From positions 293,287 to 357,286 of the forward strand of contig CAXXOK010000007.1 of NCBI GenBank assembly GCA_963664595.2: DNA of 64,000 nt, read 5' to 3'. A model generated the notes under the pieces. It did not search any database and was not told where the DNA came from. It worked only from the letters and a program-made list of their open reading frames with translations. Every line of letters begins with the position of its first letter. Within the stretch, counting starts at the first letter, position 1. The position numbers and the translations under genes were made by a program. This document shows, piece after piece, positions 1 to 64,000 of the stretch. The stretch comes from Candidatus Limiplasma sp. (GTDB taxonomy: Bacteria > Bacillota > Clostridia > Christensenellales > Aristaeellaceae).

Positions 1-38
1 ATCGTGCAAAGAACAAGCAATGAGAATTTTTTAATCAA
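1..38 (-). CDS. 5' end of an outward-reading ORF with a signal-peptide-like N-terminus (MIKKFSLLVLCT...) that runs off the left edge of the window
   Basis: On the minus strand, AAAGGAGA is followed 10 nt later by TTG-ATT-AAA-AAA-TTC-TCA-TTG-CTT-GTT-CTT-TGC. Only about 12 codons are visible. Confidence 0.2.
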   Translation of the reverse strand, partial: MIKKFSLLVLCT

Positions 39-76
39 TTTGCACAAATCTCCTTTCCTGTTTTTAGTACTATTTA

Positions 77-105
77 ATTATAACATACAATGTAATGAAT
101 ATCAA
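77..105 (-). promoter_or_regulatory. Sigma-A-like promoter TTGATA-17-TATAAT with extended TG, reading leftwards
   Basis: Reverse complement of 77-105 gives ttgata / 17-nt spacer ending in tgt / tataat. It lies upstream of the SD and TTG start at 38. Confidence 0.4.
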
Positions 106-582
106 ATCATCGGCAGCGCCATTTCCCATATTTCCCGCCATAAAACGGCCTGCTTCACGTTCATTCTTATTGTGCGATTTTCTTCTTATGTTCCCCATAA
201 AAGAACCGGATACCCTATGTGCATTTTTCTATTTTATCCCGTATGGATTTCCGCCTCAATGCAACTTCTTCCTATTACTTGAGCATTTTTTCCTCTGACT
301 CTGAAGCAGAAATTCACGTACCGATATTCATGTCTCGCTTTCCGGGAATATGTATAAATACCATTCTCGCATTTCAAGCTGTCAGGGATGCTCTGTTTTT
401 TTCGTGTATTTAATCAAAACGCGATAATTGTATGATTTCAGTAGAGATTTCGCAGGTTTATCCGTCTTGAGGAACACTGGAAACGTTAATAAAACGACAG
501 CTTGCAGGATCTGTCTTCGCCTGTGATCAATGCCGGGAGTCTCCATACAGCCTTTCGCAGGATGCATCCCCGCAGGGTACAG

Positions 583-607
583 CAAAAAGCTCTGCCTGCG
601 CAGAGCT
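583..607 (-). terminator. Rho-independent terminator downstream of nusB
   Basis: Stem agctctgc / gcagagct (588-595 / 600-607) with a 4-nt loop. The A-run at 584-588 on the plus strand gives a U-tail on the minus strand. Confidence 0.7.
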
Positions 608-686
608 TCTACGATGCTGTTACAGTATAAAAGGCGTTCGCCGGATTTATTGATATCCGACGGGCTGCCTTGCGCTGCGGACAGGG

Positions 687-1136
687 TCAGCCCTCTTCGC
701 TGCCCGCACTGCGTTCATCCTTGCGTTTACCGCGCTCGATCGCACCCAGCACCCCGTTGATATAACGGCCGCTGCGTGGCTCGGAGTAGCGGTTGGCCAT
801 CTCCATGGCCTCGCTGATGGACACGTTGTCCGGCACGTCGCTGCGGTGAAACAGCTCGTATACCGCCAGCCGCAGGATGCACAAATCCACCCGCGGCACA
901 CGCTCCAGCGTCCATTCGCCGCTGGAGTTTTCCGCAATCAGCGCATCGATTTCCGTTTGATTGGCAAGCACCCCATCCAAGATATCCATAATAAAGGTAA
1001 GGTCTTCTTCCGAGGGTTTCCCGCTGTCCCTGAGGTGCTCATAGACCAGCGCAATAGCATCGTCGCTCGTTTCTCCGCCGCACGACCGCTGATACAATAG
1101 CTGCATCGCCGCCTGTCTGGCTACCGATCGTGCCAT
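687..1136 (-). CDS. nusB: Transcription antitermination factor NusB
   Basis: 149 aa with typical NusB length and sequence (ARQAAMQLLYQ..., LAVYEL, YINGVLG). Sits in the conserved asp23-amaP-nusB context. Confidence 0.9.
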   Translation of the reverse strand: MARSVARQAAMQLLYQRSCGGETSDDAIALVYEHLRDSGKPSEEDLTFIMDILDGVLANQTEIDALIAENSSGEWTLERVPRVDLCILRLAVYELFHRSDVPDNVSISEAMEMANRYSEPRSGRYINGVLGAIERGKRKDERSAGSEEG

Positions 1137-1158
1137 CCGTTACACTCCGTTTCCTGCA

Positions 1159-1392
1159 TTACTCGCCCTTGGGCGGGAAAATTTTATTGATAAAATTCTT
1201 AATCCCGACTATTTTCTGGTTGTTGGACCCAAACAGGTATCCCACCGCAAAGAAGATCGCAACAAGCAGCGTTTTCCAGAAGCCCAGGAAAATGAGCATA
1301 AACGCCAGCGCCGCACCGCACAGCCCGATCAGCCAGCCGCAGTGCTTGGTGCCGATCGTTAACCATTTTGTTTTTTCTTCGTTACTCATCAT
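1159..1392 (-). CDS. DUF2273-type small integral membrane protein
   Basis: 77 aa with two hydrophobic helices. Its start overlaps the amaP stop (ATGATGA), the canonical position in Asp23 operons. Confidence 0.75.
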   Translation of the reverse strand: MMSNEEKTKWLTIGTKHCGWLIGLCGAALAFMLIFLGFWKTLLVAIFFAVGYLFGSNNQKIVGIKNFINKIFPPKGE

Positions 1393-2351
1393 GCATCCTC
1401 CTCAGTATCATGCGGATCAGCCCCCGCATGTCCCTTCTTTTTGCCTTTCTTGTCCGGCTTCTCACTTTCCTCCGCCGGATTCTCATCGGCCTGCGCCGCC
1501 TGTTCTGGCATTAATTCCTGATCAGGCTGCTCCGGCTCTGCCGGTGCAGCTTCCAAGGGTGTAGCCGGCTCATAGACCACGGACACCGCCGGTTCTTCTG
1601 GCAGCTCCTTCTTTTTCATCTCTTCCAGGGGTTCCTCGCCCCGTTTGCCGAAGATACGCTGGTGCAGGGTTTCCTTTTTTTCTTCTTCCTGCGCGGGCGT
1701 AGCATCGGACTGGATGGCCTTTTGCACAGCGTCGTTCAGGCGGTCCACCATGCGGCCGGCTTTTTCCGCCGCGTCCACATCGGCTTCGATTTCGCTGGTT
1801 TTCTCGGTTTTATGCTTCAGCCCCATGTTGTTGGACGTATCCACAAACACGCGGACTTCCTTCACATCCACGCCGGAGCAGGAGGTGATGTACTGCTTGG
1901 TTTGCCGCTGCAGCGCGCTGACGATCATGGGGATGTTCACGCCGTTTTCCAGCAGAATCCGGATGGATACAATCACACCATCACGCGTATGGGTTATCTT
2001 GGTCTGGGACACCTTCAGCTCATCGTTCATATCGACGCACTTTTTCACCATGTTTTCCATGGCGTTCATCGAAATGTTCAAATCACCGTATTCCGTGCGC
2101 TGCAGGATGAAGCCTTTTTCCTTATTGGAGCGGAAAACCTTGCTTACGCCCAGCAGCCCGAGCAGTACCAGCAAAAGCGAGACCGCCACCATCAGCACAT
2201 GCTGCCAGAAGGTGATGGGCCCTTCGAAAAACGAAAGATCCAGCTGAAAGGGAAAGATCCCGATCCCGTAGACAAACAAGCCGATTCCCAATGTTAACAA
2301 TACAAGCCCCGCCAGCCCGGTCAGCAGGCGGTCAATCCATGAACGTTTCAT
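1389..2351 (-). CDS. amaP: Alkaline-shock-response membrane anchor AmaP-like protein with a long E/K/P-rich C-terminal tail
   Basis: N-terminal TM hairpin followed by an Asp23-like soluble region. GGAGGG SD lies 7 nt upstream. The last ~120 aa are low-complexity and charged. Confidence 0.7.
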   Translation of the reverse strand: MKRSWIDRLLTGLAGLVLLTLGIGLFVYGIGIFPFQLDLSFFEGPITFWQHVLMVAVSLLLVLLGLLGVSKVFRSNKEKGFILQRTEYGDLNISMNAMENMVKKCVDMNDELKVSQTKITHTRDGVIVSIRILLENGVNIPMIVSALQRQTKQYITSCSGVDVKEVRVFVDTSNNMGLKHKTEKTSEIEADVDAAEKAGRMVDRLNDAVQKAIQSDATPAQEEEKKETLHQRIFGKRGEEPLEEMKKKELPEEPAVSVVYEPATPLEAAPAEPEQPDQELMPEQAAQADENPAEESEKPDKKGKKKGHAGADPHDTEEDA

Positions 2352-2428
2352 ATGCTACCCTCCATACGGTAAGCGAATCGGAGGAGTAAAACCCCAAAAG
2401 AGCGTTACATCGTCTTTTGGGGTCAAGC

Positions 2429-3010
2429 TCACGCTTCAGGTTCCTGCTCCTGATCCTCATCCTGGCCGGAGGGCTGTTCTGCCTCGTCCTCCACGGCCTC
2501 TTTGTCTGCTTTTGCTTTTTTCTTTTTGGATTCGGGGGCCGGCTTGCCCTTATCCTTTTTCTCTTCCAGCGCGGGGGCCTGCTCGTCGGCAAGCTTCGCG
2601 TTTTCCAGCCCGGCTTCCTCTTCCAGCTTTTCTTTTTCAAAGCTCACGCCGTTTACATGAACGTCTACCCGCACGACATGGAGCCCCGTCATCGTTTCAA
2701 TCGCCTTGCGAACGCTTTCCTGCACGTCCTGCGCCGCAATCTGGATCGGCGTGCCGTATTCCACGATCACATACAGATCCACCGAGGCTTCCTCTGCGCC
2801 GATCTCCACTTTAACGCCTTTTTTTACGTTTCTGGAACGGACGAAAACATCCGAAAACCCACCGCCGGAACACATGCCCGCAATGCCCTCCACCTCGTTG
2901 GCGGCAACGCCCGCGATGATGGCGATCACTTCATTGGCATAGGTAATGGTTCCTGTGGAATCATTCTCTCTGGCTAAACTCAAGGGTAAATTATCCCTTT
3001 TCGAGGCCAT
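2429..3010 (-). CDS. Asp23/Gls24 family envelope stress protein with a charged C-terminal tail
   Basis: Asp23 core (ITYANEVIAIIAGVAANEVEGIAGM...). I chose the ATG at 3010, 7 nt after AAGGAGG, over the GTG at 3016. Confidence 0.85.
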   Translation of the reverse strand: MASKRDNLPLSLARENDSTGTITYANEVIAIIAGVAANEVEGIAGMCSGGGFSDVFVRSRNVKKGVKVEIGAEEASVDLYVIVEYGTPIQIAAQDVQESVRKAIETMTGLHVVRVDVHVNGVSFEKEKLEEEAGLENAKLADEQAPALEEKKDKGKPAPESKKKKAKADKEAVEDEAEQPSGQDEDQEQEPEA

Positions 3011-3046
3011 GCCCACACCTCCTTAGGTTCTGGGGTACCGACCGTA

Positions 3047-3075
3047 ATTATAACAGAATGTGCAAGGTTTGACAA
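3047..3075 (-). promoter_or_regulatory. Promoter TTGTCA-17-TATAAT for the asp23 operon
   Basis: Reverse complement gives ttgtca / 17 nt / tataat, about 35 nt upstream of the asp23 start. Confidence 0.5.
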
Positions 3076-3163
3076 TAAACAGCTCCATAACCCCATCTGC
3101 CCGCCCGGCTGCTGCTTCCAGCCCCACGGAAATGTTACAATTAAAAGGATTCCGCCGCGCCGG

Positions 3164-3192
3164 TTGCTTTTGCGTCCGTTTGCCGATATGAT
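3164..3192 (+). promoter_or_regulatory. Promoter TTGCTT-17-TATGAT for the LRR protein gene
   Basis: ttgctt at 3164-3169, 17-nt spacer, tatgat at 3187-3192. Confidence 0.45.
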
Positions 3193-3250
3193 AATCGCAG
3201 ACAATTCTTCCCTTACCATTTTCCGCCTGCGCCGGGCGAAAGGAGACCGT

Positions 3251-4750
3251 ATGAAAGCACATTGCCGCTACGCCGCCGTTCTCCTCCTGCTGATGCTCAG
3301 CCTGTTTTCCGCCGCTTGCGCACAGGGCGCGGAAGCGGACGCCTCGGCGGAGACGCTCACCCTGACGGGGGACACAGCTGCCTCCCTCGCGTTTCTGGCC
3401 GATAATACCGCCCTGGAGGAGCTGACCCTGCTCAACTGCCCGGCCGTTGACCTGACGCCGCTGACCACCTGCAAGCGCCTGCGGTCGCTCACCCTCATCC
3501 GGGATGAAGGGTCCACGGAAACCGGCGTGTTTGATCTTTCGCCGCTGGTGAAGTGCACGCAGCTGCGCTCACTCACACTGCAGGGTCCCTGCGTGGCCGA
3601 TCTGACCCCGTTGAAAAAGATGCAGGCCCTCACAGGGCTGTCCGTCCTGTCCCTTTCGGCGGATGACTACACGCCCATCGCATCCATGCGGATCAGCTAC
3701 CTTCAGATCGGCGGAGTGCCCGCCGACCAGCTGGCCGTTATCTTCAAGGCGCTGGGCAAGCGGCTGGAAGGCGCCGTGATCGCGGATTGCACGCTCACAC
3801 CGGAAGCCAACGAGGCCATTCTGCGCAGCCCGAAGCTGCTGTCGCTGCGTTTTAACCGGGTAAGCGGCATTGCCACCGGCGCCGACGATTGGAACGGACT
3901 TACCAAAATCACCGGCGTGCAGATGTCCGGCTGCCCGCTGGACGGGCTTGCGTTTCTTTCCCATTACATTGCCGACGTGATCGTGAAGCTTGAGGATATT
4001 GTGATCGGCGGTACTGTTTGCAGTGTGGATTTTGACAAGTATTTTCTCAAAACCGACAACGTTCCCCCGGACGCGATGCTTTCCTTCCTCGGCGGCTCCG
4101 GCTGCCGCTGGCTTTATGCCACGGTCGGCATGGAAACCGGTACGGTTTCCCGGGAGGTGATCGCCGTATTTGCCGATATCGGAAGTCTGCTCTCGCTGGA
4201 TGTGCAGGCCGTAGCACCCGACGCGTGGGACGCGCAGGCCTGGCACGGCTTTCCCAGGCTGGAGCAACTGAAGATGAATGGCTCCGGCGTTTCCGACGCC
4301 GCCTGCCTGCAATCGCTGACGGGGCTGAAACGGCTGACCCTTTCCCATACGGAAGTGATCCACAGTGAAGCGCTCGGCGTGCTGACCGGGCTGCAGCAGC
4401 TGTCGCTGCTCTCCTGCGAGATGGACGGCTGGGAGTATCTGAGCCGCCTCTCCTCGCTGCATCTGTTTGCCGCGGCGGATTGCAACGGCCCCGCCTCGCT
4501 AACCTTTGTAACGGCGCTCAAAAAGCTGGAAACCCTGGCCGTAGAAAACGCGCCCGTTACGGATATCACCCCGCTTGCGCGGCATTCGCTGGAATCTTTA
4601 TATCTGTACGGCTGCCCGATTGAGGACTACGCACCCCTTGCCACGCTGCCGAACCTGTTCATCCTCTCCTGCAACGAGGACGCGGCGCTTCCGTCCATTG
4701 GCTGCCGCATCCTGCGCCGCCGTATGATCGATACCGGGGAGCCGCTGTAA
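3251..4750 (+). CDS. Secreted leucine-rich-repeat (internalin-like) protein
   Basis: The ATG at 3251 follows AGGAGA. Signal peptide MKAHCRYAAVLLLLMLSLFSAACAQG. Repeated L-x-L-x-x-C/N-x-x-x-DLTPL LRR units run throughout. Confidence 0.8.
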   Translation: MKAHCRYAAVLLLLMLSLFSAACAQGAEADASAETLTLTGDTAASLAFLADNTALEELTLLNCPAVDLTPLTTCKRLRSLTLIRDEGSTETGVFDLSPLVKCTQLRSLTLQGPCVADLTPLKKMQALTGLSVLSLSADDYTPIASMRISYLQIGGVPADQLAVIFKALGKRLEGAVIADCTLTPEANEAILRSPKLLSLRFNRVSGIATGADDWNGLTKITGVQMSGCPLDGLAFLSHYIADVIVKLEDIVIGGTVCSVDFDKYFLKTDNVPPDAMLSFLGGSGCRWLYATVGMETGTVSREVIAVFADIGSLLSLDVQAVAPDAWDAQAWHGFPRLEQLKMNGSGVSDAACLQSLTGLKRLTLSHTEVIHSEALGVLTGLQQLSLLSCEMDGWEYLSRLSSLHLFAAADCNGPASLTFVTALKKLETLAVENAPVTDITPLARHSLESLYLYGCPIEDYAPLATLPNLFILSCNEDAALPSIGCRILRRRMIDTGEPL

Positions 4751-4754
4751 GCGC

Positions 4755-6896
4755 CTACTCGTCTTCCAAAGCGTTCATTTCCGCAACCAGCGCGGAGGTG
4801 CCGATGCCAATGATCTCCGTTGTTTTGCGCGCGCTGGTAATGCCGTCGTATTCCCCGATATTGTTGAGCTGTCTGCCCATAAACAGGATGACGGACGTCT
4901 GTCCGCCGTCCATGTTCAGCGCCGCCTGGCAGCCCATATTATACATCAGCGTCGCCAGATGCGTCATGGTGATGCCGTCGCTGTGGTTGAGCCGACCCTC
5001 CGCCATGATCGCCGCGTAGTGTCCCGGCTCAATCATACCGATAGCGCAGCGCGGGTTGGTCCATTTTCCCCAGCTGTCGGCCGCCGGATTGATCTCGCCG
5101 TTGTTGATCAGGTACGGGCCGAAGGAATAGACATCCGTCGCGCCCAGGTCCAGGTACTCCTGCGCGGTCAGGTCATAAGAGGTATGCACCTCCAGCCTGC
5201 CGTCACCAAACAGGGCCAGCGTATCCATGTTGGGAAACATCGTGGTCGCCTGCGGGTAGGGATCGTTGACCAGCACGGCGCCGTCACGGATTATAATCCC
5301 CTTTTTACGCCGTGTCTGGCTGGACAGGCGGTAGGTATAATAATCTGTATTCAAGCCGAATACAACGTTATATTTCCGGGCGATTTCCGCCGCGTCCACG
5401 CTGACCTTGCCAATCGCCGTATCGTCATACTGGAGGGAATTGAGCACCTCGCCCGCCGATACATCCGACCAGATTTCAGCCTCAAACCAGCGCAGCGGCG
5501 TTTCCAGATCAATCTTGCGCTGGATGATCACCTTTAACGTCTGTGAGATATAGATCCACAGCCCGGCATCGTTGTTATCGTATACGAATTCCCCTTCATC
5601 CACAAATCCGGCTGCGTTAAGCTGCGGAAGCACCTCCGTATAGCTCACCTCGGGTGATTCCGCCGCCGCCGCTTCCGGCAGTTCCTCCGCCGGTGCAGAG
5701 GTTACTCGTTCCATGACATTTTCGAGATAATCGCCGCCAAGCACATCCTCCCCAACCTCCGATTCCGCCAATCCGAACAGGGTGTTGTCATACTTCACCC
5801 CGGTGGTTTCCATGCTGGAGGAGGTGGTTTGCTGGGTTATATGCAGCGCGTAGGCCCCGGCGGCCAGCTCCAGACCGGTTTTGCCGTCCATGTTTTGCAG
5901 CGGCACGCTCCAGTCCAGCGTGATCTGATTCTCTTCATATAGATGGGCATACAGCTTTTGCACCTGCCAGACGCCGTACAGCGCCGCGGACTCGGAATAC
6001 TTTTCCGCGTCCCCCGCCGCTTCGTAAGCCTTCAGCGCAAGCTCCGCCGTATAGCGGTGCGCACCGTGGCCGTATTCGCCGCCGAAATCATGGGTCACCA
6101 GCACCTTGGGCTTATACTTGCGCAGCAGCTCCACCACAAATTCAACCGATGTCTGCCGCCCCCAGTTTTTGGCGCAGTCGTCGGCCGTTGTGGTATAGGT
6201 GTCTATAAATTCTCCGATCACGGGATAATGCCGCACGCCCATCGCCCACAGGCCGTTGAGCAGCTCGCTGCGCCGCGTGGTGTTGGAATACGTCATATAC
6301 GCGACAACCACCTTGCGCTGCTGCTCCACCGCATAGGTGGGTATCGCGCCGCCGAAAAACAGCAGCTCGTCGTCGGGATGCGCGACCAGAAACATCAGGT
6401 CCGCGTCCTCCTGGGTCGGCTGCCAGCGCTGCACCCAGGCCGGAACCGTGCCCTCCGAAAAGAGAAATACCTCGTTGATGGCCAAATCCTTATAGGTGCC
6501 CGTATCCTCCACATAGATCCGCAGTATGCTCACACCGTACAGCGGTATATACACATGCTCGTACTCGTTCGTCATTTCGTTGAGGGTTACCCATTCTCCC
6601 GAAATATTGGTCTGCAAAAGCCAGGTGTCCGGCTCATCGGCAAAGCAGATATAGATGCCGTAGCAGTCCACACCGGCCGGCATCGTGATTTGCACGTAAG
6701 GTCCCCGCTTTTCCGAGCTCACCCATTTGGTGGTGTATTTTCCGTCGTGCATCAGGCTGGGCTTCAGCCGGGTAAAGGAGGTGGTAAAGCCGCAGTCCTG
6801 CGTGATATCCAGCGCTTCCCCGGCCGACGCGCAGGAGAGCAAAGCCGTAAGGGCCAGCAGCAGCGCAAGCCCCATGGTCCAGGCCAAACGTTTCAT
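4755..6896 (-). CDS. Secreted three-domain enzyme: discoidin-like N-domain, PIG-L/LmbE-type deacetylase, and phosphodiester glycosidase (NAGPA/DUF2233-like)
   Basis: Signal peptide present. PIG-L motif AHPDDELLFFGG. C-terminal segment NPRCAIG...AEGR...ALNMDGGQTS matches the NAGPA-family ALNLDGGGS signature. AGGGAGGGAA SD. Confidence 0.8.
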   Translation of the reverse strand: MKRLAWTMGLALLLALTALLSCASAGEALDITQDCGFTTSFTRLKPSLMHDGKYTTKWVSSEKRGPYVQITMPAGVDCYGIYICFADEPDTWLLQTNISGEWVTLNEMTNEYEHVYIPLYGVSILRIYVEDTGTYKDLAINEVFLFSEGTVPAWVQRWQPTQEDADLMFLVAHPDDELLFFGGAIPTYAVEQQRKVVVAYMTYSNTTRRSELLNGLWAMGVRHYPVIGEFIDTYTTTADDCAKNWGRQTSVEFVVELLRKYKPKVLVTHDFGGEYGHGAHRYTAELALKAYEAAGDAEKYSESAALYGVWQVQKLYAHLYEENQITLDWSVPLQNMDGKTGLELAAGAYALHITQQTTSSSMETTGVKYDNTLFGLAESEVGEDVLGGDYLENVMERVTSAPAEELPEAAAAESPEVSYTEVLPQLNAAGFVDEGEFVYDNNDAGLWIYISQTLKVIIQRKIDLETPLRWFEAEIWSDVSAGEVLNSLQYDDTAIGKVSVDAAEIARKYNVVFGLNTDYYTYRLSSQTRRKKGIIIRDGAVLVNDPYPQATTMFPNMDTLALFGDGRLEVHTSYDLTAQEYLDLGATDVYSFGPYLINNGEINPAADSWGKWTNPRCAIGMIEPGHYAAIMAEGRLNHSDGITMTHLATLMYNMGCQAALNMDGGQTSVILFMGRQLNNIGEYDGITSARKTTEIIGIGTSALVAEMNALEDE

Positions 6897-7646
6897 TTAT
6901 TTCCCTCCCTGATTCAGCACAACACAGAATGGATCGTAAAACCATCCGCTTCCGCTTTGCACGGTGAGCTTGTCCACATCCAGCGATACGGCGGGTCTGG
7001 CGCCTTCATTTTGTACAACCACCCGGATGTACCCCAGATTCCCGTTTTCCTTGGTGCATACCGTGCCGTAATCGTACGTGGAACTCTGGGTGCGCGTCCA
7101 GTACGGGCTGGAGCCGTTGGAATATTGAAACAGGCCGTTTTGCAGGGCATAGGCGGTGGGATAGCCGCGCCGTGCGTAATCGATCGTAAAGCCATAGGCT
7201 TTGTTTTTCAGGTCTTCCCGCGTCAGCAGCGTGATCAGGCCGCCGTCGTCCCCGGGAATCATCATCGCCTTTTCATCCTGGGTGAAGTGCGTCAGAAACG
7301 CGCCGTTGAGGTCTTCGTACATTTCAGTGGCGGAAAAATCGCCCCCGTTGCGGATATACGCCACATCGTCGTAATGGATACGGTGGTTGAACAGCACATA
7401 CTCGCTGACCATCAGCGCCACGCCCCCATCGACGGACAGGATGCGCCACAGAATCGGCTCCAGGCCGCCTTCCAGCGTTTGCGGATAGGCGCCAAGGTTC
7501 AGGTACAGGTATCCCGCCTGCGGATCATACCCCCGCAGGAGACTGGTATCCGCGCAGGACATACCGGAAAAACTAATGCACAGCGTACAGATCAACGCCG
7601 CGCACAGCCATCGCACATACAATTTTGGTTTTCTTTGGGCCGACAT
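6897..7646 (-). CDS. Secreted hypothetical protein (DUF6273-like)
   Basis: 249 aa with a signal-anchor N-terminus and an AAGGAGGA SD. Its stop abuts the start of the downstream deacetylase/glycosidase gene. Confidence 0.7.
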   Translation of the reverse strand: MSAQRKPKLYVRWLCAALICTLCISFSGMSCADTSLLRGYDPQAGYLYLNLGAYPQTLEGGLEPILWRILSVDGGVALMVSEYVLFNHRIHYDDVAYIRNGGDFSATEMYEDLNGAFLTHFTQDEKAMMIPGDDGGLITLLTREDLKNKAYGFTIDYARRGYPTAYALQNGLFQYSNGSSPYWTRTQSSTYDYGTVCTKENGNLGYIRVVVQNEGARPAVSLDVDKLTVQSGSGWFYDPFCVVLNQGGK

Positions 7647-7877
7647 AGGTTCCTCCTTGCAGACATGAGGAAAACAGGCAAATCGGTTTTGTACACCCTC
7701 ATGATACTATCTCCGAAATTGCGTGTCAATGCGGCCCCCGCCGCCAGCGGCATGCTTTGCAGGTTTTTACAGTCCAATGTAAAAACCGCGTGTCTGCAAG
7801 GGTGCGCGTTGACAGGCGCGGCGGGTTTCAGTATAATGCAACCAAAGTTTGACTGGCAAAGGAACGATTACGGCTAT

Positions 7878-8924
7878 ATGGCAACGATCAAACGGCTCAC
7901 GGCACTGTTTTTTTTGTTTGTACTGGTGTGTACCGCAGGCGCGGCGGCGGCCGACAAGCAGATTACGGTCACGTTTCTGGGCGACTGCACCCTGGGCTCC
8001 GAGGAAAAGGTATACGCCTGGGACAGCGGCTTTGCGGCCGCCGTGAAACGGGAAGGATACGCCTATTTTTTCAGCGGGGTCTCCTCGCTGCTGTCGCAGG
8101 ACGACCTGACCGTGGCCAACTTTGAAGGCGTTTTAAAGAATACCGCGTCCGGCAAGACGCAGCGGATTTTCAATTTCCGGGGTCTGCCGGAGTACGCGCA
8201 GATTTTGGCGCTTGGCAGCGTGGAAGCGGTCAGCCTGGAAAACAACCACGCCGATGATTACGATGTATACGGCAGGCGCACCACCAAAGCGGCGCTCACC
8301 GAAGCCGGAGTAAACTGGTTTGATAAGGACGACGCGTATATTTATGAAAAGGACGGCATCCGCATCGCCTTTGTTAGCGCCTGGCAGCAGCTGATGTTCT
8401 ACAACCGCCAGTACTACCGGGACACGATCGCATCCCTTAAGGAAAGCGGCGTACAGGCTGTGGTCGTTTATGTGCATTTCGGGCAGGAATATAATCCCCA
8501 TCATGTGGAGCAGCAGTCGAATATCGCCTATTTGTTTATCGACGCGGGCGCGGACCTGGTGGTGGGCAGCCACCCGCATGTGCTGCAGGGCATGGAGATC
8601 TACCAGAACAGCACCATTTTCTACAGTCTGGGTAATTTCGTATTCGGAGGCAACGTCAATGTGCGCGCGCTGGAAACCGTGATTCCGCAGGTAACCTTTG
8701 CGTTCTCGGATGATGGAACCTATCTGTCCCAGCAGGTGCGGCTCTATCCCGCCAACATATCCGGGAGCACGGAGGGAAACACGTATCAGCCGGTGCTGGT
8801 AACGGGCGAAGCCGCCGAGGCCGTGTACCAGCTGATTGATCAGGACAGCCTGCAGTCCCCCGCGCCGGTTTTGCGGGAGCAGACCGACGCATACCGGGAT
8901 TACGAGCCGGTTTACGCCCCGTAG
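7878..8924 (+). CDS. CapA-family metallophosphatase-like protein, secreted
   Basis: Real start at the ATG at 7878 (MATIKRLTALFFLFVLVCTAGAAAA signal). CapA motifs VANFEG, LENNHADDYD, VGSHPHVLQG. The upstream 645 codons of the 993-aa ORF are antisense shadow. Confidence 0.85.
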   Translation: MATIKRLTALFFLFVLVCTAGAAAADKQITVTFLGDCTLGSEEKVYAWDSGFAAAVKREGYAYFFSGVSSLLSQDDLTVANFEGVLKNTASGKTQRIFNFRGLPEYAQILALGSVEAVSLENNHADDYDVYGRRTTKAALTEAGVNWFDKDDAYIYEKDGIRIAFVSAWQQLMFYNRQYYRDTIASLKESGVQAVVVYVHFGQEYNPHHVEQQSNIAYLFIDAGADLVVGSHPHVLQGMEIYQNSTIFYSLGNFVFGGNVNVRALETVIPQVTFAFSDDGTYLSQQVRLYPANISGSTEGNTYQPVLVTGEAAEAVYQLIDQDSLQSPAPVLREQTDAYRDYEPVYAP

Positions 8925-9016
8925 CCCGCAAATCCCATTGATTTTATGAAAAAACGGGACTATGATGGGAATACGGTTCGTTAGGTAAGTATCAGGCAAA
9001 GGAGGCATGTGGCGCT

Positions 9017-9598
9017 ATGAAAAAAAGTTTAGCGTTCGTTATCACCCTGCTGCTGGCCCTAAGCATCGGGACAGCCGCGCTGGCCTATACGACCATGTAC
9101 GTATACACCTCCAACGGAAATTCTTTGAACCTGCGTGACGCGCCCAGCATGATCGGCAATATTATGACCCTCATCCCCAACGGCGCTGCCGTGCGGGTGA
9201 ACGACGTGTTCGACGACAGCTGGTATTCCGTATCCTACGGCGGCTATACCGGCTATGCCATGGCGCGTTATCTGGTGTACGGATCGTATCCCTACACGCC
9301 CACGGCCCCACCGGCGCCGATTGTCACATCCACCTGCACCTCCTTCCCCAATGATATTTTCTACGGATTTCAGGATGTGTCGTACAGGGCGCTGGTCAGG
9401 CCCAGCAACCCGGCCGGGTATGTGAACCTGCGGTGGGCGCCCTCGCTGCTTGCGGATATCCACTCCCGGTATTATGCCAATTCCATTCTGACCGTGATGA
9501 GCCAGAACTCCCTGTGGTGCCAGGTGCTGGATGAAGAGGGCGAGGTCATGGGCTTCATGATGCGCCAGTTTCTCTCCCCGTACTACGGCGACAGCTGA
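9017..9598 (+). CDS. Secreted protein with two bacterial SH3 (SH3b) domains
   Basis: Signal peptide, then two segments of the SH3b pattern (LNLRDAPS...G...V...W..V.Y.G.TGY....YL and VNLRWAPS...). Confidence 0.75.
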   Translation: MKKSLAFVITLLLALSIGTAALAYTTMYVYTSNGNSLNLRDAPSMIGNIMTLIPNGAAVRVNDVFDDSWYSVSYGGYTGYAMARYLVYGSYPYTPTAPPAPIVTSTCTSFPNDIFYGFQDVSYRALVRPSNPAGYVNLRWAPSLLADIHSRYYANSILTVMSQNSLWCQVLDEEGEVMGFMMRQFLSPYYGDS

Positions 9599-9647
9599 AC
9601 ACCGGTTTCTCCCTGTTTGATGGAGGGTGTGGAAAGGAAGGTTCCCT

Positions 9648-10187
9648 ATGAAGAAAGCGCTGGCCCTGCTCCTGATGGCCGTCACCATGTGCCTGCTTAC
9701 GGCCGCTTCGGCCCAGAGCGTGGAAATATACAAGGAAGACGCCCTGTTTTATATCGAGATCACGGCGCCCAACGGCGCGCGGGTTGCCGACAGCACCACC
9801 GACGAGTTTCTTTTTAAAACCGATCTGGAGTACATCACTCCCGGCAAACCGACCGTAATGATTACGGCCGCCCCCGACGAACCCTACATCGGCCAGAGCC
9901 TTTCGGATTTGTCTAAAGAGGAAGTGGAGCTGATCATCAGCGAGATCACGGTGGAAATGGCCAGCCCGGACGTTGAGATCCGCGAAACGACCGGCGGCTA
10001 CGAGTATATCGTGGCCAACGAATCCACCGCCGAAAACGACACCTGCGATACCGTAACGCTGATCAACGGCTATTTCATCATGGTGCACGTATACTATGAG
10101 GATTTTTCCGAGCTGACCTCCGCGGACATGGAAATCGGCCCCGCCATTCTCGAAACCCTGAAATTTGTGGGCAATACCAACACCTGA
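9648..10187 (+). CDS. Secreted hypothetical protein
   Basis: The ATG at 9648 gives MKKALALLLMAVTMCLLTAASAQS. Acidic mature part with no recognised domain. Confidence 0.6.
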   Translation: MKKALALLLMAVTMCLLTAASAQSVEIYKEDALFYIEITAPNGARVADSTTDEFLFKTDLEYITPGKPTVMITAAPDEPYIGQSLSDLSKEEVELIISEITVEMASPDVEIRETTGGYEYIVANESTAENDTCDTVTLINGYFIMVHVYYEDFSELTSADMEIGPAILETLKFVGNTNT

Positions 10188-10230
10188 AATCCGCCCGCGC
10201 CGCAAGCTGTCAGTTTTTATCCGGTTGTGC

Positions 10231-10260
10231 TTGCGTTCCCGGGCCTTTATATGGTACAAT
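10231..10260 (+). promoter_or_regulatory. Promoter TTGCGT-18-(TGg)TACAAT upstream of rplS
   Basis: ttgcgt at 10231-10236 and extended -10 tggtacaat ending at 10260. Leaves an ~85-nt leader. Confidence 0.45.
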
Positions 10261-10345
10261 ACTCGTCGTGAAATTAACGGGCGGTCCTCTGCCTAGGTAC
10301 CAAGTCCCAGGGCACGAACGTCTATGAGGGAAGGAGGCACATGGA

Positions 10346-10696
10346 ATGAGCAATATTATCCGTGCCATTGAATCCGAACAGCTTCGCAGCGATCGTCCCG
10401 CGTTCAATATCGGCGATACCGTTCGCGTATGGGTGAAGGTTGTCGAAGGCGACCGTGAACGCTTACAGGCGTTCGAGGGAACCGTGATTGCCAAGCGCAA
10501 CGGCAGCATCCGCGAAACGTTTACCGTGCGCCGTTTGAGCTACGGCATCGGCGTTGAGCGTACGTTCCCGCTGCATTCGCCGCGCGTAGACCGCATTGAG
10601 GTTGTCCGCCGCGGCAAAGTGCGCAGAGCCAAGCTCTATTATCTGCGTGGATTGCAGGGCAAGGCAGCCAAAATCAAGGAAGCAAGCCGCTCCTAG
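10346..10696 (+). CDS. rplS: 50S ribosomal protein L19
   Basis: 116 aa with a near-canonical L19 sequence ([26 protein letters not shown]...TFPLHSP). GAAGGAGG SD. Confidence 0.97.
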
Positions 10697-10704
10697 CGAA
10701 AATC

Positions 10705-10732
10705 AGAACGTCTTAACCGGCGTTCTTTTTTT
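10705..10732 (+). terminator. Rho-independent terminator after rplS
   Basis: Stem agaacg(tc) / (gg)cgttct followed by T7. Confidence 0.75.
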
Positions 10733-10935
10733 GTGCCGCAAACAACCCGCAAGCCTCTCTGGCAGACGGGCATTTTGTTTGTTCCTTTTCAACAAAAATA
10801 CGCCTTATCTCCCGTCTCTGCGTACCCTGGCAATGGGACCCGCAGCCCAGTGTGCGCCTGCTGATTTCAGCCTGACGCACCCTGAGAACCGGGTGGATCC
10901 GCGTGTCAAATTTCATCCGGCCAATCCGCCGCGCT

Positions 10936-10963
10936 TTGCTTCTGCACTTGTTTGTGGTATAAT
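10936..10963 (+). promoter_or_regulatory. Promoter TTGCTT-16-(TGg)TATAAT for yerC-pcrA-ligA
   Basis: ttgctt at 10936-10941 and tggtataat ending at 10963. Leader of ~105 nt. Confidence 0.5.
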
Positions 10964-11076
10964 GACAGCAAGAAACGCTGTTATGATCGTGGTCCGCTAT
11001 CGGCGCCGCGGCGCGGTACAGGACCGGGATCAACTGATGTCATGCCGTATGGCAATACAAGCTCGGAGGTTCTATT

Positions 11077-11373
11077 ATGTTCATGCCGCGCCTGAAGAAC
11101 GATCAGACGGATCTGCTGATGCAAGCGCTGCTTACATTGAAATCCCCGGAGGACGCCTATCGTTTTTGCGAGGATGTGATGACCGTCAAGGAACTGGACA
11201 GCATTGCGCAGCGTTTGGAGGTTGCCGTAATGCTCAACCGAAAGGCGACCTACCAGGAGATTGCAGCAAAAACAGGCGCAAGCACCGCAACCATCAGCCG
11301 TGTCAACCGTTCGCTGCATTACGGCGCTGATGGCTATAACTTTGTGCTTGCCCGGCTGGACGAAGAAGTTTAG
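11077..11373 (+). CDS. yerC: YerC/YecD-family TrpR-related DNA-binding protein
   Basis: 98 aa with ...YQEIAAKTGASTATISRVNRSLHYGADGY. Conserved position directly upstream of pcrA. Confidence 0.85.
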   Translation: MFMPRLKNDQTDLLMQALLTLKSPEDAYRFCEDVMTVKELDSIAQRLEVAVMLNRKATYQEIAAKTGASTATISRVNRSLHYGADGYNFVLARLDEEV

Positions 11374-11382
11374 AGGTAACGG

Positions 11383-13686
11383 ATGAATTTGGATATGCTC
11401 AATCCCCAGCAACGCAAGGCTGCCGAAACACTGAATGGCCCTGTGCTTATTTTGGCGGGCGCGGGCAGCGGCAAAACGCGCGCGCTGACCTACCGCGTTG
11501 CCAATCTGATCGATTCCGGTGTGGACCCATGGCGGATTCTGGCCATCACCTTTACCAACAAAGCCGCGCGGGAAATGCAGGAGCGCATTGTGGAGCTCAC
11601 CGGCGACAAAGCCGAGGATGTGTGGGTGAGCACCTTCCACGCCATGTGCGCCAAGATCCTGCGCCGCGATATTGAAAAGCTCAACTACAAGCGTTCCTTT
11701 TCCATCTATGATGAGGACGACCAGAAAAGCGTGCTGAAAAACGCGCTGAAGTTTTTGGATATCGACGAAAAGCTGTTTACCCTCCGCGAGCTGAAAACAA
11801 AGATCAGCGATGCCAAAAACCGTCTGCTGACGCCGGACGAATGGTTTAAGGAATCGGCCAGGGATTTCCGCAGCCAGCAGATCCACGATATCTTCGTCGA
11901 GTACGAAAAGCGGCTGCGCTCCGCCAACGCGCTGGATTTTGATGACCTGCTCATGAAAGCGCTGGAGCTGTTTGCCGAGCATCCCCCCGTTTTGCAAAGC
12001 TATCAGCAACGGTTTTCGCATGTGCTGGTGGACGAGTATCAGGATACCAACTTTGCCCAGTACCAGCTGGTAAAGCTGCTCACGCAAAAAAGCCGCAACC
12101 TCTGCGTGGTGGGCGACGATGACCAGTCCATCTACTCGTGGCGCGGCGCGGACGTGCGTAATATCCTCGAGTTTGAAAAGGATTACCCGGATGCGACCGT
12201 GATCAAGCTGGAGCAGAACTACCGCAGTTCCTCCAACATTCTGGATGCCGCCAACCAGGTTATCCAGAACAACCAGGAGCGCAAAAAGAAACGGCTGTGG
12301 ACGGACGCCCCCGCGGGCGAGCTGATCAGCCTGTTCTGCGCGGGCGACGAGCGGGAGGAAGCCGCGTGGATCTGCGACCGCATTCAGCAGCTTCAGCTCT
12401 CCGGCGAGCATTATGAAGACATCGCCGTGCTCTACCGCACCAACGCGCAAAGCCGCGTGCTGGAAGAAATGCTCATGCGCGCGGGGATCCCCTACCGGGT
12501 GTACGGCGGCCTGCGCTTTTATGACCGCAAGGAGATCAAGGACATTATCGCGTATCTGCGCTGCATCATCAATCCGTCGGACGATATCAGCCTTCGCCGG
12601 ATCATCAACCAGCCCAAACGCTCCATCGGCGAAAGCACCATCCGGGAGCTTCTGCAGTTTGCCGCGGAAAGCAACGTACCTCTGTATACGGCCCTGTTGG
12701 ATGTGCCGGAAACCCTGTCCGCAAGGCCCCGCAAGTGCGTGCGCGAGTTCGGCAGCCTGATGCAGGAGCTGGTCATGGTATACGATAGTATGAGCCTGTC
12801 CGAGTTTGTGTCCATGCTGATCGAAAAAACCGGGCTGCGTTCACAATACGAGCATGATCTGTCCGAAGAGGCCAAGGCCCGCCTGGAAAACATTGACGAG
12901 TTCCTGGGCGCGGTCCGGGAGTATGAGCAGGCGGCGGACGAGCCCACGCTGAGCAACTATCTGGAAAACGTCGCGCTGATCACCGATATGGACCAGTCCG
13001 AATCCTCCGCCAAGCACATCACCCTGATGACCATCCACAGCTCCAAGGGGCTGGAGTTCAACACGGTGTTTATCGCGGGACTGGAGGAAGGCATCTTCCC
13101 CAGCGCCAGAAGCGTGCTGGAGGAAAGCCGTCTGGAGGAGGAGCGCAGGCTGTGCTATGTAGCCATCACGCGCGCCATGCACAACCTCTACATCAGCTAC
13201 GCCACGCAGCGCATGCTTTACAATCAGCTTAACATGAACGCCACCAGCCGCTTTGTCGGTGAAATTCCCAAAGAGCTTTTGGATAACGCCTGGATTTCCA
13301 AGCGTGAGCAGAACTTCCCCTACGAGGAAGGTAAGCCGCAGATGATGTCCCGGCAGCCCGAGAAAAAGCGCCCGCAAAGGCAAACGAGCTTCGGTGTTCC
13401 CCAGATCATCACGCACGGCGTGGGCATCGGGGCCAAAAGTACGGCACTGGGCATCAAGGGCGTTAAAAAGGGTTTCACACCCTCAGCCGCCAAAAGCGTG
13501 CCCGCCAGCGCGCTGGCCTCGCTCTTTCAGGTGGGCGATCGGGTGATGCACAAAAAGTTCGGCGAGGGCAATGTGATGGATATCCATGGCAAGGGCAGCG
13601 ACGCCCGCATCGTGATTTCCTTTGCCGCCTACGGCACCAAGGAATTTGCCCTGAGCATCGCCCCGATTGTGAAGGTCAACGAGTAG
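11383..13686 (+). CDS. pcrA: ATP-dependent DNA helicase PcrA (UvrD family)
   Basis: Walker A AGAGSGKT, plus FTNKAAREM, VDEYQDTN, QNYRSS and the C-terminal Tudor-like HKKFGEG motif. Confidence 0.95.
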   Translation: MNLDMLNPQQRKAAETLNGPVLILAGAGSGKTRALTYRVANLIDSGVDPWRILAITFTNKAAREMQERIVELTGDKAEDVWVSTFHAMCAKILRRDIEKLNYKRSFSIYDEDDQKSVLKNALKFLDIDEKLFTLRELKTKISDAKNRLLTPDEWFKESARDFRSQQIHDIFVEYEKRLRSANALDFDDLLMKALELFAEHPPVLQSYQQRFSHVLVDEYQDTNFAQYQLVKLLTQKSRNLCVVGDDDQSIYSWRGADVRNILEFEKDYPDATVIKLEQNYRSSSNILDAANQVIQNNQERKKKRLWTDAPAGELISLFCAGDEREEAAWICDRIQQLQLSGEHYEDIAVLYRTNAQSRVLEEMLMRAGIPYRVYGGLRFYDRKEIKDIIAYLRCIINPSDDISLRRIINQPKRSIGESTIRELLQFAAESNVPLYTALLDVPETLSARPRKCVREFGSLMQELVMVYDSMSLSEFVSMLIEKTGLRSQYEHDLSEEAKARLENIDEFLGAVREYEQAADEPTLSNYLENVALITDMDQSESSAKHITLMTIHSSKGLEFNTVFIAGLEEGIFPSARSVLEESRLEEERRLCYVAITRAMHNLYISYATQRMLYNQLNMNATSRFVGEIPKELLDNAWISKREQNFPYEEGKPQMMSRQPEKKRPQRQTSFGVPQIITHGVGIGAKSTALGIKGVKKGFTPSAAKSVPASALASLFQVGDRVMHKKFGEGNVMDIHGKGSDARIVISFAAYGTKEFALSIAPIVKVNE

Positions 13687-13707
13687 TCATCCATTAAAAA
13701 CCAACAG

Positions 13708-13731
13708 GGACGCTGCACAGCGTCCTTTTTT
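13708..13731 (+). terminator. Hairpin plus T6 between pcrA and ligA (partial terminator or attenuator)
   Basis: ggacgc-tgcaca-gcgtcc followed by tttttt. The ligA SD begins 5 nt later. Confidence 0.55.
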
Positions 13732-13746
13732 GAAAAGGAGCCGACC

Positions 13747-15816
13747 ATGGCCGAGCCGCAGAAACGTATGGATGAGCTGATCCAAAAGCTCAACGATGCC
13801 AGCAAAGCTTATTATACCGGCGCCGACCGGCAGGAAGCCATGAGCGATGCCGAATGGGACCGTCTGTACGATGAGCTTTCCAGGCTGGAAGCCGAAACCG
13901 GCATCCAGCGGGACAACTCCCCTACGCGCCGCGTGGGTGCGGAACCGTTGAAGGGTTTTCAGCCGCACCGGCATCTGGCCAGGCTGTGGAGCATGGATAA
14001 GGTGCAGAGCAAAGCCGATCTCAGCGCCTGGCTTGCCCGCACCGAAAAGCTGTATGAAACCTATCATGAAGACAATCCCTCCCTTCCGCCGCTCCAATAC
14101 GGTGTGGAGTACAAGCTGGACGGACTGACCATCAACCTCACCTACGAGGGCGGTTTGCTTACGCAGGCGGCCACGCGCGGCAACGGTATGGTAGGCGAAG
14201 GCATTCTGCCGCAGGCGCGCACCATCCGCGCCGTGCCGCTGTCCATTCCCTGGCAGGGCCTGATCGAGGTACAGGGCGAGTGCATCATGCGGCTGAGCAC
14301 GCTGGAAGCTTACAACCAAACCGCCGATGAGCCGCTGAAAAACGCGCGCAACGCCGCCGCGGGCGCCATCCGGAATCTGGACCCAGGCGTAACGGCGGCA
14401 CGAAGGCTGGACGCGTTTTTTTACCAGATCGGCACGATCGAAAACCCTCCCTATACCGATCACCCGGGCATGATCCAATTTCTGCGTGACAACGGCTTTC
14501 CCACCGTTCCGTTGCAAACCGTTTCCACCGCCCAGGCGCTGGACGAGGCGGTGGATGCCCTGGAAGCAACGCGCGAGACGCTGGATTTCCTCATCGACGG
14601 CGCGGTGATCAAGGTGCAGGACCTGCGTACGCGCGGGATGATGGGCAACACCGATAAGTTTCCCCGCTGGGCGGTGGCCTATAAGTTTGCCGCCGAAGAG
14701 GATATCACTACCCTGCTGGACGTTACATGGCAGCTGGGGCGCACCGGCAAGCTGACCCCGCTGGCCCACCTCACCCCCACGGATATCGGCGGCGTTACCG
14801 TGCAACGCGCCACGCTGAACAACTACGGCGATATTCTGCGCAAGAAGATCGCCATCGGCTGCAAGGTGTGGATCCGGCGCAGCAACGACGTAATCCCCGA
14901 GGTGATGGGGCGCGTGGGCGAGGCGGAGCCCGCCGAGCGGGAGATATTGCCACCCACCCTTTGCCCCGCCTGCGGCACGCCGCTTACGGAGCGGGGCGCG
15001 CATCTGTTTTGCATGAACCGTAAAAGCTGCAAGCCCCAGGCCGTCGCCCGCCTGGCGCACTTTGCCGGGCGGGACGCCATGGATATCGAAGGCTTTTCGG
15101 AAAAAACCGCCGATCTGCTTTACGACCGGCTGGAGGTGCGCGATCTGGCCGATCTGTATGGGCTGACCGTGGAAAAGCTTTTGCCGCTGGAAGGATTTCA
15201 GCAAAAACGCGCCGAAAATCTTATCAACGCATTGCAGGAAAGCAAGCATTGCTCGCTGGACGCTTTCCTGTTCGGTCTGGGCATCCCCAATATCGGGCGG
15301 AAAACCGCGCGTGATCTGGCCGATACCTTCGGCTCGCTGGACGCCCTGACCGCCGCCGACGAAGAACAATTGATCGCTATCCCGGATGTGGGCGCCATCG
15401 TAACCGCCAGCATTCTGGAGTTTTTCTCCTTCACCGAAAACCGCGATATGATCCGCCGCCTGCTGGACGCAGGCGTCGCCCCCGTGTATGAGCGCAGCAT
15501 CGCCTCCGATTCGCTGCTGCACCAAACGGTGGTTGTCACCGGCACGCTGCCCACGCTCTCCCGCCAGGAAGCGGAGGCGCTGGTCGCCGCCCATGGCGGG
15601 CACGCCGCCTCCAGCGTCAGCAAAAAAACCGCCTTTGTGGTCGCGGGAGAAAAAGCGGGCAGCAAGCTGCAAAAAGCCGAAGCGCTAGGCATTCCCGTGC
15701 TTACGGAAGCTGAATTCCTGCAAAAGCTGGGCACAGCGCAGGCTGAAAAGCCAGAGGACGCGCTCTCCCCGTCTCCAGAACAAGTTGCAAAAATCGTTGA
15801 TAGTATCAATTGGTAA
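13747..15816 (+). CDS. ligA: NAD-dependent DNA ligase LigA
   Basis: Adenylation motif VEYKLDG, Zn-finger CPACGTPL...C, HhH and C-terminal BRCT. 689 aa. Confidence 0.95.
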   Translation: MAEPQKRMDELIQKLNDASKAYYTGADRQEAMSDAEWDRLYDELSRLEAETGIQRDNSPTRRVGAEPLKGFQPHRHLARLWSMDKVQSKADLSAWLARTEKLYETYHEDNPSLPPLQYGVEYKLDGLTINLTYEGGLLTQAATRGNGMVGEGILPQARTIRAVPLSIPWQGLIEVQGECIMRLSTLEAYNQTADEPLKNARNAAAGAIRNLDPGVTAARRLDAFFYQIGTIENPPYTDHPGMIQFLRDNGFPTVPLQTVSTAQALDEAVDALEATRETLDFLIDGAVIKVQDLRTRGMMGNTDKFPRWAVAYKFAAEEDITTLLDVTWQLGRTGKLTPLAHLTPTDIGGVTVQRATLNNYGDILRKKIAIGCKVWIRRSNDVIPEVMGRVGEAEPAEREILPPTLCPACGTPLTERGAHLFCMNRKSCKPQAVARLAHFAGRDAMDIEGFSEKTADLLYDRLEVRDLADLYGLTVEKLLPLEGFQQKRAENLINALQESKHCSLDAFLFGLGIPNIGRKTARDLADTFGSLDALTAADEEQLIAIPDVGAIVTASILEFFSFTENRDMIRRLLDAGVAPVYERSIASDSLLHQTVVVTGTLPTLSRQEAEALVAAHGGHAASSVSKKTAFVVAGEKAGSKLQKAEALGIPVLTEAEFLQKLGTAQAEKPEDALSPSPEQVAKIVDSINW

Positions 15817-15915
15817 AACCCGTTCCATCCCACAATGGCCGCAGGCGCGCGGCGCCTGTTGACATAGTGTCCCGTTCCAACCTGTATGTTGATTACAAAT
15901 GAGGAGGGTTTCATT

Positions 15916-16701
15916 ATGGATTCTCTGGCGAAAAGTTTGTGGCGAAAGCTTACCGTTCTGATCGGGTTTGCCGCCACGGTTGCGGTCAACTGGCTGGCCA
16001 CCACCGGGCAAATCAACAATATCGGCACAGCGGCGGTATCCGCAAAGTATCCGACCCTGTTCACCCCCCAGAATTACACCTTCTCCATCTGGGGCATCAT
16101 CTACCTTTTCCTGATCATTTACGTGCTGTTCCAGCTGTTTTCCAGAAAGCTTGGAGAGAACAACAAGGTATCCAAAATCGCGTTCTGGTTTGTCGCGTCC
16201 TGCCTGTTCAACATCGCGTGGATCTTTGCCTGGCATTATGATCAGATTATTATCTCGGTCGGCCTCATGTTATTGCTGCTGTACAGCCTGCTGCGCATCC
16301 TGTCGCTGGTCGCCGGTCTGGAACACAATTTCCTTCATCTGATCGGTCTGGAGCTTCCGTTCGGCCTGTACGGCGGCTGGATTACCGTAGCGACGATCGC
16401 CAATGTCAGCGTGCTGCTGCAAAGCATCGGCTGGAATGGCTTCGGCCTTCCTGCGTTCCTCTGGCTGATCATCATGCTGCTGGTTGCCACCCTCATCGCC
16501 GTCATCGTTTCACGGGACAGCTTGAACGTCGCCTATCCGGCGGCGGTCATCTGGGGGTTTGTGGGCATTTTAACCCGTTATCTGCCGGATTTCTCCGTGG
16601 ACATCAAAAAGGACGCAATGTGGATTGTGATCACGCTTGGGCTGTGCCTGCTGATTCTGCTCGTCCGCTGGATTGATATCATCGCCCGCCGGGTCAAATA
16701 G
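15916..16701 (+). CDS. Multi-pass membrane protein, TspO/MBR-related (tentative)
   Basis: The ATG at 15916 follows GAGGAGGG. Trp/aromatic-rich TM helices (FSIWGIIYLFLI, NIAWIFAWHY). Family assignment is from memory only. Confidence 0.5.
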   Translation: MDSLAKSLWRKLTVLIGFAATVAVNWLATTGQINNIGTAAVSAKYPTLFTPQNYTFSIWGIIYLFLIIYVLFQLFSRKLGENNKVSKIAFWFVASCLFNIAWIFAWHYDQIIISVGLMLLLLYSLLRILSLVAGLEHNFLHLIGLELPFGLYGGWITVATIANVSVLLQSIGWNGFGLPAFLWLIIMLLVATLIAVIVSRDSLNVAYPAAVIWGFVGILTRYLPDFSVDIKKDAMWIVITLGLCLLILLVRWIDIIARRVK

Positions 16702-16734
16702 CCGGCCTTGTGCGATAACCGAAACAACCGCCGC

Positions 16735-16773
16735 GCATCTCAGGTGCGCGGCGGTTGCTTTTTGTTACCCAAC
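16735..16773. terminator. 13-bp GC-rich hairpin between convergent genes (bidirectional terminator)
   Basis: caaccgccgcgca / tgcgcggcggttg, followed by cttttt on the plus strand. Confidence 0.7.
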
Positions 16774-16798
16774 CATAATCTTTAATAATTCACAGGGT

Positions 16799-17539
16799 TT
16801 ATTCCTGCACAGGCTGCGACGCAGGATCGTACTGCTCATAATCGCCGTCAATGCCCATCAGCGTTGCCATAAGCTCCGCGTCCACCTGATAGGTAAACGT
16901 TACGGTTGCCGCGGGCTGCTCCTTGGGCTCAAAGGAACGCGCATAACGGAACGTAAGCACAACCGTTCCTTCTCCCTCGGCGTTGAAAATCCACGTATGC
17001 ACGCCGCCAACGCCGACCATGCCCTCCGCCGCGTCGGCCGCCGTGAATTCATCGTTCTCCAGCGACACAACACCCTCGGGCTGTGCCTCCACAGTCCACT
17101 CATATCCGGTGGTCGGGTTTTCCAGCAGGCGGATGACCGCTTTGTTGGGCATGTACTGCTCCGGCAGCCCCTCGGCCGCGGCAACGGTAACGTTCAGATC
17201 GGCATCCACGGCAAACGTATAGGTCACCACAGGGTCGGACGGATCGCTTTCCCAGCTGCGGGCATAGGTAAGTGTAACGCTCGCCTGTCCTTCCTTGAGG
17301 CCGGTTACGGACCACGCGTGCGTGCCGCCCATACCGGCCATGCTCTGGGCGCCGTCGGCCATGGTATAGCCGCCGTCCGCCACGGCCAGAATGGAATCGT
17401 CGCTCACAGCAACCGTCCACTCATACCCGGTGGTCGGGTTTTCATCAAATACTATGGAATACGGGACCGTTTCCCCAGCCTGCGCCGCGCCGCAGATCAG
17501 TGCGGTGCACATCAATAAAACCAGCGCCATTTTCTTCAT
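16799..17539 (-). CDS. Secreted tandem chagasin-type (I42) cysteine-peptidase inhibitor
   Basis: The ATG at 17539 follows GGAGGA. Signal peptide MKKMALVLLMCTALICGAAQA. The I42 signature ENPTTGYEWTV occurs twice, so there are two domains. Confidence 0.8.
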   Translation of the reverse strand: MKKMALVLLMCTALICGAAQAGETVPYSIVFDENPTTGYEWTVAVSDDSILAVADGGYTMADGAQSMAGMGGTHAWSVTGLKEGQASVTLTYARSWESDPSDPVVTYTFAVDADLNVTVAAAEGLPEQYMPNKAVIRLLENPTTGYEWTVEAQPEGVVSLENDEFTAADAAEGMVGVGGVHTWIFNAEGEGTVVLTFRYARSFEPKEQPAATVTFTYQVDAELMATLMGIDGDYEQYDPASQPVQE

Positions 17540-17735
17540 TCTGTCATTCCTCCGTCTATCGTTCGTGTAGATTACGTTGACTATCTCCGCGCTCATTATT
17601 AAAACGATTCTGCGTCGGATTTTCTTCAGGCTCTATTCAAATATTTTTCAACAGGCGGCGCTCCCTCAAACGCTCACAAACCCAAACCGGGGAACATAAA
17701 GCAGGTCGGTATACGAGGATACGACCGGCGGTTCC

Positions 17736-18368
17736 TCATTCGTTCTCATCGTCCGTATCCATCCCCTGCCCCAGCGCATCCCGGGCCTCGGCGTAACCGT
17801 AGCCCCGTCGCTGCATCGCCATGATGGCCTTGCGGCGGGCTTCCTGCACAGGCAGGCTGCGGTACCGTTTCAGCAGCTTGCCCGCCAGCGCAGCCGCGGC
17901 CGCATCCTGCTGCTGCGGATCCAGCTCCGCCAGCACCCGTTCGGCCATTTCTTCTTCAATGCCCTTCAGGCGCAGCTCCTGCAGGATCCGCGCCCGGCCC
18001 ATCTGCCGCGCCGCCCTGTCCCTCGCCCACTGGCGCGCGAAGGCTTCATCGTCCAGCAGGTTCTCGTTTTGCAGCTTGGTGAGCACCATCTCCACGGTGT
18101 CCTCCAGATAGCCCGCGTCGCATAGGCGTTTTTCCAGCTCTGCGGTGCTCCGGGCCCGCACCGCCAGCAGGCGAACGGCGCCGTTGAGCGCGTTTGGGTA
18201 TTGCTGCAGTAAAAGATCATGCTTGAATTCCGCAGGCTCCAGCGCATCGCCTTCTTTGTAAAAGAAGGTTTTCTGATCCCTGCGCGTCAGGCGCAGGATG
18301 CTTTGATCGCTCAGGGTCACGCGCAGGCCGCCCCGCACCTCGCGGATCTCCGTAATGGTTTCCTTCAT
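17736..18368 (-). CDS. recX: Recombination regulator RecX
   Basis: 210 aa, three-repeat helical RecX pattern (AVRLLAVRARSTAELEKRL..GY). Start overlaps the upstream stop (ATGA). Confidence 0.8.
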   Translation of the reverse strand: MKETITEIREVRGGLRVTLSDQSILRLTRRDQKTFFYKEGDALEPAEFKHDLLLQQYPNALNGAVRLLAVRARSTAELEKRLCDAGYLEDTVEMVLTKLQNENLLDDEAFARQWARDRAARQMGRARILQELRLKGIEEEMAERVLAELDPQQQDAAAAALAGKLLKRYRSLPVQEARRKAIMAMQRRGYGYAEARDALGQGMDTDDENE

Positions 18369-19552
18369 TGCCCATTCTCCGCCAGCAGGCAGCGGATCAG
18401 GTCGCGGTTCAGGCAGCTCAGCCGCCCGACGCGCTGCTCACTCGCGCCGCTGTTGAACGACACAAATCCGTTGCCTTGTTCGTCAAAAAAGAATCCGTTC
18501 ACCGCTCCGTACGCAAAGCCCTGATGGCCGTACACACGGCGAGCCAGCACCTGCGGATCCGAGAGTGAAAACAGTCCCATTCCGTGAATCATACCCGGCC
18601 GGGGCGTATCGTCCGTCGGGTCCAGCGTGCGGAGGTTATGCAAGGATTTTGCATCGATAAACGGTTCTCCGTTATCGTTTCTTCCGTCGATCATCACCCG
18701 GCAGAGCTTGGTCATATCCCCCGCCGTGAGATACAGGTTGCCCGAGGCCAGCAAAAAATGGCGCTGCGGATCGGGTGCGCTGATGGGCGCCGTGGTCTGT
18801 GCGCGCCTGCGGGCGTCGAAATCCGGGGTTCTCCTTTGGGGCAGCACGCGGTAATCGTTGGCAACGCGGGCCGCGTCGGCCTTGGTGATATCAAAGGTCG
18901 CCTCCACCTGAAGCGGCTGAAAGAGCTCCCGCTGGATCAGCTCCTCGATGCTCGTTTCAAACCGCGCCTCCAGCAGGCTGCCGACCAGCCCTGCCCCCAG
19001 ATTAGAATAGTGGAAATGCCGGTACGGCAGGTGCGCCGAAAAGCTCTGACTGTCGCAGAGCAGATCATCGGCCATAATATCTTCCCAAAACGACCGGAAA
19101 TATAGGGGGCTGTCCACCATCCCCGAGGTATGGCTGAGCAGCGAGCCCAGCGGGATGAATACATCGGGATGGTGCGGATTGCGAAGGGCGGTATGCCAAA
19201 AGTCCGATATATCCTCCTCTACGCTCAGCCTGCCAAGCGTTTGCAGCCGCATCACCAGCAGCGCGCATACCGCCTTGGCCACGGACGCGGTACGGAAGAT
19301 GGTATCCGGCCGCACCGGTTGCATGGGCCGAAGCACGGCATAGCCCGCCGTATAGGTTTCCGCCAACCGGCCGCCGCGGATCCTCTGCACACAGCCACCC
19401 ACGGTATGGTAGGTTTTCCAGATTTTCTCGATGGCCCGGAGCGTGTCCGGGTCCGCATTCCCCACAGCATCGGCGTGCTGCCAGCCGCATCGCCTGCCAA
19501 ACAGCGGCAGGGCCGCGGCATATAGCTTATTCTTCCGCGGTGATACCGGCAT
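18365..19552 (-). CDS. Serine hydrolase of the beta-lactamase (class C/esterase) family
   Basis: S-x-x-K (SVAK), Y-S-N (HYSNLG) and H-x-G (GHQG) motifs in the expected order. Confidence 0.8.
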   Translation of the reverse strand: MPVSPRKNKLYAAALPLFGRRCGWQHADAVGNADPDTLRAIEKIWKTYHTVGGCVQRIRGGRLAETYTAGYAVLRPMQPVRPDTIFRTASVAKAVCALLVMRLQTLGRLSVEEDISDFWHTALRNPHHPDVFIPLGSLLSHTSGMVDSPLYFRSFWEDIMADDLLCDSQSFSAHLPYRHFHYSNLGAGLVGSLLEARFETSIEELIQRELFQPLQVEATFDITKADAARVANDYRVLPQRRTPDFDARRRAQTTAPISAPDPQRHFLLASGNLYLTAGDMTKLCRVMIDGRNDNGEPFIDAKSLHNLRTLDPTDDTPRPGMIHGMGLFSLSDPQVLARRVYGHQGFAYGAVNGFFFDEQGNGFVSFNSGASEQRVGRLSCLNRDLIRCLLAENGQ

Positions 19553-20618
19553 CGGACGCCTCCCTGTTGAGCATACGGTACGGCATGAAAAGATACGCGG
19601 CTACGGATATGCCCGCATAAATAAAGTACGGCGACTGCCAGAACCCCTGTCCGCCGAAAATCCAAAGCAGCAGGTATAGCAGCATGTCAACCCCCACCAG
19701 CCAAAGCGCATAGGTATCCTTGTCGGCGAATAGCGCCAGCGCGCCGACGCACAGCACGTACAGTACCAGCGTAAGGATCACCCCAAGCAGGGTTTGGGAA
19801 AGCAGCGGGCGTATAAACGCCACCAGACACAGCAGCAGGTAGGCCATAAACGGCTTCCCCTTTTTTTGCCGGTACAGCCGCGCCATGAAAACCGCGGCCA
19901 CCGCTACGCACAGCAGCAGGCTGAGCATCTGGCTGACGCGCATCCCCAGCAGATACAGGCTGTCGGTGCGCAGCTGCTCCACCAAAAAGCGTCCGCAGCC
20001 GTACAGCACCAGATACCATAAAAATGTATCGCCCTTTTGCTTGCGGTATTTGCGCGTTGCCCACAGCACCGCAAACACCGACAGGTTCCATACCGATTCA
20101 TAAAAGAACGTGGCAACGTGCCACACATTCGCGCCGTTTTCGTGTATCAGCACCCCGGCCGGGAAAAACTGCCAGAAACGGCTGGTAATCTCCGGGCCGA
20201 ACGCCTCCCGGTTGAAATAGTTGCCCCAGCGGCCAATTGCCTGCGCCAGCACCAGCCCCGGCGCCACCATATCCGCAAGCGAGGCAAAGGAAACCTTTTT
20301 GACGCGGCTGTAGATATATACGCTGATCACGCCGCCGATCACCCCGCCGTAAATCGCAAGGCCGCCGTTCCACGTAAACAGGATGGAGATGGGATTTTTG
20401 ATATATTCATCGAGCTTCATGAGCACGTAATAAATACGCGAGCCGATAATCCCGGCCGGCACCGCAATCAGCACGATATTGAGCATCGTATCCCTGGGCA
20501 TCCCGAGGCGCTTTTCCTCCCGCGTACCCAGCCAAAGCGCCAGCAGAATGCCGGATATAATCAGCACGCTGTACCAGGTGATGTTTCCGATTACATATCG
20601 GCTGTACGGTATCGCCAC
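19527..20618 (-). CDS. lgt: Prolipoprotein diacylglyceryl transferase Lgt with an extra ~100-aa C-terminal TM extension
   Basis: Lgt signature GRWGNYFNREAFG. I prefer the GTG at 20618, 7 nt after GAGGGGG, over the TTG at 20657. Confidence 0.85.
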   Translation of the reverse strand: MAIPYSRYVIGNITWYSVLIISGILLALWLGTREEKRLGMPRDTMLNIVLIAVPAGIIGSRIYYVLMKLDEYIKNPISILFTWNGGLAIYGGVIGGVISVYIYSRVKKVSFASLADMVAPGLVLAQAIGRWGNYFNREAFGPEITSRFWQFFPAGVLIHENGANVWHVATFFYESVWNLSVFAVLWATRKYRKQKGDTFLWYLVLYGCGRFLVEQLRTDSLYLLGMRVSQMLSLLLCVAVAAVFMARLYRQKKGKPFMAYLLLCLVAFIRPLLSQTLLGVILTLVLYVLCVGALALFADKDTYALWLVGVDMLLYLLLWIFGGQGFWQSPYFIYAGISVAAYLFMPYRMLNREASDAGITAEE

Positions 20619-20716
20619 TGAATCGCCCCCTCTTGTTTCGATTATAACATTCACCAACGGGCTGTCAAGGAAGGCTGCGCCGCCCCGTCAATTTTAGCGG
20701 CGGCCCGTGCTTGCCA

Positions 20717-20745
20717 TTGCTCCCCCCTTGGAATCATGGTAGAAT
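20717..20745 (+). promoter_or_regulatory. Promoter TTGCTC-17-(TGg)TAGAAT for the malic enzyme gene
   Basis: ttgctc at 20717-20722 and tggtagaat ending at 20745. Confidence 0.4.
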
Positions 20746-20780
20746 GTCATTTGTACTGAGAACATGGAGGAAACCTCCCG

Positions 20781-21965
20781 ATGGATTATAGAGCCGAATC
20801 CCTGAAAAAGCACTACGAATGGCGGGGCAAGCTGGAGATCAACCCCCGCGTGCCGGTTACCAACCGCGATGAGCTGTCCCTGGCCTATACGCCGGGCGTG
20901 GCGGAGCCCTGCCTTGCGATTGAAAAGGATCTTGAAAAGAGCTACGAGCTTACGGGGCGCGGCAACCTGGTCGCCGTTATTACGGACGGTTCGGCCGTGC
21001 TGGGGCTTGGCAACATCGGCCCGGAGGCCGGTATGCCCGTGATGGAGGGCAAGTGTGTTCTGTTCAAGGCGTTTGCCAATGTGGACGCTTTTCCGCTGTG
21101 TATCAAATCCAACGATGTGGACGAAATTGTGCGCACGGTATCCCTGCTGTCGGGCAGTTTCGGCGGCATCAATCTGGAGGATATCTCCGCGCCCCGCTGC
21201 TTTGAGATCGAGCGGCGGTTACAGGCCCTGTGCGATATTCCGGTTTTCCATGACGACCAGCACGGCACCGCCGTGGTGGTGGCCGCGGCGCTGCTTAACG
21301 CGCTGAAGGTTGTGGGCAAGAAAATTGAGGATGTCACCTGCGTGATCAACGGTCCGGGCGCGGCGGGCATCTCCATCGCCAAGCTGCTGCTGCTGCTGGG
21401 CATCGGCGAGGTGATTCTCGTCGCCATTCAGGGCATTGTGGCGGAAGGGCTGGACGGCCTCAATGACGCGCAGCTGGAAATGGCCAGGGTCACCAATCCC
21501 CGCAAGCTGCGCGGCACGCTGGCCGACGCCATGAAAGGCGCGGACGTGTTCATCGGGGTATCCGCGCCCCATCTGGTTACGGCCGATATGGTGTGCTCCA
21601 TGGCCAAGGACCCCATCGTGTTCCCGATGGCCAACCCCACACCGGAGATTGATCCCGAGGAAGCCAAGCGGGCGGGCGCGGCGGTGGTGGGCACAGGCCG
21701 CAGCGATTATGATAACCAGATCAACAATGTGCTGGCCTTCCCCGGCATTTTCCGCGGCGCGCTGGATACCCGCGCCCGCTGCATCAACGACGCCATGAAG
21801 ATCGCTGCCGTCCAGGCCATCGCCTCACTGGTGACGGACGAGGACCGCAGCGCCACGTATGTAATCCCCTATGCCTTTGACAAGCGCATCGGCGCCGCCG
21901 TGGGCCGTGCCGTGGCCGAGGCTGCCGTACAGAGCGGCGTCGCCCGCAAGCTGCCCGCCGAGTAA
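20781..21965 (+). CDS. NAD(P)-dependent malic enzyme (short form)
   Basis: 394 aa with YTPGVAEPC, VAVITDGSAVLGLGNIGP, the NAD-binding GPGAAG motif and FPGIFRGALD. Confidence 0.9.
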   Translation: MDYRAESLKKHYEWRGKLEINPRVPVTNRDELSLAYTPGVAEPCLAIEKDLEKSYELTGRGNLVAVITDGSAVLGLGNIGPEAGMPVMEGKCVLFKAFANVDAFPLCIKSNDVDEIVRTVSLLSGSFGGINLEDISAPRCFEIERRLQALCDIPVFHDDQHGTAVVVAAALLNALKVVGKKIEDVTCVINGPGAAGISIAKLLLLLGIGEVILVAIQGIVAEGLDGLNDAQLEMARVTNPRKLRGTLADAMKGADVFIGVSAPHLVTADMVCSMAKDPIVFPMANPTPEIDPEEAKRAGAAVVGTGRSDYDNQINNVLAFPGIFRGALDTRARCINDAMKIAAVQAIASLVTDEDRSATYVIPYAFDKRIGAAVGRAVAEAAVQSGVARKLPAE

Positions 21966-22071
21966 CCGTCCGCCAGCCCCCCAACCGTTCCGCACGAGCC
22001 TGCGGCGCATGTCCTGCGCCCGCATGCTTTGACTGAGAACCAGAGCCTGCGCGCTTCTTACAGGAGGCACT

Positions 22072-23478
22072 ATGTCCATCCCGGCCACTTCCGAAGCCAA
22101 ACACTGGAAAATGACCGAAACCCCCATTCCGCGATTGTTGTTCTCTCTGGCCGTCCCCACCATCATCAGCATGCTGATCTCGGCCTTTTACAATATGGCC
22201 GATACCTATTTCATCGGCAAGCTCGGCTCTCCCAGCGCCACCGGCGCGGTAGGCGTATGTTTTCCGCTGATGGCCGTTCTGCAGTCCGTCGGGTTTATGT
22301 TCGGTCAGGGCTCCGGCAATTTCATCGCCCGCGCGCTGGGCGCCAAAAAACTGAAGGAAGCCGAGGAGATGGCCTCCACCGCCTTCTTTTCCGGCGTGCT
22401 TGCCGGTGTTGCGCTGATGGTCACCGGGCTTGTCTTTCTGCCCCGGCTGGTGTTGGTGCTCGGCTCCACGCCAACCATCGCCCCCTATGCTATCGAGTAC
22501 GCCCGTAATATTCTGATCGCTACCCCCTGGCTGCTTGCCAGCATCATCCTCAACAATCAGCTGCGGCTGCAGGGCAACGCGGTTTTCGCCATGGTGGGGA
22601 TGACCTCGGGAGCCATCCTGAACATTGCGCTGGACCCGCTGTTCATCTTTACACTGAACATGGGCGTGGCGGGCGCTTCCATGGCGACGATGATCAGCCA
22701 GTTTGTAGGGTTTGTGCTGCTGCTGCTGGGCACGCGCCGCGGTGATACCCTGCGCATCCACATCAAACGCTACACCCCCATAGCCGCCTACTACAAGGGA
22801 ATTCTGCGCGGCGGGCTTCCGGCCCTGTTCCGCCAGAGTATCGGCAGCTTATCCATCATCCTGCTTAACACCGCGGCAGGGCAAATGGGCGACACCGTGG
22901 TGGCCGCGTTCAGCATTGTGTTCCGCATCATGATGTTCGTCCAGATGATCGTGATCGGTCTTGGACAAGGCTTCCAGCCCATCTGCGGATTTAATTACGG
23001 CTCCGGGCGCTATGACCGGGTACGCGAGGCATACTGGTTTGCGGTGAAAATTTCGTTTTCCATGCTGCTTGTGGGGGCGGTGTTCGCGTTTACCTTCGCA
23101 CCGCAGCTGGTGGAATTCTTCCTCAAAGGCTATCCCGAGGTGACGGAGATCGGCAGCCTTACGCTGCGGCTGCAAACGTTCATGCTGCCGTTCTTCTCCG
23201 TTTTGATGATGAACAGCATGATGCTGCAGACCATCGGCCACGTGCGCAACGCCTCCATTCTGGCGGTGGCGCGGCAGGGGCTGTTTCTGCTTCCCGCGCT
23301 GCTCATCCTGCCCCGTATGTTCGGCTTGCTCGGATTGCAGCTGGCACAGCCGATTGCGGATTTCTGCGCGGTGATGCTGAGCATCCCCATCGGCCTGCAT
23401 GTACTTAACGACTTCAAACGAGAGGAGGCGCAGCTCGCCGCCAATGGCGAGCCTGCACAGGTGAATGTTTCGGTATAA
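22072..23478 (+). CDS. MATE-family efflux transporter
   Basis: 468 aa, 12-TM pattern with a typical MATE N-terminus (PIPRLLFSLAVPTIISMLISAFYNMADTYFIGKLG). Confidence 0.85.
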   Translation: MSIPATSEAKHWKMTETPIPRLLFSLAVPTIISMLISAFYNMADTYFIGKLGSPSATGAVGVCFPLMAVLQSVGFMFGQGSGNFIARALGAKKLKEAEEMASTAFFSGVLAGVALMVTGLVFLPRLVLVLGSTPTIAPYAIEYARNILIATPWLLASIILNNQLRLQGNAVFAMVGMTSGAILNIALDPLFIFTLNMGVAGASMATMISQFVGFVLLLLGTRRGDTLRIHIKRYTPIAAYYKGILRGGLPALFRQSIGSLSIILLNTAAGQMGDTVVAAFSIVFRIMMFVQMIVIGLGQGFQPICGFNYGSGRYDRVREAYWFAVKISFSMLLVGAVFAFTFAPQLVEFFLKGYPEVTEIGSLTLRLQTFMLPFFSVLMMNSMMLQTIGHVRNASILAVARQGLFLLPALLILPRMFGLLGLQLAQPIADFCAVMLSIPIGLHVLNDFKREEAQLAANGEPAQVNVSV

Positions 23479-24136
23479 CGCGGTTCTTTTTGACATGGAC
23501 GGAACCCTGCTGGATTCGGTGGAGGATCTTACCCACGCGCTCAACAAGGCACTGGAGGAGTATCACTTTCCAACCCATGACAAAGAGGCTGTTTCCACAT
23601 TTATTGGCAACGGTTCCCAGCAGCTGGTCAGCCGGGCGCTGCCCCGGCATGCGGATTCCGCAGCCCTTGCCAGCGTCCATACCGCTTTTAAGCGGTACTA
23701 TGGCGAATCCTGCGACCGTTTCACCCGACCGTACCCCGGCATCCTCTCCATGCTGTCCGCGCTGGACGAGATCGGGATGAAGCTTGCCATCATATCCAAC
23801 AAGACCGACGCGCGCGTAAAGCAGCTGGCGAAGGCCTATTTCGGCAGCCTGATCCACGTAGCCATCGGCAGCCGCGAGGGTGTTCCCCTGAAGCCCGCGC
23901 CCGATATGCTCTACCTGGCGATGCGGGAGCTGGGCACCGATCCCGCGCACGCCCTGTATGTGGGCGATTCCCACACCGATTTCGAGGCCGCCCGCAACGC
24001 CAAAACAGATGTCATCCTGGCACGCTGGGGATATGAAAACCCAGATACCCTGTCAAAGCTAACGCCGCTATTCTTCTCTTGCGATCCGGCGGAACTGCCG
24101 ATGCTGATTCTACAGGAACAGGAGGATGAACTGTGA
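23465..24136 (+). CDS. HAD-superfamily hydrolase (phosphoglycolate-phosphatase-like)
   Basis: DMDGTLLDS motif I, SNK motif and GDSHTD motif. Overlaps neighbours on both sides. Confidence 0.8.
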   Translation: MFRYNAVLFDMDGTLLDSVEDLTHALNKALEEYHFPTHDKEAVSTFIGNGSQQLVSRALPRHADSAALASVHTAFKRYYGESCDRFTRPYPGILSMLSALDEIGMKLAIISNKTDARVKQLAKAYFGSLIHVAIGSREGVPLKPAPDMLYLAMRELGTDPAHALYVGDSHTDFEAARNAKTDVILARWGYENPDTLSKLTPLFFSCDPAELPMLILQEQEDEL

Positions 24137-24732
24137 ACCCGTTTTTCGCCTATTTAAACCGCCTCAAGCTCATTCAGCGCTGGGGGCTGATGCGCAACGC
24201 CATTCCCGAAAACGATATGGAGCACAGCATGCAGTGTTCGCTGATCGCCCATGCGCTGGCGCTGCTGGCCAAGGAGCGATATCACCATGAGATTGACCCG
24301 CAGACCGCCGCCACGATGGCGCTCTATCACGATGCGGGCGAGGTGCTCACGGGCGACCTGCCGACCCCTGTAAAATACAAGAACGCCGAAATCAAAACCG
24401 CGTACAAAACGATCGAAAAGATGGCCAACGAGCAGCTGTACCATATGCTGCCCGACGACCTGAGATCAGCCTACCGTCCCTATCTGCTGCCGGACCACCA
24501 ATCCTACACCTGGAAGCTGGTCAAGGCGGCGGACCGGATCTGCGCCTATACCAAATGCGTGGAGGAAAAAAAGGCCGGCAACCTGGAATTTATCCAGGCA
24601 CAGACCGCCATTGCCGCAGATATTGCCGAGCTCGATCTGCCCGAGGTGAAGGATTTCATGCGGGAGTTTGTTCCCGCGTATGAGCTGTCACTGGATGAGC
24701 TGAGCCGGTTGGAGCCGGAAAGCGCCAAGTAG
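24133..24732 (+). CDS. HD-domain 5'-deoxynucleotidase (YfbR-like)
   Basis: RW....NDMEHS...., YHDAGEVLTGDLPTPVKY. GTG start overlaps the upstream stop. Confidence 0.8.
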   Translation: MNPFFAYLNRLKLIQRWGLMRNAIPENDMEHSMQCSLIAHALALLAKERYHHEIDPQTAATMALYHDAGEVLTGDLPTPVKYKNAEIKTAYKTIEKMANEQLYHMLPDDLRSAYRPYLLPDHQSYTWKLVKAADRICAYTKCVEEKKAGNLEFIQAQTAIAADIAELDLPEVKDFMREFVPAYELSLDELSRLEPESAK

Positions 24733-24801
24733 CGCAAGCCGCCGTCGGCCTTTCGCCGATTGATAGTATCCTATCCGTTCCCGATATAAAAATCCTGATA
24801 T

Positions 24802-24836
24802 AAAAAATAGCCGTTTCATGCGGCTATTTCTGCTTT
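24802..24836. terminator. Bidirectional terminator between yfbR-like and mreB (convergent genes)
   Basis: A6, then atagccg - loop - cggctat, then ttctgcttt. Gives a strong U-tail on the minus strand. Confidence 0.7.
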
Positions 24837-24866
24837 ACGAAAAACTCTTTCTCCGGTATCTTGCGG

Positions 24867-25895
24867 TCAGCGCGACAGGGCACCCCGGCGTCCGTTATCC
24901 AGCAGGCGGCCGAGATCGGAGCTGTTTTCCAGCACCTTGGCGCAGCCAATGACCACGTTTTTCTGCGGCTCCTCCGAGCAGGAACAGGGGATGTGCAGCG
25001 CGTCCGCCACGGCCTCGCACAGGCCGAACAGCTCCGCGCCGCCGCCTGTGAGCATGATGCCATAGTCGAATATATCCGCCGCAAGCTCCGCGGGGGTATG
25101 CTCCAGCACACCGTGAATGCTCTCGATCAGCTGCTGCAGCGGCTCGTTCAGCGCCTCAATCACATCGTCGGAGGTAATGCGCATGGTTTTGGGCAGGCCC
25201 GTAATCAGGTTGCGGCCCGTTACCTCCATGTACAGCTGCTTGGTGCGCGGGATGGCCGAGCCGATATTGCGCTTGAGCTCTTCAGCGGTCAGCTCCCCGA
25301 TGAGCAGGTTATGCTTGCGGCGCAGGTGACGGATAATCCCGTCGTTAAACTTGTCGCCGCCAATTTTGCTGCAATCGCTTACCACCGTTTTGCCAAGGGA
25401 CAGCACGGCCACATCGCTCACGCCCGCGGAAATATCCACGATCATGGTGCCGTATGCCTCGTCGATGGGCAGCCCCGCGCCCAGCGCGGCAGCGATGGTG
25501 TGGTCCAGCAGCTGGGTGCGGCGCATGCCGGCATCCAGCATGGTGGAAATGATGGAGCGTTTCTCCATTTCGTTTACGCCCGTGGGCAGCGCCATCACGG
25601 CGCGGGGCCGCACAAACACGCGCTTACCGATGGCTTTCATCACAAAGCTCTTGAGCATGATGCTGACCAGCTCATAATCGGTGATGGTGCCATCCCGCAG
25701 GGGACTGAGCGCCAGGATATTGCCGGGCGTGCGCCCGACCATTTTGGCAGCCTCGCTGCCGAATGCGATCACATCGTGGGTATCGCGGTCAATGGCGATC
25801 ACCGTAGGCTCCCGCAGGATGATTCCGCTGCCCCTCATATAGATCATGATGGTGCTGGTGCCCAAATCGATCGCTAAATCGCTGATACGTGCCAT
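24867..25895 (-). CDS. mreB: Rod-shape-determining actin homologue MreB/Mbl
   Basis: 342 aa with IDLGTSTIMIY, DGTITDY, DISAGVSDVAVLS and LTGGGAEL. No mreCD next to it. Confidence 0.9.
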   Translation of the reverse strand: MARISDLAIDLGTSTIMIYMRGSGIILREPTVIAIDRDTHDVIAFGSEAAKMVGRTPGNILALSPLRDGTITDYELVSIMLKSFVMKAIGKRVFVRPRAVMALPTGVNEMEKRSIISTMLDAGMRRTQLLDHTIAAALGAGLPIDEAYGTMIVDISAGVSDVAVLSLGKTVVSDCSKIGGDKFNDGIIRHLRRKHNLLIGELTAEELKRNIGSAIPRTKQLYMEVTGRNLITGLPKTMRITSDDVIEALNEPLQQLIESIHGVLEHTPAELAADIFDYGIMLTGGGAELFGLCEAVADALHIPCSCSEEPQKNVVIGCAKVLENSSDLGRLLDNGRRGALSR

Positions 25896-25937
25896 GCTGT
25901 TTCAACACCTCTTCTATGCGAACATTCGCGCTTATCG

Positions 25938-26771
25938 TTAAAATTCCTTCCCGGAGGGGCGCCGGATGGCCGAGGCCGAGTGCGAGTAGAACACCTGGGT
26001 CAGCTCCAGTCCGCAGGCGGGTGCCGTGGGGCCCAGGCACAGCCTGTCGCCCGTTTCGATCGCTTCGCGGAAACAGCCCGGCTGCAGCTTGCCCTTGCCG
26101 ATTTCGATCAGCGTACCCGCGATGATGCGCACCATGTTATACAAAAACGCGTTCCCCTGCACACTCAGCGTCAGGCGTTCCCCCTCCGCGGTCAGCTCCA
26201 GATGGGTCAGCGTACGAACAGTGGTTTTCGCCGTGCCGCCCACTGCCTGGAAGGCTGCGAAATCATGCGTACCGAACAGCTCCCTGAGCGCCAGCTTCAT
26301 AGGCTCCGTATTCAGCTTCATGGGGACATGCACCATAATGTTGCGGTACAGGGTGCTGGGATGGGGCGCGTTATGGATGCGGTAGGTGTAGGTTTTGCCG
26401 ACGGCGTCGAAGCGGGCATGGAAAAACCCGTCCACCTCGCGGCCTTCCAGCACCTTGATGTCCGGCGGCAGATGCGTGTTGAGCGCAAAGGGAAAGCGGT
26501 CGGCAGGGATGGAGGACCGGGTATCGAAATGCGCGCACTGCCCCAGCGCGTGCACGCCCGCGTCTGTGCGGCTGGCCCCCGTTACGGGGGTCTGCTCCCC
26601 CAGCAGCTTTTGCAGGGCTTCCTCCAGGCGCTGTTGCACGGCAATGCCGTTGATCTGCCTTTGCCAGCCCACATAGGCCGTGCCATCGTAGCTTACGGTA
26701 AGCAGCACGCGCCTGAGTCCGCTTGGCGCGATCAGCCGTTCCCGTACGCTGGAGGCGGTTTCCACAAACAT
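25938..26771 (-). CDS. truA: tRNA pseudouridine(38-40) synthase TruA
   Basis: VSYDGTAYVGWQRQ and the catalytic RTDAGVHA. Canonical position after ecfT. Confidence 0.9.
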   Translation of the reverse strand: MFVETASSVRERLIAPSGLRRVLLTVSYDGTAYVGWQRQINGIAVQQRLEEALQKLLGEQTPVTGASRTDAGVHALGQCAHFDTRSSIPADRFPFALNTHLPPDIKVLEGREVDGFFHARFDAVGKTYTYRIHNAPHPSTLYRNIMVHVPMKLNTEPMKLALRELFGTHDFAAFQAVGGTAKTTVRTLTHLELTAEGERLTLSVQGNAFLYNMVRIIAGTLIEIGKGKLQPGCFREAIETGDRLCLGPTAPACGLELTQVFYSHSASAIRRPSGKEF

Positions 26772-26786
26772 CGTCCGCGCTCCTTC

Positions 26787-27590
26787 CTACAGAAAGAGGT
26801 TGCAGGCGATCAGCAGCAGCAGCATGCCAACCGACACGAGGAACGCCTGTGCATCCTCCCGGGTGAAGCGCAGCACGCGCAGGCGCGTGCGGCCCTCGCC
26901 GCCATGGTAGCAGCGGGCCTCCATCGCCATGGCCAGCTCGCCCGCACGGCGGAACGCGCTGACGAACAGCGGCACCAAAAGCGGCGTCATCGCCTTGGCA
27001 CGCGCGATGAGGTTGCCGGATTCAAAGTCCGCGCCCCTGGCCTTCTGCGCCTTCATGATCTTGTCGGTCTCCTCAATCAGCGTAGGGATGAACCGAAGCG
27101 CGATTGTCATCATCATTGCCAGCTCGTGCACGGGGAAGCGCACCTTTTTCATCGGCGAGAGCAGGAGCTCAATCCCGTCGGACAGGGCTACGGGCGAGGT
27201 GGTCAGCGTCAGGATGGAGGTGCCCAGCACCAGAAAAATCAGTCGAAGGGAAAAATGAATAGCCAGCAGCAGCCCCTCCTGCGTGATGGCGATAAACCGC
27301 CACCGCAGCAGCACGGTCTGCCCGCCGGAGAAAAACACGTTGAGCACAAAGGTGAGGATCAGCAAAAAGCGCAGCGGCTTCACGGTTTTCAGCAGCTGGC
27401 GGAAGGCAAGCCCCGAAAGATGCGCCGTAAGAAACACATATACCGCCGGGATGATATAAAACACAGGAGAGCTGACCGTAAACACCATAGCGATGTACAC
27501 AATGGTGAGCAGGATCTTGGCGCGCGGGTCCAGCCGGTGCACCACGGTGTTGCCGGGCATGTACTGCCCCAAAGTGATATCCTTAAACAT
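26787..27590 (-). CDS. ecfT: ECF transporter transmembrane (T) component
   Basis: 267 aa with the EcfT pattern including ARG...F coupling helices (KAQKARGADFESG). Overlaps the ecfA2 stop. Confidence 0.9.
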   Translation of the reverse strand: MFKDITLGQYMPGNTVVHRLDPRAKILLTIVYIAMVFTVSSPVFYIIPAVYVFLTAHLSGLAFRQLLKTVKPLRFLLILTFVLNVFFSGGQTVLLRWRFIAITQEGLLLAIHFSLRLIFLVLGTSILTLTTSPVALSDGIELLLSPMKKVRFPVHELAMMMTIALRFIPTLIEETDKIMKAQKARGADFESGNLIARAKAMTPLLVPLFVSAFRRAGELAMAMEARCYHGGEGRTRLRVLRFTREDAQAFLVSVGMLLLLIACNLFL

Positions 27591-28446
27591 CGCGGTTCGC
27601 CCCCTTCAGCCGGATCAGCGCGTCACACACCTCGTCGAGCGTATAGAGGTCGTCGGGCAGATCGTAGCCCTCCGCAATCAGGCGGTGCGTAAGCTCCGCG
27701 CCCTGCGGCACGCCCAGCCCGATGCTTTTGAGCATCTCCCCCTGGCGGAAAACCTCGCGCGGGGTCCCCGACATCACCAGGGCGCCCTTGCTCATCACGA
27801 TCAGGCGTGTGGCGAGGGCGGCGATCTCGTCCATGTTGTGGCTGACCATGATCACCGTGATGCTGTTTTCAGCGTGCAGGGTTTTGATCATCTGGAGGAT
27901 AGCGCGTTTGCCCGCGGGATCCAGCCCGGCGGTGGGCTCATCCAAAATCAGCACCTTGGGGCGCATGGCCAGCACGCCCGCGATGGCCACCCGCCGCATC
28001 TGTCCGCCGGACAGCTCAAACGGCGATACGCCGCCGGTGGTTTCGTAATCCAGCCCCACCTGTTCGCACGCCCAGCGCACGCGCTCGTCGATCTCCTCTT
28101 TGGAGCAGCCGATGTTTTTAGGGCCGAAGGCAATATCCTTGGCGACGGTTTCTTCAAACAGCTGGTATTCCGGGTACTGGAACACCAGGCCGACCTGCTT
28201 GCGCAGCTCGCGCAGGGCCGCGCCCTTTTCCGTGATATTGGTGCCGTTGACGATCACGCGGCCCTCGGTGGGCAGCAGCAGTCCGTTCAGGTGCTGCACA
28301 AAGGTGGTTTTGCCGGAGCCCGTATGCCCGAGGATGCCGATAAACTCCCCATCCTCGATGGTGAGCGACAGGTTGTGGATGGCAACCGAGGAGAAGGGGC
28401 TGCCGGGTATATAGGTGTGGGACAGGTTCTCTATCTGGATAGACAT
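27583..28446 (-). CDS. ecfA2: ECF transporter ATPase EcfA2
   Basis: Walker A GHTGSGKTT, signature LSGGQMRRV, Walker B LILDEPT. Confidence 0.9.
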   Translation of the reverse strand: MSIQIENLSHTYIPGSPFSSVAIHNLSLTIEDGEFIGILGHTGSGKTTFVQHLNGLLLPTEGRVIVNGTNITEKGAALRELRKQVGLVFQYPEYQLFEETVAKDIAFGPKNIGCSKEEIDERVRWACEQVGLDYETTGGVSPFELSGGQMRRVAIAGVLAMRPKVLILDEPTAGLDPAGKRAILQMIKTLHAENSITVIMVSHNMDEIAALATRLIVMSKGALVMSGTPREVFRQGEMLKSIGLGVPQGAELTHRLIAEGYDLPDDLYTLDEVCDALIRLKGANRDV

Positions 28447-29669
28447 GCCTTCAGCTCCTTTACCATATCATCCACGGTGAGAATGCCGTCGGGCAGGCGC
28501 AGCCCGCGCGCGGCCAGCATTTTGCTGAGCAGCGCCATCGGGGGCACATCCAGCCCCAGCTCGCGCAGCTCTTCCACGCGGGTGAAAACCTCCCGGGGCG
28601 TGCCGTTCATGGCAATCCTTCCGTCCGAAAGCACCACCACGCGGTCGGCCTGGGCGGCCTCCTCCATAAAGTGGGTGATCCAGACAACCGTGATCTTCTT
28701 TTCGCGGTTCAGCTTGCGCGCCGTTTCAAATATATCCCGGCGGCCCGTGGGATCGAGCATGGCGGTGGCTTCATCCATCACCATAATGTCGGGCTGCATG
28801 GCCAGCACACCCGCCACGGCCACGCGCTGCTTCTGTCCGCCGGAGAGCATGTGCGGCGCGGCGGCGGCATACTCCTGCATGGATACGGCCTCCAGCGCCT
28901 CGTCGATGCGCGTAATCATCTCTTCGCGCGGCACGCCGAGGTTTTCCAGCCCAAAGGCCACATCCTCCCGCACCACGGTGGCAACGATCTGGTTGTCCGG
29001 GTTTTGAAACACCATGCCCGCGTGCCTGCGGATGTTCCACAGCTGCGGTTCCTTGGCGGTGTCCATGCCGCAGACGATCACCTTCCCCTCCGAGGGCAGG
29101 TAGAGCGCGTTGATCATCTTGGCGAGCGTGGATTTGCCCGAGCCGTTATGGCCCAGCACCGCCACAAACTCGCCCTGCTCAATGCTCATGCTCACATGGT
29201 CCACTGCCTGGCGGGTATCCTCTTCATAGCGGTAGCTGACGTTGTGCATGGAAACAAGCCTGGATTTGAGCAGCTCTTCCTCCGACTGCGCCATCCAATC
29301 GCGCGCCGCCTGCCGGTCCAGCACAAGCTGGGCGCGCAGATCGTCCAGCGAAGGAAATTTTTCCTCCGCCCGCAGATAGTGCAGGTAGGTCAGCATAACC
29401 TCCCTGCCGTACAGATCGCCGCCGTCATACTCCAGAAAATGGGCTTCGATGGAGGGCTTGCCCTCGGGCGTGGTGGGATGCTTTCCCTGATTGAGGATCG
29501 CTGTAAAACGCTGTCCGCCCACCTCCGCCAGCGCGACGTAAACGCCGCCCGCGGGCAGATCCCCGGTGAGCGGATAATCCAGGTTGGCGGTGGGAAACCC
29601 AAGCTCGGAACCCAGGCGTTTTCCCGGCACAACGATACCGCGAACGGTATATGGCAGCTTTGCGGTCAC
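28431..29669 (-). CDS. ecfA1: Fusion protein: N-terminal riboflavin kinase domain plus ECF transporter ATPase EcfA1
   Basis: GTG at 29669, 7 nt after AAGGAGG. The first ~125 aa carry riboflavin-kinase (RFK) motifs (GKRLGSELGFPTANL, GVYVA, EAHFL.YDGDLYG, LR.EEKFPSLDDL). The rest is EcfA (GHNGSGKST, LSGGQKQRV, MVMDEAT). Confidence 0.8.
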   Translation of the reverse strand: MTAKLPYTVRGIVVPGKRLGSELGFPTANLDYPLTGDLPAGGVYVALAEVGGQRFTAILNQGKHPTTPEGKPSIEAHFLEYDGGDLYGREVMLTYLHYLRAEEKFPSLDDLRAQLVLDRQAARDWMAQSEEELLKSRLVSMHNVSYRYEEDTRQAVDHVSMSIEQGEFVAVLGHNGSGKSTLAKMINALYLPSEGKVIVCGMDTAKEPQLWNIRRHAGMVFQNPDNQIVATVVREDVAFGLENLGVPREEMITRIDEALEAVSMQEYAAAAPHMLSGGQKQRVAVAGVLAMQPDIMVMDEATAMLDPTGRRDIFETARKLNREKKITVVWITHFMEEAAQADRVVVLSDGRIAMNGTPREVFTRVEELRELGLDVPPMALLSKMLAARGLRLPDGILTVDDMVKELKACLSR

Positions 29670-29722
29670 GTGAGAACCTCCTTGCAAATCCAACAATACG
29701 ACTGCAAAACTATATTATATAG

Positions 29723-29751
29723 CAGTGGGTTTTGTCCGTCAAACGCAAGCG
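29723..29751 (-). promoter_or_regulatory. Promoter TTGACG-17-TATAAT for the ecfA1-ecfA2-ecfT-truA operon
   Basis: Reverse complement gives ttgacg / gacaaaacccactgcta / tataat. Leader of only ~45 nt. Confidence 0.6.
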
Positions 29752-29793
29752 CTCATTGCCTGCGTTTTTGCGCTTTTTCATCCGGCTTCGGCA

Positions 29794-29823
29794 TTGCGTT
29801 TCCCGCTCTTTCTATGTTACAAT
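29794..29823 (+). promoter_or_regulatory. Promoter TTGCGT-18-(TGt)TACAAT for the DUF3842 operon
   Basis: ttgcgt at 29794-29799 and tgttacaat ending at 29823. Leader of ~150 nt. Confidence 0.45.
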
Positions 29824-29977
29824 TTGCCATGTTATGGATGTTTCCTCATCACGGCCCAAGGCAACGCTGAATATAGCGTTTCCCTAAACCGTGTCCAATA
29901 AAAGCGCCCGCCTGCGGAACATTGTTGCCCGGCAATGCGGAGCGCCCGTACAGGTACGGAAAGGACAGCGTTTGGCT

Positions 29978-30403
29978 ATGACGATTCTGGTCATCGACGG
30001 TCAGGGCGGCGGGCTTGGCAAGCAGATTGTCGCAGCCCTCAAACAGGAACGTCCACAGGACGCCGTGCTTGCCGTAGGCACCAACACCACCGCCACCGCT
30101 GCCATGCTCAAGGTGGGCGCGGATATGGCCGCTACGGGGGAAAACGCCGTTGTGGTCGGCTGCCGAAAGGCGGATGTCATCATCGGGCCTATCGGCATCG
30201 TGATTGCCGATTCCATGCTGGGCGAGATCACCCCCGCCATGGCCGCCGCGGTAGGCCAGAGCCGCGCAAAGCGCATTCTGATCCCGATGAATTTATGCGA
30301 CCATATCATTATCGGCGTCATGGAGCAGCCCATCGGCCAAATGGTACAGGGAGCCATACGCGCGGTGGATGAACTTCTTCACGAATCGCAGGCAGACCGA
30401 TGA
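29978..30403 (+). CDS. DUF3842-family protein
   Basis: The ATG at 29978 gives MTILVIDGQGGGLGKQIV...GTNTTATAAMLKVGA...ATGENAVVV...IGPIGIVIADSMLGEITP, matching my recollection of DUF3842. Confidence 0.7.
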   Translation: MTILVIDGQGGGLGKQIVAALKQERPQDAVLAVGTNTTATAAMLKVGADMAATGENAVVVGCRKADVIIGPIGIVIADSMLGEITPAMAAAVGQSRAKRILIPMNLCDHIIIGVMEQPIGQMVQGAIRAVDELLHESQADR

Positions 30404-31185
30404 CAGATTTTGAAACCATTGCGGAGTTCCACCGCGCGCGCTATCCGCTGATGCAGCCGCAGGATTTTGGCAAGCTCGCCTTCCAAAGCGCGATGGGGCC
30501 GGAGCATATGATCACCGACGAGCAAGCGGCCGCCGACGCGCTTTTTCAGGAATGGCAGACAGTTTCCGTTTCCGAACCTCCATGCGGCCCGGAGCCGCTG
30601 GGCAACGGCCTGTGCCGCTTTCACCTTGCCAAAAGCAGCTGCTCGCCGGACGCCGCGGCGGTGCTGGCAAAGCTGTTTGTCCAAACAGCCGGAAATCATA
30701 CGGGCGGCCGGGCGGACCTGCAGGCCCGCCTTGCCGTGCTGGAGCGCCTGCCCGTAGAGGGCATGCAAACGTGGCTTGCCGGATACCGGCGCATGGATTG
30801 CCCGGCTGTGCACCACAGCGAATTATTCCGCAGCGCGTATCACCCGCATTACCGCATACTTTCCACCCGCCTGGCCGATTGCTTTGCGGCGCTGCTGTAC
30901 CTGTGCCAAACCGCGCGGGCAGGGTTGCCCGTAACGGTATCCCTGCGGGGCTTTAACGGCCGGGAAGCGGAGGAGATTTTCTCCCTGCTGCGCGGGCTGC
31001 TTCCCCACGCCGTTCACACGGTGCTCGCGCCAGTGGGCGCAACACTTTGCGCACGAATCACGCCGGATGCATCCGGCGAAAACCCCACGCTGCGCCCGGC
31101 CGAAAACGAACGTCACAGCCGGCGGTTTCCCGTTGGCGAAAACCGCTCCGTCACGGTTGCCTCGCCGTGCCTGCCGCAGCCATAA
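30400..31185 (+). CDS. Hypothetical protein (no recognised domain)
   Basis: 261 aa. Start overlaps the DUF3842 stop (ATGA). The C-terminal ~60 aa are low-complexity, so the true end is uncertain. Confidence 0.55.
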   Translation: MTDFETIAEFHRARYPLMQPQDFGKLAFQSAMGPEHMITDEQAAADALFQEWQTVSVSEPPCGPEPLGNGLCRFHLAKSSCSPDAAAVLAKLFVQTAGNHTGGRADLQARLAVLERLPVEGMQTWLAGYRRMDCPAVHHSELFRSAYHPHYRILSTRLADCFAALLYLCQTARAGLPVTVSLRGFNGREAEEIFSLLRGLLPHAVHTVLAPVGATLCARITPDASGENPTLRPAENERHSRRFPVGENRSVTVASPCLPQP

Positions 31186-31305
31186 CCGTTCCCGCCTGCC
31201 GTCATGAAGTCGGCGGCGGTTCAGATACCGGTACGATACCGTCATGAAGACAGTGAGCTTGCCTGAAGCAAAGCGAAAATCCAAAGTACTTTAGGAGGTT
31301 TCACA

Positions 31306-31875
31306 ATGAAAGTTTCCACCAAAAACCTTACGCTGAGCGCTATGTTTCTGGCGCTTGCCCTGGTGCTGCCGTTTCTTACGGGGCAAATTCCCGAGTTTGG
31401 CAGCATGCTGCTCCCCATGCATATCCCCGTGCTGCTGTGCGGTTTTCTCTGCGGCTGGACCTGGGGCCTGGGCGTTGGCTTCATCGCGCCGCTGCTGCGC
31501 TCACTGCTGTTTGGGATGCCGCCCATGCTGAACGTGGCCATCCCCATGGCCTTTGAGCTGGCAGCCTACGGCGCTTTGGCGGGCCTGCTGTACAAGGGGC
31601 TTAAAAACAGCGAATTCAAGCTCTTTGCCTCGGCGGGCAAAAACGGGAAAGGGATCGTCAACGCGTATGTGGCGCTGATCATTGCCATGCTGCTGGGGCG
31701 GCTGGTGTGGGGCATTGCCAAGTTTGCGGTCGTATCCCTGTTTACCACCGGCTTTTTCACCCTGCCCATGTTCTTTGCCGGGGCCTTTGTCACAGCCTGG
31801 CCCGGCATTGTGCTCCAGCTGGCCATCATCCCGCCGATCGTGATCGCGCTGGAGCGCCAGACCGTAAAAGCATGA
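31306..31875 (+). CDS. ECF transporter substrate-specific (S) component, substrate unknown
   Basis: 189 aa, 6 TM, N-terminus KNLTLSAMFLALALVLPFLTG...LPMHIPVLLCGFLCGW typical of ECF S components (ThiW/ECF_trnsprt-like). AGGAGG SD. Confidence 0.8.
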   Translation: MKVSTKNLTLSAMFLALALVLPFLTGQIPEFGSMLLPMHIPVLLCGFLCGWTWGLGVGFIAPLLRSLLFGMPPMLNVAIPMAFELAAYGALAGLLYKGLKNSEFKLFASAGKNGKGIVNAYVALIIAMLLGRLVWGIAKFAVVSLFTTGFFTLPMFFAGAFVTAWPGIVLQLAIIPPIVIALERQTVKA

Positions 31876-32501
31876 CCGAAAACATTGCGCGGCAGCTGAC
31901 AGCGAGCCTTACCACACAATTGCAAAACAGCGGCCGTGCCCTGCTGGTGATCGACGGCGACTGCGCGGCGGGGAAAACCACCCTGGCCGCGCAGATCGCC
32001 GCACACACGGATGCGGCCCTGTTCCATATGGACGATTTCTTTCTGCCCCCCGCCCTGCGCACCGCAGCGCGGCTCGCGGAGGCGGGCGGAAATATCGACT
32101 ACGACCGTTTTCTGTCGCAGGTGCTCCAGCCCCTGCGGCAGGGGATTCCCTTTGCCTATGAAGCGTTCTCCTGCCACACCGGCACCGCCCGGAGCGTATC
32201 CGTATCCCCGGCCGCCGTCACGGTGATCGAAGGCAGTTATGCGCTGCATCCCCGTTTTTTGGATGTCTACAATGCGCTGAACGCTATGAAGGTGTTCCTC
32301 GCGGTTGATCCGCTGGAGCAGCTGCGCCGCATTGAGCGGCGTAACGGCGCGGCCATGCTGAAGCGTTTCCAGGCGGAATGGATTCCGATGGAAAAGAAAT
32401 ACCAGCTGGCGTACGCGCCCCTGTGGGGCGATGTGCTCCGCGTTGAAAACCCGCAGCTCGCGCCAGCCGCCGAGGAGCCGTCTCTGGGCGGCTGCCTGTA
32501 A
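31872..32501 (+). CDS. P-loop nucleoside/vitamin kinase-like protein (uridine-kinase-fold family)
   Basis: The ATG at 31872 overlaps the S-component stop (ATGA). Walker A GDCAAGKTT. About 209 aa. Confidence 0.65.
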   Translation: MTENIARQLTASLTTQLQNSGRALLVIDGDCAAGKTTLAAQIAAHTDAALFHMDDFFLPPALRTAARLAEAGGNIDYDRFLSQVLQPLRQGIPFAYEAFSCHTGTARSVSVSPAAVTVIEGSYALHPRFLDVYNALNAMKVFLAVDPLEQLRRIERRNGAAMLKRFQAEWIPMEKKYQLAYAPLWGDVLRVENPQLAPAAEEPSLGGCL

Positions 32502-32624
32502 GGCTCCGTTCATCGGTTTTATCCCGGGCAGCCGTTCCCTTCCGGCCTTCGGCCTCGCTTGCTGCGCGGCCTGCCGCATGATATACTGAACAAAAATGCC
32601 GGACACGGCAGCAGAGGGATCGCC

Positions 32625-34328
32625 ATGCAGAATAAGCGCGTTTGGAGCTACTGGATTTTCGGGGCCTTGCTGACGGCGGCCATGTTCGCCGGTCTGAAAT
32701 TCCTGACCAATTTCCGGTTTGAAAACTCGGACGATATCCTGATGGTCAAAGCCTTTATGGGCTTTGAGGGCGGTCAGCCCGCCAATTTCTCGCTCTATCT
32801 GCATACGCTGCTTTCCTGGGCGCTGTACGGGCTCAGCCTTTGCGCGCCAAACCTCCCCTGGTTTTCGTTTTATCAGGTGGGGCTTTTGTTTTTCAGCTGT
32901 ACCGTAATCGTGAAAAGCCTGATGCAGTTGGCACAAAACACGCGCCGCCCCGCCGTTGCCGGAGCGCTTGCCGGGGTTTTCTTCCTGGCTGTGTTCGCGG
33001 TCTTTGCCAGCTGCCGCATCAACTTCACCACCACCGCCACACTGGCGGGAGCCGCCGCCATTTTGCAGACGATGACCGTGGATTTCGGTTCCTCCGCAAA
33101 AAAAGCGCGCTTGCGGGCCCTGCTGCTGGCGGTTTTGCTGCTGGCAGCCAGCTATTGTCTGCGCGTGTATGCGGCGCTGCCGTCGTTCCTATTCGTCTGC
33201 GGCGTGTTGCTGTGGCGGCTGCTGCCGGAGAAACACGATGGAAAACGGATTTCCGTTCCCTGGCGCGCCGTGCTGAAAGCGGCGCTGGTTTTCGCCGCCG
33301 TGCTTGTGGGCCTGTTTGCCCTGTGGCAGGCGGAAATCGGCCTACGCGGGCTGCGCGGGTATCTGAGCTGGAACGACGCCAACGGCGCGCTGCTGGACTA
33401 TACCGATTTTGAAACGAACGCCGCGCCCGCCGTTGCCTCGGGCAGCGGGCTTTCCGCGTCCGAGATCACGCTGGTGCAGCAGTGGTATTTCCTGAGCGCC
33501 GATATCGACGAGCAGGCGATGTGGACCCTTGCGGATGCCTACGGCCGGACGGAGCACAGCGGATGGGCCGCCCTGCGGAGTTTCTTTGCCGAAAATGCCC
33601 GGTATCCTTATCTGGCCGCCGTGGTGTTGCTGCTTGGGGGCTTGTGCCTGCTCAAACTGCGCAAAGGCGCATGGGGCGCGTCCCTGCTCTCGCTTGCTTC
33701 CATCGCGGGCACAGCATTATTGCTCTTCTATCTGGCCCAACAGGGCCGCCTGCTGTCCCGTGCGGTGGACAGCGTGCTGATCCCCTGCGCGGCGTTCAAC
33801 CTGGGCCTTGTTCTGCACAGCTGGCGCGGAGACGAGCGGCATACCACGCGGCGTATCGCAGTCCTTGTGCTGGCGTTACTGATGGCCGCGTCGGCGTTTG
33901 GCAGCCTGCGGCTCACGGTTGAAGCCATCACCGCCACGCCGGACTATGTTTCCCCGCAGCGCGAAGCGGATCTGGAAGCCTATGCGCTGCAAAATCCGGA
34001 GATGCTGGTGGTACGCACCCCCAACCTGCTGCGCGATACGCGGCTTCTGCCCGATGTGAGCGGCGGTACGCCCGGCAACATCATCATCTGGGGAGACTGG
34101 CTGTGCCGCACGCCCAGCTGGAACCGCCAGCTAGCCCTGTTCGGCTTTGACGCGGAACAATTTGCCGCCGGGGACTGGCTGCGGGATAACATCGTGTTCG
34201 CCGCGCTGAGCCCGGAGGATACGGCGGATCTGCGCGCATTCCTGACGGAAGCAACCGGTGCCGCGGTCGTGGCCGAGGAAGCCGGATCCTACGGCACGCT
34301 GCGTTTCTACCGCTTCGTCACACAGTGA
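32625..34328 (+). CDS. Large polytopic membrane protein, hypothetical
   Basis: The ATG at 32625 follows AGAGGGA. Contains 10 or more hydrophobic segments and then a ~130-aa soluble C-terminus. Confidence 0.65.
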   Translation: MQNKRVWSYWIFGALLTAAMFAGLKFLTNFRFENSDDILMVKAFMGFEGGQPANFSLYLHTLLSWALYGLSLCAPNLPWFSFYQVGLLFFSCTVIVKSLMQLAQNTRRPAVAGALAGVFFLAVFAVFASCRINFTTTATLAGAAAILQTMTVDFGSSAKKARLRALLLAVLLLAASYCLRVYAALPSFLFVCGVLLWRLLPEKHDGKRISVPWRAVLKAALVFAAVLVGLFALWQAEIGLRGLRGYLSWNDANGALLDYTDFETNAAPAVASGSGLSASEITLVQQWYFLSADIDEQAMWTLADAYGRTEHSGWAALRSFFAENARYPYLAAVVLLLGGLCLLKLRKGAWGASLLSLASIAGTALLLFYLAQQGRLLSRAVDSVLIPCAAFNLGLVLHSWRGDERHTTRRIAVLVLALLMAASAFGSLRLTVEAITATPDYVSPQREADLEAYALQNPEMLVVRTPNLLRDTRLLPDVSGGTPGNIIIWGDWLCRTPSWNRQLALFGFDAEQFAAGDWLRDNIVFAALSPEDTADLRAFLTEATGAAVVAEEAGSYGTLRFYRFVTQ

Positions 34329-34407
34329 CACAGGAAAGAAAATCTTTGCACACGGCTGAGCACGGGACATAAGCACCGCCGAAGTGATAAGAATTGATAA
34401 CAGCAAA

Positions 34408-34434
34408 GGCCGCCGGATCGTTCGCCCGGCGGCC
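34408..34434. terminator. 9-bp GC hairpin between convergent genes
   Basis: ggccgccgg / ccggcggcc. Only weak U-tails on either strand. Confidence 0.5.
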
Positions 34435-34465
34435 CTGCTTTATTCACAAACTATCTGATTTTCGC

Positions 34466-35386
34466 TTATGCCTTCGGCATAGCCTTTGCCCCATGGCCGT
34501 CAAGCCAATCGATCAGATCGGCAAAAACCTCCTCGCGGTTGGGCTCGTTGTGCATTTCGTGCCGCCCGTCCGGATACAGCTTCACCGTAACATCCTTCAC
34601 CCCGGCGGCGCTTAGCTCTGCGGCCACTTTCCGCACGCCTTCACCGCGCCCGCCTACGGGATCGCTCGCTCCTGAATACATCAGGACAGGCACAGTTTTA
34701 TCCATCGCGGACAGATTTTGCGGATAGAGGTTTTTCAAGCCCTTGAACATATCGCGGTATGCCCCCGCCGTGAACGTGAACCCGCACAGCGGATCGGCGA
34801 TATAGGCGTCCACCTTCTGCTCGTTGCGGGAAATCCAGTCCAGCGATGTACGCGGAGGCGCCCATTCCTTGTTATATCCCGCAAAACTCACGTTTTTCAC
34901 CAGATTGGCGGGCTTTTTTTCGCCGCCGAAGGCGCACAGCAGGTCGGCCAGGAACAGCCCCATGTTCACCAGCCCCGGCGGAAAATGCCCCGTGCCGGAG
35001 AGCACCACGCCGCTCAGGCCCTGTTCATGTTTCAGGCAGTAGTTGCGCACCACAAAGCTGCCCATGCTGTGCCCCAGCAAAAAGTAAGGAAGATCGGGGT
35101 ATTCCTGCTGCGTTTCCAGGCGCAGGGTATGCACATCCTCCACCAGCGCGCCGAACCCGCCGGGCCCGAACCACCCGAGCAGCTCCGCTTCCCCGCCGTG
35201 GCCCAGGTGATTGTGCCCCACCACCAGGATCCCGGCCCGGTTGAGCCGCTTCGCCATTTCATCATAGCAGGCGATATGCTCGGCCATGCCGTGCGCGATC
35301 TGCACAATGGCACGGGCCTCCCCCTCGGGCTTCCAGACGCGCTTGATCAGTTGTTTTCCCGTAACGGATTGAAAAGACTCCTGCAT
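34466..35386 (-). CDS. Alpha/beta hydrolase (lysophospholipase/monoacylglycerol-lipase-like)
   Basis: Nucleophile elbow GHSMGS, HGMAEH oxyanion region and C-terminal DGRHE. Confidence 0.8.
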   Translation of the reverse strand: MQESFQSVTGKQLIKRVWKPEGEARAIVQIAHGMAEHIACYDEMAKRLNRAGILVVGHNHLGHGGEAELLGWFGPGGFGALVEDVHTLRLETQQEYPDLPYFLLGHSMGSFVVRNYCLKHEQGLSGVVLSGTGHFPPGLVNMGLFLADLLCAFGGEKKPANLVKNVSFAGYNKEWAPPRTSLDWISRNEQKVDAYIADPLCGFTFTAGAYRDMFKGLKNLYPQNLSAMDKTVPVLMYSGASDPVGGRGEGVRKVAAELSAAGVKDVTVKLYPDGRHEMHNEPNREEVFADLIDWLDGHGAKAMPKA

Positions 35387-35425
35387 GGTACCGCTCCTTT
35401 CAAGAATATCATCACGCTTTACAGC

Positions 35426-36262
35426 TTATATTTTCAATTTCAGGCTGATATCCAGCGGCTGCACATGGTTGGTCAGGTCGCCGATCGAAATGCAGTCCAC
35501 GCCAACGGCCGCCACCTCCCGGATATCGCGCTGGGCCATGTTGCCGGAGGCCTCCACCACGGCACGGTGATGGATCAGCGCCACCGCTTCCTTCATCTGC
35601 CCGGTGGTCATATTATCCAGCATAATGATATCGGCCTTCACGTCCAGCGCCTCGCGCACCTGCTCCAGCGTTTCGGTCTCCACCTCAATTTTCAGGGTAA
35701 ACGGCGCCCGGCTGCGTGCGGCGTTCACCGCGTTTGTAATTCCATTCGCCGCCTGAATGTGGTTATCCTTGATCAAAATACCGTCCGCCAGCGAAAAGCG
35801 GTGATTGTGGCCGCCCCCCACGCGCACGGCATATTTTTCCAGCACCCTGAGCCCCGGCGTGGTTTTGCGGGTATCGAGCAGCTTCACATCAAAATCCTTC
35901 ACCAACGCCACCATCGCGCGGGTGCGCGTGGCGATGCCGGACATGTGCTGCAGCAGGTTGAGTGCGGTTCGTTCGCCCGTTAAAATGGAGGCCGCGTCGC
36001 CGCTGATGTCCGCAATCACATCGCCGCGCATGAGCAGGTCGCCGTCCTTGCTGTGAAAATCCAGCGCGATGTCCGCATCCACATAGGCAAATACGGCTTT
36101 CACTACCTCGGTGCCGCACAGCACGCCCTCGCTTTTTGCCAGAAAGCGGCCGGTGATCTGCGTGCCCTCCGGCACGGTGCACAGGGTGGTGATATCGCCG
36201 GTGTTTACATCCTCCCGAAGCGCGTTTTCGATGATGCGCTGCAGGTATTGCTGATCAATCAT
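35426..36262 (-). CDS. nadC: Nicotinate-nucleotide pyrophosphorylase (carboxylating) NadC
   Basis: 278 aa with TGERTALNLLQHMSGIAT, DTRKTTPG and IMLDNM. Confidence 0.92.
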   Translation of the reverse strand: MIDQQYLQRIIENALREDVNTGDITTLCTVPEGTQITGRFLAKSEGVLCGTEVVKAVFAYVDADIALDFHSKDGDLLMRGDVIADISGDAASILTGERTALNLLQHMSGIATRTRAMVALVKDFDVKLLDTRKTTPGLRVLEKYAVRVGGGHNHRFSLADGILIKDNHIQAANGITNAVNAARSRAPFTLKIEVETETLEQVREALDVKADIIMLDNMTTGQMKEAVALIHHRAVVEASGNMAQRDIREVAAVGVDCISIGDLTNHVQPLDISLKLKI

Positions 36263-37811
36263 GTTTTTCTTCCTCCCCGTCGGTGCGGAAATGTGAGCCC
36301 ACGGACACGTGCCGCGCGATCGCGCCCTGCAAAATAGCCTTCGCGGTGGACGCCATGTTGTACAGTTCCATCTCCCGCACGGTATTCAGCCGCGCGCAGC
36401 GCAGGGCGCCGAGCATCTCCTCCACCTGGGAAAGCCCAAAGGTGAGTTCTTCCCCGTTGCGGAGAATGCCGCAGTACTTCACCATGATGCCCTTGAGCGC
36501 GATGATGCGCTCCTCCGCGTCAATCTCTGTCTCGTGTACCGGTTCGCCGGCGGGCATTGCCACCGGCGGGTGAACCGGCACATTTTGCCCGGCGATGGTC
36601 ATGGCGCAGCGGCGGCCAAACACCAGGCATTCCAGTGTGGAGTTGCTCGCCAGCCGGTTGGCCCCGTGCACGCCCGTGCAGGCCGCCTCGCCGCAGCACA
36701 GCAGCCCTTCGATGTTGGTGCGCCCCCACAGGTCGGTCTGTACGCCGCCCATCATATAGTGCTGCACCGGCCCGACGGGGATATCGTCCCTTGTAATATC
36801 AATGCCATGCTCCAGGCATTTGGCATAGATGGTGGGAAAGCGCTTGATCAGGAAATCGTGATCCGCGAACGAAATCCGCAGGCTGACATACGGCAGCGTC
36901 TGGTTATGGATCTGCTGATAAATTTCACGCGAAACGATATCCCGGGGCGCGAGTTCTTTCAGCGGATGCACCCCCTGCATAAAGCGCTCGCCCTTTTCGT
37001 TGAGCAGAATACCGCCCTCGCCGCGCACAGCCTCGGAGATCAAGAAGCACTGCCGGTTGCGGTTTTCGGGCGTGTACAGCCCGGTGGGATGGAATTGGAT
37101 AAACTCCATGTCCTTGAGCGCTGCGCCCGCGCGCATCGCCATGGCCATGCCGTCCGCCGTGGCGACGACCGGGTTGGTGGTATAGCGGTAGATCTGCCCC
37201 ACGCCGCCGGACGCGATCACCAGAAAATGGGTGCGGTACAGGTGCCAGTAATCGTCCTCAAACACGGTCACCCCGCACACACGTCCGTCCTGCGTGATCA
37301 CATCGGCCACAAAGGCGTTCTCGTGCAGGCGCACGTTCTGCTTCTTCTGCATGGTCTGCTCCAGCGCGCGCACCATGAACAGCCCCGTGGCATCTCCACC
37401 CGCGTGCAGGATGCGGTGCATGCCGTGGCCGCCCTCCCGCGTGGTCATCAGGCGGCCCTCGCCGTCCAGATCAAACTGCGTGCCGATTTTGAGCATCGTT
37501 TCGATCTCATTGGGGCCTTCCTGCACAATCAGGCGCACGGCGTCCTCGTCGCACAGGCCCGCGCCGGCGGTGATGGTATCCATATAATGATAGAGAAACT
37601 GGTCGTCCTTCTCGGTAACCGCGGCAATGCCGCCCTGCGCCAGCGAGGAGGAGCTGGTTTCCGTTTTGTTTTTGGTAAACAGCGCGCAGCGCATGGTTTC
37701 GGGCAGATGATAAGCGGTATACATGCCCGCCAGGCCGCTGCCGATGATGGCTACATCCACATCGTGAACGATATACTGATCGGGATCGATATCCGTTACA
37801 TACCGTCGCAA
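36255..37811 (-). CDS. nadB: L-aspartate oxidase NadB
   Basis: FAD fingerprint DVAIIGSGLAGM, plus QGGIAA and HGANRLASNS. 518 aa. Confidence 0.92.
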   Translation of the reverse strand: MRRYVTDIDPDQYIVHDVDVAIIGSGLAGMYTAYHLPETMRCALFTKNKTETSSSSLAQGGIAAVTEKDDQFLYHYMDTITAGAGLCDEDAVRLIVQEGPNEIETMLKIGTQFDLDGEGRLMTTREGGHGMHRILHAGGDATGLFMVRALEQTMQKKQNVRLHENAFVADVITQDGRVCGVTVFEDDYWHLYRTHFLVIASGGVGQIYRYTTNPVVATADGMAMAMRAGAALKDMEFIQFHPTGLYTPENRNRQCFLISEAVRGEGGILLNEKGERFMQGVHPLKELAPRDIVSREIYQQIHNQTLPYVSLRISFADHDFLIKRFPTIYAKCLEHGIDITRDDIPVGPVQHYMMGGVQTDLWGRTNIEGLLCCGEAACTGVHGANRLASNSTLECLVFGRRCAMTIAGQNVPVHPPVAMPAGEPVHETEIDAEERIIALKGIMVKYCGILRNGEELTFGLSQVEEMLGALRCARLNTVREMELYNMASTAKAILQGAIARHVSVGSHFRTDGEEEKHD

Positions 37812-37834
37812 AATGATTTCCTCTTTTCGTTTCG

Positions 37835-38749
37835 TCAGGCCAGTGAAAGCATGCGTTCCAAGCTCCGCCGCGCACGGTTCATCATGGTTTCATCCAGCGC
37901 TATGGCATACCGCGTAAACAGCAGGGCATCCCGGAGATCGGAAAGGGTCGTTTTTTTCATATCGGCGCATTCCAGCGTGGGCGTGAGCAAATGGAAGGCC
38001 TTGCCGGGGCTGTTCTTTTGCAGCTCGTGGAGGATGCCCTTCTCCGTGGCGATGAGAAACGCCGTACCGGAGGCCTGCTTTGCGTACTGCAAAATCTGCG
38101 CCGTGCTGCCGATAGAGTCCGCCCGGTCAAGCACCTCCCGCGTACACTCGGGGTGCGCCAGCAGCGCCGCGCCGGGATGGGCCGCCCTGGCCCCGTCCAC
38201 ATCCGCCGCCGTAAGCCGGTGATGCACGGGGCAGTAGCCGGAATGCAGAATGATTTCCTTTTCCGGTACCTGCTCCGCCACATAGCGCCCCAGGTTTTGA
38301 TCGGGCACAAAGATGATCTGCTTCTCCGGCAGCGCTTTTACAATGTGCACGGCGTTGGATGAGGTTACGCACACGTCGCTTTCCGCCTTCACGGCGCAGG
38401 AGGAGTTTACATAGCACGCCACGGCCGCGCCGGGGTGCTGTGCCCGCAGGCGGAGGATGTCCTCCGGCGTCACCATGTCCGCCATCGGGCAGCCTGCGTC
38501 CGGCACAGGCAGGAGCACGGTTTTGTGCGGGGACAGTATCTTGGCGCTTTCCGCCATAAACAGCACGCCGCAGAACACGATGATATCGGCATCGTTGTCC
38601 TTGGCCTTCCGGCTGAGGGCAAAGGAATCGCCCACGAAATCCGCCGCGTCCTGAAGTGCTCCCGGCTGGTAATAATGGGCCAGAATCACCGCGTTCTTTT
38701 CCTGTTTCAACCGCTGGATATCCGCCAATAGCTTTTTTGTATCACTCAT
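37835..38749 (-). CDS. nadA: Quinolinate synthase NadA
   Basis: 304 aa with ILAHYYQ, FMAESAKIL and three Cys ligand regions. First gene of nadA-nadB-nadC. Confidence 0.92.
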   Translation of the reverse strand: MSDTKKLLADIQRLKQEKNAVILAHYYQPGALQDAADFVGDSFALSRKAKDNDADIIVFCGVLFMAESAKILSPHKTVLLPVPDAGCPMADMVTPEDILRLRAQHPGAAVACYVNSSCAVKAESDVCVTSSNAVHIVKALPEKQIIFVPDQNLGRYVAEQVPEKEIILHSGYCPVHHRLTAADVDGARAAHPGAALLAHPECTREVLDRADSIGSTAQILQYAKQASGTAFLIATEKGILHELQKNSPGKAFHLLTPTLECADMKKTTLSDLRDALLFTRYAIALDETMMNRARRSLERMLSLA

Positions 38750-38807
38750 GATGCCGTTCCAATCCCTTTTATCCGTCCACGCGGCCTATGCGCGCGCCGT
38801 ATATGCA

Positions 38808-38838
38808 CAAAACAGCCGCTGCTTTTTACAGCGGCTGT
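38808..38838 (-). terminator. Rho-independent terminator after the BMP-family gene
   Basis: acagccgct / agcggctgt (38812-38820 / 38830-38838). The minus-strand tail is tttt. Confidence 0.7.
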
Positions 38839-38852
38839 CTGTATCCGGTATC

Positions 38853-39842
38853 TTACCGCGTGGATACCACTTCGATATCGCCGGTTTCGATCATCAGGGC
38901 CAGTTCGTCCACCTCGTCCTTGACCTCGTCGGAAACCTGCTGGGTCATGTCGTCCGTGCCATAGCCTATGCTGATGATGCCTGTGGACATATCGGCTTCC
39001 CAAATCATGCCGCCGTCAAAGATCCCATCATCCAGGTACATGGCGACCGTCTGATAAATGCTCTCGCCGATATCTTTTACCATCGAGCAGATGATGTGCT
39101 CGGGGTCGATATATTTCTGGTCCGAGTCCACGCCGATGGCATAGGTATCCAACTCCTCAGCGGCTTCAAACACGCCAAGACCGGTTTTTCCGGCAACGGC
39201 AAAGACCACATCCGCGCCCGCGGAATACAGCGCGATGCCCAGCTCCTTGCCCTTGTCGGGGGATTCATAATCCCCGGCATACACGGGCGGCAGCACCGTG
39301 CCATCGGGGTTGGCGTACAATGCGCCTTGCTCGTAGCCTACAAAGAAGTTGTTGATGGTGTCGATCTCCTCGCCGCCCACAAAGCCGACAATCTGCGTAG
39401 CGGAGGTTTTCATGGCGATATAGCCGGCCAGGAAAGAGCCTTCATTTTCGGCATAGGTAATGGACAGCAGGTTGTCTCCCAGGCCGTCCAGCCCATTATC
39501 CACAAAGATGAACAGGGTATCGGGCATCTGGGGCACCACCTCGGTGAGCGCGTCCCAGTACTGCCAGCCCACTGCCACCACGATATCGTTGGTTTCGGCG
39601 GCGTCAACCAGCGAGGTCAAATATTTCCCGGCGTCCGTTTTGCATTCCACATAGCTGCCGTCCACGCCGTAATCATCCACCAGCGCAAGCAGGCCGTCGT
39701 AGGCGCTGTCGTTAAAGCCGAGATCACCCAGCGCCTCGGCAAAGCACACGGCCACCTTCAAAGAGCCGTCTTCAGCCGACGCAACCGCAAAAACAGAAAA
39801 TACCAGCGTGGCACACAGAATAACAGATATCAGTTTTTTCAT
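38853..39842 (-). CDS. BMP-family (PnrA/Med-like) ABC-transporter substrate-binding protein
   Basis: Signal peptide, then LKVAVCFAEALGDLGFNDSAYDGL... typical of BMP nucleoside-binding proteins. No cognate permease or ATPase genes adjacent. Confidence 0.8.
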   Translation of the reverse strand: MKKLISVILCATLVFSVFAVASAEDGSLKVAVCFAEALGDLGFNDSAYDGLLALVDDYGVDGSYVECKTDAGKYLTSLVDAAETNDIVVAVGWQYWDALTEVVPQMPDTLFIFVDNGLDGLGDNLLSITYAENEGSFLAGYIAMKTSATQIVGFVGGEEIDTINNFFVGYEQGALYANPDGTVLPPVYAGDYESPDKGKELGIALYSAGADVVFAVAGKTGLGVFEAAEELDTYAIGVDSDQKYIDPEHIICSMVKDIGESIYQTVAMYLDDGIFDGGMIWEADMSTGIISIGYGTDDMTQQVSDEVKDEVDELALMIETGDIEVVSTR

Positions 39843-39903
39843 GAAAAAACCATCCTTTCATGCCCGGAAAACGCTATGATTGAGCGTATGGATTGCCGCC
39901 CCC

Positions 39904-39932
39904 ATTATACATGACCCATCATGTGAATGCAA
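39904..39932 (-). promoter_or_regulatory. Promoter TTGCAT-17-(TGt)TATAAT for the BMP-family gene
   Basis: Reverse complement gives ttgcat / 17 nt / tgtataat. Confidence 0.55.
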
Positions 39933-40095
39933 TCAAACCGTGCCATGATTTACGCTCCCAAAGCCGGTTTTTCCGAGGGCGGCGAAAATTTTCGGCAATG
40001 CGCGGTATGGCCGGGGCATCAAACGGCGCGGCGGTTCAGTGTTTTCGGGGCATATTTGCTGTCTGAAAGCCTTCTGCCTTTGCCGGGCTAAAACC

Positions 40096-40124
40096 TTGAC
40101 TTTCTCCATGCCAGCGGCTATGAT
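40096..40124 (+). promoter_or_regulatory. Promoter TTGACT-17-TATGAT driving the corA leader
   Basis: ttgact at 40096-40101, exact 17-nt spacer, tatgat at 40119-40124. Lies 230 nt upstream of the corA ATG. Confidence 0.6.
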
Positions 40125-40174
40125 AGCAGAGGGATATTATCCCTTTTCATACTGCACAAAAAGGAGGAGCGCAC

Positions 40175-40273
40175 GTGGACGCGGACCCATACAGTAGACA
40201 CGCATTTATTACCCGCTTCAACCAACCGAATATCTCGCTCCGAGAGGCTGTGCAGAGGAACGCGGCTGAGTAG
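40175..40273 (+). CDS. Candidate 32-codon upstream ORF (leader peptide) MDADPYSRHAFITRFNQPNISLREAVQRNAAE
   Basis: AAGGAGGA (40161-40168), a 6-nt spacer, then GTG at 40175. Open to the TAG at 40271-40273. Entirely inside the corA leader. Confidence 0.3.
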   Translation: MDADPYSRHAFITRFNQPNISLREAVQRNAAE

Positions 40274-40292
40274 CCGTCTGCGCCAATGATGT

Positions 40293-40350
40293 ATCTGCCT
40301 GCTCGGAAGCATTGCCGTCACCTTGGCGGCGTACAGAAGGGCAGGTTTTT
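40293..40350 (+). terminator. Branched hairpin plus T5 just before corA (attenuator or SD-sequestering stem)
   Basis: ctgcc (40295-40299) pairs with ggcag (40340-44) and encloses an inner gccg/cggc hairpin. ttttt at 40346-40350. The 3' arm covers the only SD-like GAAGGG. Confidence 0.4.
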
Positions 40351-40353
40351 GTG

Positions 40354-41286
40354 ATGAAAAGAATTTTTCTCACGACGGATGATCACCTCACCGAAATCAC
40401 AACCTTTGAAAAAGGCTGTTGGATTCATCTCCAGTCGCCCACCAGGGAAGAAATTCAGGGACTGAACGCGCGTTTTGCGCTGGATCCCACCTATCTGCAG
40501 GCGGCGCTGGACGAAGAAGAAAGCGCCCGTATCGACCGTGACGGCGATCAAACGCTGATCATTGTGGACGTTCCCTATGTGGAAACCGAGGAAAAGGGCT
40601 TCAGCTATTCCACGGTGCCTATGGGCGTCATCATGGTGGACGACGTAATCATCACCGTAACGTCCCGCGAGTCCACCCTCATCAACGATTTCACAGAGGA
40701 ACGCGTACGCGGCTTCTGGACGTTCAAGCGAACCCGGTTCCTGCTGCAAATGCTCAACCGCAACGCAAGCCGCTACCTGGCGTATTTGAAACAGATCGAC
40801 AAGGCCTCCGCCTTTGTGCAAAAGCGCCTGCAGGAAAGCATGCGCAACCGCGAGCTGCTGCAGATGATGCAGCTGGAAAAATCGCTGGTATACTTTTCCA
40901 CCTCGCTGAAGGGCAACGAGATTGTGCTGGAGAAGATGATGCGCATGGATATGCTGCGCAAATACCCGGAGGACGCGGACCTGCTGGAAGACGTGATCAT
41001 CGAAAACAAACAGGCCATCGAGATGTGCGCCATCTACCGCGATATTATGGGCGGCACGATGGATGCTTACGCCTCAATCATCTCCAATAACCTGAACATC
41101 GTCATGAAAGTTCTGACCAGCCTTACGGTCATGCTGGCCATCCCTACGCTGTTCGCCTCGTTCTGGGGCATGAACACGGCGGTGCCGTTGCAGGGCAACC
41201 TGTTGGGTTTTTGGGTGGTATGCGGGCTGAGCGCCGTGGTGACGGTGATTGTGTTTTTCGTTCTCCGCTGGAAGAAGATGTTCTAA
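40354..41286 (+). CDS. corA: CorA-family magnesium/cobalt transporter
   Basis: About 310 aa with two C-terminal TM helices and the GMN motif (FWGMNTAVP). Confidence 0.9.
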   Translation: MKRIFLTTDDHLTEITTFEKGCWIHLQSPTREEIQGLNARFALDPTYLQAALDEEESARIDRDGDQTLIIVDVPYVETEEKGFSYSTVPMGVIMVDDVIITVTSRESTLINDFTEERVRGFWTFKRTRFLLQMLNRNASRYLAYLKQIDKASAFVQKRLQESMRNRELLQMMQLEKSLVYFSTSLKGNEIVLEKMMRMDMLRKYPEDADLLEDVIIENKQAIEMCAIYRDIMGGTMDAYASIISNNLNIVMKVLTSLTVMLAIPTLFASFWGMNTAVPLQGNLLGFWVVCGLSAVVTVIVFFVLRWKKMF

Positions 41287-41328
41287 CGGCATCCGCGGCA
41301 GCGCCTGCGCACTGCCGCCTTATCCCGG

Positions 41329-41922
41329 TTACCGCCGCATGGGATCGTAGCCGGTTGGATAATGCCTTGGCTGCTCCGGCTGCGCGGCTTCCTGTCCGCC
41401 TCTGGGATCCGGATACATGGGCTGCTGCGCAGGCCCGCCGTCGTACCGCTGTGTTCTGCCGTACGGCTGCTGGGGTTGCTGGGGCTGCTGGGGCATGGTT
41501 CCCCGCGGCTGGGCCCCGCCGCGCAGCAGGCGGTTGGTTTCCATAATCCCATCATGGATGGAAAAGAGCATCATGATCAGCTCATACGCCATGCGGACGC
41601 CGATGGGTCCGAGGATCATCATCAGCAGCCCTCCGAAGAAGCTGCCGGAAACCATCGTGATGAATCCGTTGACGATGGCAAACAGAGCGCTGAACACATA
41701 CAGGAATTTCAGAATCAACGGGATGATGTAGTTTTCGAAGTTCACATGCGAAAAGAGTCTCAGCATGAAGCCCGAATACCGCGACCGTTTCTGCGCCCCG
41801 ATCAGAAAGATTGCCGCGAAGACCGTACCGATGAGCGCCAGCACCACACCGATGATAAATCCGCTTCCGATTCCGAGTCCGAACCCGCTAGGATAATAAT
41901 TGTATGAGCTGAGATTGGACAT
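41329..41922 (-). CDS. DUF4282-like membrane protein with a Gln/Pro-rich C-terminal tail
   Basis: Four hydrophobic helices, then PQQPQQPQQPYG...QQPMYPDPRGG low-complexity sequence. Confidence 0.6.
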   Translation of the reverse strand: MSNLSSYNYYPSGFGLGIGSGFIIGVVLALIGTVFAAIFLIGAQKRSRYSGFMLRLFSHVNFENYIIPLILKFLYVFSALFAIVNGFITMVSGSFFGGLLMMILGPIGVRMAYELIMMLFSIHDGIMETNRLLRGGAQPRGTMPQQPQQPQQPYGRTQRYDGGPAQQPMYPDPRGGQEAAQPEQPRHYPTGYDPMRR

Positions 41923-42032
41923 CTCATTCCCTCCCGTACTTTGTTGTTGTCGCTGCCTGTTTTTGTTACAATTATTATACCCGGCGCCTATTCAGCCGTC
42001 AACACCCTGCGGAAGATTGAAAGGAACGAACC

Positions 42033-43904
42033 ATGTCCGGTGAACTGGCCTATAAAATTTCCATGCTCCCCGACAGCCCCGGTTGTTATCTGATGAAAAG
42101 CCAGGGGCAAATTTTGTATATCGGAAAAGCAAAAAACCTGAAGAACCGCGTGCGGCAGTATTTCCATTCGCCGGAGGGCCATACGCCCAAGGTGCGCGCC
42201 ATGGTGGAGCGGGTGGACGACTTTGATATCCTGCTGTGCCGAACCAACTTTGAAGCGCTGACGCTGGAAAGCAACCTGATCAAAAAGCACCGTCCGTTCT
42301 ACAACATCCTCCTCAAGGACGACAAGCATTATCCCTATCTTTGCTACGATCCCCAGGAGATGTTCCCCCGGCTTGTCATCTCCAGAACGTATAACGCAAG
42401 TGACGGGCGCAAGTATTTCGGCCCCTATATCGGCGCCACCGCCGTGCGGCAAACGCTGGACGAGCTGGGACGCTATTTCCCCCTGCGCCGCTGCGCGCTC
42501 CGGTTTCCGCTTAAAAGCCCGCACCGGCCCTGCGTTTACTATGCCACGGGGCAGTGCCACGCGCCCTGCGCGGGCCTGATCACCCCCGAGGCCTATGATG
42601 AAATTCTCCGCAGCTCCGTCGCGTTTCTGGGCGGCGATACCGGGCCCGTGCTCCAGGCGCTCCGCCGCAGCATGGACCAGGCCGCCCAGGCCCTGGAATA
42701 TGAGCAGGCCGCCATGTACCGCGATAAGATTGCCGATGTGCAATCTATCGCCGAACACCAGCTTGCCATCCAAACCCGCTCGGTTGAGCAGGATATCATC
42801 GCCGTGGCCTCGGACGAGGTGGATGCGATCGTGCAGCTTGTGCACATCCATCACGGGCGCATGGAGGACGGCCAGCATTTTCTGTTGGATAACCAGGGCG
42901 GCACAGACGCGGGAGAGATCCTGTCCGGCTTTCTGCCCCAGTATTATGCGCAGGACCGTATGATCCCGCGCGAGGTGCTGTTGCAGGCCGAGCCGGAGGA
43001 CACCGAGGAGCTGGAAATGCTCCTGCGCGAGCGGCGGGGCGCGGCGGTGACGCTGCACACCCCCCAGCGCGGCGAAAAGCGCAGGCTGGTGGACATTGCC
43101 CAGAAAAACGCCGAGGACGCGCTCATCAAACACCAGCAAAGCAAGCAGATCAAGTTTCAGCGCACCACGCAGGCTATGCGGGAGCTCATGGACGCGCTCT
43201 CGCTCCCCGCGCTGCCGCGCCGCATTGAGGGCTACGATATCTCCAACACCCAAGGCAACCTGTCCGTCGGCTCGATGGTCGTGTTTGAGCAGGGAATGCC
43301 CAGCAAAAAGCAGTACCGTCATTTCCGCATCAAAACCGTGGAGGGCGCCAACGATTTCGCCTCCATGGAAGAGGTGCTCCGCCGCCGCTTTACCCATGGT
43401 CTGGAGGAGCGCAGGGAGCGGGAGGAAAAGAACCTGCCGTTTGAAGAAGGCCGCTTTTCCAGCTTCCCTGATATGATTTTGATTGACGGCGGTCCCCAGC
43501 AGCTCCTCTTTGCCCGTCGCGCGATGCTGGACTGCGGCGTGAACCTGCCGATGTTCGGGTTGGCCAAGCGAAACGAGGAGCTGTATCTGCCGGACCGAGA
43601 GGACCCCATTGTGCTGGATAAGCGCAGCCAGGGACTGCACCTGCTGCAGCGCGTGCGCGACGAGGCCCACCGTTTCGGCATCACGCACCACCGCGCGCTG
43701 CGCAGCAAGGCGGGGCTGCAAAGCGAGCTCAGCGCCATCCCCGGCATCGGCGAAAAGCGCAGAACCGCCCTGCTGAGAGCCTTTCAAAGCGTGAATGCCA
43801 TATTGGAAGCCGATCTGGAAGCTCTGCTGCGTGTAGAGGGCATGACGAAGCCCGCGGCGCAGGCAATCCTTACTTATAGTCACAAAAGAAAAAAGAACGA
43901 GTAG
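42033..43904 (+). CDS. uvrC: Excinuclease ABC subunit C
   Basis: GIY-YIG (GCYLMK..GQILYIGKAKNLKNRVRQY), UVR domain, endonuclease and C-terminal HhH. 623 aa. Confidence 0.95.
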   Translation: MSGELAYKISMLPDSPGCYLMKSQGQILYIGKAKNLKNRVRQYFHSPEGHTPKVRAMVERVDDFDILLCRTNFEALTLESNLIKKHRPFYNILLKDDKHYPYLCYDPQEMFPRLVISRTYNASDGRKYFGPYIGATAVRQTLDELGRYFPLRRCALRFPLKSPHRPCVYYATGQCHAPCAGLITPEAYDEILRSSVAFLGGDTGPVLQALRRSMDQAAQALEYEQAAMYRDKIADVQSIAEHQLAIQTRSVEQDIIAVASDEVDAIVQLVHIHHGRMEDGQHFLLDNQGGTDAGEILSGFLPQYYAQDRMIPREVLLQAEPEDTEELEMLLRERRGAAVTLHTPQRGEKRRLVDIAQKNAEDALIKHQQSKQIKFQRTTQAMRELMDALSLPALPRRIEGYDISNTQGNLSVGSMVVFEQGMPSKKQYRHFRIKTVEGANDFASMEEVLRRRFTHGLEERREREEKNLPFEEGRFSSFPDMILIDGGPQQLLFARRAMLDCGVNLPMFGLAKRNEELYLPDREDPIVLDKRSQGLHLLQRVRDEAHRFGITHHRALRSKAGLQSELSAIPGIGEKRRTALLRAFQSVNAILEADLEALLRVEGMTKPAAQAILTYSHKRKKNE

Positions 43905-43981
43905 CGCCTTCCTTCCTTAAAAAACCATGCTATACTATATGCGCATTATATGAGGCGCTTCCGCGCCGGAAAGGACCGCCC

Positions 43982-45355
43982 TTGCCCAAGGAAAAGAGCG
44001 TTTATGTCTGTTCCGCCTGCGGCTATCAGGCCCCGCGCTGGCTTGGCTGCTGTCCTGATTGCAGCGCCTGGAACACTTTTGAGGAGCAAACGGCATCTGC
44101 TTCCCAGGCCATGGGGAAAACCGCCGAAAAGGCGGCCCGTTTCCGTATGCCCTCCGCCGACGCCACACTGCTGCGGGATGTGGATGAAGCCCGTGAAACA
44201 CGCGTGCCCACCGGCAACGAGGAGCTGGACCGGGTGCTGGGCGGCGGGCTGGTGGAAGGCGGCGTTACGCTGCTGGGCGGCGATCCCGGCGTAGGTAAAT
44301 CCACACTGCTATTGCAGGTGGCGGCCGAGCTCAGCGCCCACCAAACCGTATTATACGTCAGCGGCGAGGAAAGCATCCGGCAGATCAAAATGCGGGCCGG
44401 ACGCCTGGAAATCAAACAGGACAAGCTGTATGTGCTGGCAGAAAACGGCGTGGAATCGATTTTGGAAAAGTGCGAAACCCTCAGCCCCGACGTGCTCGTG
44501 ATCGACAGCATTCAAACCATGGTCTCGGCGGACAGCGCCAGCGCCCCCGGCAGCGTGTCGCAGGTGCGCCAAAGCGCATCCGCCATCATCCGCCACGCCA
44601 AAACCAGCGGGGTATCGGTGTTTCTGGTCGGGCATGTTACCAAGGACGGTTCTCTGGCGGGGCCCCGGGTGCTGGAGCACATGGTGGATACCGTGCTCAG
44701 CTTTGAGGGTGACCGCCAGCACGAATACCGGCTGCTGCGGGCGGTGAAAAACCGCTTTGGCAGCGTAAACGAGCTGGGTGTGTTTGAAATGCGGCAAACA
44801 GGCATGTTTCCCGTGCCCAATCCCAGCGAAACACTGTTGTCCCAACGCGCGCGGGGCGCCAGCGGAAGCATCGTGTTCTGCACCATGCGCGGCAGCCGCC
44901 CCATCCTGTGCGATTTGCAGGCGCTGGCATCCCACAGCTTTTACAATATGCCCAAGCGTACCGTGGGCGGCATGGATTCTGGACGTATAGCGCTGCTGCT
45001 GGCCGTTATGGAAAAACGAGCCGGGAAGAAATTGTATGATCAGGACGTTTATGTAAATGTTGCCGGAGGGTTGGAGTTGGACGACCCTGCCGCCGATCTG
45101 GCGGTTTGCCTTGCCGTGGCCTCCAGCCTGGAAAACTTTGCCCTTTCCCCCAAGCTGTGCGTCATGGGCGAAATCGGCCTGTGCGGAGAGGTGCGCCCCA
45201 TCGCCAACGCCGAACGCCGCGTGGCCGAGTGCATGCGGCTGGGCTTTACGGAGATTATCCTGCCCAAACAGAACCTGAAAAATCTTACACCGGTCGCGCA
45301 TGCGTCCGTTACAGGCGTTGATACGCTGATGCAGGCCATTGCCGTCATCCACTGA
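43982..45355 (+). CDS. radA: DNA repair protein RadA/Sms
   Basis: TTG start. C4 zinc finger YVCSACGYQ...CPDC, Walker A GGDPGVGKST, KNRFG and a Lon-like C-terminus. Confidence 0.93.
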   Translation: MPKEKSVYVCSACGYQAPRWLGCCPDCSAWNTFEEQTASASQAMGKTAEKAARFRMPSADATLLRDVDEARETRVPTGNEELDRVLGGGLVEGGVTLLGGDPGVGKSTLLLQVAAELSAHQTVLYVSGEESIRQIKMRAGRLEIKQDKLYVLAENGVESILEKCETLSPDVLVIDSIQTMVSADSASAPGSVSQVRQSASAIIRHAKTSGVSVFLVGHVTKDGSLAGPRVLEHMVDTVLSFEGDRQHEYRLLRAVKNRFGSVNELGVFEMRQTGMFPVPNPSETLLSQRARGASGSIVFCTMRGSRPILCDLQALASHSFYNMPKRTVGGMDSGRIALLLAVMEKRAGKKLYDQDVYVNVAGGLELDDPAADLAVCLAVASSLENFALSPKLCVMGEIGLCGEVRPIANAERRVAECMRLGFTEIILPKQNLKNLTPVAHASVTGVDTLMQAIAVIH

Positions 45356-45380
45356 AAGCCATCTGGAAGGGAATAACGAG

Positions 45381-46556
45381 ATGAAAAAAACCCGATCAAT
45401 TGGTCAAATGCTCCGCGCTCTCATCACGCTGGCAGGCGCGGGAATCGGCGCGTTGGTCGCCACCATGGCAAAGCCCTTTCTGCAAAGCGCCTATCCTCAT
45501 GTTTTTCTTGGGCCGGACAGCCTGTTTTTTCTGTATATCGTCCTTTGTCTGATCGGCGCTGTGTTTTTATTTGCGTTGTCCAACACCATCATGGAGCGGG
45601 TCATGCACCTGAGCGGAAAAATCGAACGCCGATGGTCAAGCATGCCCACGCGGCAGATTTTGCTTTCCTCCGTCGGGCTGATTTTAGGGCTTATCGTGGC
45701 GGCGCTGATCCATCTGCTGATCCTGTCCATGGGCTCCAGCCTGCTGACCGTTTCCATCAGCGCCATTGTGTATGTGGTACTGGGCACCATGGGTATGCGC
45801 ATCGGCTATGCGCGCTATACCTCCAAGCCCTTTTCCAGACGCGGCCGCAAGCACCGCAACACTCTGGACATCATCCTGGATGAAACCATCGCCGAGGACG
45901 AGGACGAGCCGGAGGATACCCTGCCCGAACCGCCCTCCGCCATTCCGGCCAAAGTGCTGGACACCTCCGTGCTCATTGACGGCCGCATTCTGGATATTAC
46001 GGATACCGGCTTTCTGGAGGGCGATCTGATTGTGGCCGAGTTTGTACTGGACGAGCTCCGCCATATCGCCGATAGCGCCGATTCCCTCAAGCGCACGCGC
46101 GGCCGCCGGGGGTTGGATATTGTGAAACAGCTGCAAAACAGGCTGGGCAGCCGCGTGGTGATCCACAGCTGCGAGCGTGCCGACAACACCGAGGTGGACG
46201 TCCGGCTGCTCAAGCTCTGCCGCGAGCTGGGCGGCGTGGTGGTGACCAATGATTATAACCTCAACAAGGTGGCCCGCATCAGCGGCGTAAAGGCGCTCAA
46301 CATCAACGATCTCGCCAACGCCCTCAAGCCCATGCTGGCATCGGGCGAAGAGATTACGGTGGAAATCGTGCGCGAAGGCAAGGAGACCGGCCAGGGCGTG
46401 GCCTACCTGGACGACGGTACGATGATCGTGGTGGATCATGCCCGGACACTGATCGGGCAAAAGACCGATATCGTCGTGACAACGGTACTGCAAACCAGCG
46501 CCGGACGTATGATTTTTGCATCCCTCAAGGACAACGCAACCGGAAAGGAAGCCTGA
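45381..46556 (+). CDS. PIN/TRAM-domain membrane protein (YacL-like)
   Basis: The ATG at 45381. N-terminal TM helices, PIN (VLDTSVLIDGRI...VVTNDYNL) and C-terminal TRAM. Conserved position after radA. Confidence 0.85.
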   Translation: MKKTRSIGQMLRALITLAGAGIGALVATMAKPFLQSAYPHVFLGPDSLFFLYIVLCLIGAVFLFALSNTIMERVMHLSGKIERRWSSMPTRQILLSSVGLILGLIVAALIHLLILSMGSSLLTVSISAIVYVVLGTMGMRIGYARYTSKPFSRRGRKHRNTLDIILDETIAEDEDEPEDTLPEPPSAIPAKVLDTSVLIDGRILDITDTGFLEGDLIVAEFVLDELRHIADSADSLKRTRGRRGLDIVKQLQNRLGSRVVIHSCERADNTEVDVRLLKLCRELGGVVVTNDYNLNKVARISGVKALNINDLANALKPMLASGEEITVEIVREGKETGQGVAYLDDGTMIVVDHARTLIGQKTDIVVTTVLQTSAGRMIFASLKDNATGKEA

Positions 46557-46558
46557 TC

Positions 46559-47632
46559 GTGATACTGTTCCAAAGCGATTATCAGGAAGCCGCGGACGCC
46601 AGAGTACTGCAAGCGCTGCAAGAAGCTGGTTCCCGGCAAATGCCAGGCTATGGCGACGACACCCTCACCCCGCAGGTAAAACAGCAGATCCGCACCCTAT
46701 GCCAGGCCCCCGACGCTGACGTACACTTTTTTGTCGGCGGCACCCAGATCAACCTCACCGTGATCGCCGCGGCACTGCGGCCGATGGAGGGCGTCATCAG
46801 CTCCGATCTTGGCCACATCAACGTGCACGAAACCGGCGCCATCGAAGCTACCGGCCACAAGGTGCTCACGCTTGCAAGCACAGACGGCAAGATAACCGCC
46901 CGGCAGATCCAAACCCTATATAACGAGCACATCAACGACGCGACCCATGAGCATATGGTGCGTCCCGGCATGATCTACCTGAGCCACCCCACGGAGCTTG
47001 GCACGCTGTATTCGCGCGCCGAGCTGGACGCGATCCACGCCACCGCCGTGGCCTGCGGGCTGCGCCTGTATATCGACGGCGCGCGGCTTGCCTACGGTAT
47101 GGCGGCGGAAGAAACCGTCGATCTTCCCTATCTGGCAAGCATCTGCGACGCGTTTTCGATCGGCGGCACCAAATGCGGCGCCCTGTTTGGCGAGGCGCTT
47201 GTGCTGGACCGGGCCGAGCATTGGCCGTATTTCCGCTACGCCATCAAGCAGCGCGGCGCGCTGCTGGCCAAGGGATGGCTGTTGGCCCTCCAGTTCCAGG
47301 TGCTGATGACAGACGGTTATTATACGGCGCTTGGCAAGCATGCCAACCAGAACGCGCAGCGAATCAAGCGGGCGTTTCTGGACAAGGGGTATCCCCTGCT
47401 GTGCGATACCGCCGCCAACCAGATCTTCCCCATTCTGCCCAACGATATTTTGAAAAAACTGGAAGAAACATTTGCTTTTGCTTTTTGGCAGGCCGTAGGG
47501 CCGGACCAAACCGCCGTCCGTATCTGTGTGAGCGTAACCACGCCGCAGGAAAATGTTACGGCTCTTCTCGGCGCAGTGCAAGCCCTTTCGCCGTCTACAG
47601 TCCTTGTTCATGAAGAAACGGTCGGAAAGTAA
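46559..47632 (+). CDS. Low-specificity threonine aldolase / beta-eliminating-lyase-family PLP enzyme
   Basis: GTG start. DYQE...GYGDD, and FSIGGTKCGALFGE carries the PLP lysine. Confidence 0.7.
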   Translation: MILFQSDYQEAADARVLQALQEAGSRQMPGYGDDTLTPQVKQQIRTLCQAPDADVHFFVGGTQINLTVIAAALRPMEGVISSDLGHINVHETGAIEATGHKVLTLASTDGKITARQIQTLYNEHINDATHEHMVRPGMIYLSHPTELGTLYSRAELDAIHATAVACGLRLYIDGARLAYGMAAEETVDLPYLASICDAFSIGGTKCGALFGEALVLDRAEHWPYFRYAIKQRGALLAKGWLLALQFQVLMTDGYYTALGKHANQNAQRIKRAFLDKGYPLLCDTAANQIFPILPNDILKKLEETFAFAFWQAVGPDQTAVRICVSVTTPQENVTALLGAVQALSPSTVLVHEETVGK

Positions 47633-47684
47633 TCTATTTTTCGTAAACCATCGAAAGATAGTTAAAAACTATCCTTGACAATGT

Positions 47685-47713
47685 AATAATTTTGTAATAT
47701 TATCAGCCTGAGA
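47685..47713 (+). promoter_or_regulatory. Promoter TTGACA-17-TATTAT in an AT-rich spacer
   Basis: ttgaca at 47685-47690, 17 nt, tattat at 47708-47713. Confidence 0.55.
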
Positions 47714-47778
47714 GTTTATCTATTGCTTCATCATGTGATGATGGTGATGAAATCATACGGAAACGGGGAGAAACCAGT

Positions 47779-50397
47779 ATGAAAATTATGGTGCACGGCG
47801 GAAATAAACTACGCAGAGGCATTTCGCTCCTGCTGATTATGAGCATGCTGATCCTCATGCTGCCCACAGTCTCCACGGCGGCAACAAACGGGGTTTACGG
47901 CAACTGCACGGTTACGGCCAGTAACGTCGTTATCCGGTCAAGCCCTGCAGGATCCAGAACAGGATATTTTGCCCAGAAGGGAACCTATCCCATGATCGGC
48001 CCCGTTACCACGGTGGGCGGCGTAAACTGGTACAATATCCAAACCAGCTATACCGCAGGCTATGTCAGCGGCAACTATGCCACGGCCAGCTACGGTACCG
48101 CCGGCATGCCCGCAACGAGCAAAACGTATGTGGACATCCTGTATGATACGGTTGTGCTCACCAAGGGCAGCGATCCGGCAAACCCCACGCTTGATGCCTC
48201 AACAAGCCTGCCGATAACGGTTACCAATCTGAAAGGTACCCTCGTGCAGCTGGTAAACGGTGATTCTCCCTATACCGCGAAAGCCGCAGGCGCTACGGAA
48301 GCTTCATCTTTTATCAATGTGTATTACAACAATGAAGTTTACCATACCCCCTACGTCAACGCGTTCACCGACGGATTGATGTCGGAAGCAAACCTGGATG
48401 ATTATATTACCGGCATCACCTGGAAACAGACCACGGCCGACCGCCGGGACAGCACTGCGAAAGGCGACTATCTGACACACGCGATGCAGGCCGCCCTGTA
48501 CGTGCTGGATTATTATAACGATTCCATCGACGGTTCCTTCGGCGCTAAAACCTCCACGGCTGTGATTGAGTATAAGAAGGATATGAATAAAGCCTTCGGC
48601 TATGGCTGGTCAGAAAATGACGTAATGGGCAATGTCTGTTACAAGGATCTTTTTGCCCAGGCGCTCGACAGGCTTAACTATCTGCGCACCACAAACGGAC
48701 TTGGTACTTCCACCCCCACCACCACGACCACCATGGTCCAAACCACGGTGGAGAACCTGCGTATCCGCAAGTCCTATTCCTCCAGCTCCACCTATATCGG
48801 CATGATTCCCGCGACCGGAACCATCCTGACCTATACACGAACCTATGTCAGCGGCTCCGTTACCTGGTACTATATCCAGTATAACGGCATCTACGGCTGG
48901 GTAATGGGCACCTATGTGAACCCTTATACCGCTCCCACCGGCACAACGACTACCACCCCCACAATCACCAATTACGGCAGTGTAACCATCACCAAAAACC
49001 TGGTCGCCATCCGTACCACCGCCAATGGCTCGCGTACCGGATACCATGTAAACAAAGGTGATGTCTGCACAATGATCGGGCCGGCCGTGGAGGCGGGAAA
49101 ATATACCTGGTACCATATCCGCACCGAGAACGGACGTACGGGCTATGTGCGCGGCGACTGTGCGGATGCCAATTTCGACAGCAGCGCCGGCATGCCGAAA
49201 ACCACAATGAACTATGTACAGTTTTTATACGCCGACATGAAGGCCACGCTGGGCAATACCCCGCCCACAACCAATACGCCGGTGGATATACCCCAGAACA
49301 CCGTATTGCAGTTGACCGGTGCAAGCTATAAGGTAAGCGATGTTGAGTATATCAACGTCTATTACAACAACGACATCTATTACACCCAATATACCAACTC
49401 CCTGACCAACGGCCTGATGACGTCCGATAATCTCAATAACTATATTATCAACACCATTTGGGCACAGGGTCTCCCCAGCGGCAAAGTGGCCGGCAACGGC
49501 GCCGCGTACGCTTATCATACACGCAGCATCTATGTGCACGCGATCCAGGCCGCACTCTATCAGCTGGGCTTTATGACGGATAAGGATACCTTTGACGGCA
49601 GCTTCGGCACGGTAACCGCCGCCGCAGTCAAAGCGTTCAAGAAAGCCTATAACTTCACCACCGTTGATGAAATCATCGACACAAGCGACAGCATCACTCT
49701 GTTCTTAGCCGCAGCCGCAGCCCTGAAGGCCAAGCTGATCGCGGCTTCCGCAGACACCGGCGACGGCACCGTTCTTTCCGCGGGTGATTTCGGCACGGTC
49801 AACACGGTGAAGAAGGGCTCCTGGTCTGAAATTGACGGCGGCGCCACCAGCCTGTTCCCCAAAGGCTCCGTAGCGTATGTCATGTCCGTGAAAACCAAGC
49901 AGGTATTCCGCCTGTACCGCTGGTCCGGCGCCAACCATGCCGACTGCGTACCCTATGATACCTCCGATACGGCAACCCTGTGTTCCGTTCTCGGTATGAC
50001 GTACAATGCCGCTACTCCCTCCTCCAGCGAGCTTTCCCAGATCAAGGCGTCCGGCAATCAGGACTGGCCGGACTATACCTGGCCCAAAATGCGCTGGGGC
50101 GGTACCACCCTTGCCAATGCTTATAAAATCCCCGTATGGGTTAACCTGAACGGCACCGTGTACTGTGCCAGTATCTACGTGATCCCGCACGGCTTTACCG
50201 GCTCCAGCAGCTTCTCGCTTTCGAAGCTCAACGGATCGTACTTCTATGAGCGCAACAACACCTACGGCATGCTGTGTGTGCACTTCTACGGCAGCACCAC
50301 CCACGCCTCGGGCAAGGTTGATTCTGAGCATAACTCAAACATCAGCTACGCGTACAACCAAGCTGGCTCGTACTTCGGTTCCGGCAAGGTAAAGTAA
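47779..50397 (+). CDS. Large modular secreted protein: three SH3b-like domains, two peptidoglycan-binding-like domains and an uncharacterised Cys/His-containing C-terminal domain
   Basis: Signal peptide present. An internal two-fold module is visible (INVYYNNEVYHTPY.../YINVYYNNDIYYTQY..., and ...DGSFGAKTSTAVIEYKK/...DGSFGTVTAAAVKAFKK). Confidence 0.8.
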   Translation: MKIMVHGGNKLRRGISLLLIMSMLILMLPTVSTAATNGVYGNCTVTASNVVIRSSPAGSRTGYFAQKGTYPMIGPVTTVGGVNWYNIQTSYTAGYVSGNYATASYGTAGMPATSKTYVDILYDTVVLTKGSDPANPTLDASTSLPITVTNLKGTLVQLVNGDSPYTAKAAGATEASSFINVYYNNEVYHTPYVNAFTDGLMSEANLDDYITGITWKQTTADRRDSTAKGDYLTHAMQAALYVLDYYNDSIDGSFGAKTSTAVIEYKKDMNKAFGYGWSENDVMGNVCYKDLFAQALDRLNYLRTTNGLGTSTPTTTTTMVQTTVENLRIRKSYSSSSTYIGMIPATGTILTYTRTYVSGSVTWYYIQYNGIYGWVMGTYVNPYTAPTGTTTTTPTITNYGSVTITKNLVAIRTTANGSRTGYHVNKGDVCTMIGPAVEAGKYTWYHIRTENGRTGYVRGDCADANFDSSAGMPKTTMNYVQFLYADMKATLGNTPPTTNTPVDIPQNTVLQLTGASYKVSDVEYINVYYNNDIYYTQYTNSLTNGLMTSDNLNNYIINTIWAQGLPSGKVAGNGAAYAYHTRSIYVHAIQAALYQLGFMTDKDTFDGSFGTVTAAAVKAFKKAYNFTTVDEIIDTSDSITLFLAAAAALKAKLIAASADTGDGTVLSAGDFGTVNTVKKGSWSEIDGGATSLFPKGSVAYVMSVKTKQVFRLYRWSGANHADCVPYDTSDTATLCSVLGMTYNAATPSSSELSQIKASGNQDWPDYTWPKMRWGGTTLANAYKIPVWVNLNGTVYCASIYVIPHGFTGSSSFSLSKLNGSYFYERNNTYGMLCVHFYGSTTHASGKVDSEHNSNISYAYNQAGSYFGSGKVK

Positions 50398-50413
50398 GGG
50401 TTCCTCGGGTTTA

Positions 50414-50456
50414 ACAGCCAATCAAAGCCCCGCAGCAATGCGGGGCTTCTGGCTGT
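50414..50456 (+). terminator. Long hairpin with a GCAA tetraloop after the exoprotein gene (no good U-tail)
   Basis: Outer pair acagcca/tggctgt and inner pair agccccgca-gcaa-tgcggggct. Confidence 0.5.
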
Positions 50457-50502
50457 CAAAAAAGAAGGGTCCAGGGCTGAAAGTCCTGGTCAGGGTGCAG
50501 GG
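50430..50502. repeat. Repeat unit copy 1: 19-nt block ccgcagcaatgcggggctt (50430-50448) and 18-nt block cctggtcagggtgcaggg (50485-50502)
   Basis: Both blocks recur identically and in the same order at 51970-51988 and 52031-52048. Confidence 0.85.
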
Positions 50503-50542
50503 GTGAAACCCTTGCCGGGGATTGGGGTGGAATGTCAAGCCC

Positions 50543-51842
50543 AACATAGTTTACACATTGTCCGAGGACATAGTTTACAACTTTTCAGTCAAGCGGGGAT
50601 CGCCCTCTGCCAAATAGCATGTGCGGGATACCATTTTCTTTTCCCTCAAATCTATCCGTCCGATCCGGAATTGTCGATAGAGCAGATTTACAAAACCATC
50701 TATCGATGAGGGCTTTACCGCAATACACTTGCCCCCGAACGAACAGCTGAGAAAGTAACGCTCTCCTCCATAGTGGATATACCCTTTCTTCTTAACCTCA
50801 CGCAATTCACATTCCGTTCCATATTCCCAGTCCGTTATTCTCTCAGGGAAAACGCGCGTGCTTGCCTGATAGTGCTCTGCCGGAGCATCCAGCCCCAGCG
50901 CATGATGCGGCCGCTTCTGATTGTAAAACTCCCGGTATTCCGTCCGCTGGCGGTCGGCATCAATTAGGTCGTACGGCACGTGATACTGTAGCCTTTCATC
51001 CTTGTAGGACCGGTTGAATTTCTCCGCTTTCCCCTGAGTCTGGGGATGATGCGGACGAATATGAATAGTCAGGATACCAAGCTCCATTAACCAGACCTCA
51101 AACGGGGTATATCCGCCGCTGTAATTTGTTCCCCAGGGGTTTCCGTTATCGCAAAGCAGCATCTGCGGTAATCCGTATTCCTTGAAAACCTTACGAAAAC
51201 TCTCTTCTACGCCTTTGTGCTGTTCATTTGCTTTCGCATCGGCACACAGGCAGAACCGGCTGTGATCGTCGATGATCGACAAGGGGTGGCAACGTTCTCC
51301 GTTTTGCATCGCGAAGTTACCCTTGAAGTCGGTCTGCCACAGGATGTTCGGGGCTTCTTTTTCAAACCGTTTACATCGCGCAGCAGCCTGGCTTGCTTCC
51401 CGTGTGATGAGGTGATTGCGTTTCAGCACGGCATTGACGGTGCTGACACAGGGCAGCTTCGTATAGCCCTGGTTGCTTAGCATCCGATGGATCTTTTTGG
51501 CGCCGATCGCAGGTTCTTTCTGTCTCGCTTCTACAATTATGGCTTCAGTCTCTGCGCTGAGCTTATTCGGGGTGTGGAACGGCGCCTTGCTTCGGTCCCT
51601 CATCCCTTCTCCGGCTTGATGCCGTTTGATCCACTTGTCTCCTGTTGGCCTGCTTATTCCGTATTCACGGCACAGAGCGCTCTTGTTCTTCTCCCCGGCC
51701 AGCGCTCTTTTGACAAACTCAGCCCGATTCATTTCCACAGTTCTCTCTTCCCAAGGCATGGCCACCAATCCCTTGCGTTTTCATGCCTCTATTTTATTCG
51801 AAAACTGTAAATCATGTCCTCGGACTTTCTGTAAACCATGTT
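50543..51842 (-). mobile_element. IS481-like insertion sequence (~1.3 kb) with ~42-bp imperfect terminal inverted repeats
   Basis: Left inverted repeat aacatagtttacacattgtccgaggacatagtttaca versus the reverse complement of the right repeat, aacatggtttacagaaagtccgaggacatgatttaca. Single DDE ORF. No target-site duplication seen. Confidence 0.8.
50575..51768 (-). CDS. DDE (rve/integrase-core) transposase, IS481-family-like
   Basis: N-terminal HTH (ALCREYGISRPTGDKWIKR). DDE triad regions WQTDFK, LCDNGNPW and QTQGKAEKFNRSYKDE. Start is the TTG at 51768 or the ATG at 51759. Confidence 0.85.
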   Translation of the reverse strand: MVAMPWEERTVEMNRAEFVKRALAGEKNKSALCREYGISRPTGDKWIKRHQAGEGMRDRSKAPFHTPNKLSAETEAIIVEARQKEPAIGAKKIHRMLSNQGYTKLPCVSTVNAVLKRNHLITREASQAAARCKRFEKEAPNILWQTDFKGNFAMQNGERCHPLSIIDDHSRFCLCADAKANEQHKGVEESFRKVFKEYGLPQMLLCDNGNPWGTNYSGGYTPFEVWLMELGILTIHIRPHHPQTQGKAEKFNRSYKDERLQYHVPYDLIDADRQRTEYREFYNQKRPHHALGLDAPAEHYQASTRVFPERITDWEYGTECELREVKKKGYIHYGGERYFLSCSFGGKCIAVKPSSIDGFVNLLYRQFRIGRIDLREKKMVSRTCYLAEGDPRLTEKL

Positions 51843-51965
51843 ACTAGTCTATACATGGAACCCCAAAGGCTTGCGTAACAACAAAGGTGTAAGCGAGCAA
51901 ACAGCGCCCAAGGCGCTATGAAGCGAGCGGCGATAACGACCCGAAGAGGTTCTTTGACAAGCTGA

Positions 51966-51994
51966 AGCACCGCAGCAATGCGGGGCTTTTCTTT
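51966..51994 (+). terminator. Second copy of the GCAA-tetraloop hairpin, here with a good U-tail
   Basis: agcaccgca-gcaa-tgcggggct followed by ttttcttt. Confidence 0.55.
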
Positions 51995-52048
51995 ACTCCA
52001 GAATGCCAACAGGTGAGCCCTGTCCGAGGCCCTGGTCAGGGTGCAGGG
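51970..52048. repeat. Repeat unit copy 2 (19-nt and 18-nt blocks identical to 50430-50448 and 50485-50502)
   Basis: Direct, same-order duplication on the other side of the IS. The intervening spacer is not similar. Confidence 0.85.
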
Positions 52049-52345
52049 CTTATCCCTGCATTTCAACACATGGATACTGCGCGTGGACAGCGCTGCAGGC
52101 TCTGTGATGCGATCGTCAATAACGCCCTCCATCGTTTCTTTGATAAGCTACGCCTTGCAAACGTACAATGCCTTCCGCGGTAATATGAGCGTCTGCTTTG
52201 CCGACACTCAAATATCAAGGGGATTATTATTGAGCAACACGCTTCGCTCATTGTTTCTTGGTATCGGCTTCGCCGCTCTGCCGGAGCATTCGCTACAACC
52301 CCGTAGACCCAATCCATGCCTCCAATGCGCAGCGATGTTGCTTTT

Positions 52346-52384
52346 AACAGGCAAATGCCCCGCGGTGCGGGGCATTTGCCTGTT
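52346..52384. other. Perfect 18-bp hairpin with a 3-nt loop
   Basis: aacaggcaaatgccccgc-ggt-gcggggcatttgcctgtt. No U-tail on either strand. Lies ~200 nt downstream of the ANTAR gene. Confidence 0.8.
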
Positions 52385-52582
52385 ATATTGAATTGCAGTT
52401 TTTAAATTTTCTAAGTAAGCGATGAATAAAGCGCTTGTGCGATGGGGCGCTAGCTTTGCATCAGATCGAGGATTGCGGAACCTGAAGCAGTAGCAACACT
52501 ACATCGAAACATCGACGTTTCTCAAACCTAAGCTGGCGAAAGGATAGCGCGGCAGTTTGCAAGGGATTTATTCAGTGTTTGT

Positions 52583-53152
52583 CTAGAGTTCAAACCTTTC
52601 CAGCACCTTTTTCGCTACTCGTACGCGCGACATGCGGCTGTCCATGGCTTCCTTTTCCAGTACGCGGTGCGCTTCTTCTTCGGTGATGCGCATATGCTCT
52701 ATCAGCAGGCACTTGGCGCGGTCAATCACCTTCAGCTCCTCGTACCGGGTTTGCATGCGCTCGGTCTGCTCCTTGTAGATCAGCAGGCGGTTGCGGCACG
52801 CGATGCCCACTTTGATGGTTTGCTCAAACAGAAGCTGATTTACGGGCTTGGTCACAATCAACACCCCGGCGTTCATCGCCGTATCCGCAATCAACGGCGC
52901 CATCTCGGTTTTCACCAGCAGCACGACCGCCGCGGTGGTATTGCGCGCCAAATCGATCGCCAGTTCCAGACCGGATTCATCCTGCAGGGGTGCATTAATC
53001 AAAGCAAGCGAAAACAAATCTCCGCTTGCCTTGCGGCGTGCCTGCGCCGCACCGGTTGCAGGCTCAATTTCGCCGATGCACATGGCGCTGAGCCACTCCA
53101 TCAGCTTACCCTGCCCTTTTGCAGCTACCAGTAAGTTGCGCTCCTGCGTCAA
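52583..53152 (-). CDS. ANTAR-domain RNA-binding antiterminator with a non-phosphorylatable receiver-like N-domain
   Basis: TTG start 9 nt after AGGAGA. C-terminal ANTAR (IDRAKCLLIEHMRITEEEAHRVLEKEAMDSRM). The receiver-like half has NLLVAAKG in place of the DD pair and LALINAPL with Asn at the acceptor position. Confidence 0.8.
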   Translation of the reverse strand: MTQERNLLVAAKGQGKLMEWLSAMCIGEIEPATGAAQARRKASGDLFSLALINAPLQDESGLELAIDLARNTTAAVVLLVKTEMAPLIADTAMNAGVLIVTKPVNQLLFEQTIKVGIACRNRLLIYKEQTERMQTRYEELKVIDRAKCLLIEHMRITEEEAHRVLEKEAMDSRMSRVRVAKKVLERFEL

Positions 53153-53173
53153 AATTCAAGCTCTCCTATTCCG

Positions 53174-54457
53174 TTAAAAGCACTGAAACTGCTCGTTGAA
53201 CAACCCGGTTTTATCCTGACGGTCGAGCAGCAGCATTTCTTCGGCATGGTACAGGAAAGCGTCCAATACGCTCTTGGGTAATAACCGTTTGATGAAATCA
53301 CTGTTTTTGGCCGCCGTAATGGCGTCGCTCAGAGATTCAGGAAGCATGGGCATATCCTCAAAGCCTTTGGCGGTTACGGGATCAGGCAGTGTTTCCCCTT
53401 TTTCAATGCCTTCCAGCGCCGCATGGATGATCAGCGCATAGGCAAGGTACGCGTTGCTCAGGCTATCCGCGCTGGCAATTTGCATATGCGCAAAGTGGTG
53501 CTGGGGAAGCGGCACCCGGACGGCGTTGAGGTTGTGCTGGTACGACCAGCAAATGCGGTTTGGCGATTCTCCATCCGTCAGCCGGTCATAGCTGTTGGGA
53601 ATGGGGTTCAGAAACAGCGTCAGATCGGCCAGGCGGTTCAGCACGCCCGCCATGGCGGCTTTCGCTTCCGGTGAAAGCTCCCCGTCTTCCATCTGGAACA
53701 GGTTTTTGCGTTCCTTAAAAAGCGCGAAATCCACTTTGAACGCGCTGCCAAACTCGTTCATCAGCGGCTTGGGCATAAAGGACGCGCACAGGCCGTAACG
53801 CGTGGCAATCGTACGGACGGCGTTGTGGAACGCCACCAGATGATCGGCTCCGGTCAGAGGATCGGCGCGGTGGAAATCGATTTCGTTCTGCCCCGGACCA
53901 CGCTCATGATGGCTTACCTCCGGGCGGATGTTCATGGACAGCAGCGTGAGGCAGATTTCCCGGCGCACATCCTCCCCGCGGTCCAGCGGCGCGACATCCA
54001 GATAGCTGCCGTTATCCTGTGGTTTGTTGGTAATAAGGCCCTGTTCATCGGCTTCAAAAAGGTAAAACTCGCATTCGGCGCCGATGCGGATGGAGTAGCC
54101 GCGATTGTTGGCAAGCTCCTTGGCCTTGCGCAGAATGCTGCGCGTATCGCCCTCGTAGGGCTGCCCGTCCGCGGTTACCACATCGCAGATCAGGCGGCAT
54201 ACACGGCTGGCCTGCGGACGCCACGGAAGGATACTCAGCGTGTCCGGATCGGGGCGCAGGAGAAGCTCTCCTTTCTCGCTGGCTTGAAAACCGTCCACCG
54301 CCGCCGCGTCAAATGGAATGCCATGCTCAAATGCCTCGGAAAGCATCTCCGGCTGGATGGCAATGTTTTTCAGCTTGCCAAACAGATCCGGAAACGCAAG
54401 CCGGACAAATTTCACATCATTCTCTTCCAAAAAGTCCATTACTTCTTGCGCAAGCAT
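53174..54457 (-). CDS. Glutamine-synthetase type I-like protein with substituted catalytic residues (probable non-catalytic or divergent GS homologue)
   Basis: Full-length GSI (type I glutamine synthetase) architecture with GAECEFYLF and SHHERGPGQNEIDF retained. However, KPLMNEFGSAFKVDFALF, HNLNAVRVP and AHMQIASADSLSNAYLA replace the canonical NGSGMH, NRS..IRIP and R.E.R..D...NPYLA motifs. Confidence 0.75.
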   Translation of the reverse strand: MLAQEVMDFLEENDVKFVRLAFPDLFGKLKNIAIQPEMLSEAFEHGIPFDAAAVDGFQASEKGELLLRPDPDTLSILPWRPQASRVCRLICDVVTADGQPYEGDTRSILRKAKELANNRGYSIRIGAECEFYLFEADEQGLITNKPQDNGSYLDVAPLDRGEDVRREICLTLLSMNIRPEVSHHERGPGQNEIDFHRADPLTGADHLVAFHNAVRTIATRYGLCASFMPKPLMNEFGSAFKVDFALFKERKNLFQMEDGELSPEAKAAMAGVLNRLADLTLFLNPIPNSYDRLTDGESPNRICWSYQHNLNAVRVPLPQHHFAHMQIASADSLSNAYLAYALIIHAALEGIEKGETLPDPVTAKGFEDMPMLPESLSDAITAAKNSDFIKRLLPKSVLDAFLYHAEEMLLLDRQDKTGLFNEQFQCF

Positions 54458-54501
54458 TGGATCCCTCCCGTTGTCTGTACATTCGGTCCGCTTCCGCAGG
54501 G

Positions 54502-55713
54502 CTACTCACGCAGCTCCAGCAGCTTTTGCTTGAGCTGGGATTCCATCACCAGCAGCTGCTTTTCCGCGTCGATGCGCTTCTGCCGACCGTCCTTTTGCAC
54601 ATTCATCACTTCGGTGATCGTGTCGATTAAATCCTGATTGGTTTTGGTAAGCGTCTGCACGTCGATGATGCCGCGCTCGGCTTCCCTCGCCGTTTCGATG
54701 GTGCCCATCTTGAGCATTTCGGAGTTCTTTTTCAGCAGCTCGTTGGTCATATTGGTCACGGCCGTCTGCGCCTTGAGCGCCTGCTGGCTGCGGGCCAGGC
54801 CCAGCGAGATGACAATCTGGCTCTTCCACAGCGGCAGCGTGTTGGACAGTGTGGACTGGATGCGTTCCACCAGCAGGCTGTCGTTGTTTTGCAAAAGCCT
54901 GATCTGCGGCGCCATCTGCAGCGATACCGTACGCGTGAGCTTGAGATCGTGGAGCTTCTTTTCAAAGCGGTCGCACGCGGTGGACAGGTCGTTCACGCGC
55001 TGGGCGTCCATGGTATCCTGACTGTTTTTCGCCTTTTCGCTGAGCTCCTTCAAAGCGCCCTCGCGGACCTCTTTGAGCTTTTTCTCACCCGCGACGATAT
55101 ACATTGTCAGCTCCTTGAAATACTGGGTATTCGTTTCATACAGGTGGTTGAGCATGCTGATGTCCTTGAGCAGCATCCGCTGGTTTTCCTCCAGCGAAGA
55201 CGCCACCTCGTCCACGTTTACATCCACCTTTTCATAGCGGTTCTTGATCTCTTCAAAGTTCTTGCGGGCATTCCAAAACAGGCCGCGGATGCCGGAAGGC
55301 TTGTCCGCATCGGTGGAAAAGCCCTTGATCTCGCTGATGAGCTTGATCAGCATTTCACCGGTTTCCCCCGTCTGGTCGGTGCGCACGGTTGCCAGGGCGC
55401 TGTCCGAAAACTCGGCAACCTTTTTTTGCGCGCTCGCGCCGTACAGCAGCACATGCTCTGGGTTTTGAATATCGATTTTCTTTACGAATTCTTCAATGGT
55501 CTGCTTCTCGTTTTCGCTGAGCATGGAGGTATCCAGCTCCTGCAGGGCTTGTTCGGCAGCCTTTGCCGCCTTGGCGGTGGGAGCGGTGGCGTTTACCTTT
55601 TCCAGTGCGGCAACCGCTTCCTCCAGCTTGGCCTTGTCATTATCCATGGTTTGGTCATCCAGCGTCAGCACCGGCATTTCTGCGGCGCTGCTCTGCGTGT
55701 TTACATCAGTCAT
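54502..55713 (-). CDS. telA: TelA/YaaN-family toxic-anion-resistance protein
   Basis: 403 aa, coiled-coil-rich, with the typical TelA N-region (LLYGASAQKKVAEFSDSAL). Paired with xpaC as in Bacillus subtilis xpaC-yaaN. Confidence 0.8.
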   Translation of the reverse strand: MTDVNTQSSAAEMPVLTLDDQTMDNDKAKLEEAVAALEKVNATAPTAKAAKAAEQALQELDTSMLSENEKQTIEEFVKKIDIQNPEHVLLYGASAQKKVAEFSDSALATVRTDQTGETGEMLIKLISEIKGFSTDADKPSGIRGLFWNARKNFEEIKNRYEKVDVNVDEVASSLEENQRMLLKDISMLNHLYETNTQYFKELTMYIVAGEKKLKEVREGALKELSEKAKNSQDTMDAQRVNDLSTACDRFEKKLHDLKLTRTVSLQMAPQIRLLQNNDSLLVERIQSTLSNTLPLWKSQIVISLGLARSQQALKAQTAVTNMTNELLKKNSEMLKMGTIETAREAERGIIDVQTLTKTNQDLIDTITEVMNVQKDGRQKRIDAEKQLLVMESQLKQKLLELRE

Positions 55714-55725
55714 GGAATTGCCTCC

Positions 55726-56559
55726 TTAATATTCGATCTGCTGTGCCTGCGATCCGTTGGACACGGACGCGGTTTGCTGCTGAGGCGCTGCGGAAGCTTT
55801 TTGAGCGTTCACCGCTGCGTTGATTTCCGCCGCGCGCCTTGCCTGGTCTGCCGCAAGCTGCAGGTCTGTTTCGGTTAATCCGTCCCGTTTGAGCATCTGC
55901 TCAAGCACATCAATGTCCGTGGTAATGTCCAGTACATCGTCCTGATACAGCTTGTTGAGCAGCTTCTGACAGCCCTTGATCACAGTCCCCAGTGCGTCGT
56001 CGATACGCTGGCGGGCCTCGATGATTTCGCTGCCGCTGAGGCCACGCTCATTGAAGGTGCGGTACGTACGGACGATTTTCAGCGTGGTGGGCAGATAATA
56101 CTCCATAAATTTGCGGATCTGCGGGGCCTTTTCGGGCTTATCATGCACGGTGCGGAAAATCTCCCCGCACAGGATTTCCAGCTGCGCCAGCTTATCGGTC
56201 AGCAGCGCGTCGGGAATCTTCATGTTTTCCTCGCGGATCTGCAAAATGGTCTGCCGTCCCTTTTCCAGCAGGGAATCCACCTCGGTGTTGCCGGTTTTCT
56301 CCACAGGCGGGGGCGTAACGGGCATGGCCTCGCGCGCTTTGCGTTCCTTGCTCTGGTTGTTGTTGGGGGTCAGATCAAGGCTGGTGGCCATGGAGCGTAC
56401 AACGGAGCTCACAATACCTGCTAGAATAAAGCTGCCGATCAGGCCGCCGAACCCTCTGAAGCCAAGTAATAAAAAGCATACGGCAAACGTGATGCCAAAA
56501 GCTGTGCTTCCGGCCTTTTTCCCCTTTGCCTGCTGTTGTTTTCTGGAGTAGTTGCTCAT
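55726..56559 (-). CDS. xpaC: XpaC-like (5-bromo-4-chloroindolyl phosphate hydrolysis) membrane protein
   Basis: Two N-terminal TM helices, then FMEYYLPTTLKIVRTY, characteristic of the XpaC family. Confidence 0.75.
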   Translation of the reverse strand: MSNYSRKQQQAKGKKAGSTAFGITFAVCFLLLGFRGFGGLIGSFILAGIVSSVVRSMATSLDLTPNNNQSKERKAREAMPVTPPPVEKTGNTEVDSLLEKGRQTILQIREENMKIPDALLTDKLAQLEILCGEIFRTVHDKPEKAPQIRKFMEYYLPTTLKIVRTYRTFNERGLSGSEIIEARQRIDDALGTVIKGCQKLLNKLYQDDVLDITTDIDVLEQMLKRDGLTETDLQLAADQARRAAEINAAVNAQKASAAPQQQTASVSNGSQAQQIEY

Positions 56560-56789
56560 GGTTTCTCCTCTGCCTCATTCCGGTTGATTTGCTTACGTTC
56601 GTCTTCCAGAGTATAGCATATTCCGTGAGGCAAGAAAAGACAAAACGCTTCAAATCTGCTGAGGAAAGGATGAACGCAACATTAGAATGCTCTGTGCCGA
56701 CAAATCGCCTTCCCGCCGCTGTGCCAATGCCTGCCGCAGCAAGGCGCGTACTTCTACATTAGAATACAATGAACCCGCCCCTGTGCGCG

Positions 56790-56818
56790 TTGACAATCAC
56801 CGGTCATTGGCATATGAT
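56790..56818 (+). promoter_or_regulatory. Promoter TTGACA-17-TATGAT for the oxidoreductase operon
   Basis: ttgaca at 56790-56795, 17 nt, tatgat at 56813-56818. Confidence 0.6.
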
Positions 56819-56863
56819 AAACAACGAAAAACAACGGCTTATTACCGGAAGGGAGGCGGAATA

Positions 56864-57070
56864 ATGGCTTCGGTCACCGTCAAAGAAGATTTATGCAAAG
56901 GCTGCGGGCTGTGCGTAGATGCCTGCCCCAAAAAAATAATGCAGCTGAACACTACACACATTAATAAGAAGGGCTACCACACCGCGCATTGCGTCGCAAT
57001 GTCGGAGTGCATCGGCTGTGCTTTTTGCGCCATGATGTGCCCGGATGTGGCAATCCTCGTTGAAAAATGA
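56864..57070 (+). CDS. 2-oxoacid:ferredoxin oxidoreductase delta subunit (2x[4Fe-4S] ferredoxin)
   Basis: The ATG at 56864 follows GGAAGGGAGG. 68 aa with CKGCGLCVDACP and CIGCAFCAMMCP. Confidence 0.9.
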   Translation: MASVTVKEDLCKGCGLCVDACPKKIMQLNTTHINKKGYHTAHCVAMSECIGCAFCAMMCPDVAILVEK

Positions 57071-57100
57071 TCACGGCATTCGCCGGGAAGGAAAGAACGC

Positions 57101-59056
57101 ATGAAGAAACTCATGAAAGGCAACGAAGCGATTGCCGAGGCGGCCGTGCAGGCCGGATGCAAGTTTTTTTTCGGCTATCCCATCACGCCGCAGAATGAAA
57201 TCCCTGAATATATGTCCAGACGTCTGCCGGAGGTGGGCGGCTGTTTTCTGCAGGCGGAAAGCGAAGTAGCCGCCATTAATATGGTGTACGGTGCGGGCGG
57301 TGCGGGCGCACGCGTGATGACCAGCTCCTCCAGCCCCGGGATCAGCCTCAAGCAGGAGGGCATCAGCTATATCGCAGGCGCGGAAGTGCCCTGCGTTATC
57401 GTCAACATCATGCGCGGCGGCCCCGGTCTGGGCGGCATTCAGCCTGCCCAGAGCGATTATTACCAGGCCACCCGCGGCGGCGGGCACGGCGACTACCGCA
57501 TGTGCGTGCTGGCGCCTTCCAGCGTGCAGGAGGCCGTGGACTTAACCAAGAACGCCTTCACCATCGCCGACCGCTACCGCAGCCCCGTGCTGGTACTGGG
57601 CGACGGCATGATCGGCCAGATGATGGAGCCCGTGGATATGGAAAAGGAAGCCCCGTCGGCGGATGGTCTTCCCGAAAAAACCTGGGCGGCCGACGGGCAT
57701 GTGCCCACGCCGGACCGGCCCCGCAGCATCATCAACAGCCTGTTTATCGACCCGAAGGTGCTGGAGCAGCACTGTTTGCGCCTGGAAGCCAAATACCGCA
57801 CCATCGCTGAGAACGAGTGCCGCTGGCAGGAGGAAATGCTGGACGACGCCGAGGTTGTGCTCGTAGCCTACGGCACCACCAGCCGTATCTGCCGAAGCGC
57901 CATGCGCAAATGCCGCGAGGCGGGCCTCAAGGTAGGCATGCTGCGGCCGATCACGCTGTGGCCCTTCCCGGATCAGGCTATCCGCGCCACCCTGCCCACC
58001 GCCAAGCACTATCTGGCGGTGGAGATGAGCACCGGACAGATGGTGGACGATGTCCGCCTTGCCGTCAACGGCGAGCGTCCCGTGCACTTCTTCGGGCGTA
58101 CGGGCGGCATGGTGCCTTCCGTTTCCGAAGTGGTTGCGGAAATCAAAAAGTACGCGTCTCAGGACAGCGGTACCTGCTTTGATCTTGACCATGTCATCGA
58201 CGATATGCAGGAAAAGCTGAAAACAGCCACGGCCGAAATGAAACGTGCCCTGCACAACGCGGGCAAACAGCTGGACACAGGGGCGGCAGCCGGTTTGAAG
58301 AATACGCTGAATTCCGCTGCCGATACCGTAAAACAATCGATCAAGGGGGCAGGAAAAGTGTTTGATGAATCTTCATTTGATGAAATCGAAGCAAAGTTCA
58401 AAACCGCGCTTGACAAGATGAAGCAAAAACTGAAGGATGCCGGCGACAGGATCGACGATACCTCCTCCGACGAAATGGTGCGCAAGGTTAAGGATGCCGC
58501 CAACGCCATGGCCGCGCGGATGAAAGAAGCCGCCGGAAAAATGGGCGATCAGCTGAATAAAGCCGGTTCAGAGGCCGATTCCTCTCCGCTGAACGAAATC
58601 GAAGAGGAGCTGGACAAAGCCTCCCAGGAGCTGGACAAGGCGTTTGAAACCGCCGCCGACTCGGTGGACCAGGCTGCGGAAGAAACCGCCGAAGCCGTGG
58701 AAACCCCCGAAACCGCCGAAGAAGAAGCGGAACAGCCGGAAGCGGAAGACGCCGAAACGGACGAGCTTACGCTGGAAGAAGTCGGCAAGAAGCTGGAAGC
58801 CGCCGCAAAGCTGGTGGAAGAAAAGCTCAACGAAGCCGGGAAAAAGATCGACGAGATCCTTAACAGCCCGAAGGCCCAGAAAAAAACCGAGGATGCGGGC
58901 CGCCAGATCAACGAGTTTTTCGACCGTACGGGCAAATCCGTCGCCGGTGGCTTTGAGAGCTTTATGAAAATCGTCACCCATGCGGCGGAAACCGTAAAAA
59001 ACGATCTGAAGGACATTGAGAAGTCCAAGGATTCACAGGACAAGGAGGACAAATAA
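57101..59056 (+). CDS. 2-oxoacid:ferredoxin oxidoreductase alpha subunit (KorA/VorB-type) fused to a ~300-aa charged, repeat-containing helical C-terminal extension
   Basis: The first ~350 aa are canonical (GNEAIAEAAVQAGCKFFFGYPITPQNEI...). The ORF continues without a stop through 58157-59053. Confidence 0.85.
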   Translation: MKKLMKGNEAIAEAAVQAGCKFFFGYPITPQNEIPEYMSRRLPEVGGCFLQAESEVAAINMVYGAGGAGARVMTSSSSPGISLKQEGISYIAGAEVPCVIVNIMRGGPGLGGIQPAQSDYYQATRGGGHGDYRMCVLAPSSVQEAVDLTKNAFTIADRYRSPVLVLGDGMIGQMMEPVDMEKEAPSADGLPEKTWAADGHVPTPDRPRSIINSLFIDPKVLEQHCLRLEAKYRTIAENECRWQEEMLDDAEVVLVAYGTTSRICRSAMRKCREAGLKVGMLRPITLWPFPDQAIRATLPTAKHYLAVEMSTGQMVDDVRLAVNGERPVHFFGRTGGMVPSVSEVVAEIKKYASQDSGTCFDLDHVIDDMQEKLKTATAEMKRALHNAGKQLDTGAAAGLKNTLNSAADTVKQSIKGAGKVFDESSFDEIEAKFKTALDKMKQKLKDAGDRIDDTSSDEMVRKVKDAANAMAARMKEAAGKMGDQLNKAGSEADSSPLNEIEEELDKASQELDKAFETAADSVDQAAEETAEAVETPETAEEEAEQPEAEDAETDELTLEEVGKKLEAAAKLVEEKLNEAGKKIDEILNSPKAQKKTEDAGRQINEFFDRTGKSVAGGFESFMKIVTHAAETVKNDLKDIEKSKDSQDKEDK

Positions 59057-59057
59057 C

Positions 59058-59798
59058 TTGGCTGTTGTTTTTGATAAATCCAAGCTCCTGTGCGAAAAGC
59101 CGTTCCATTACTGCCCCGGCTGCACACACGGCATCATCCACCGCCTGGTCGCGGAAGCAATGGATGAACTGGGCATCGGCGAAACGGCCATCGGCGTCGC
59201 GCCGGTGGGCTGCGCGGTGTTTGCGTATGATTATTTCAACTGCGATATGATGGAAGCCTCCCACGGCCGAGCCCCGGCTGTGGCCACGGGCATCAAGCGT
59301 GTTTGCCCGGACAAGGCTGTGTTTACCTATCAGGGCGACGGTGACCTGGCCTCCATCGGCGCCGCGGAAATCGTACACGCGGCCACCCGCGGCGAAAAGA
59401 TTACCGTAATCTTTGTCAACAATGCCATCTACGGCATGACCGGTGGACAAATGGCCCCCACCACCCTGCCGGGCCAGGTAACCACCACCAGCCCCTACGG
59501 GCGCGATGTGAACCACTGCGGCTATCCCGTGCCTGTGAGCGAAATGCTTTCCACACTGGGCGGGGTTGCGTATATTGAGCGCGTCAGCGTACACGACGTA
59601 AAGCACGTGAAAGCGGCCAAGGCGGCCATCAAAAAAGCGTTTGCCACGCAAATGGAGGGCAAGGGCTTCACGATGGTCGAGGTGCTTTCCACCTGTCCCA
59701 CCAACTGGGGCCTGTCGCCCAAGGAATCGCTGCAATGGCTGCAGGACAATATGATCCCCGCTTACCCGCTGGGCGTGTTCAAGGGAGGCGATCAGTAA
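59058..59798 (+). CDS. 2-oxoacid:ferredoxin oxidoreductase beta subunit (TPP-binding)
   Basis: TTG at 59058, 8 nt after AAGGAGGA. YCPGCTHGIIHRL, GDGD...IG and NNAIYGMTGGQ. Confidence 0.88.
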   Translation: MAVVFDKSKLLCEKPFHYCPGCTHGIIHRLVAEAMDELGIGETAIGVAPVGCAVFAYDYFNCDMMEASHGRAPAVATGIKRVCPDKAVFTYQGDGDLASIGAAEIVHAATRGEKITVIFVNNAIYGMTGGQMAPTTLPGQVTTTSPYGRDVNHCGYPVPVSEMLSTLGGVAYIERVSVHDVKHVKAAKAAIKKAFATQMEGKGFTMVEVLSTCPTNWGLSPKESLQWLQDNMIPAYPLGVFKGGDQ

Positions 59799-60334
59799 TG
59801 GAAAAACAGTTTTTGATCGCGGGCTTCGGCGGCCAGGGCGTACTGCTGATCGGGCAGCTGATCGCCAAAGCCGCCATGCTGGAAGGCAATGAAGTGAGCT
59901 GGATGCCCAGCTACGGCCCCGAAATGCGCGGCGGCGAAGCCAACTGCGCCGTGGTGGTCAGCGACGAGGCCATCGGCTCCCCGCTGGTCAGCGAGCCGCC
60001 GATTCTGGTGGCGATGAACAAGCCCAGCCTGTCAAAGTTTATGCCCCGGATGCCCAAGGGCGGGCTGATGCTTTATAATTCCTCCCTGATTGAAAACCCT
60101 GAGCTGCGTGACGACATCCAGGTGATTGCCGTTCCCTGCAACGCTATTGCCGAATCCCTGCATCAGCCCCGGGTCGCCAACATGGTGATGCTCGGCGCGC
60201 TGCAGGCCGCCACCCAGGCTTTTTCCAGCGACAGCCTGCTCCAGGTGATGATCGCCTGGCTGGGCGAGAAGAAAGCGCACCTGCTGGATGTCAACAAGCA
60301 GGCGGTGGGCATGGGCAAAGCGCTGGTGCAGTAG
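59798..60334 (+). CDS. 2-oxoacid:ferredoxin oxidoreductase gamma subunit
   Basis: The ATG at 59798 overlaps the beta-subunit stop (TAATG). IAGFGGQGVLLIGQ..., SYGPEMRGG. Confidence 0.88.
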   Translation: MEKQFLIAGFGGQGVLLIGQLIAKAAMLEGNEVSWMPSYGPEMRGGEANCAVVVSDEAIGSPLVSEPPILVAMNKPSLSKFMPRMPKGGLMLYNSSLIENPELRDDIQVIAVPCNAIAESLHQPRVANMVMLGALQAATQAFSSDSLLQVMIAWLGEKKAHLLDVNKQAVGMGKALVQ

Positions 60335-60385
60335 CATCCGGCTTACGCAAGGCGCAATACATTACAAACGATACGATCCATCGTA

Positions 60386-60422
60386 TCAAAAGTAAAACCG
60401 GCCGCAAACCATGCGGCCGGTT
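60386..60422 (-). terminator. Rho-independent terminator after the ROK kinase gene
   Basis: 11-bp stem aaccggccgca / tgcggccggtt. The minus-strand tail is ttttactttt. Confidence 0.75.
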
Positions 60423-60447
60423 CTGCTCATCGTTTGATGGCTGCGCT

Positions 60448-61338
60448 TTACCCTTCCAACGCCCTTTTGCCCAAGAGATACGCGCCCACCAGTCCGCTGA
60501 CGGGGAACAGCACAGGCGGAACGATGTATTCGTCTATGTGCTCCAGCACCATGGGCGACTGCACATAGCCGCCCAGCAGCTCCTGCGTGCGGCGCCGGAT
60601 CATGGGAAACAACGCCCGGCGCTGCATCACGCCGCCGCCGAGAATGATGCGCTGCGGACTGACGGTTACAATCAGGTTTACGCACATCTGGGCCAGATAA
60701 TCCGCTTCGATCAAAAAGGTCGGATGATCGTCCGGCAGGTTTTTCGCGTCCCCGCCCACGCGCGCGCCGATGGCGGGTCCGGCCGCCAGCCCTTCCAGAC
60801 AGCCGTCATGGTAGGGGCACACGCCACTGGGGTTGGGATCGTCCGGATGCGGCCTGAGCAGAATGTGCCCAAGCTCCGGGTGCAGCAGCCCGTGCACCAG
60901 CTTGCCGCCGGAGAGCACCCCGCCGCCGATACCCGTGCCGACAGTGATATATACGGCATCCTGCATGCCTTTGGCCGCGCCGCGGTCCGCTTCGGCCAGC
61001 ACGGCGGCATTTACGTCGGTATCGATGGCGCAGGGAATTTGACTGTCCCCCACCAGCGCGGGCAGCAGCGGATATGTACGCCACTTCAGTTTTGGGGTGG
61101 AGGTAATATATCCATAGGTTTCGGACGCGGGATTCAGATCCAGCGGCCCGAACGAGCCTACTCCCAACGCGTCGATATGACGTTCCTCAAAAAACGCCTT
61201 CATGGCGGGCACCGTTTCCTCCGGCGAAAGCGTGGGCAGCGTCAGGCTCTCCAGCTGCCTGCCCTGCAAGTCAAACGTTGCAAGCACCATTTTGGTTCCC
61301 CCGGCCTCCAGCGCGCCGATTGTATGCATACCCGTCAA
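60448..61338 (-). CDS. ROK-family sugar kinase (fructokinase/mannokinase-like)
   Basis: 296 aa with EAGGTKMV, DTDVNAAVLAE and the ROK zinc motif CPYHDGCLEG. Confidence 0.85.
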   Translation of the reverse strand: MTGMHTIGALEAGGTKMVLATFDLQGRQLESLTLPTLSPEETVPAMKAFFEERHIDALGVGSFGPLDLNPASETYGYITSTPKLKWRTYPLLPALVGDSQIPCAIDTDVNAAVLAEADRGAAKGMQDAVYITVGTGIGGGVLSGGKLVHGLLHPELGHILLRPHPDDPNPSGVCPYHDGCLEGLAAGPAIGARVGGDAKNLPDDHPTFLIEADYLAQMCVNLIVTVSPQRIILGGGVMQRRALFPMIRRRTQELLGGYVQSPMVLEHIDEYIVPPVLFPVSGLVGAYLLGKRALEG

Positions 61339-61389
61339 CTCCTTTTGTCGTGTTCCCTCATCATATCAAAATCACCCGCTAAAAACAAC

Positions 61390-61419
61390 TTGACGAATGC
61401 GGCTTGCGTACAGTACAAT
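61390..61419 (+). promoter_or_regulatory. Promoter TTGACG-18-TACAAT for whiA
   Basis: ttgacg at 61390-61395 and tacaat at 61414-61419. Confidence 0.45.
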
Positions 61420-61507
61420 ACCCCCATAAAAACAAGGCTGTTTGCGTCGATCAGGATTGCTGATATTTGATCGGCTGTTTGGTATAAATGTCTGCGAAAG
61501 GATCCGT

Positions 61508-62455
61508 ATGTCTTTTTCCTCCGATTGCAAGGAAGAATTATGCCGTGTTCCCTGTGAGAAGCCATGCTGCCGTATGGCCGAGCTTACCGCGCTGTACCTG
61601 AGCGTGGGATCGCTGACGCTGCTGGGGCAGGGCAAGCTCAGCATCCGCTTCACGGCGGACAGCCCGGCCGTTGCCCGCAGAATTTACCAGCTGATCCAAA
61701 AGGAAACACAGATCACGGCGCAGCTGCACTGCGTAACCCATGCGCGGTTCGGCGGCACACGCGACTATGTGCTGACGCTTGGCCCCAACGACGCACCCTT
61801 GCTTTTACACAGGTTTGATATGGCAACCCCCGGTCCGGCCCCCATGCTGTACTCCATGCATCCGCGCATCCGGCTCACCCGTACGTGCTGCCGTTATGCC
61901 TTCCTGCGCGGCGCGTTTTTGGGGTGCGGTACGCTGGTGAACCCCCACAGCGCGTATCACCTGGAGTTCACCATTCGGGAAGAAAAGCTGCGCCGGAGCA
62001 TCATCAAATGCCTGCAGAGCCTGGATATCCCCGTTAAGGAAACCAAGCGCAAAAAAGCCGTCAATCTGTATGTCAAGCAGAGCGAGCATATCATCACCAT
62101 GCTTACCGTCACAGGCGCCCATCAAACCGTGACAACGCTGGAAAGCCTGCTGGTAAGGCGGCAGGTGCTGGGCCATGTGAACCGCGCCATGAACTGCGAT
62201 TATGCCAATCTGCAAAAGCAAACCAACGCCGGCTCGGAGCAAATCCGGCTGATTGAACAGCTGCTCGCTTCCGACCAATTTTCCGCTTTGCCCCCGGGAC
62301 TGCAGGAACTGGCGCAGGCGCGCCTGCAGGCACCCGATATAAGCCTTGCGGAGCTTGGACTGCGGATGAGCCCCCCGATCAGCAAAAGCGGCGTAAACAA
62401 CCGCATGAGAAGATTGATGCAAATCGCGCGGGAAACAACAGACGAAACCCCTTGA
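61508..62455 (+). CDS. whiA: DNA-binding sporulation/cell-division regulator WhiA
   Basis: The ATG at 61508 gives MSFSSDCKEEL...CC..AEL.AL. LAGLIDADG-like core plus C-terminal HTH (ISKSGVNNRMRRL). Confidence 0.9.
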   Translation: MSFSSDCKEELCRVPCEKPCCRMAELTALYLSVGSLTLLGQGKLSIRFTADSPAVARRIYQLIQKETQITAQLHCVTHARFGGTRDYVLTLGPNDAPLLLHRFDMATPGPAPMLYSMHPRIRLTRTCCRYAFLRGAFLGCGTLVNPHSAYHLEFTIREEKLRRSIIKCLQSLDIPVKETKRKKAVNLYVKQSEHIITMLTVTGAHQTVTTLESLLVRRQVLGHVNRAMNCDYANLQKQTNAGSEQIRLIEQLLASDQFSALPPGLQELAQARLQAPDISLAELGLRMSPPISKSGVNNRMRRLMQIARETTDETP

Positions 62456-62474
62456 TATCATAGGAGGAACCATT

Positions 62475-62756
62475 ATGATCCGCACACGGATTGATCTCAA
62501 ACCGCTTCTGCCCTTCACCCGGGTGCTGGCGGCGGAACTGGCGACCATCGGCGGCCATTACGAATGCAGCGTAACGCTGGAGCAGGATGGCTTGGCCGTC
62601 AACCTGAAAAGCATGCTGGGCATGCTCTCCCAAACCATGAAACCCTCGGCCGATATCACCCTCGTTGCCGACGGCGTAGACGAAAAAGAAGCTACACAGG
62701 CGCTGCTGACGGCTATCCGGGAATACCAGGCAAGCGAGACCGCTCCCAAATCCTGA
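62475..62756 (+). CDS. HPr-family protein of the Crh type (no His15, Ser46 region retained)
   Basis: 93 aa. LLPFTRVLA replaces GLHARPA, with Phe at the His15 position. The NLKSMLGMLS Ser46 loop is present. Position after whiA is as in B. subtilis whiA-crh. Confidence 0.75.
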   Translation: MIRTRIDLKPLLPFTRVLAAELATIGGHYECSVTLEQDGLAVNLKSMLGMLSQTMKPSADITLVADGVDEKEATQALLTAIREYQASETAPKS

Positions 62757-62763
62757 CATCGCC

Positions 62764-63855
62764 ATGACGAACACGGCGGTTTGCGATTGGCTGATGGCCC
62801 ATGCCGACACACCGATACGCTATCGTATCGCACGTGAATTTCTGTTGGATTTTAAAACTGCACAGGCCCTCGAGCCGGAGCTTTTCAAGCATAAAGCCGT
62901 CGTGTTTTGGCTTGCTCTTTTAAAGCCTGCCTCTCCCCCGCAGCACCGTTGGATGGAGCACGGCAGCTTTGATTTCTGTCTGGAAAATGCCCTGCTCAAA
63001 GCGGTTCAGCTGGGGCTGCACGGCGGCCTTCCGCCCGTGACGGACGCGGTAGGCTTTTATCTGGATAAGCTGGAGCGCTGCGCTCCTGAAACCCTGTTTC
63101 AGGATTTTTCTGCCCTGCTCACCGTAACCCTGCTGTCGCTGGCAGAGGTGCGGCATGAGCGGGTCCGGCAGGCGATGCTGCAACGGCTGGATCATCTGCA
63201 AAGCTTCTCCCTCCATGCCGCCGATCTGTACTTTTCCGCATCCGAGCGTGCCAAGCTGACCGGCGTTCCTGCCTGCTGGAAAAACCGGGAGCACTTCATC
63301 CGCCCGGCGTTCATCCGGGAGTACGGCTTTGGCTTTCCGCTGCTGTACGACCTGGTGGGGCTGCATTCGCTGTACCGCCTGCAAGACCCGGAAACCGACC
63401 GCAAAATCGACGATATCCTGCGCTATCTGTCCACCGACGCGTTTCACCGCCTGATTGGAAACGGCTACGGCATCCTGGCAGAGGAAAACGGCGCGTACCA
63501 TTCCATGGGCTGGGATCCGAAGTATCCCGGCTGGTTTGATGTACCGGCTTATCTGCAAAGCGGCAACATGCCCCGGCTGCTGTTTTTTGCGCTGCACGCG
63601 GCCCGGTATCCCGTGGCGCGCGCCACCCGATGGTTTGCCGACTTGCTTCATTGCCTGGACACTTATCAAACCGCCGAAGGCTGCTACGCTTTCCCCGCGG
63701 AGTGGCTTGCGGAAAAAACAGGCTACGCGGTGCTGGGCAGCCATCTTTCGTTTGGGGAAAACCGCCGCAAACACGGCTGGCGCGAGATCGAATCAACCTT
63801 TTTCATGCAGCTGCTTACGCAGGACCACCGCACGGCGCAGCACGGCGCCAGTTGA
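62764..63855 (+). CDS. Hypothetical protein, helical-repeat-like, no recognised motif
   Basis: 363-aa ORF, 7 nt after the crh-like stop, with coding-like composition. Confidence 0.6.
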   Translation: MTNTAVCDWLMAHADTPIRYRIAREFLLDFKTAQALEPELFKHKAVVFWLALLKPASPPQHRWMEHGSFDFCLENALLKAVQLGLHGGLPPVTDAVGFYLDKLERCAPETLFQDFSALLTVTLLSLAEVRHERVRQAMLQRLDHLQSFSLHAADLYFSASERAKLTGVPACWKNREHFIRPAFIREYGFGFPLLYDLVGLHSLYRLQDPETDRKIDDILRYLSTDAFHRLIGNGYGILAEENGAYHSMGWDPKYPGWFDVPAYLQSGNMPRLLFFALHAARYPVARATRWFADLLHCLDTYQTAEGCYAFPAEWLAEKTGYAVLGSHLSFGENRRKHGWREIESTFFMQLLTQDHRTAQHGAS

Positions 63856-63911
63856 TAATTCTGTCTAAAAACGATATGATAGAAGCAAATCCGTAAGAGG
63901 GAGGCGGTTGC

Positions 63912-64000
63912 ATGTTCTGCCATGATTCTCATTCTCCGGAATATCGTCAGCCCATTGGCGCTGTCGTCTGCGGCGGCACGGTGACGTTGCGTTTCTTTTG
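63912..64000 (+). CDS. 5' fragment of a probable GH13 alpha-glycosidase (runs off the window)
   Basis: GAGGGAGG SD, then ATG. MFCHDSHSPEYRQPIGAVVCGGTVTLRFF resembles the N-terminal strand of GH13 neopullulanase/alpha-glycosidase proteins. From memory only. Confidence 0.4.
   Translation, partial: MFCHDSHSPEYRQPIGAVVCGGTVTLRFF

Follow-up and report, generated by a model that had tools for sequence, protein, structure and literature searches.

How Clostridia and related gut anaerobes regulate nitrogen use is poorly understood; to our knowledge, most of these bacteria lack the NtrBC and GlnR/TnrA systems of model organisms. In Clostridium saccharobutylicum NCP262, a glutamine synthetase (GS) gene is followed by the ANTAR gene nitR, according to the account of Stutz 2007 given in PMC6316151, and NitR is described as an antiterminator of GS and GOGAT genes (PMC6316151). 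The counterpart pair in C. thermocellum is Clo1313_2030/2031 (PMC4676874; PMC9888227), and deletion of the type I GS in that species deregulates nitrogen metabolism, as stated in the title of Rydzak 2017 (via PMC9888227). In AmiC-AmiR of Pseudomonas aeruginosa and NasS-NasT of Paracoccus denitrificans, a ligand-binding protein sequesters an ANTAR protein until the ligand is available (PMC3369931; PMC3795266), and in Bacillus a GSI-alpha enzyme relays nitrogen status to TnrA and GlnR by protein-protein contact (PMC11800386). Here, we describe a locus of Candidatus Limiplasma sp. in which a GS-like gene and an ANTAR gene are likewise adjacent. The view of an earlier note on this DNA, that no characterised example of such a pairing exists, was too strong: glnA-nitR and Clo1313_2030/2031 are published, with the GS treated as an enzyme in each. 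No described GS-ANTAR complex was found in the literature searched, a corpus outside which subscription journals lay.

The pair lies on the minus strand of a contiguous 64-kb stretch of DNA, analysed as a whole and referred to here as the window. The first gene (53174..54457, minus strand) encodes a 427-aa GS-like pseudoenzyme of the GSI-alpha fold, as classified with Pfam, TIGR00653, phmmer and AlphaFold. It carries both GS domains (Gln-synt_N, E 9e-22; Gln-synt_C, E 3.9e-75), scores 300.5 bits against the TIGR00653 GlnA model, under the cut-off of 429.15, and finds its best phmmer match in M. mazei GS (8s59, E 7e-88). The AlphaFold (AF2) model (pLDDT 84.7, pTM 0.89) superposes on M. mazei GS (8tfk/8s59) with a TM-score of 0.90. 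All three n1 metal ligands are present, namely E131 (E130), E212 (E185) and E220 (E192), where S. typhimurium GS numbering is followed, here and below, by query numbering. These data uphold the proposal that the protein follows GSI over its full length and keeps the n1 glutamates.

Otherwise the active site is dismantled. In the phmmer alignment to 8s59, GSGMHSNQS becomes GSAFKVDFA (H269 to K241, H271 to D243, S273 to A245), QNRSS becomes QHNLN (R339 to N309), TRIELR becomes AHMQIA (R355 to H324, E357 to Q326, R359 to A328) and FDGSS becomes FDAAA (S53 to A53). The n2 metal site keeps E129 (E128) but has lost H269 and E357, to K241 and Q326, and among the residues of phosphoryl transfer and ATP binding R339, R355, R359, H271 and S273 are all replaced, leaving R344 (R314) alone. 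Further GS residues are kept, comprising R321 (R292), E327 (E297), D50 and Y179 (Y152). The dismantled active site had been proposed from a hand alignment that might have been shifted; the phmmer alignment reproduces it exactly, His, Glu, Arg and Ser losses included. With its n2 metal and phosphate ligands gone, the protein is, to judge from its sequence, one that has given up catalysis. No second GS gene was found within the 64-kb window.

The second gene (52583..53152, minus strand; TTG start) encodes a 189-aa pseudo-receiver ANTAR protein, assigned from PF03861 and the AF2 model. The two ORFs are separated by the 21 nt originally reported (53153..53173, minus strand), a spacer that includes a GGAGAG ribosome-binding site for the ANTAR gene, and are presumably translated from a single transcript. 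PF03861 matches residues 131-184 (E 9.2e-16), whereas the Response_reg model (PF00072) scores only 16.8 bits, under its 30.2 cut-off. The AF2 model (pLDDT 92.7) features a (beta-alpha)5 receiver fold (aa 5-102), a long coiled helix (106-154) and a three-helix ANTAR domain (131-184); its best fold match is RNA-bound EutV (6ww6, TM 0.80), and it also matches AmiR (1qo0, TM 0.67) and Rv1626. Within the receiver, beta1 ends in A10-A11 at the position of CheY D12/D13, so the acidic pair is missing, and beta3 ends in N53, where Asn replaces the phospho-acceptor Asp (CheY D57); K102-P103 (CheY K109) is retained, and residues 38-40 hold a conserved ARR motif. Alignments to CheY and Rv1626 concur with this placement. 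All 80 genome partners, and 79 of 80 metagenome ANTAR homologues, have Asn at the acceptor position, and residues A146, K147, A161, H162, A169 and A180 do not vary within the family. On the basis of these residues the receiver cannot be phosphorylated, and the initial description of the protein as a pseudo-receiver ANTAR holds.

Upstream on the same strand lie telA (54502-55713, minus strand) and an xpaC-like gene (55726-56559, minus strand). In the 44 nt that separate the telA stop codon from the start of the GS-like gene (54458..54501, minus strand) we found no promoter-like or terminator-like site, and the pair is probably co-transcribed with xpaC-telA. A perfect 17-bp hairpin approximately 200 nt past the ANTAR stop codon (52347..52383, minus strand) may end the transcription unit, although it lacks a clear U-tract and the terminator scan left it unscored. 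The pair's neighbours in the window are telA, xpaC, an IS element and a 2-oxoacid:ferredoxin oxidoreductase (OFOR). The xpaC-telA context is common to the window and two close relatives (L001, L036). A functional link to OFOR was considered and set aside as local synteny, being restricted to L001, L036 and L081/082. No nitrogen-assimilation genes were found within the 64-kb window, nor was an ANTAR target RNA: in three hairpin searches, every match fell inside an ORF or lacked a stem. A weak leader candidate after nusB (485-559, minus strand) was rejected for its G-U-rich 4-bp stem, and the Rfam gathering scan of the window returned 0 hits.

To place the pair in a broader family, we recovered relatives of the query GS-like protein via family motifs, and at least 584 GTDB species genomes encode one. 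In 79 of 80 GTDB species-level loci the GS-like gene is immediately followed by an ANTAR ORF and, in the reverse test, a GS-like gene lies directly 5' in about 61 of 71 metagenome ANTAR loci, about 14% of ANTAR homologues having no adjoining GS-like gene. The neighbourhood statistics thus bear out the conserved adjacency that the pairing had suggested. Active sites across the family form a graded series from intact to the state of the query. Residues were tallied in 121 aligned sequences, comprising the query and its 120 closest homologues, and 86 of these have Gln at the E357 position. Almost all of the query and the 85 close relatives without the n2 Glu also lack the R339 and R359 arginines, and the n2 His is lost in the query and in 30 of the 86 sequences with Gln at E357. 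Different patterns of catalytic loss occur at five loci (L015, L031, L045, L049, L072).

Such losses, together with the adjoining IS element, could be taken to mark the GS-like gene as a functionless, decaying relic. This is very hard to sustain, given an intact reading frame, a confident full-length fold in the AF2 model and approximately 130 invariant alignment columns despite 51-85% identity. Moreover, dN/dS against five relatives is 0.10-0.22 for the GS-like and ANTAR genes alike, and the two diverge at matching rates; purifying selection acts on both, and we rejected the pseudogene reading on these values. The persistence of adjacency and selection across the graded series, and across varied patterns of loss, suggests that catalysis is dispensable to whatever maintains the pair. 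The lineage of the window therefore offers a natural experiment that parts sensing from catalysis, in which the predicted enzyme function is gone and the pair is still selected.

Most other species carry the pair amid genes of nitrogen assimilation. Its neighbours include a GOGAT GXGXG subunit (25/68) and a divergent type III GS (13/68), as well as GlmS, CarA (carAB), PyrG and PurF. Ahead of type III GS and GOGAT, the leaders share a conserved hairpin, looped as C-AAnGGC-G, that is situated within an intrinsic terminator. This hairpin-plus-terminator arrangement gave 86 hits against 1.6 expected and is present in 52 of 80 loci, and at many loci the GS-like/ANTAR pair itself sits behind an ANTAR-type leader. 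The hairpin stem shows covariation, with 87 double-change cells where shuffles gave 31.7 (0/500), and at its minimum free energy every leader folds into the terminator (z -5.4 to -8.5). Each leader has one ANTAR-type hairpin, the second stem-loop lacking the conserved loop; the canonical two-hairpin model was therefore dropped, and a strict search for dual hexaloops (two A..G.. hairpins plus a T-run) had next to no hits. The ANTAR leaders that the earlier note had suggested looking for are thus present as terminator hairpins before type III GS, GOGAT and the pair, in single- and not dual-hairpin form, and the neighbours and leaders together tie the module to nitrogen assimilation as it had proposed. 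Rfam gathering scans of eleven related loci identified no known RNA family at the leaders and returned only tRNAs, a purine riboswitch and c-di-GMP riboswitches. One Ca. Limiplasma contig of 2,604,479 nt contains both a degenerate GS-like/ANTAR pair (L004) and a leader-bearing type III GS (L085) whose leader lies at 5880-5960 of that locus, and a degenerate pair likewise accompanies a leader-bearing type III GS at L083. The pair is common to many gut and sediment Clostridia, and is probably their nitrogen-status switch.

We favour, with moderate confidence, a one-operon switch in which nitrogen status is sensed by the GS-like protein, which in turn gates an ANTAR antiterminator acting at C-AAnGGC-G leaders. 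Points against this switch are the ANTAR homologues that have no GS-like neighbour, the single hairpin of the leaders, and a window in which neither a target hairpin nor a nitrogen-assimilation gene was found. A further point is that most family members across the 80 loci keep every catalytic ligand, and there the GS-like protein may be a regulated enzyme. Taken further, the same observation supports mere co-expression, in which the GS-like protein would act catalytically, as a GS isoform or as a gamma-glutamyl ligase for another substrate, and the ANTAR protein would answer to PII or another partner. This is the classical view of glnA-nitR, and it accommodates both the ANTAR homologues without an adjoining GS-like gene and the GSI-gamma relatives that are gamma-glutamyl-polyamine ligases (PMC10799026). 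The frequent position of the pair behind an ANTAR-type leader also fits, and indicates that the GS-like gene is a target too and not a regulator alone. Co-expression accounts poorly, however, for the query and its 85 close relatives, in which the n2 Glu, usually both arginines and in part the n2 His have gone while adjacency and purifying selection persist, even where the pair stands away from all nitrogen genes (the window, L001, L036). We consider it distinctly improbable.

If the GS-like protein is a sensor, its ligand may be sought among the sites that the family has kept. The 2-oxoglutarate pocket of M. mazei GlnA1 comprises F24, R26, R87, R172, R173 and S189 (PMC11957540), and all six residues are present in the query as F17, R19, R80, R165, R166 and S182. 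They are conserved in nearly all 80 loci, with the pocket kept in 85-86 of the 86 degenerate members and in 34-35 of the 35 intact ones (R26 and R87 having one exception each). The motif is missing from B. subtilis GS (PMC10799026); the equivalent of its E36 in the query is A33 by hand alignment, and no clashing Tyr or Glu is present. On this residue pattern, the best-conserved ligand site of the family is an archaeal-type 2-oxoglutarate allosteric pocket, and 2-oxoglutarate is the most likely ligand, although these residues lie at the subunit interface and their conservation could reflect assembly alone. This pocket did not feature among the candidate ligand sites of the earlier reading, which had named Gln, Glu or ATP. 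ATP is unlikely, since the ATP and phosphate residues are those that were lost, and Gln or Glu may be bound at the vestigial amino-acid pocket.

That earlier version, modelled on the glutamine-bound B. subtilis GS that grips TnrA/GlnR, would have the GS-like protein bind Gln or Glu, and not 2-oxoglutarate, at its vestigial active site and thereby capture or release the ANTAR protein. It draws support from the pattern of survival: residues serving the amino-acid substrate, the n1 metal and ammonium remain (E131, E212, E220, G265, D50), R321 is kept in 85 and Y179 in 86 of the 86 degenerate members and E327 is partly kept, while the lost residues belong to ATP, phosphate and n2. Yet the query has A59 where feedback-inhibited GS has its glutamine-locking Arg (BsGS R62; PMC10799026), and across the 121 aligned sequences the tallied residues include no Arg at this position. 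Bulky hydrophobic residues replace N264, the E327 flap is Glu in just 47 of 86 degenerate members, and the vestigial amino-acid pocket as a whole is far more variable than the 2-oxoglutarate site. We therefore think a Gln/Glu-only sensor unlikely.

In the switch that we favour, the GS-like protein, having abandoned catalysis, would act as a metabolite receptor, binding 2-oxoglutarate at its inter-subunit allosteric pocket, with a possible further input from Gln or Glu bound at the vestigial amino-acid pocket. By analogy with AmiC-AmiR and NasS-NasT, it would most likely control the ANTAR protein through direct contact. Once freed or activated, the ANTAR protein would bind the nascent C-AAnGGC-G hairpin in leaders of nitrogen-assimilation genes. 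In relatives, it would act on the pair's own leader, on that of the split GOGAT operon and on that of type III GS (glnN, in some cases with amtB-glnB). Left unbound, the hairpin would provide, with its loop and 3' arm, the 5' arm of the long intrinsic terminator; ANTAR binding would thus permit read-through. We infer the protein contact, which ligand is bound, which way the switch works and which genes it targets in this genome, the last of these lying outside the window. The fully specified version, in which a dead GSI-alpha paralogue serves as a receptor for 2-oxoglutarate (possibly glutamine) that directly gates the ANTAR protein and opens glnN, GOGAT and amtB leaders, is put forward tentatively, as a possibility that we would not yet back.

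If true, these proposals would define the main nitrogen-status circuit for a large part of Clostridia, a module of three parts: a sensor of the GS fold, an ANTAR protein with a pseudo-receiver, and a short leader hairpin before type III GS and GOGAT genes. The sensor would be the first GS-fold pseudoenzyme to control an RNA-binding regulator, adding this fold to the list of metabolite receptors, and a 2-oxoglutarate/antitermination switch could be used to engineer nitrogen flux in clostridia of industrial interest, among them C. thermocellum.

Comparison with the described systems places the locus among several precedents. Like glnA-nitR and Clo1313_2031-2030, it has a type I GS-family gene followed by a small ANTAR response-regulator-like gene, and the query ANTAR protein is likened to NitR by gene order and description. 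Those loci are linked to GOGAT and type III GS, a layout shared by most loci recovered here, and when nitrogen is limiting their ANTAR protein has been proposed to act as an antiterminator of GS/GOGAT transcripts. The window pair instead lies outside a nitrogen cluster, after telA and without a leader hairpin; and where the GS of glnA-nitR and Clo1313 is taken as an enzyme with no sensor role, the partner in the query is predicted to be incapable of being one. Compared with EutV-type RNA targets, the leaders share the hexaloop A1 and G4, the conserved closing pair and the overlap with a terminator (PMC3369931), but the EutV/NasR/AmiR model requires two hairpins where these leaders have one, and their loop consensus, AAnGGC, is far narrower than that of ANTAR targets in general.

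AmiC-AmiR and NasS-NasT resemble the query in that an ANTAR protein with a pseudo-receiver that cannot be phosphorylated is encoded beside a known or, in our case, candidate ligand-binding partner. Their complexes are proven, whereas that of the query pair is proposed, and their sensors have the periplasmic-binding-protein fold and recognise amides or nitrate, whereas the candidate sensor here has the GS fold, from which a dodecamer would be expected. GS-TnrA/GlnR combines an active enzyme and an R62-locked glutamine signal with DNA-binding, MerR-type partners; in the query R62 is absent, catalysis is apparently lost and the partner is predicted to bind RNA. The best matches in both sequence and structure are archaeal GSI-alpha enzymes, namely M. 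mazei GlnA1 and M. thermolithotrophicus GS, with which the query shares the full 2-oxoglutarate motif F-R-R-R-R-S. These are active enzymes that 2-oxoglutarate stimulates, whereas the query is predicted to be non-catalytic, so that any conformational change driven by 2-oxoglutarate would have to be read by its partner.

The 427-aa ORF at 53174..54457 (-) matches Pfam Gln-synt_N (E 9e-22) and Gln-synt_C (E 3.9e-75), yet scores 300.5 bits against the NCBI GlnA equivalog, well below its 429.15 cut-off. Its closest solved relative is the GSI-alpha of Methanosarcina mazei (E 7e-88), and alignment to this structure reproduced, residue by residue, the hand alignment from which the earlier note had deduced a dismantled glutamine synthetase (GS) active site. 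In S. typhimurium numbering (query residues in brackets), with motif equivalences established in the GS literature, the protein keeps D50, E129/E131 (E128/E130), Y179 (Y152), E212 (E185), E220 (E192), R321 (R292), E327 (E297) and R344 (R314), and has lost S53 (A53), N264 (F236), H269 (K241), H271 (D243), S273 (A245), R339 (N309), R355 (H324), E357 (Q326) and R359 (A328). The n1 site and amino-acid-binding residues thus survive, but not the n2 site or the ATP/phosphate machinery. An AlphaFold model built with 16 relatives as input (pLDDT 84.7, pTM 0.89) resembles M. mazei GS with a TM of 0.90.

Across the 120 closest homologues such losses are graded. At ~50% identity to the query all ligands are present (…GNGLHINLS…GNRSQLIRIP…GRMELR), though even here FDASA replaces FDGSS; at 51-69% the n2 Glu has become Gln and R339 and R359 are lost; and at 75-96% the n2 His is lost in addition. 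Gln occupies the E357 position in 86 of the 121 aligned sequences (query included), termed degenerate here, and 35 intact members keep their ligands. Among the best 80 of at least 584 species loci, five show other combinations of losses (L015, L031, L045, L049, L072) and three carry E129K (L008, L021, L029). The patterns differ between loci, which suggests that the losses were separate events. Catalysis is dispensable in this family. That the gene is a functionless relic is contradicted by its dN/dS of 0.10-0.22 against five relatives, indicative of purifying selection; the ANTAR gene gives matching values, and the two proteins have diverged to the same extent.

The partner ORF, of 189 aa, lies 21 nt downstream at 52583..53152 (-), and features an ANTAR domain (E 9e-16) and a sub-threshold receiver match (16.8 vs 30.2 bits; Pfam). 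Its model (pLDDT 92.7) comprises a (beta-alpha)5 receiver, a long helix and an ANTAR bundle, and most closely matches RNA-bound EutV (TM 0.80), Rv1626 and AmiR. The end of beta1 reads A10-A11 where CheY has D12-D13, and the end of beta3 N53 where CheY has D57, with the Lys-Pro K102-P103 retained; the pseudo-receiver proposed from sequence, with no acidic pair and an Asn acceptor, is therefore borne out by the model. The acidic pair is missing in every ANTAR partner examined, and the acceptor position is Asn in all but one. The pseudo-receiver is thus a family trait, also found beside GS-like partners that look catalytically intact.

The pairing extends well beyond the window. We scanned one genome per GTDB species, which identified at least 584 loci encoding GS-like relatives, and analysed the best 80. 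The ANTAR ORF begins directly after the GS-like gene in 79 of these 80, the contig being cut in the lone exception. They include Oscillospiraceae, Ruminococcaceae, Christensenella, Clostridium, Sedimentibacter, Defluviitalea and Erysipelotrichales, as well as several Treponema/Sphaerochaeta. Conversely, a GS-like gene lies directly upstream in ~61 of the 71 metagenome loci retrieved with the ANTAR protein that have sufficient upstream sequence. The pair is a conserved unit and no local accident. A rival reading is that an enzyme is simply co-expressed here with a regulator that something else controls; the clearest evidence for a non-catalytic role of the GS-fold partner is the window's degenerate lineage. 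The ~14% of ANTAR homologues with no GS-like gene upstream (e.g. metagenome loci L127, L129, L131, L132 and L144, gene near 3950-4520) have an ABC transporter or unrelated genes upstream and carA directly downstream. They keep the Asn at the phospho-acceptor position, and any partner they have is encoded at another site.

The pair sits among glutamine-related genes in most species. Immediately upstream are the GOGAT GXGXG subunit (25/68 loci), a divergent type III GS (13/68) or GlmS (6/68); immediately downstream are CTP synthase (13), carA then carB (12), dapF (8) or purF (3). Unrelated regulatory RNAs also adjoin the module: two Sedimentibacter loci have c-di-GMP-I-GGC riboswitches shortly after the ANTAR gene, and one Clostridium locus has a purine riboswitch downstream of it (L019 4211-4286; L022 8096-8171; L030 8438-8539).

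Intergenic regions of these loci contain a conserved leader, comprising a hairpin whose closing C-G pair is invariant and whose hexaloop reads AAnGGC, sharing with ANTAR targets the A at position 1 and G at position 4 (PMC3369931). A long intrinsic terminator overlaps the hairpin, whose hexaloop and 3' arm double as the terminator's 5' arm. One class, tgaacAAAGGCgttca, precedes the GOGAT/GS-like operon, and another, acagcAAAGGCgctgt, the type III GS gene. A strict search of 901 kb detected 86 hairpin-plus-terminator instances, against 1.6 ± 1.0 in dinucleotide shuffles, and looser criteria place the hairpin in 52 of the best 80 loci. The stem covaries around a fixed loop: 88% of cells are paired, 87 cells are double changes against 31.7 in shuffles (0/500), and the signal falls clearly when partners are slid. 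Every leader has the terminator as its minimum-energy fold (z -5.4 to -8.5), so termination is the default state and the small hairpin the anti-terminator. The earlier note had envisaged dual-hairpin leaders; terminator leaders do precede type III GS and the GOGAT operon, with one ANTAR-type hairpin each and no second one found in the related loci. Other genes that follow the ANTAR gene are likewise preceded by C-AAAGGC-G leaders with terminators, at L057 8010-8065 (+), L060 10014-10049 (+) and L037 13092-13160 (+), so the regulon may extend beyond GS and GOGAT. The L057 leader is followed by a 279-aa ORF, dapF being common at that position across loci, and the L060 leader by a 613-aa ORF.

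Within the 64-kb window we found no leader hairpin, no nitrogen-assimilation gene and no second GS. The pair follows xpaC-telA after a 44-nt gap that shows no sign of a promoter or terminator, an arrangement also seen in the closely related L001 and L036. Other relatives encoding degenerate GS-like proteins do carry putative targets. A 2,604,479-nt Candidatus Limiplasma contig carries a related pair, L004, whose GS-like protein is 67% identical to the query and features E357Q, R359A and R339G. On the same contig, ~1.7 Mb away, L085 encodes a type III GS. Upstream of this gene lie TTGACA-17-TATACT, the hairpin acagcAACGGCgctgt and the associated terminator; downstream is an amtB-glnB fusion, a single 574-aa ORF (8335-10059 (+)) joining an ammonium transporter to a PII domain. 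Matching leaders occur in L086 (another Limiplasma) and L083 (a 61% relative). The real GS of this degenerate lineage is thus type III, with its leader retained, as is probably also the case in the window's organism, whose regulon lies outside the window.

Directly downstream of the window's ANTAR gene, 50398-52583 holds an IS481-like transposase (rve/rve_3 and HTH; ORF 50575-51768 (-)) and ~800 nt of unmatched sequence. L001 and L036 instead have a low-molecular-weight phosphatase gene and others there, synteny resuming at 50397 with an 872-aa secreted protein of repeated SH3_3 and PG_binding_1 domains (47779-50397 (+)); similar genes occur in L081 and L083, and it bears no relation to the pair. 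A four-subunit 2-oxoacid:ferredoxin oxidoreductase cluster (56867-60334 (+)) also adjoins the pair, as in L001, L036 and L081/L082, the last with GS-like and KorA proteins 51% and 79% identical to the window's. In its 651-aa alpha subunit (57101-59056 (+)), POR_N and PFOR_II stop near aa 344, followed by a ~300-aa E/K/A-rich helical repeat that weakly matches apolipophorin-III and overlaps the beta-subunit ORF start at 59016; the 445-aa L081 homologue lacks this tail. The cluster is absent beside the pair in all other loci examined, so the adjacency is probably local synteny, though still of interest given the 2-oxoglutarate hypothesis.

2-oxoglutarate binds M. mazei GlnA1 in a pocket of F24, R26, R87, R172, R173 and S189 (PMC11957540), and M. 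thermolithotrophicus GS at F18, R20, R88, R174, R175 and S191; B. subtilis GS, which has no such motif, shows clashes at Y20/E36 and lacks R88 (PMC10799026). The query counterparts are F17, R19, R80, R165, R166 and S182, each kept in 85-86 of 86 degenerate and 34-35 of 35 intact members, and in nearly all of the best 80 species loci. The glutamine-locking Arg of feedback-inhibited GS (BsGS R62) is absent throughout the aligned family. This conservation makes 2-oxoglutarate the best-supported candidate ligand, although the residues lie at the subunit interface and could be kept for assembly alone. Alternatively or additionally, glutamine or glutamate might be sensed at the vestigial active site, where the amino-acid pocket survives (R321, G265, the n1 glutamates and Y179).

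We propose that the GS-like protein signals nitrogen status, with 2-oxoglutarate as the most likely cue, and would control the pseudo-receiver ANTAR protein by direct contact. Once free or activated, the latter would capture the nascent C-AAnGGC-G hairpin and block terminator formation. The putative targets are the glnN and GOGAT leaders and, in many species, also that of the pair.

The GS-then-ANTAR layout, for which the earlier note knew of no characterised example, has been described: according to PMC6316151 (which cites Stutz 2007), NitR of the Clostridium saccharobutylicum glnA-nitR pair acts as an antiterminator of GS/GOGAT genes when nitrogen is limiting, and C. thermocellum Clo1313_2031/2030 adjoins GOGAT and type III GS (PMC4676874, PMC9888227), a species in which, by the title of Rydzak 2017, type I GS deletion deregulates nitrogen metabolism. 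As a GS-sensor/ANTAR complex, neither pair is described in the open-access papers and preprints searched. The EutV model involves two hairpins, in contrast to one per leader here. In GS-TnrA/GlnR, GS likewise acts as a signal transmitter, whereas the GS-like protein here has lost catalysis, lacks R62 and has an RNA-binding partner. In AmiC-AmiR and NasS-NasT the sensor has a different fold, but sequesters a pseudo-receiver ANTAR protein, and a similar logic may operate here.
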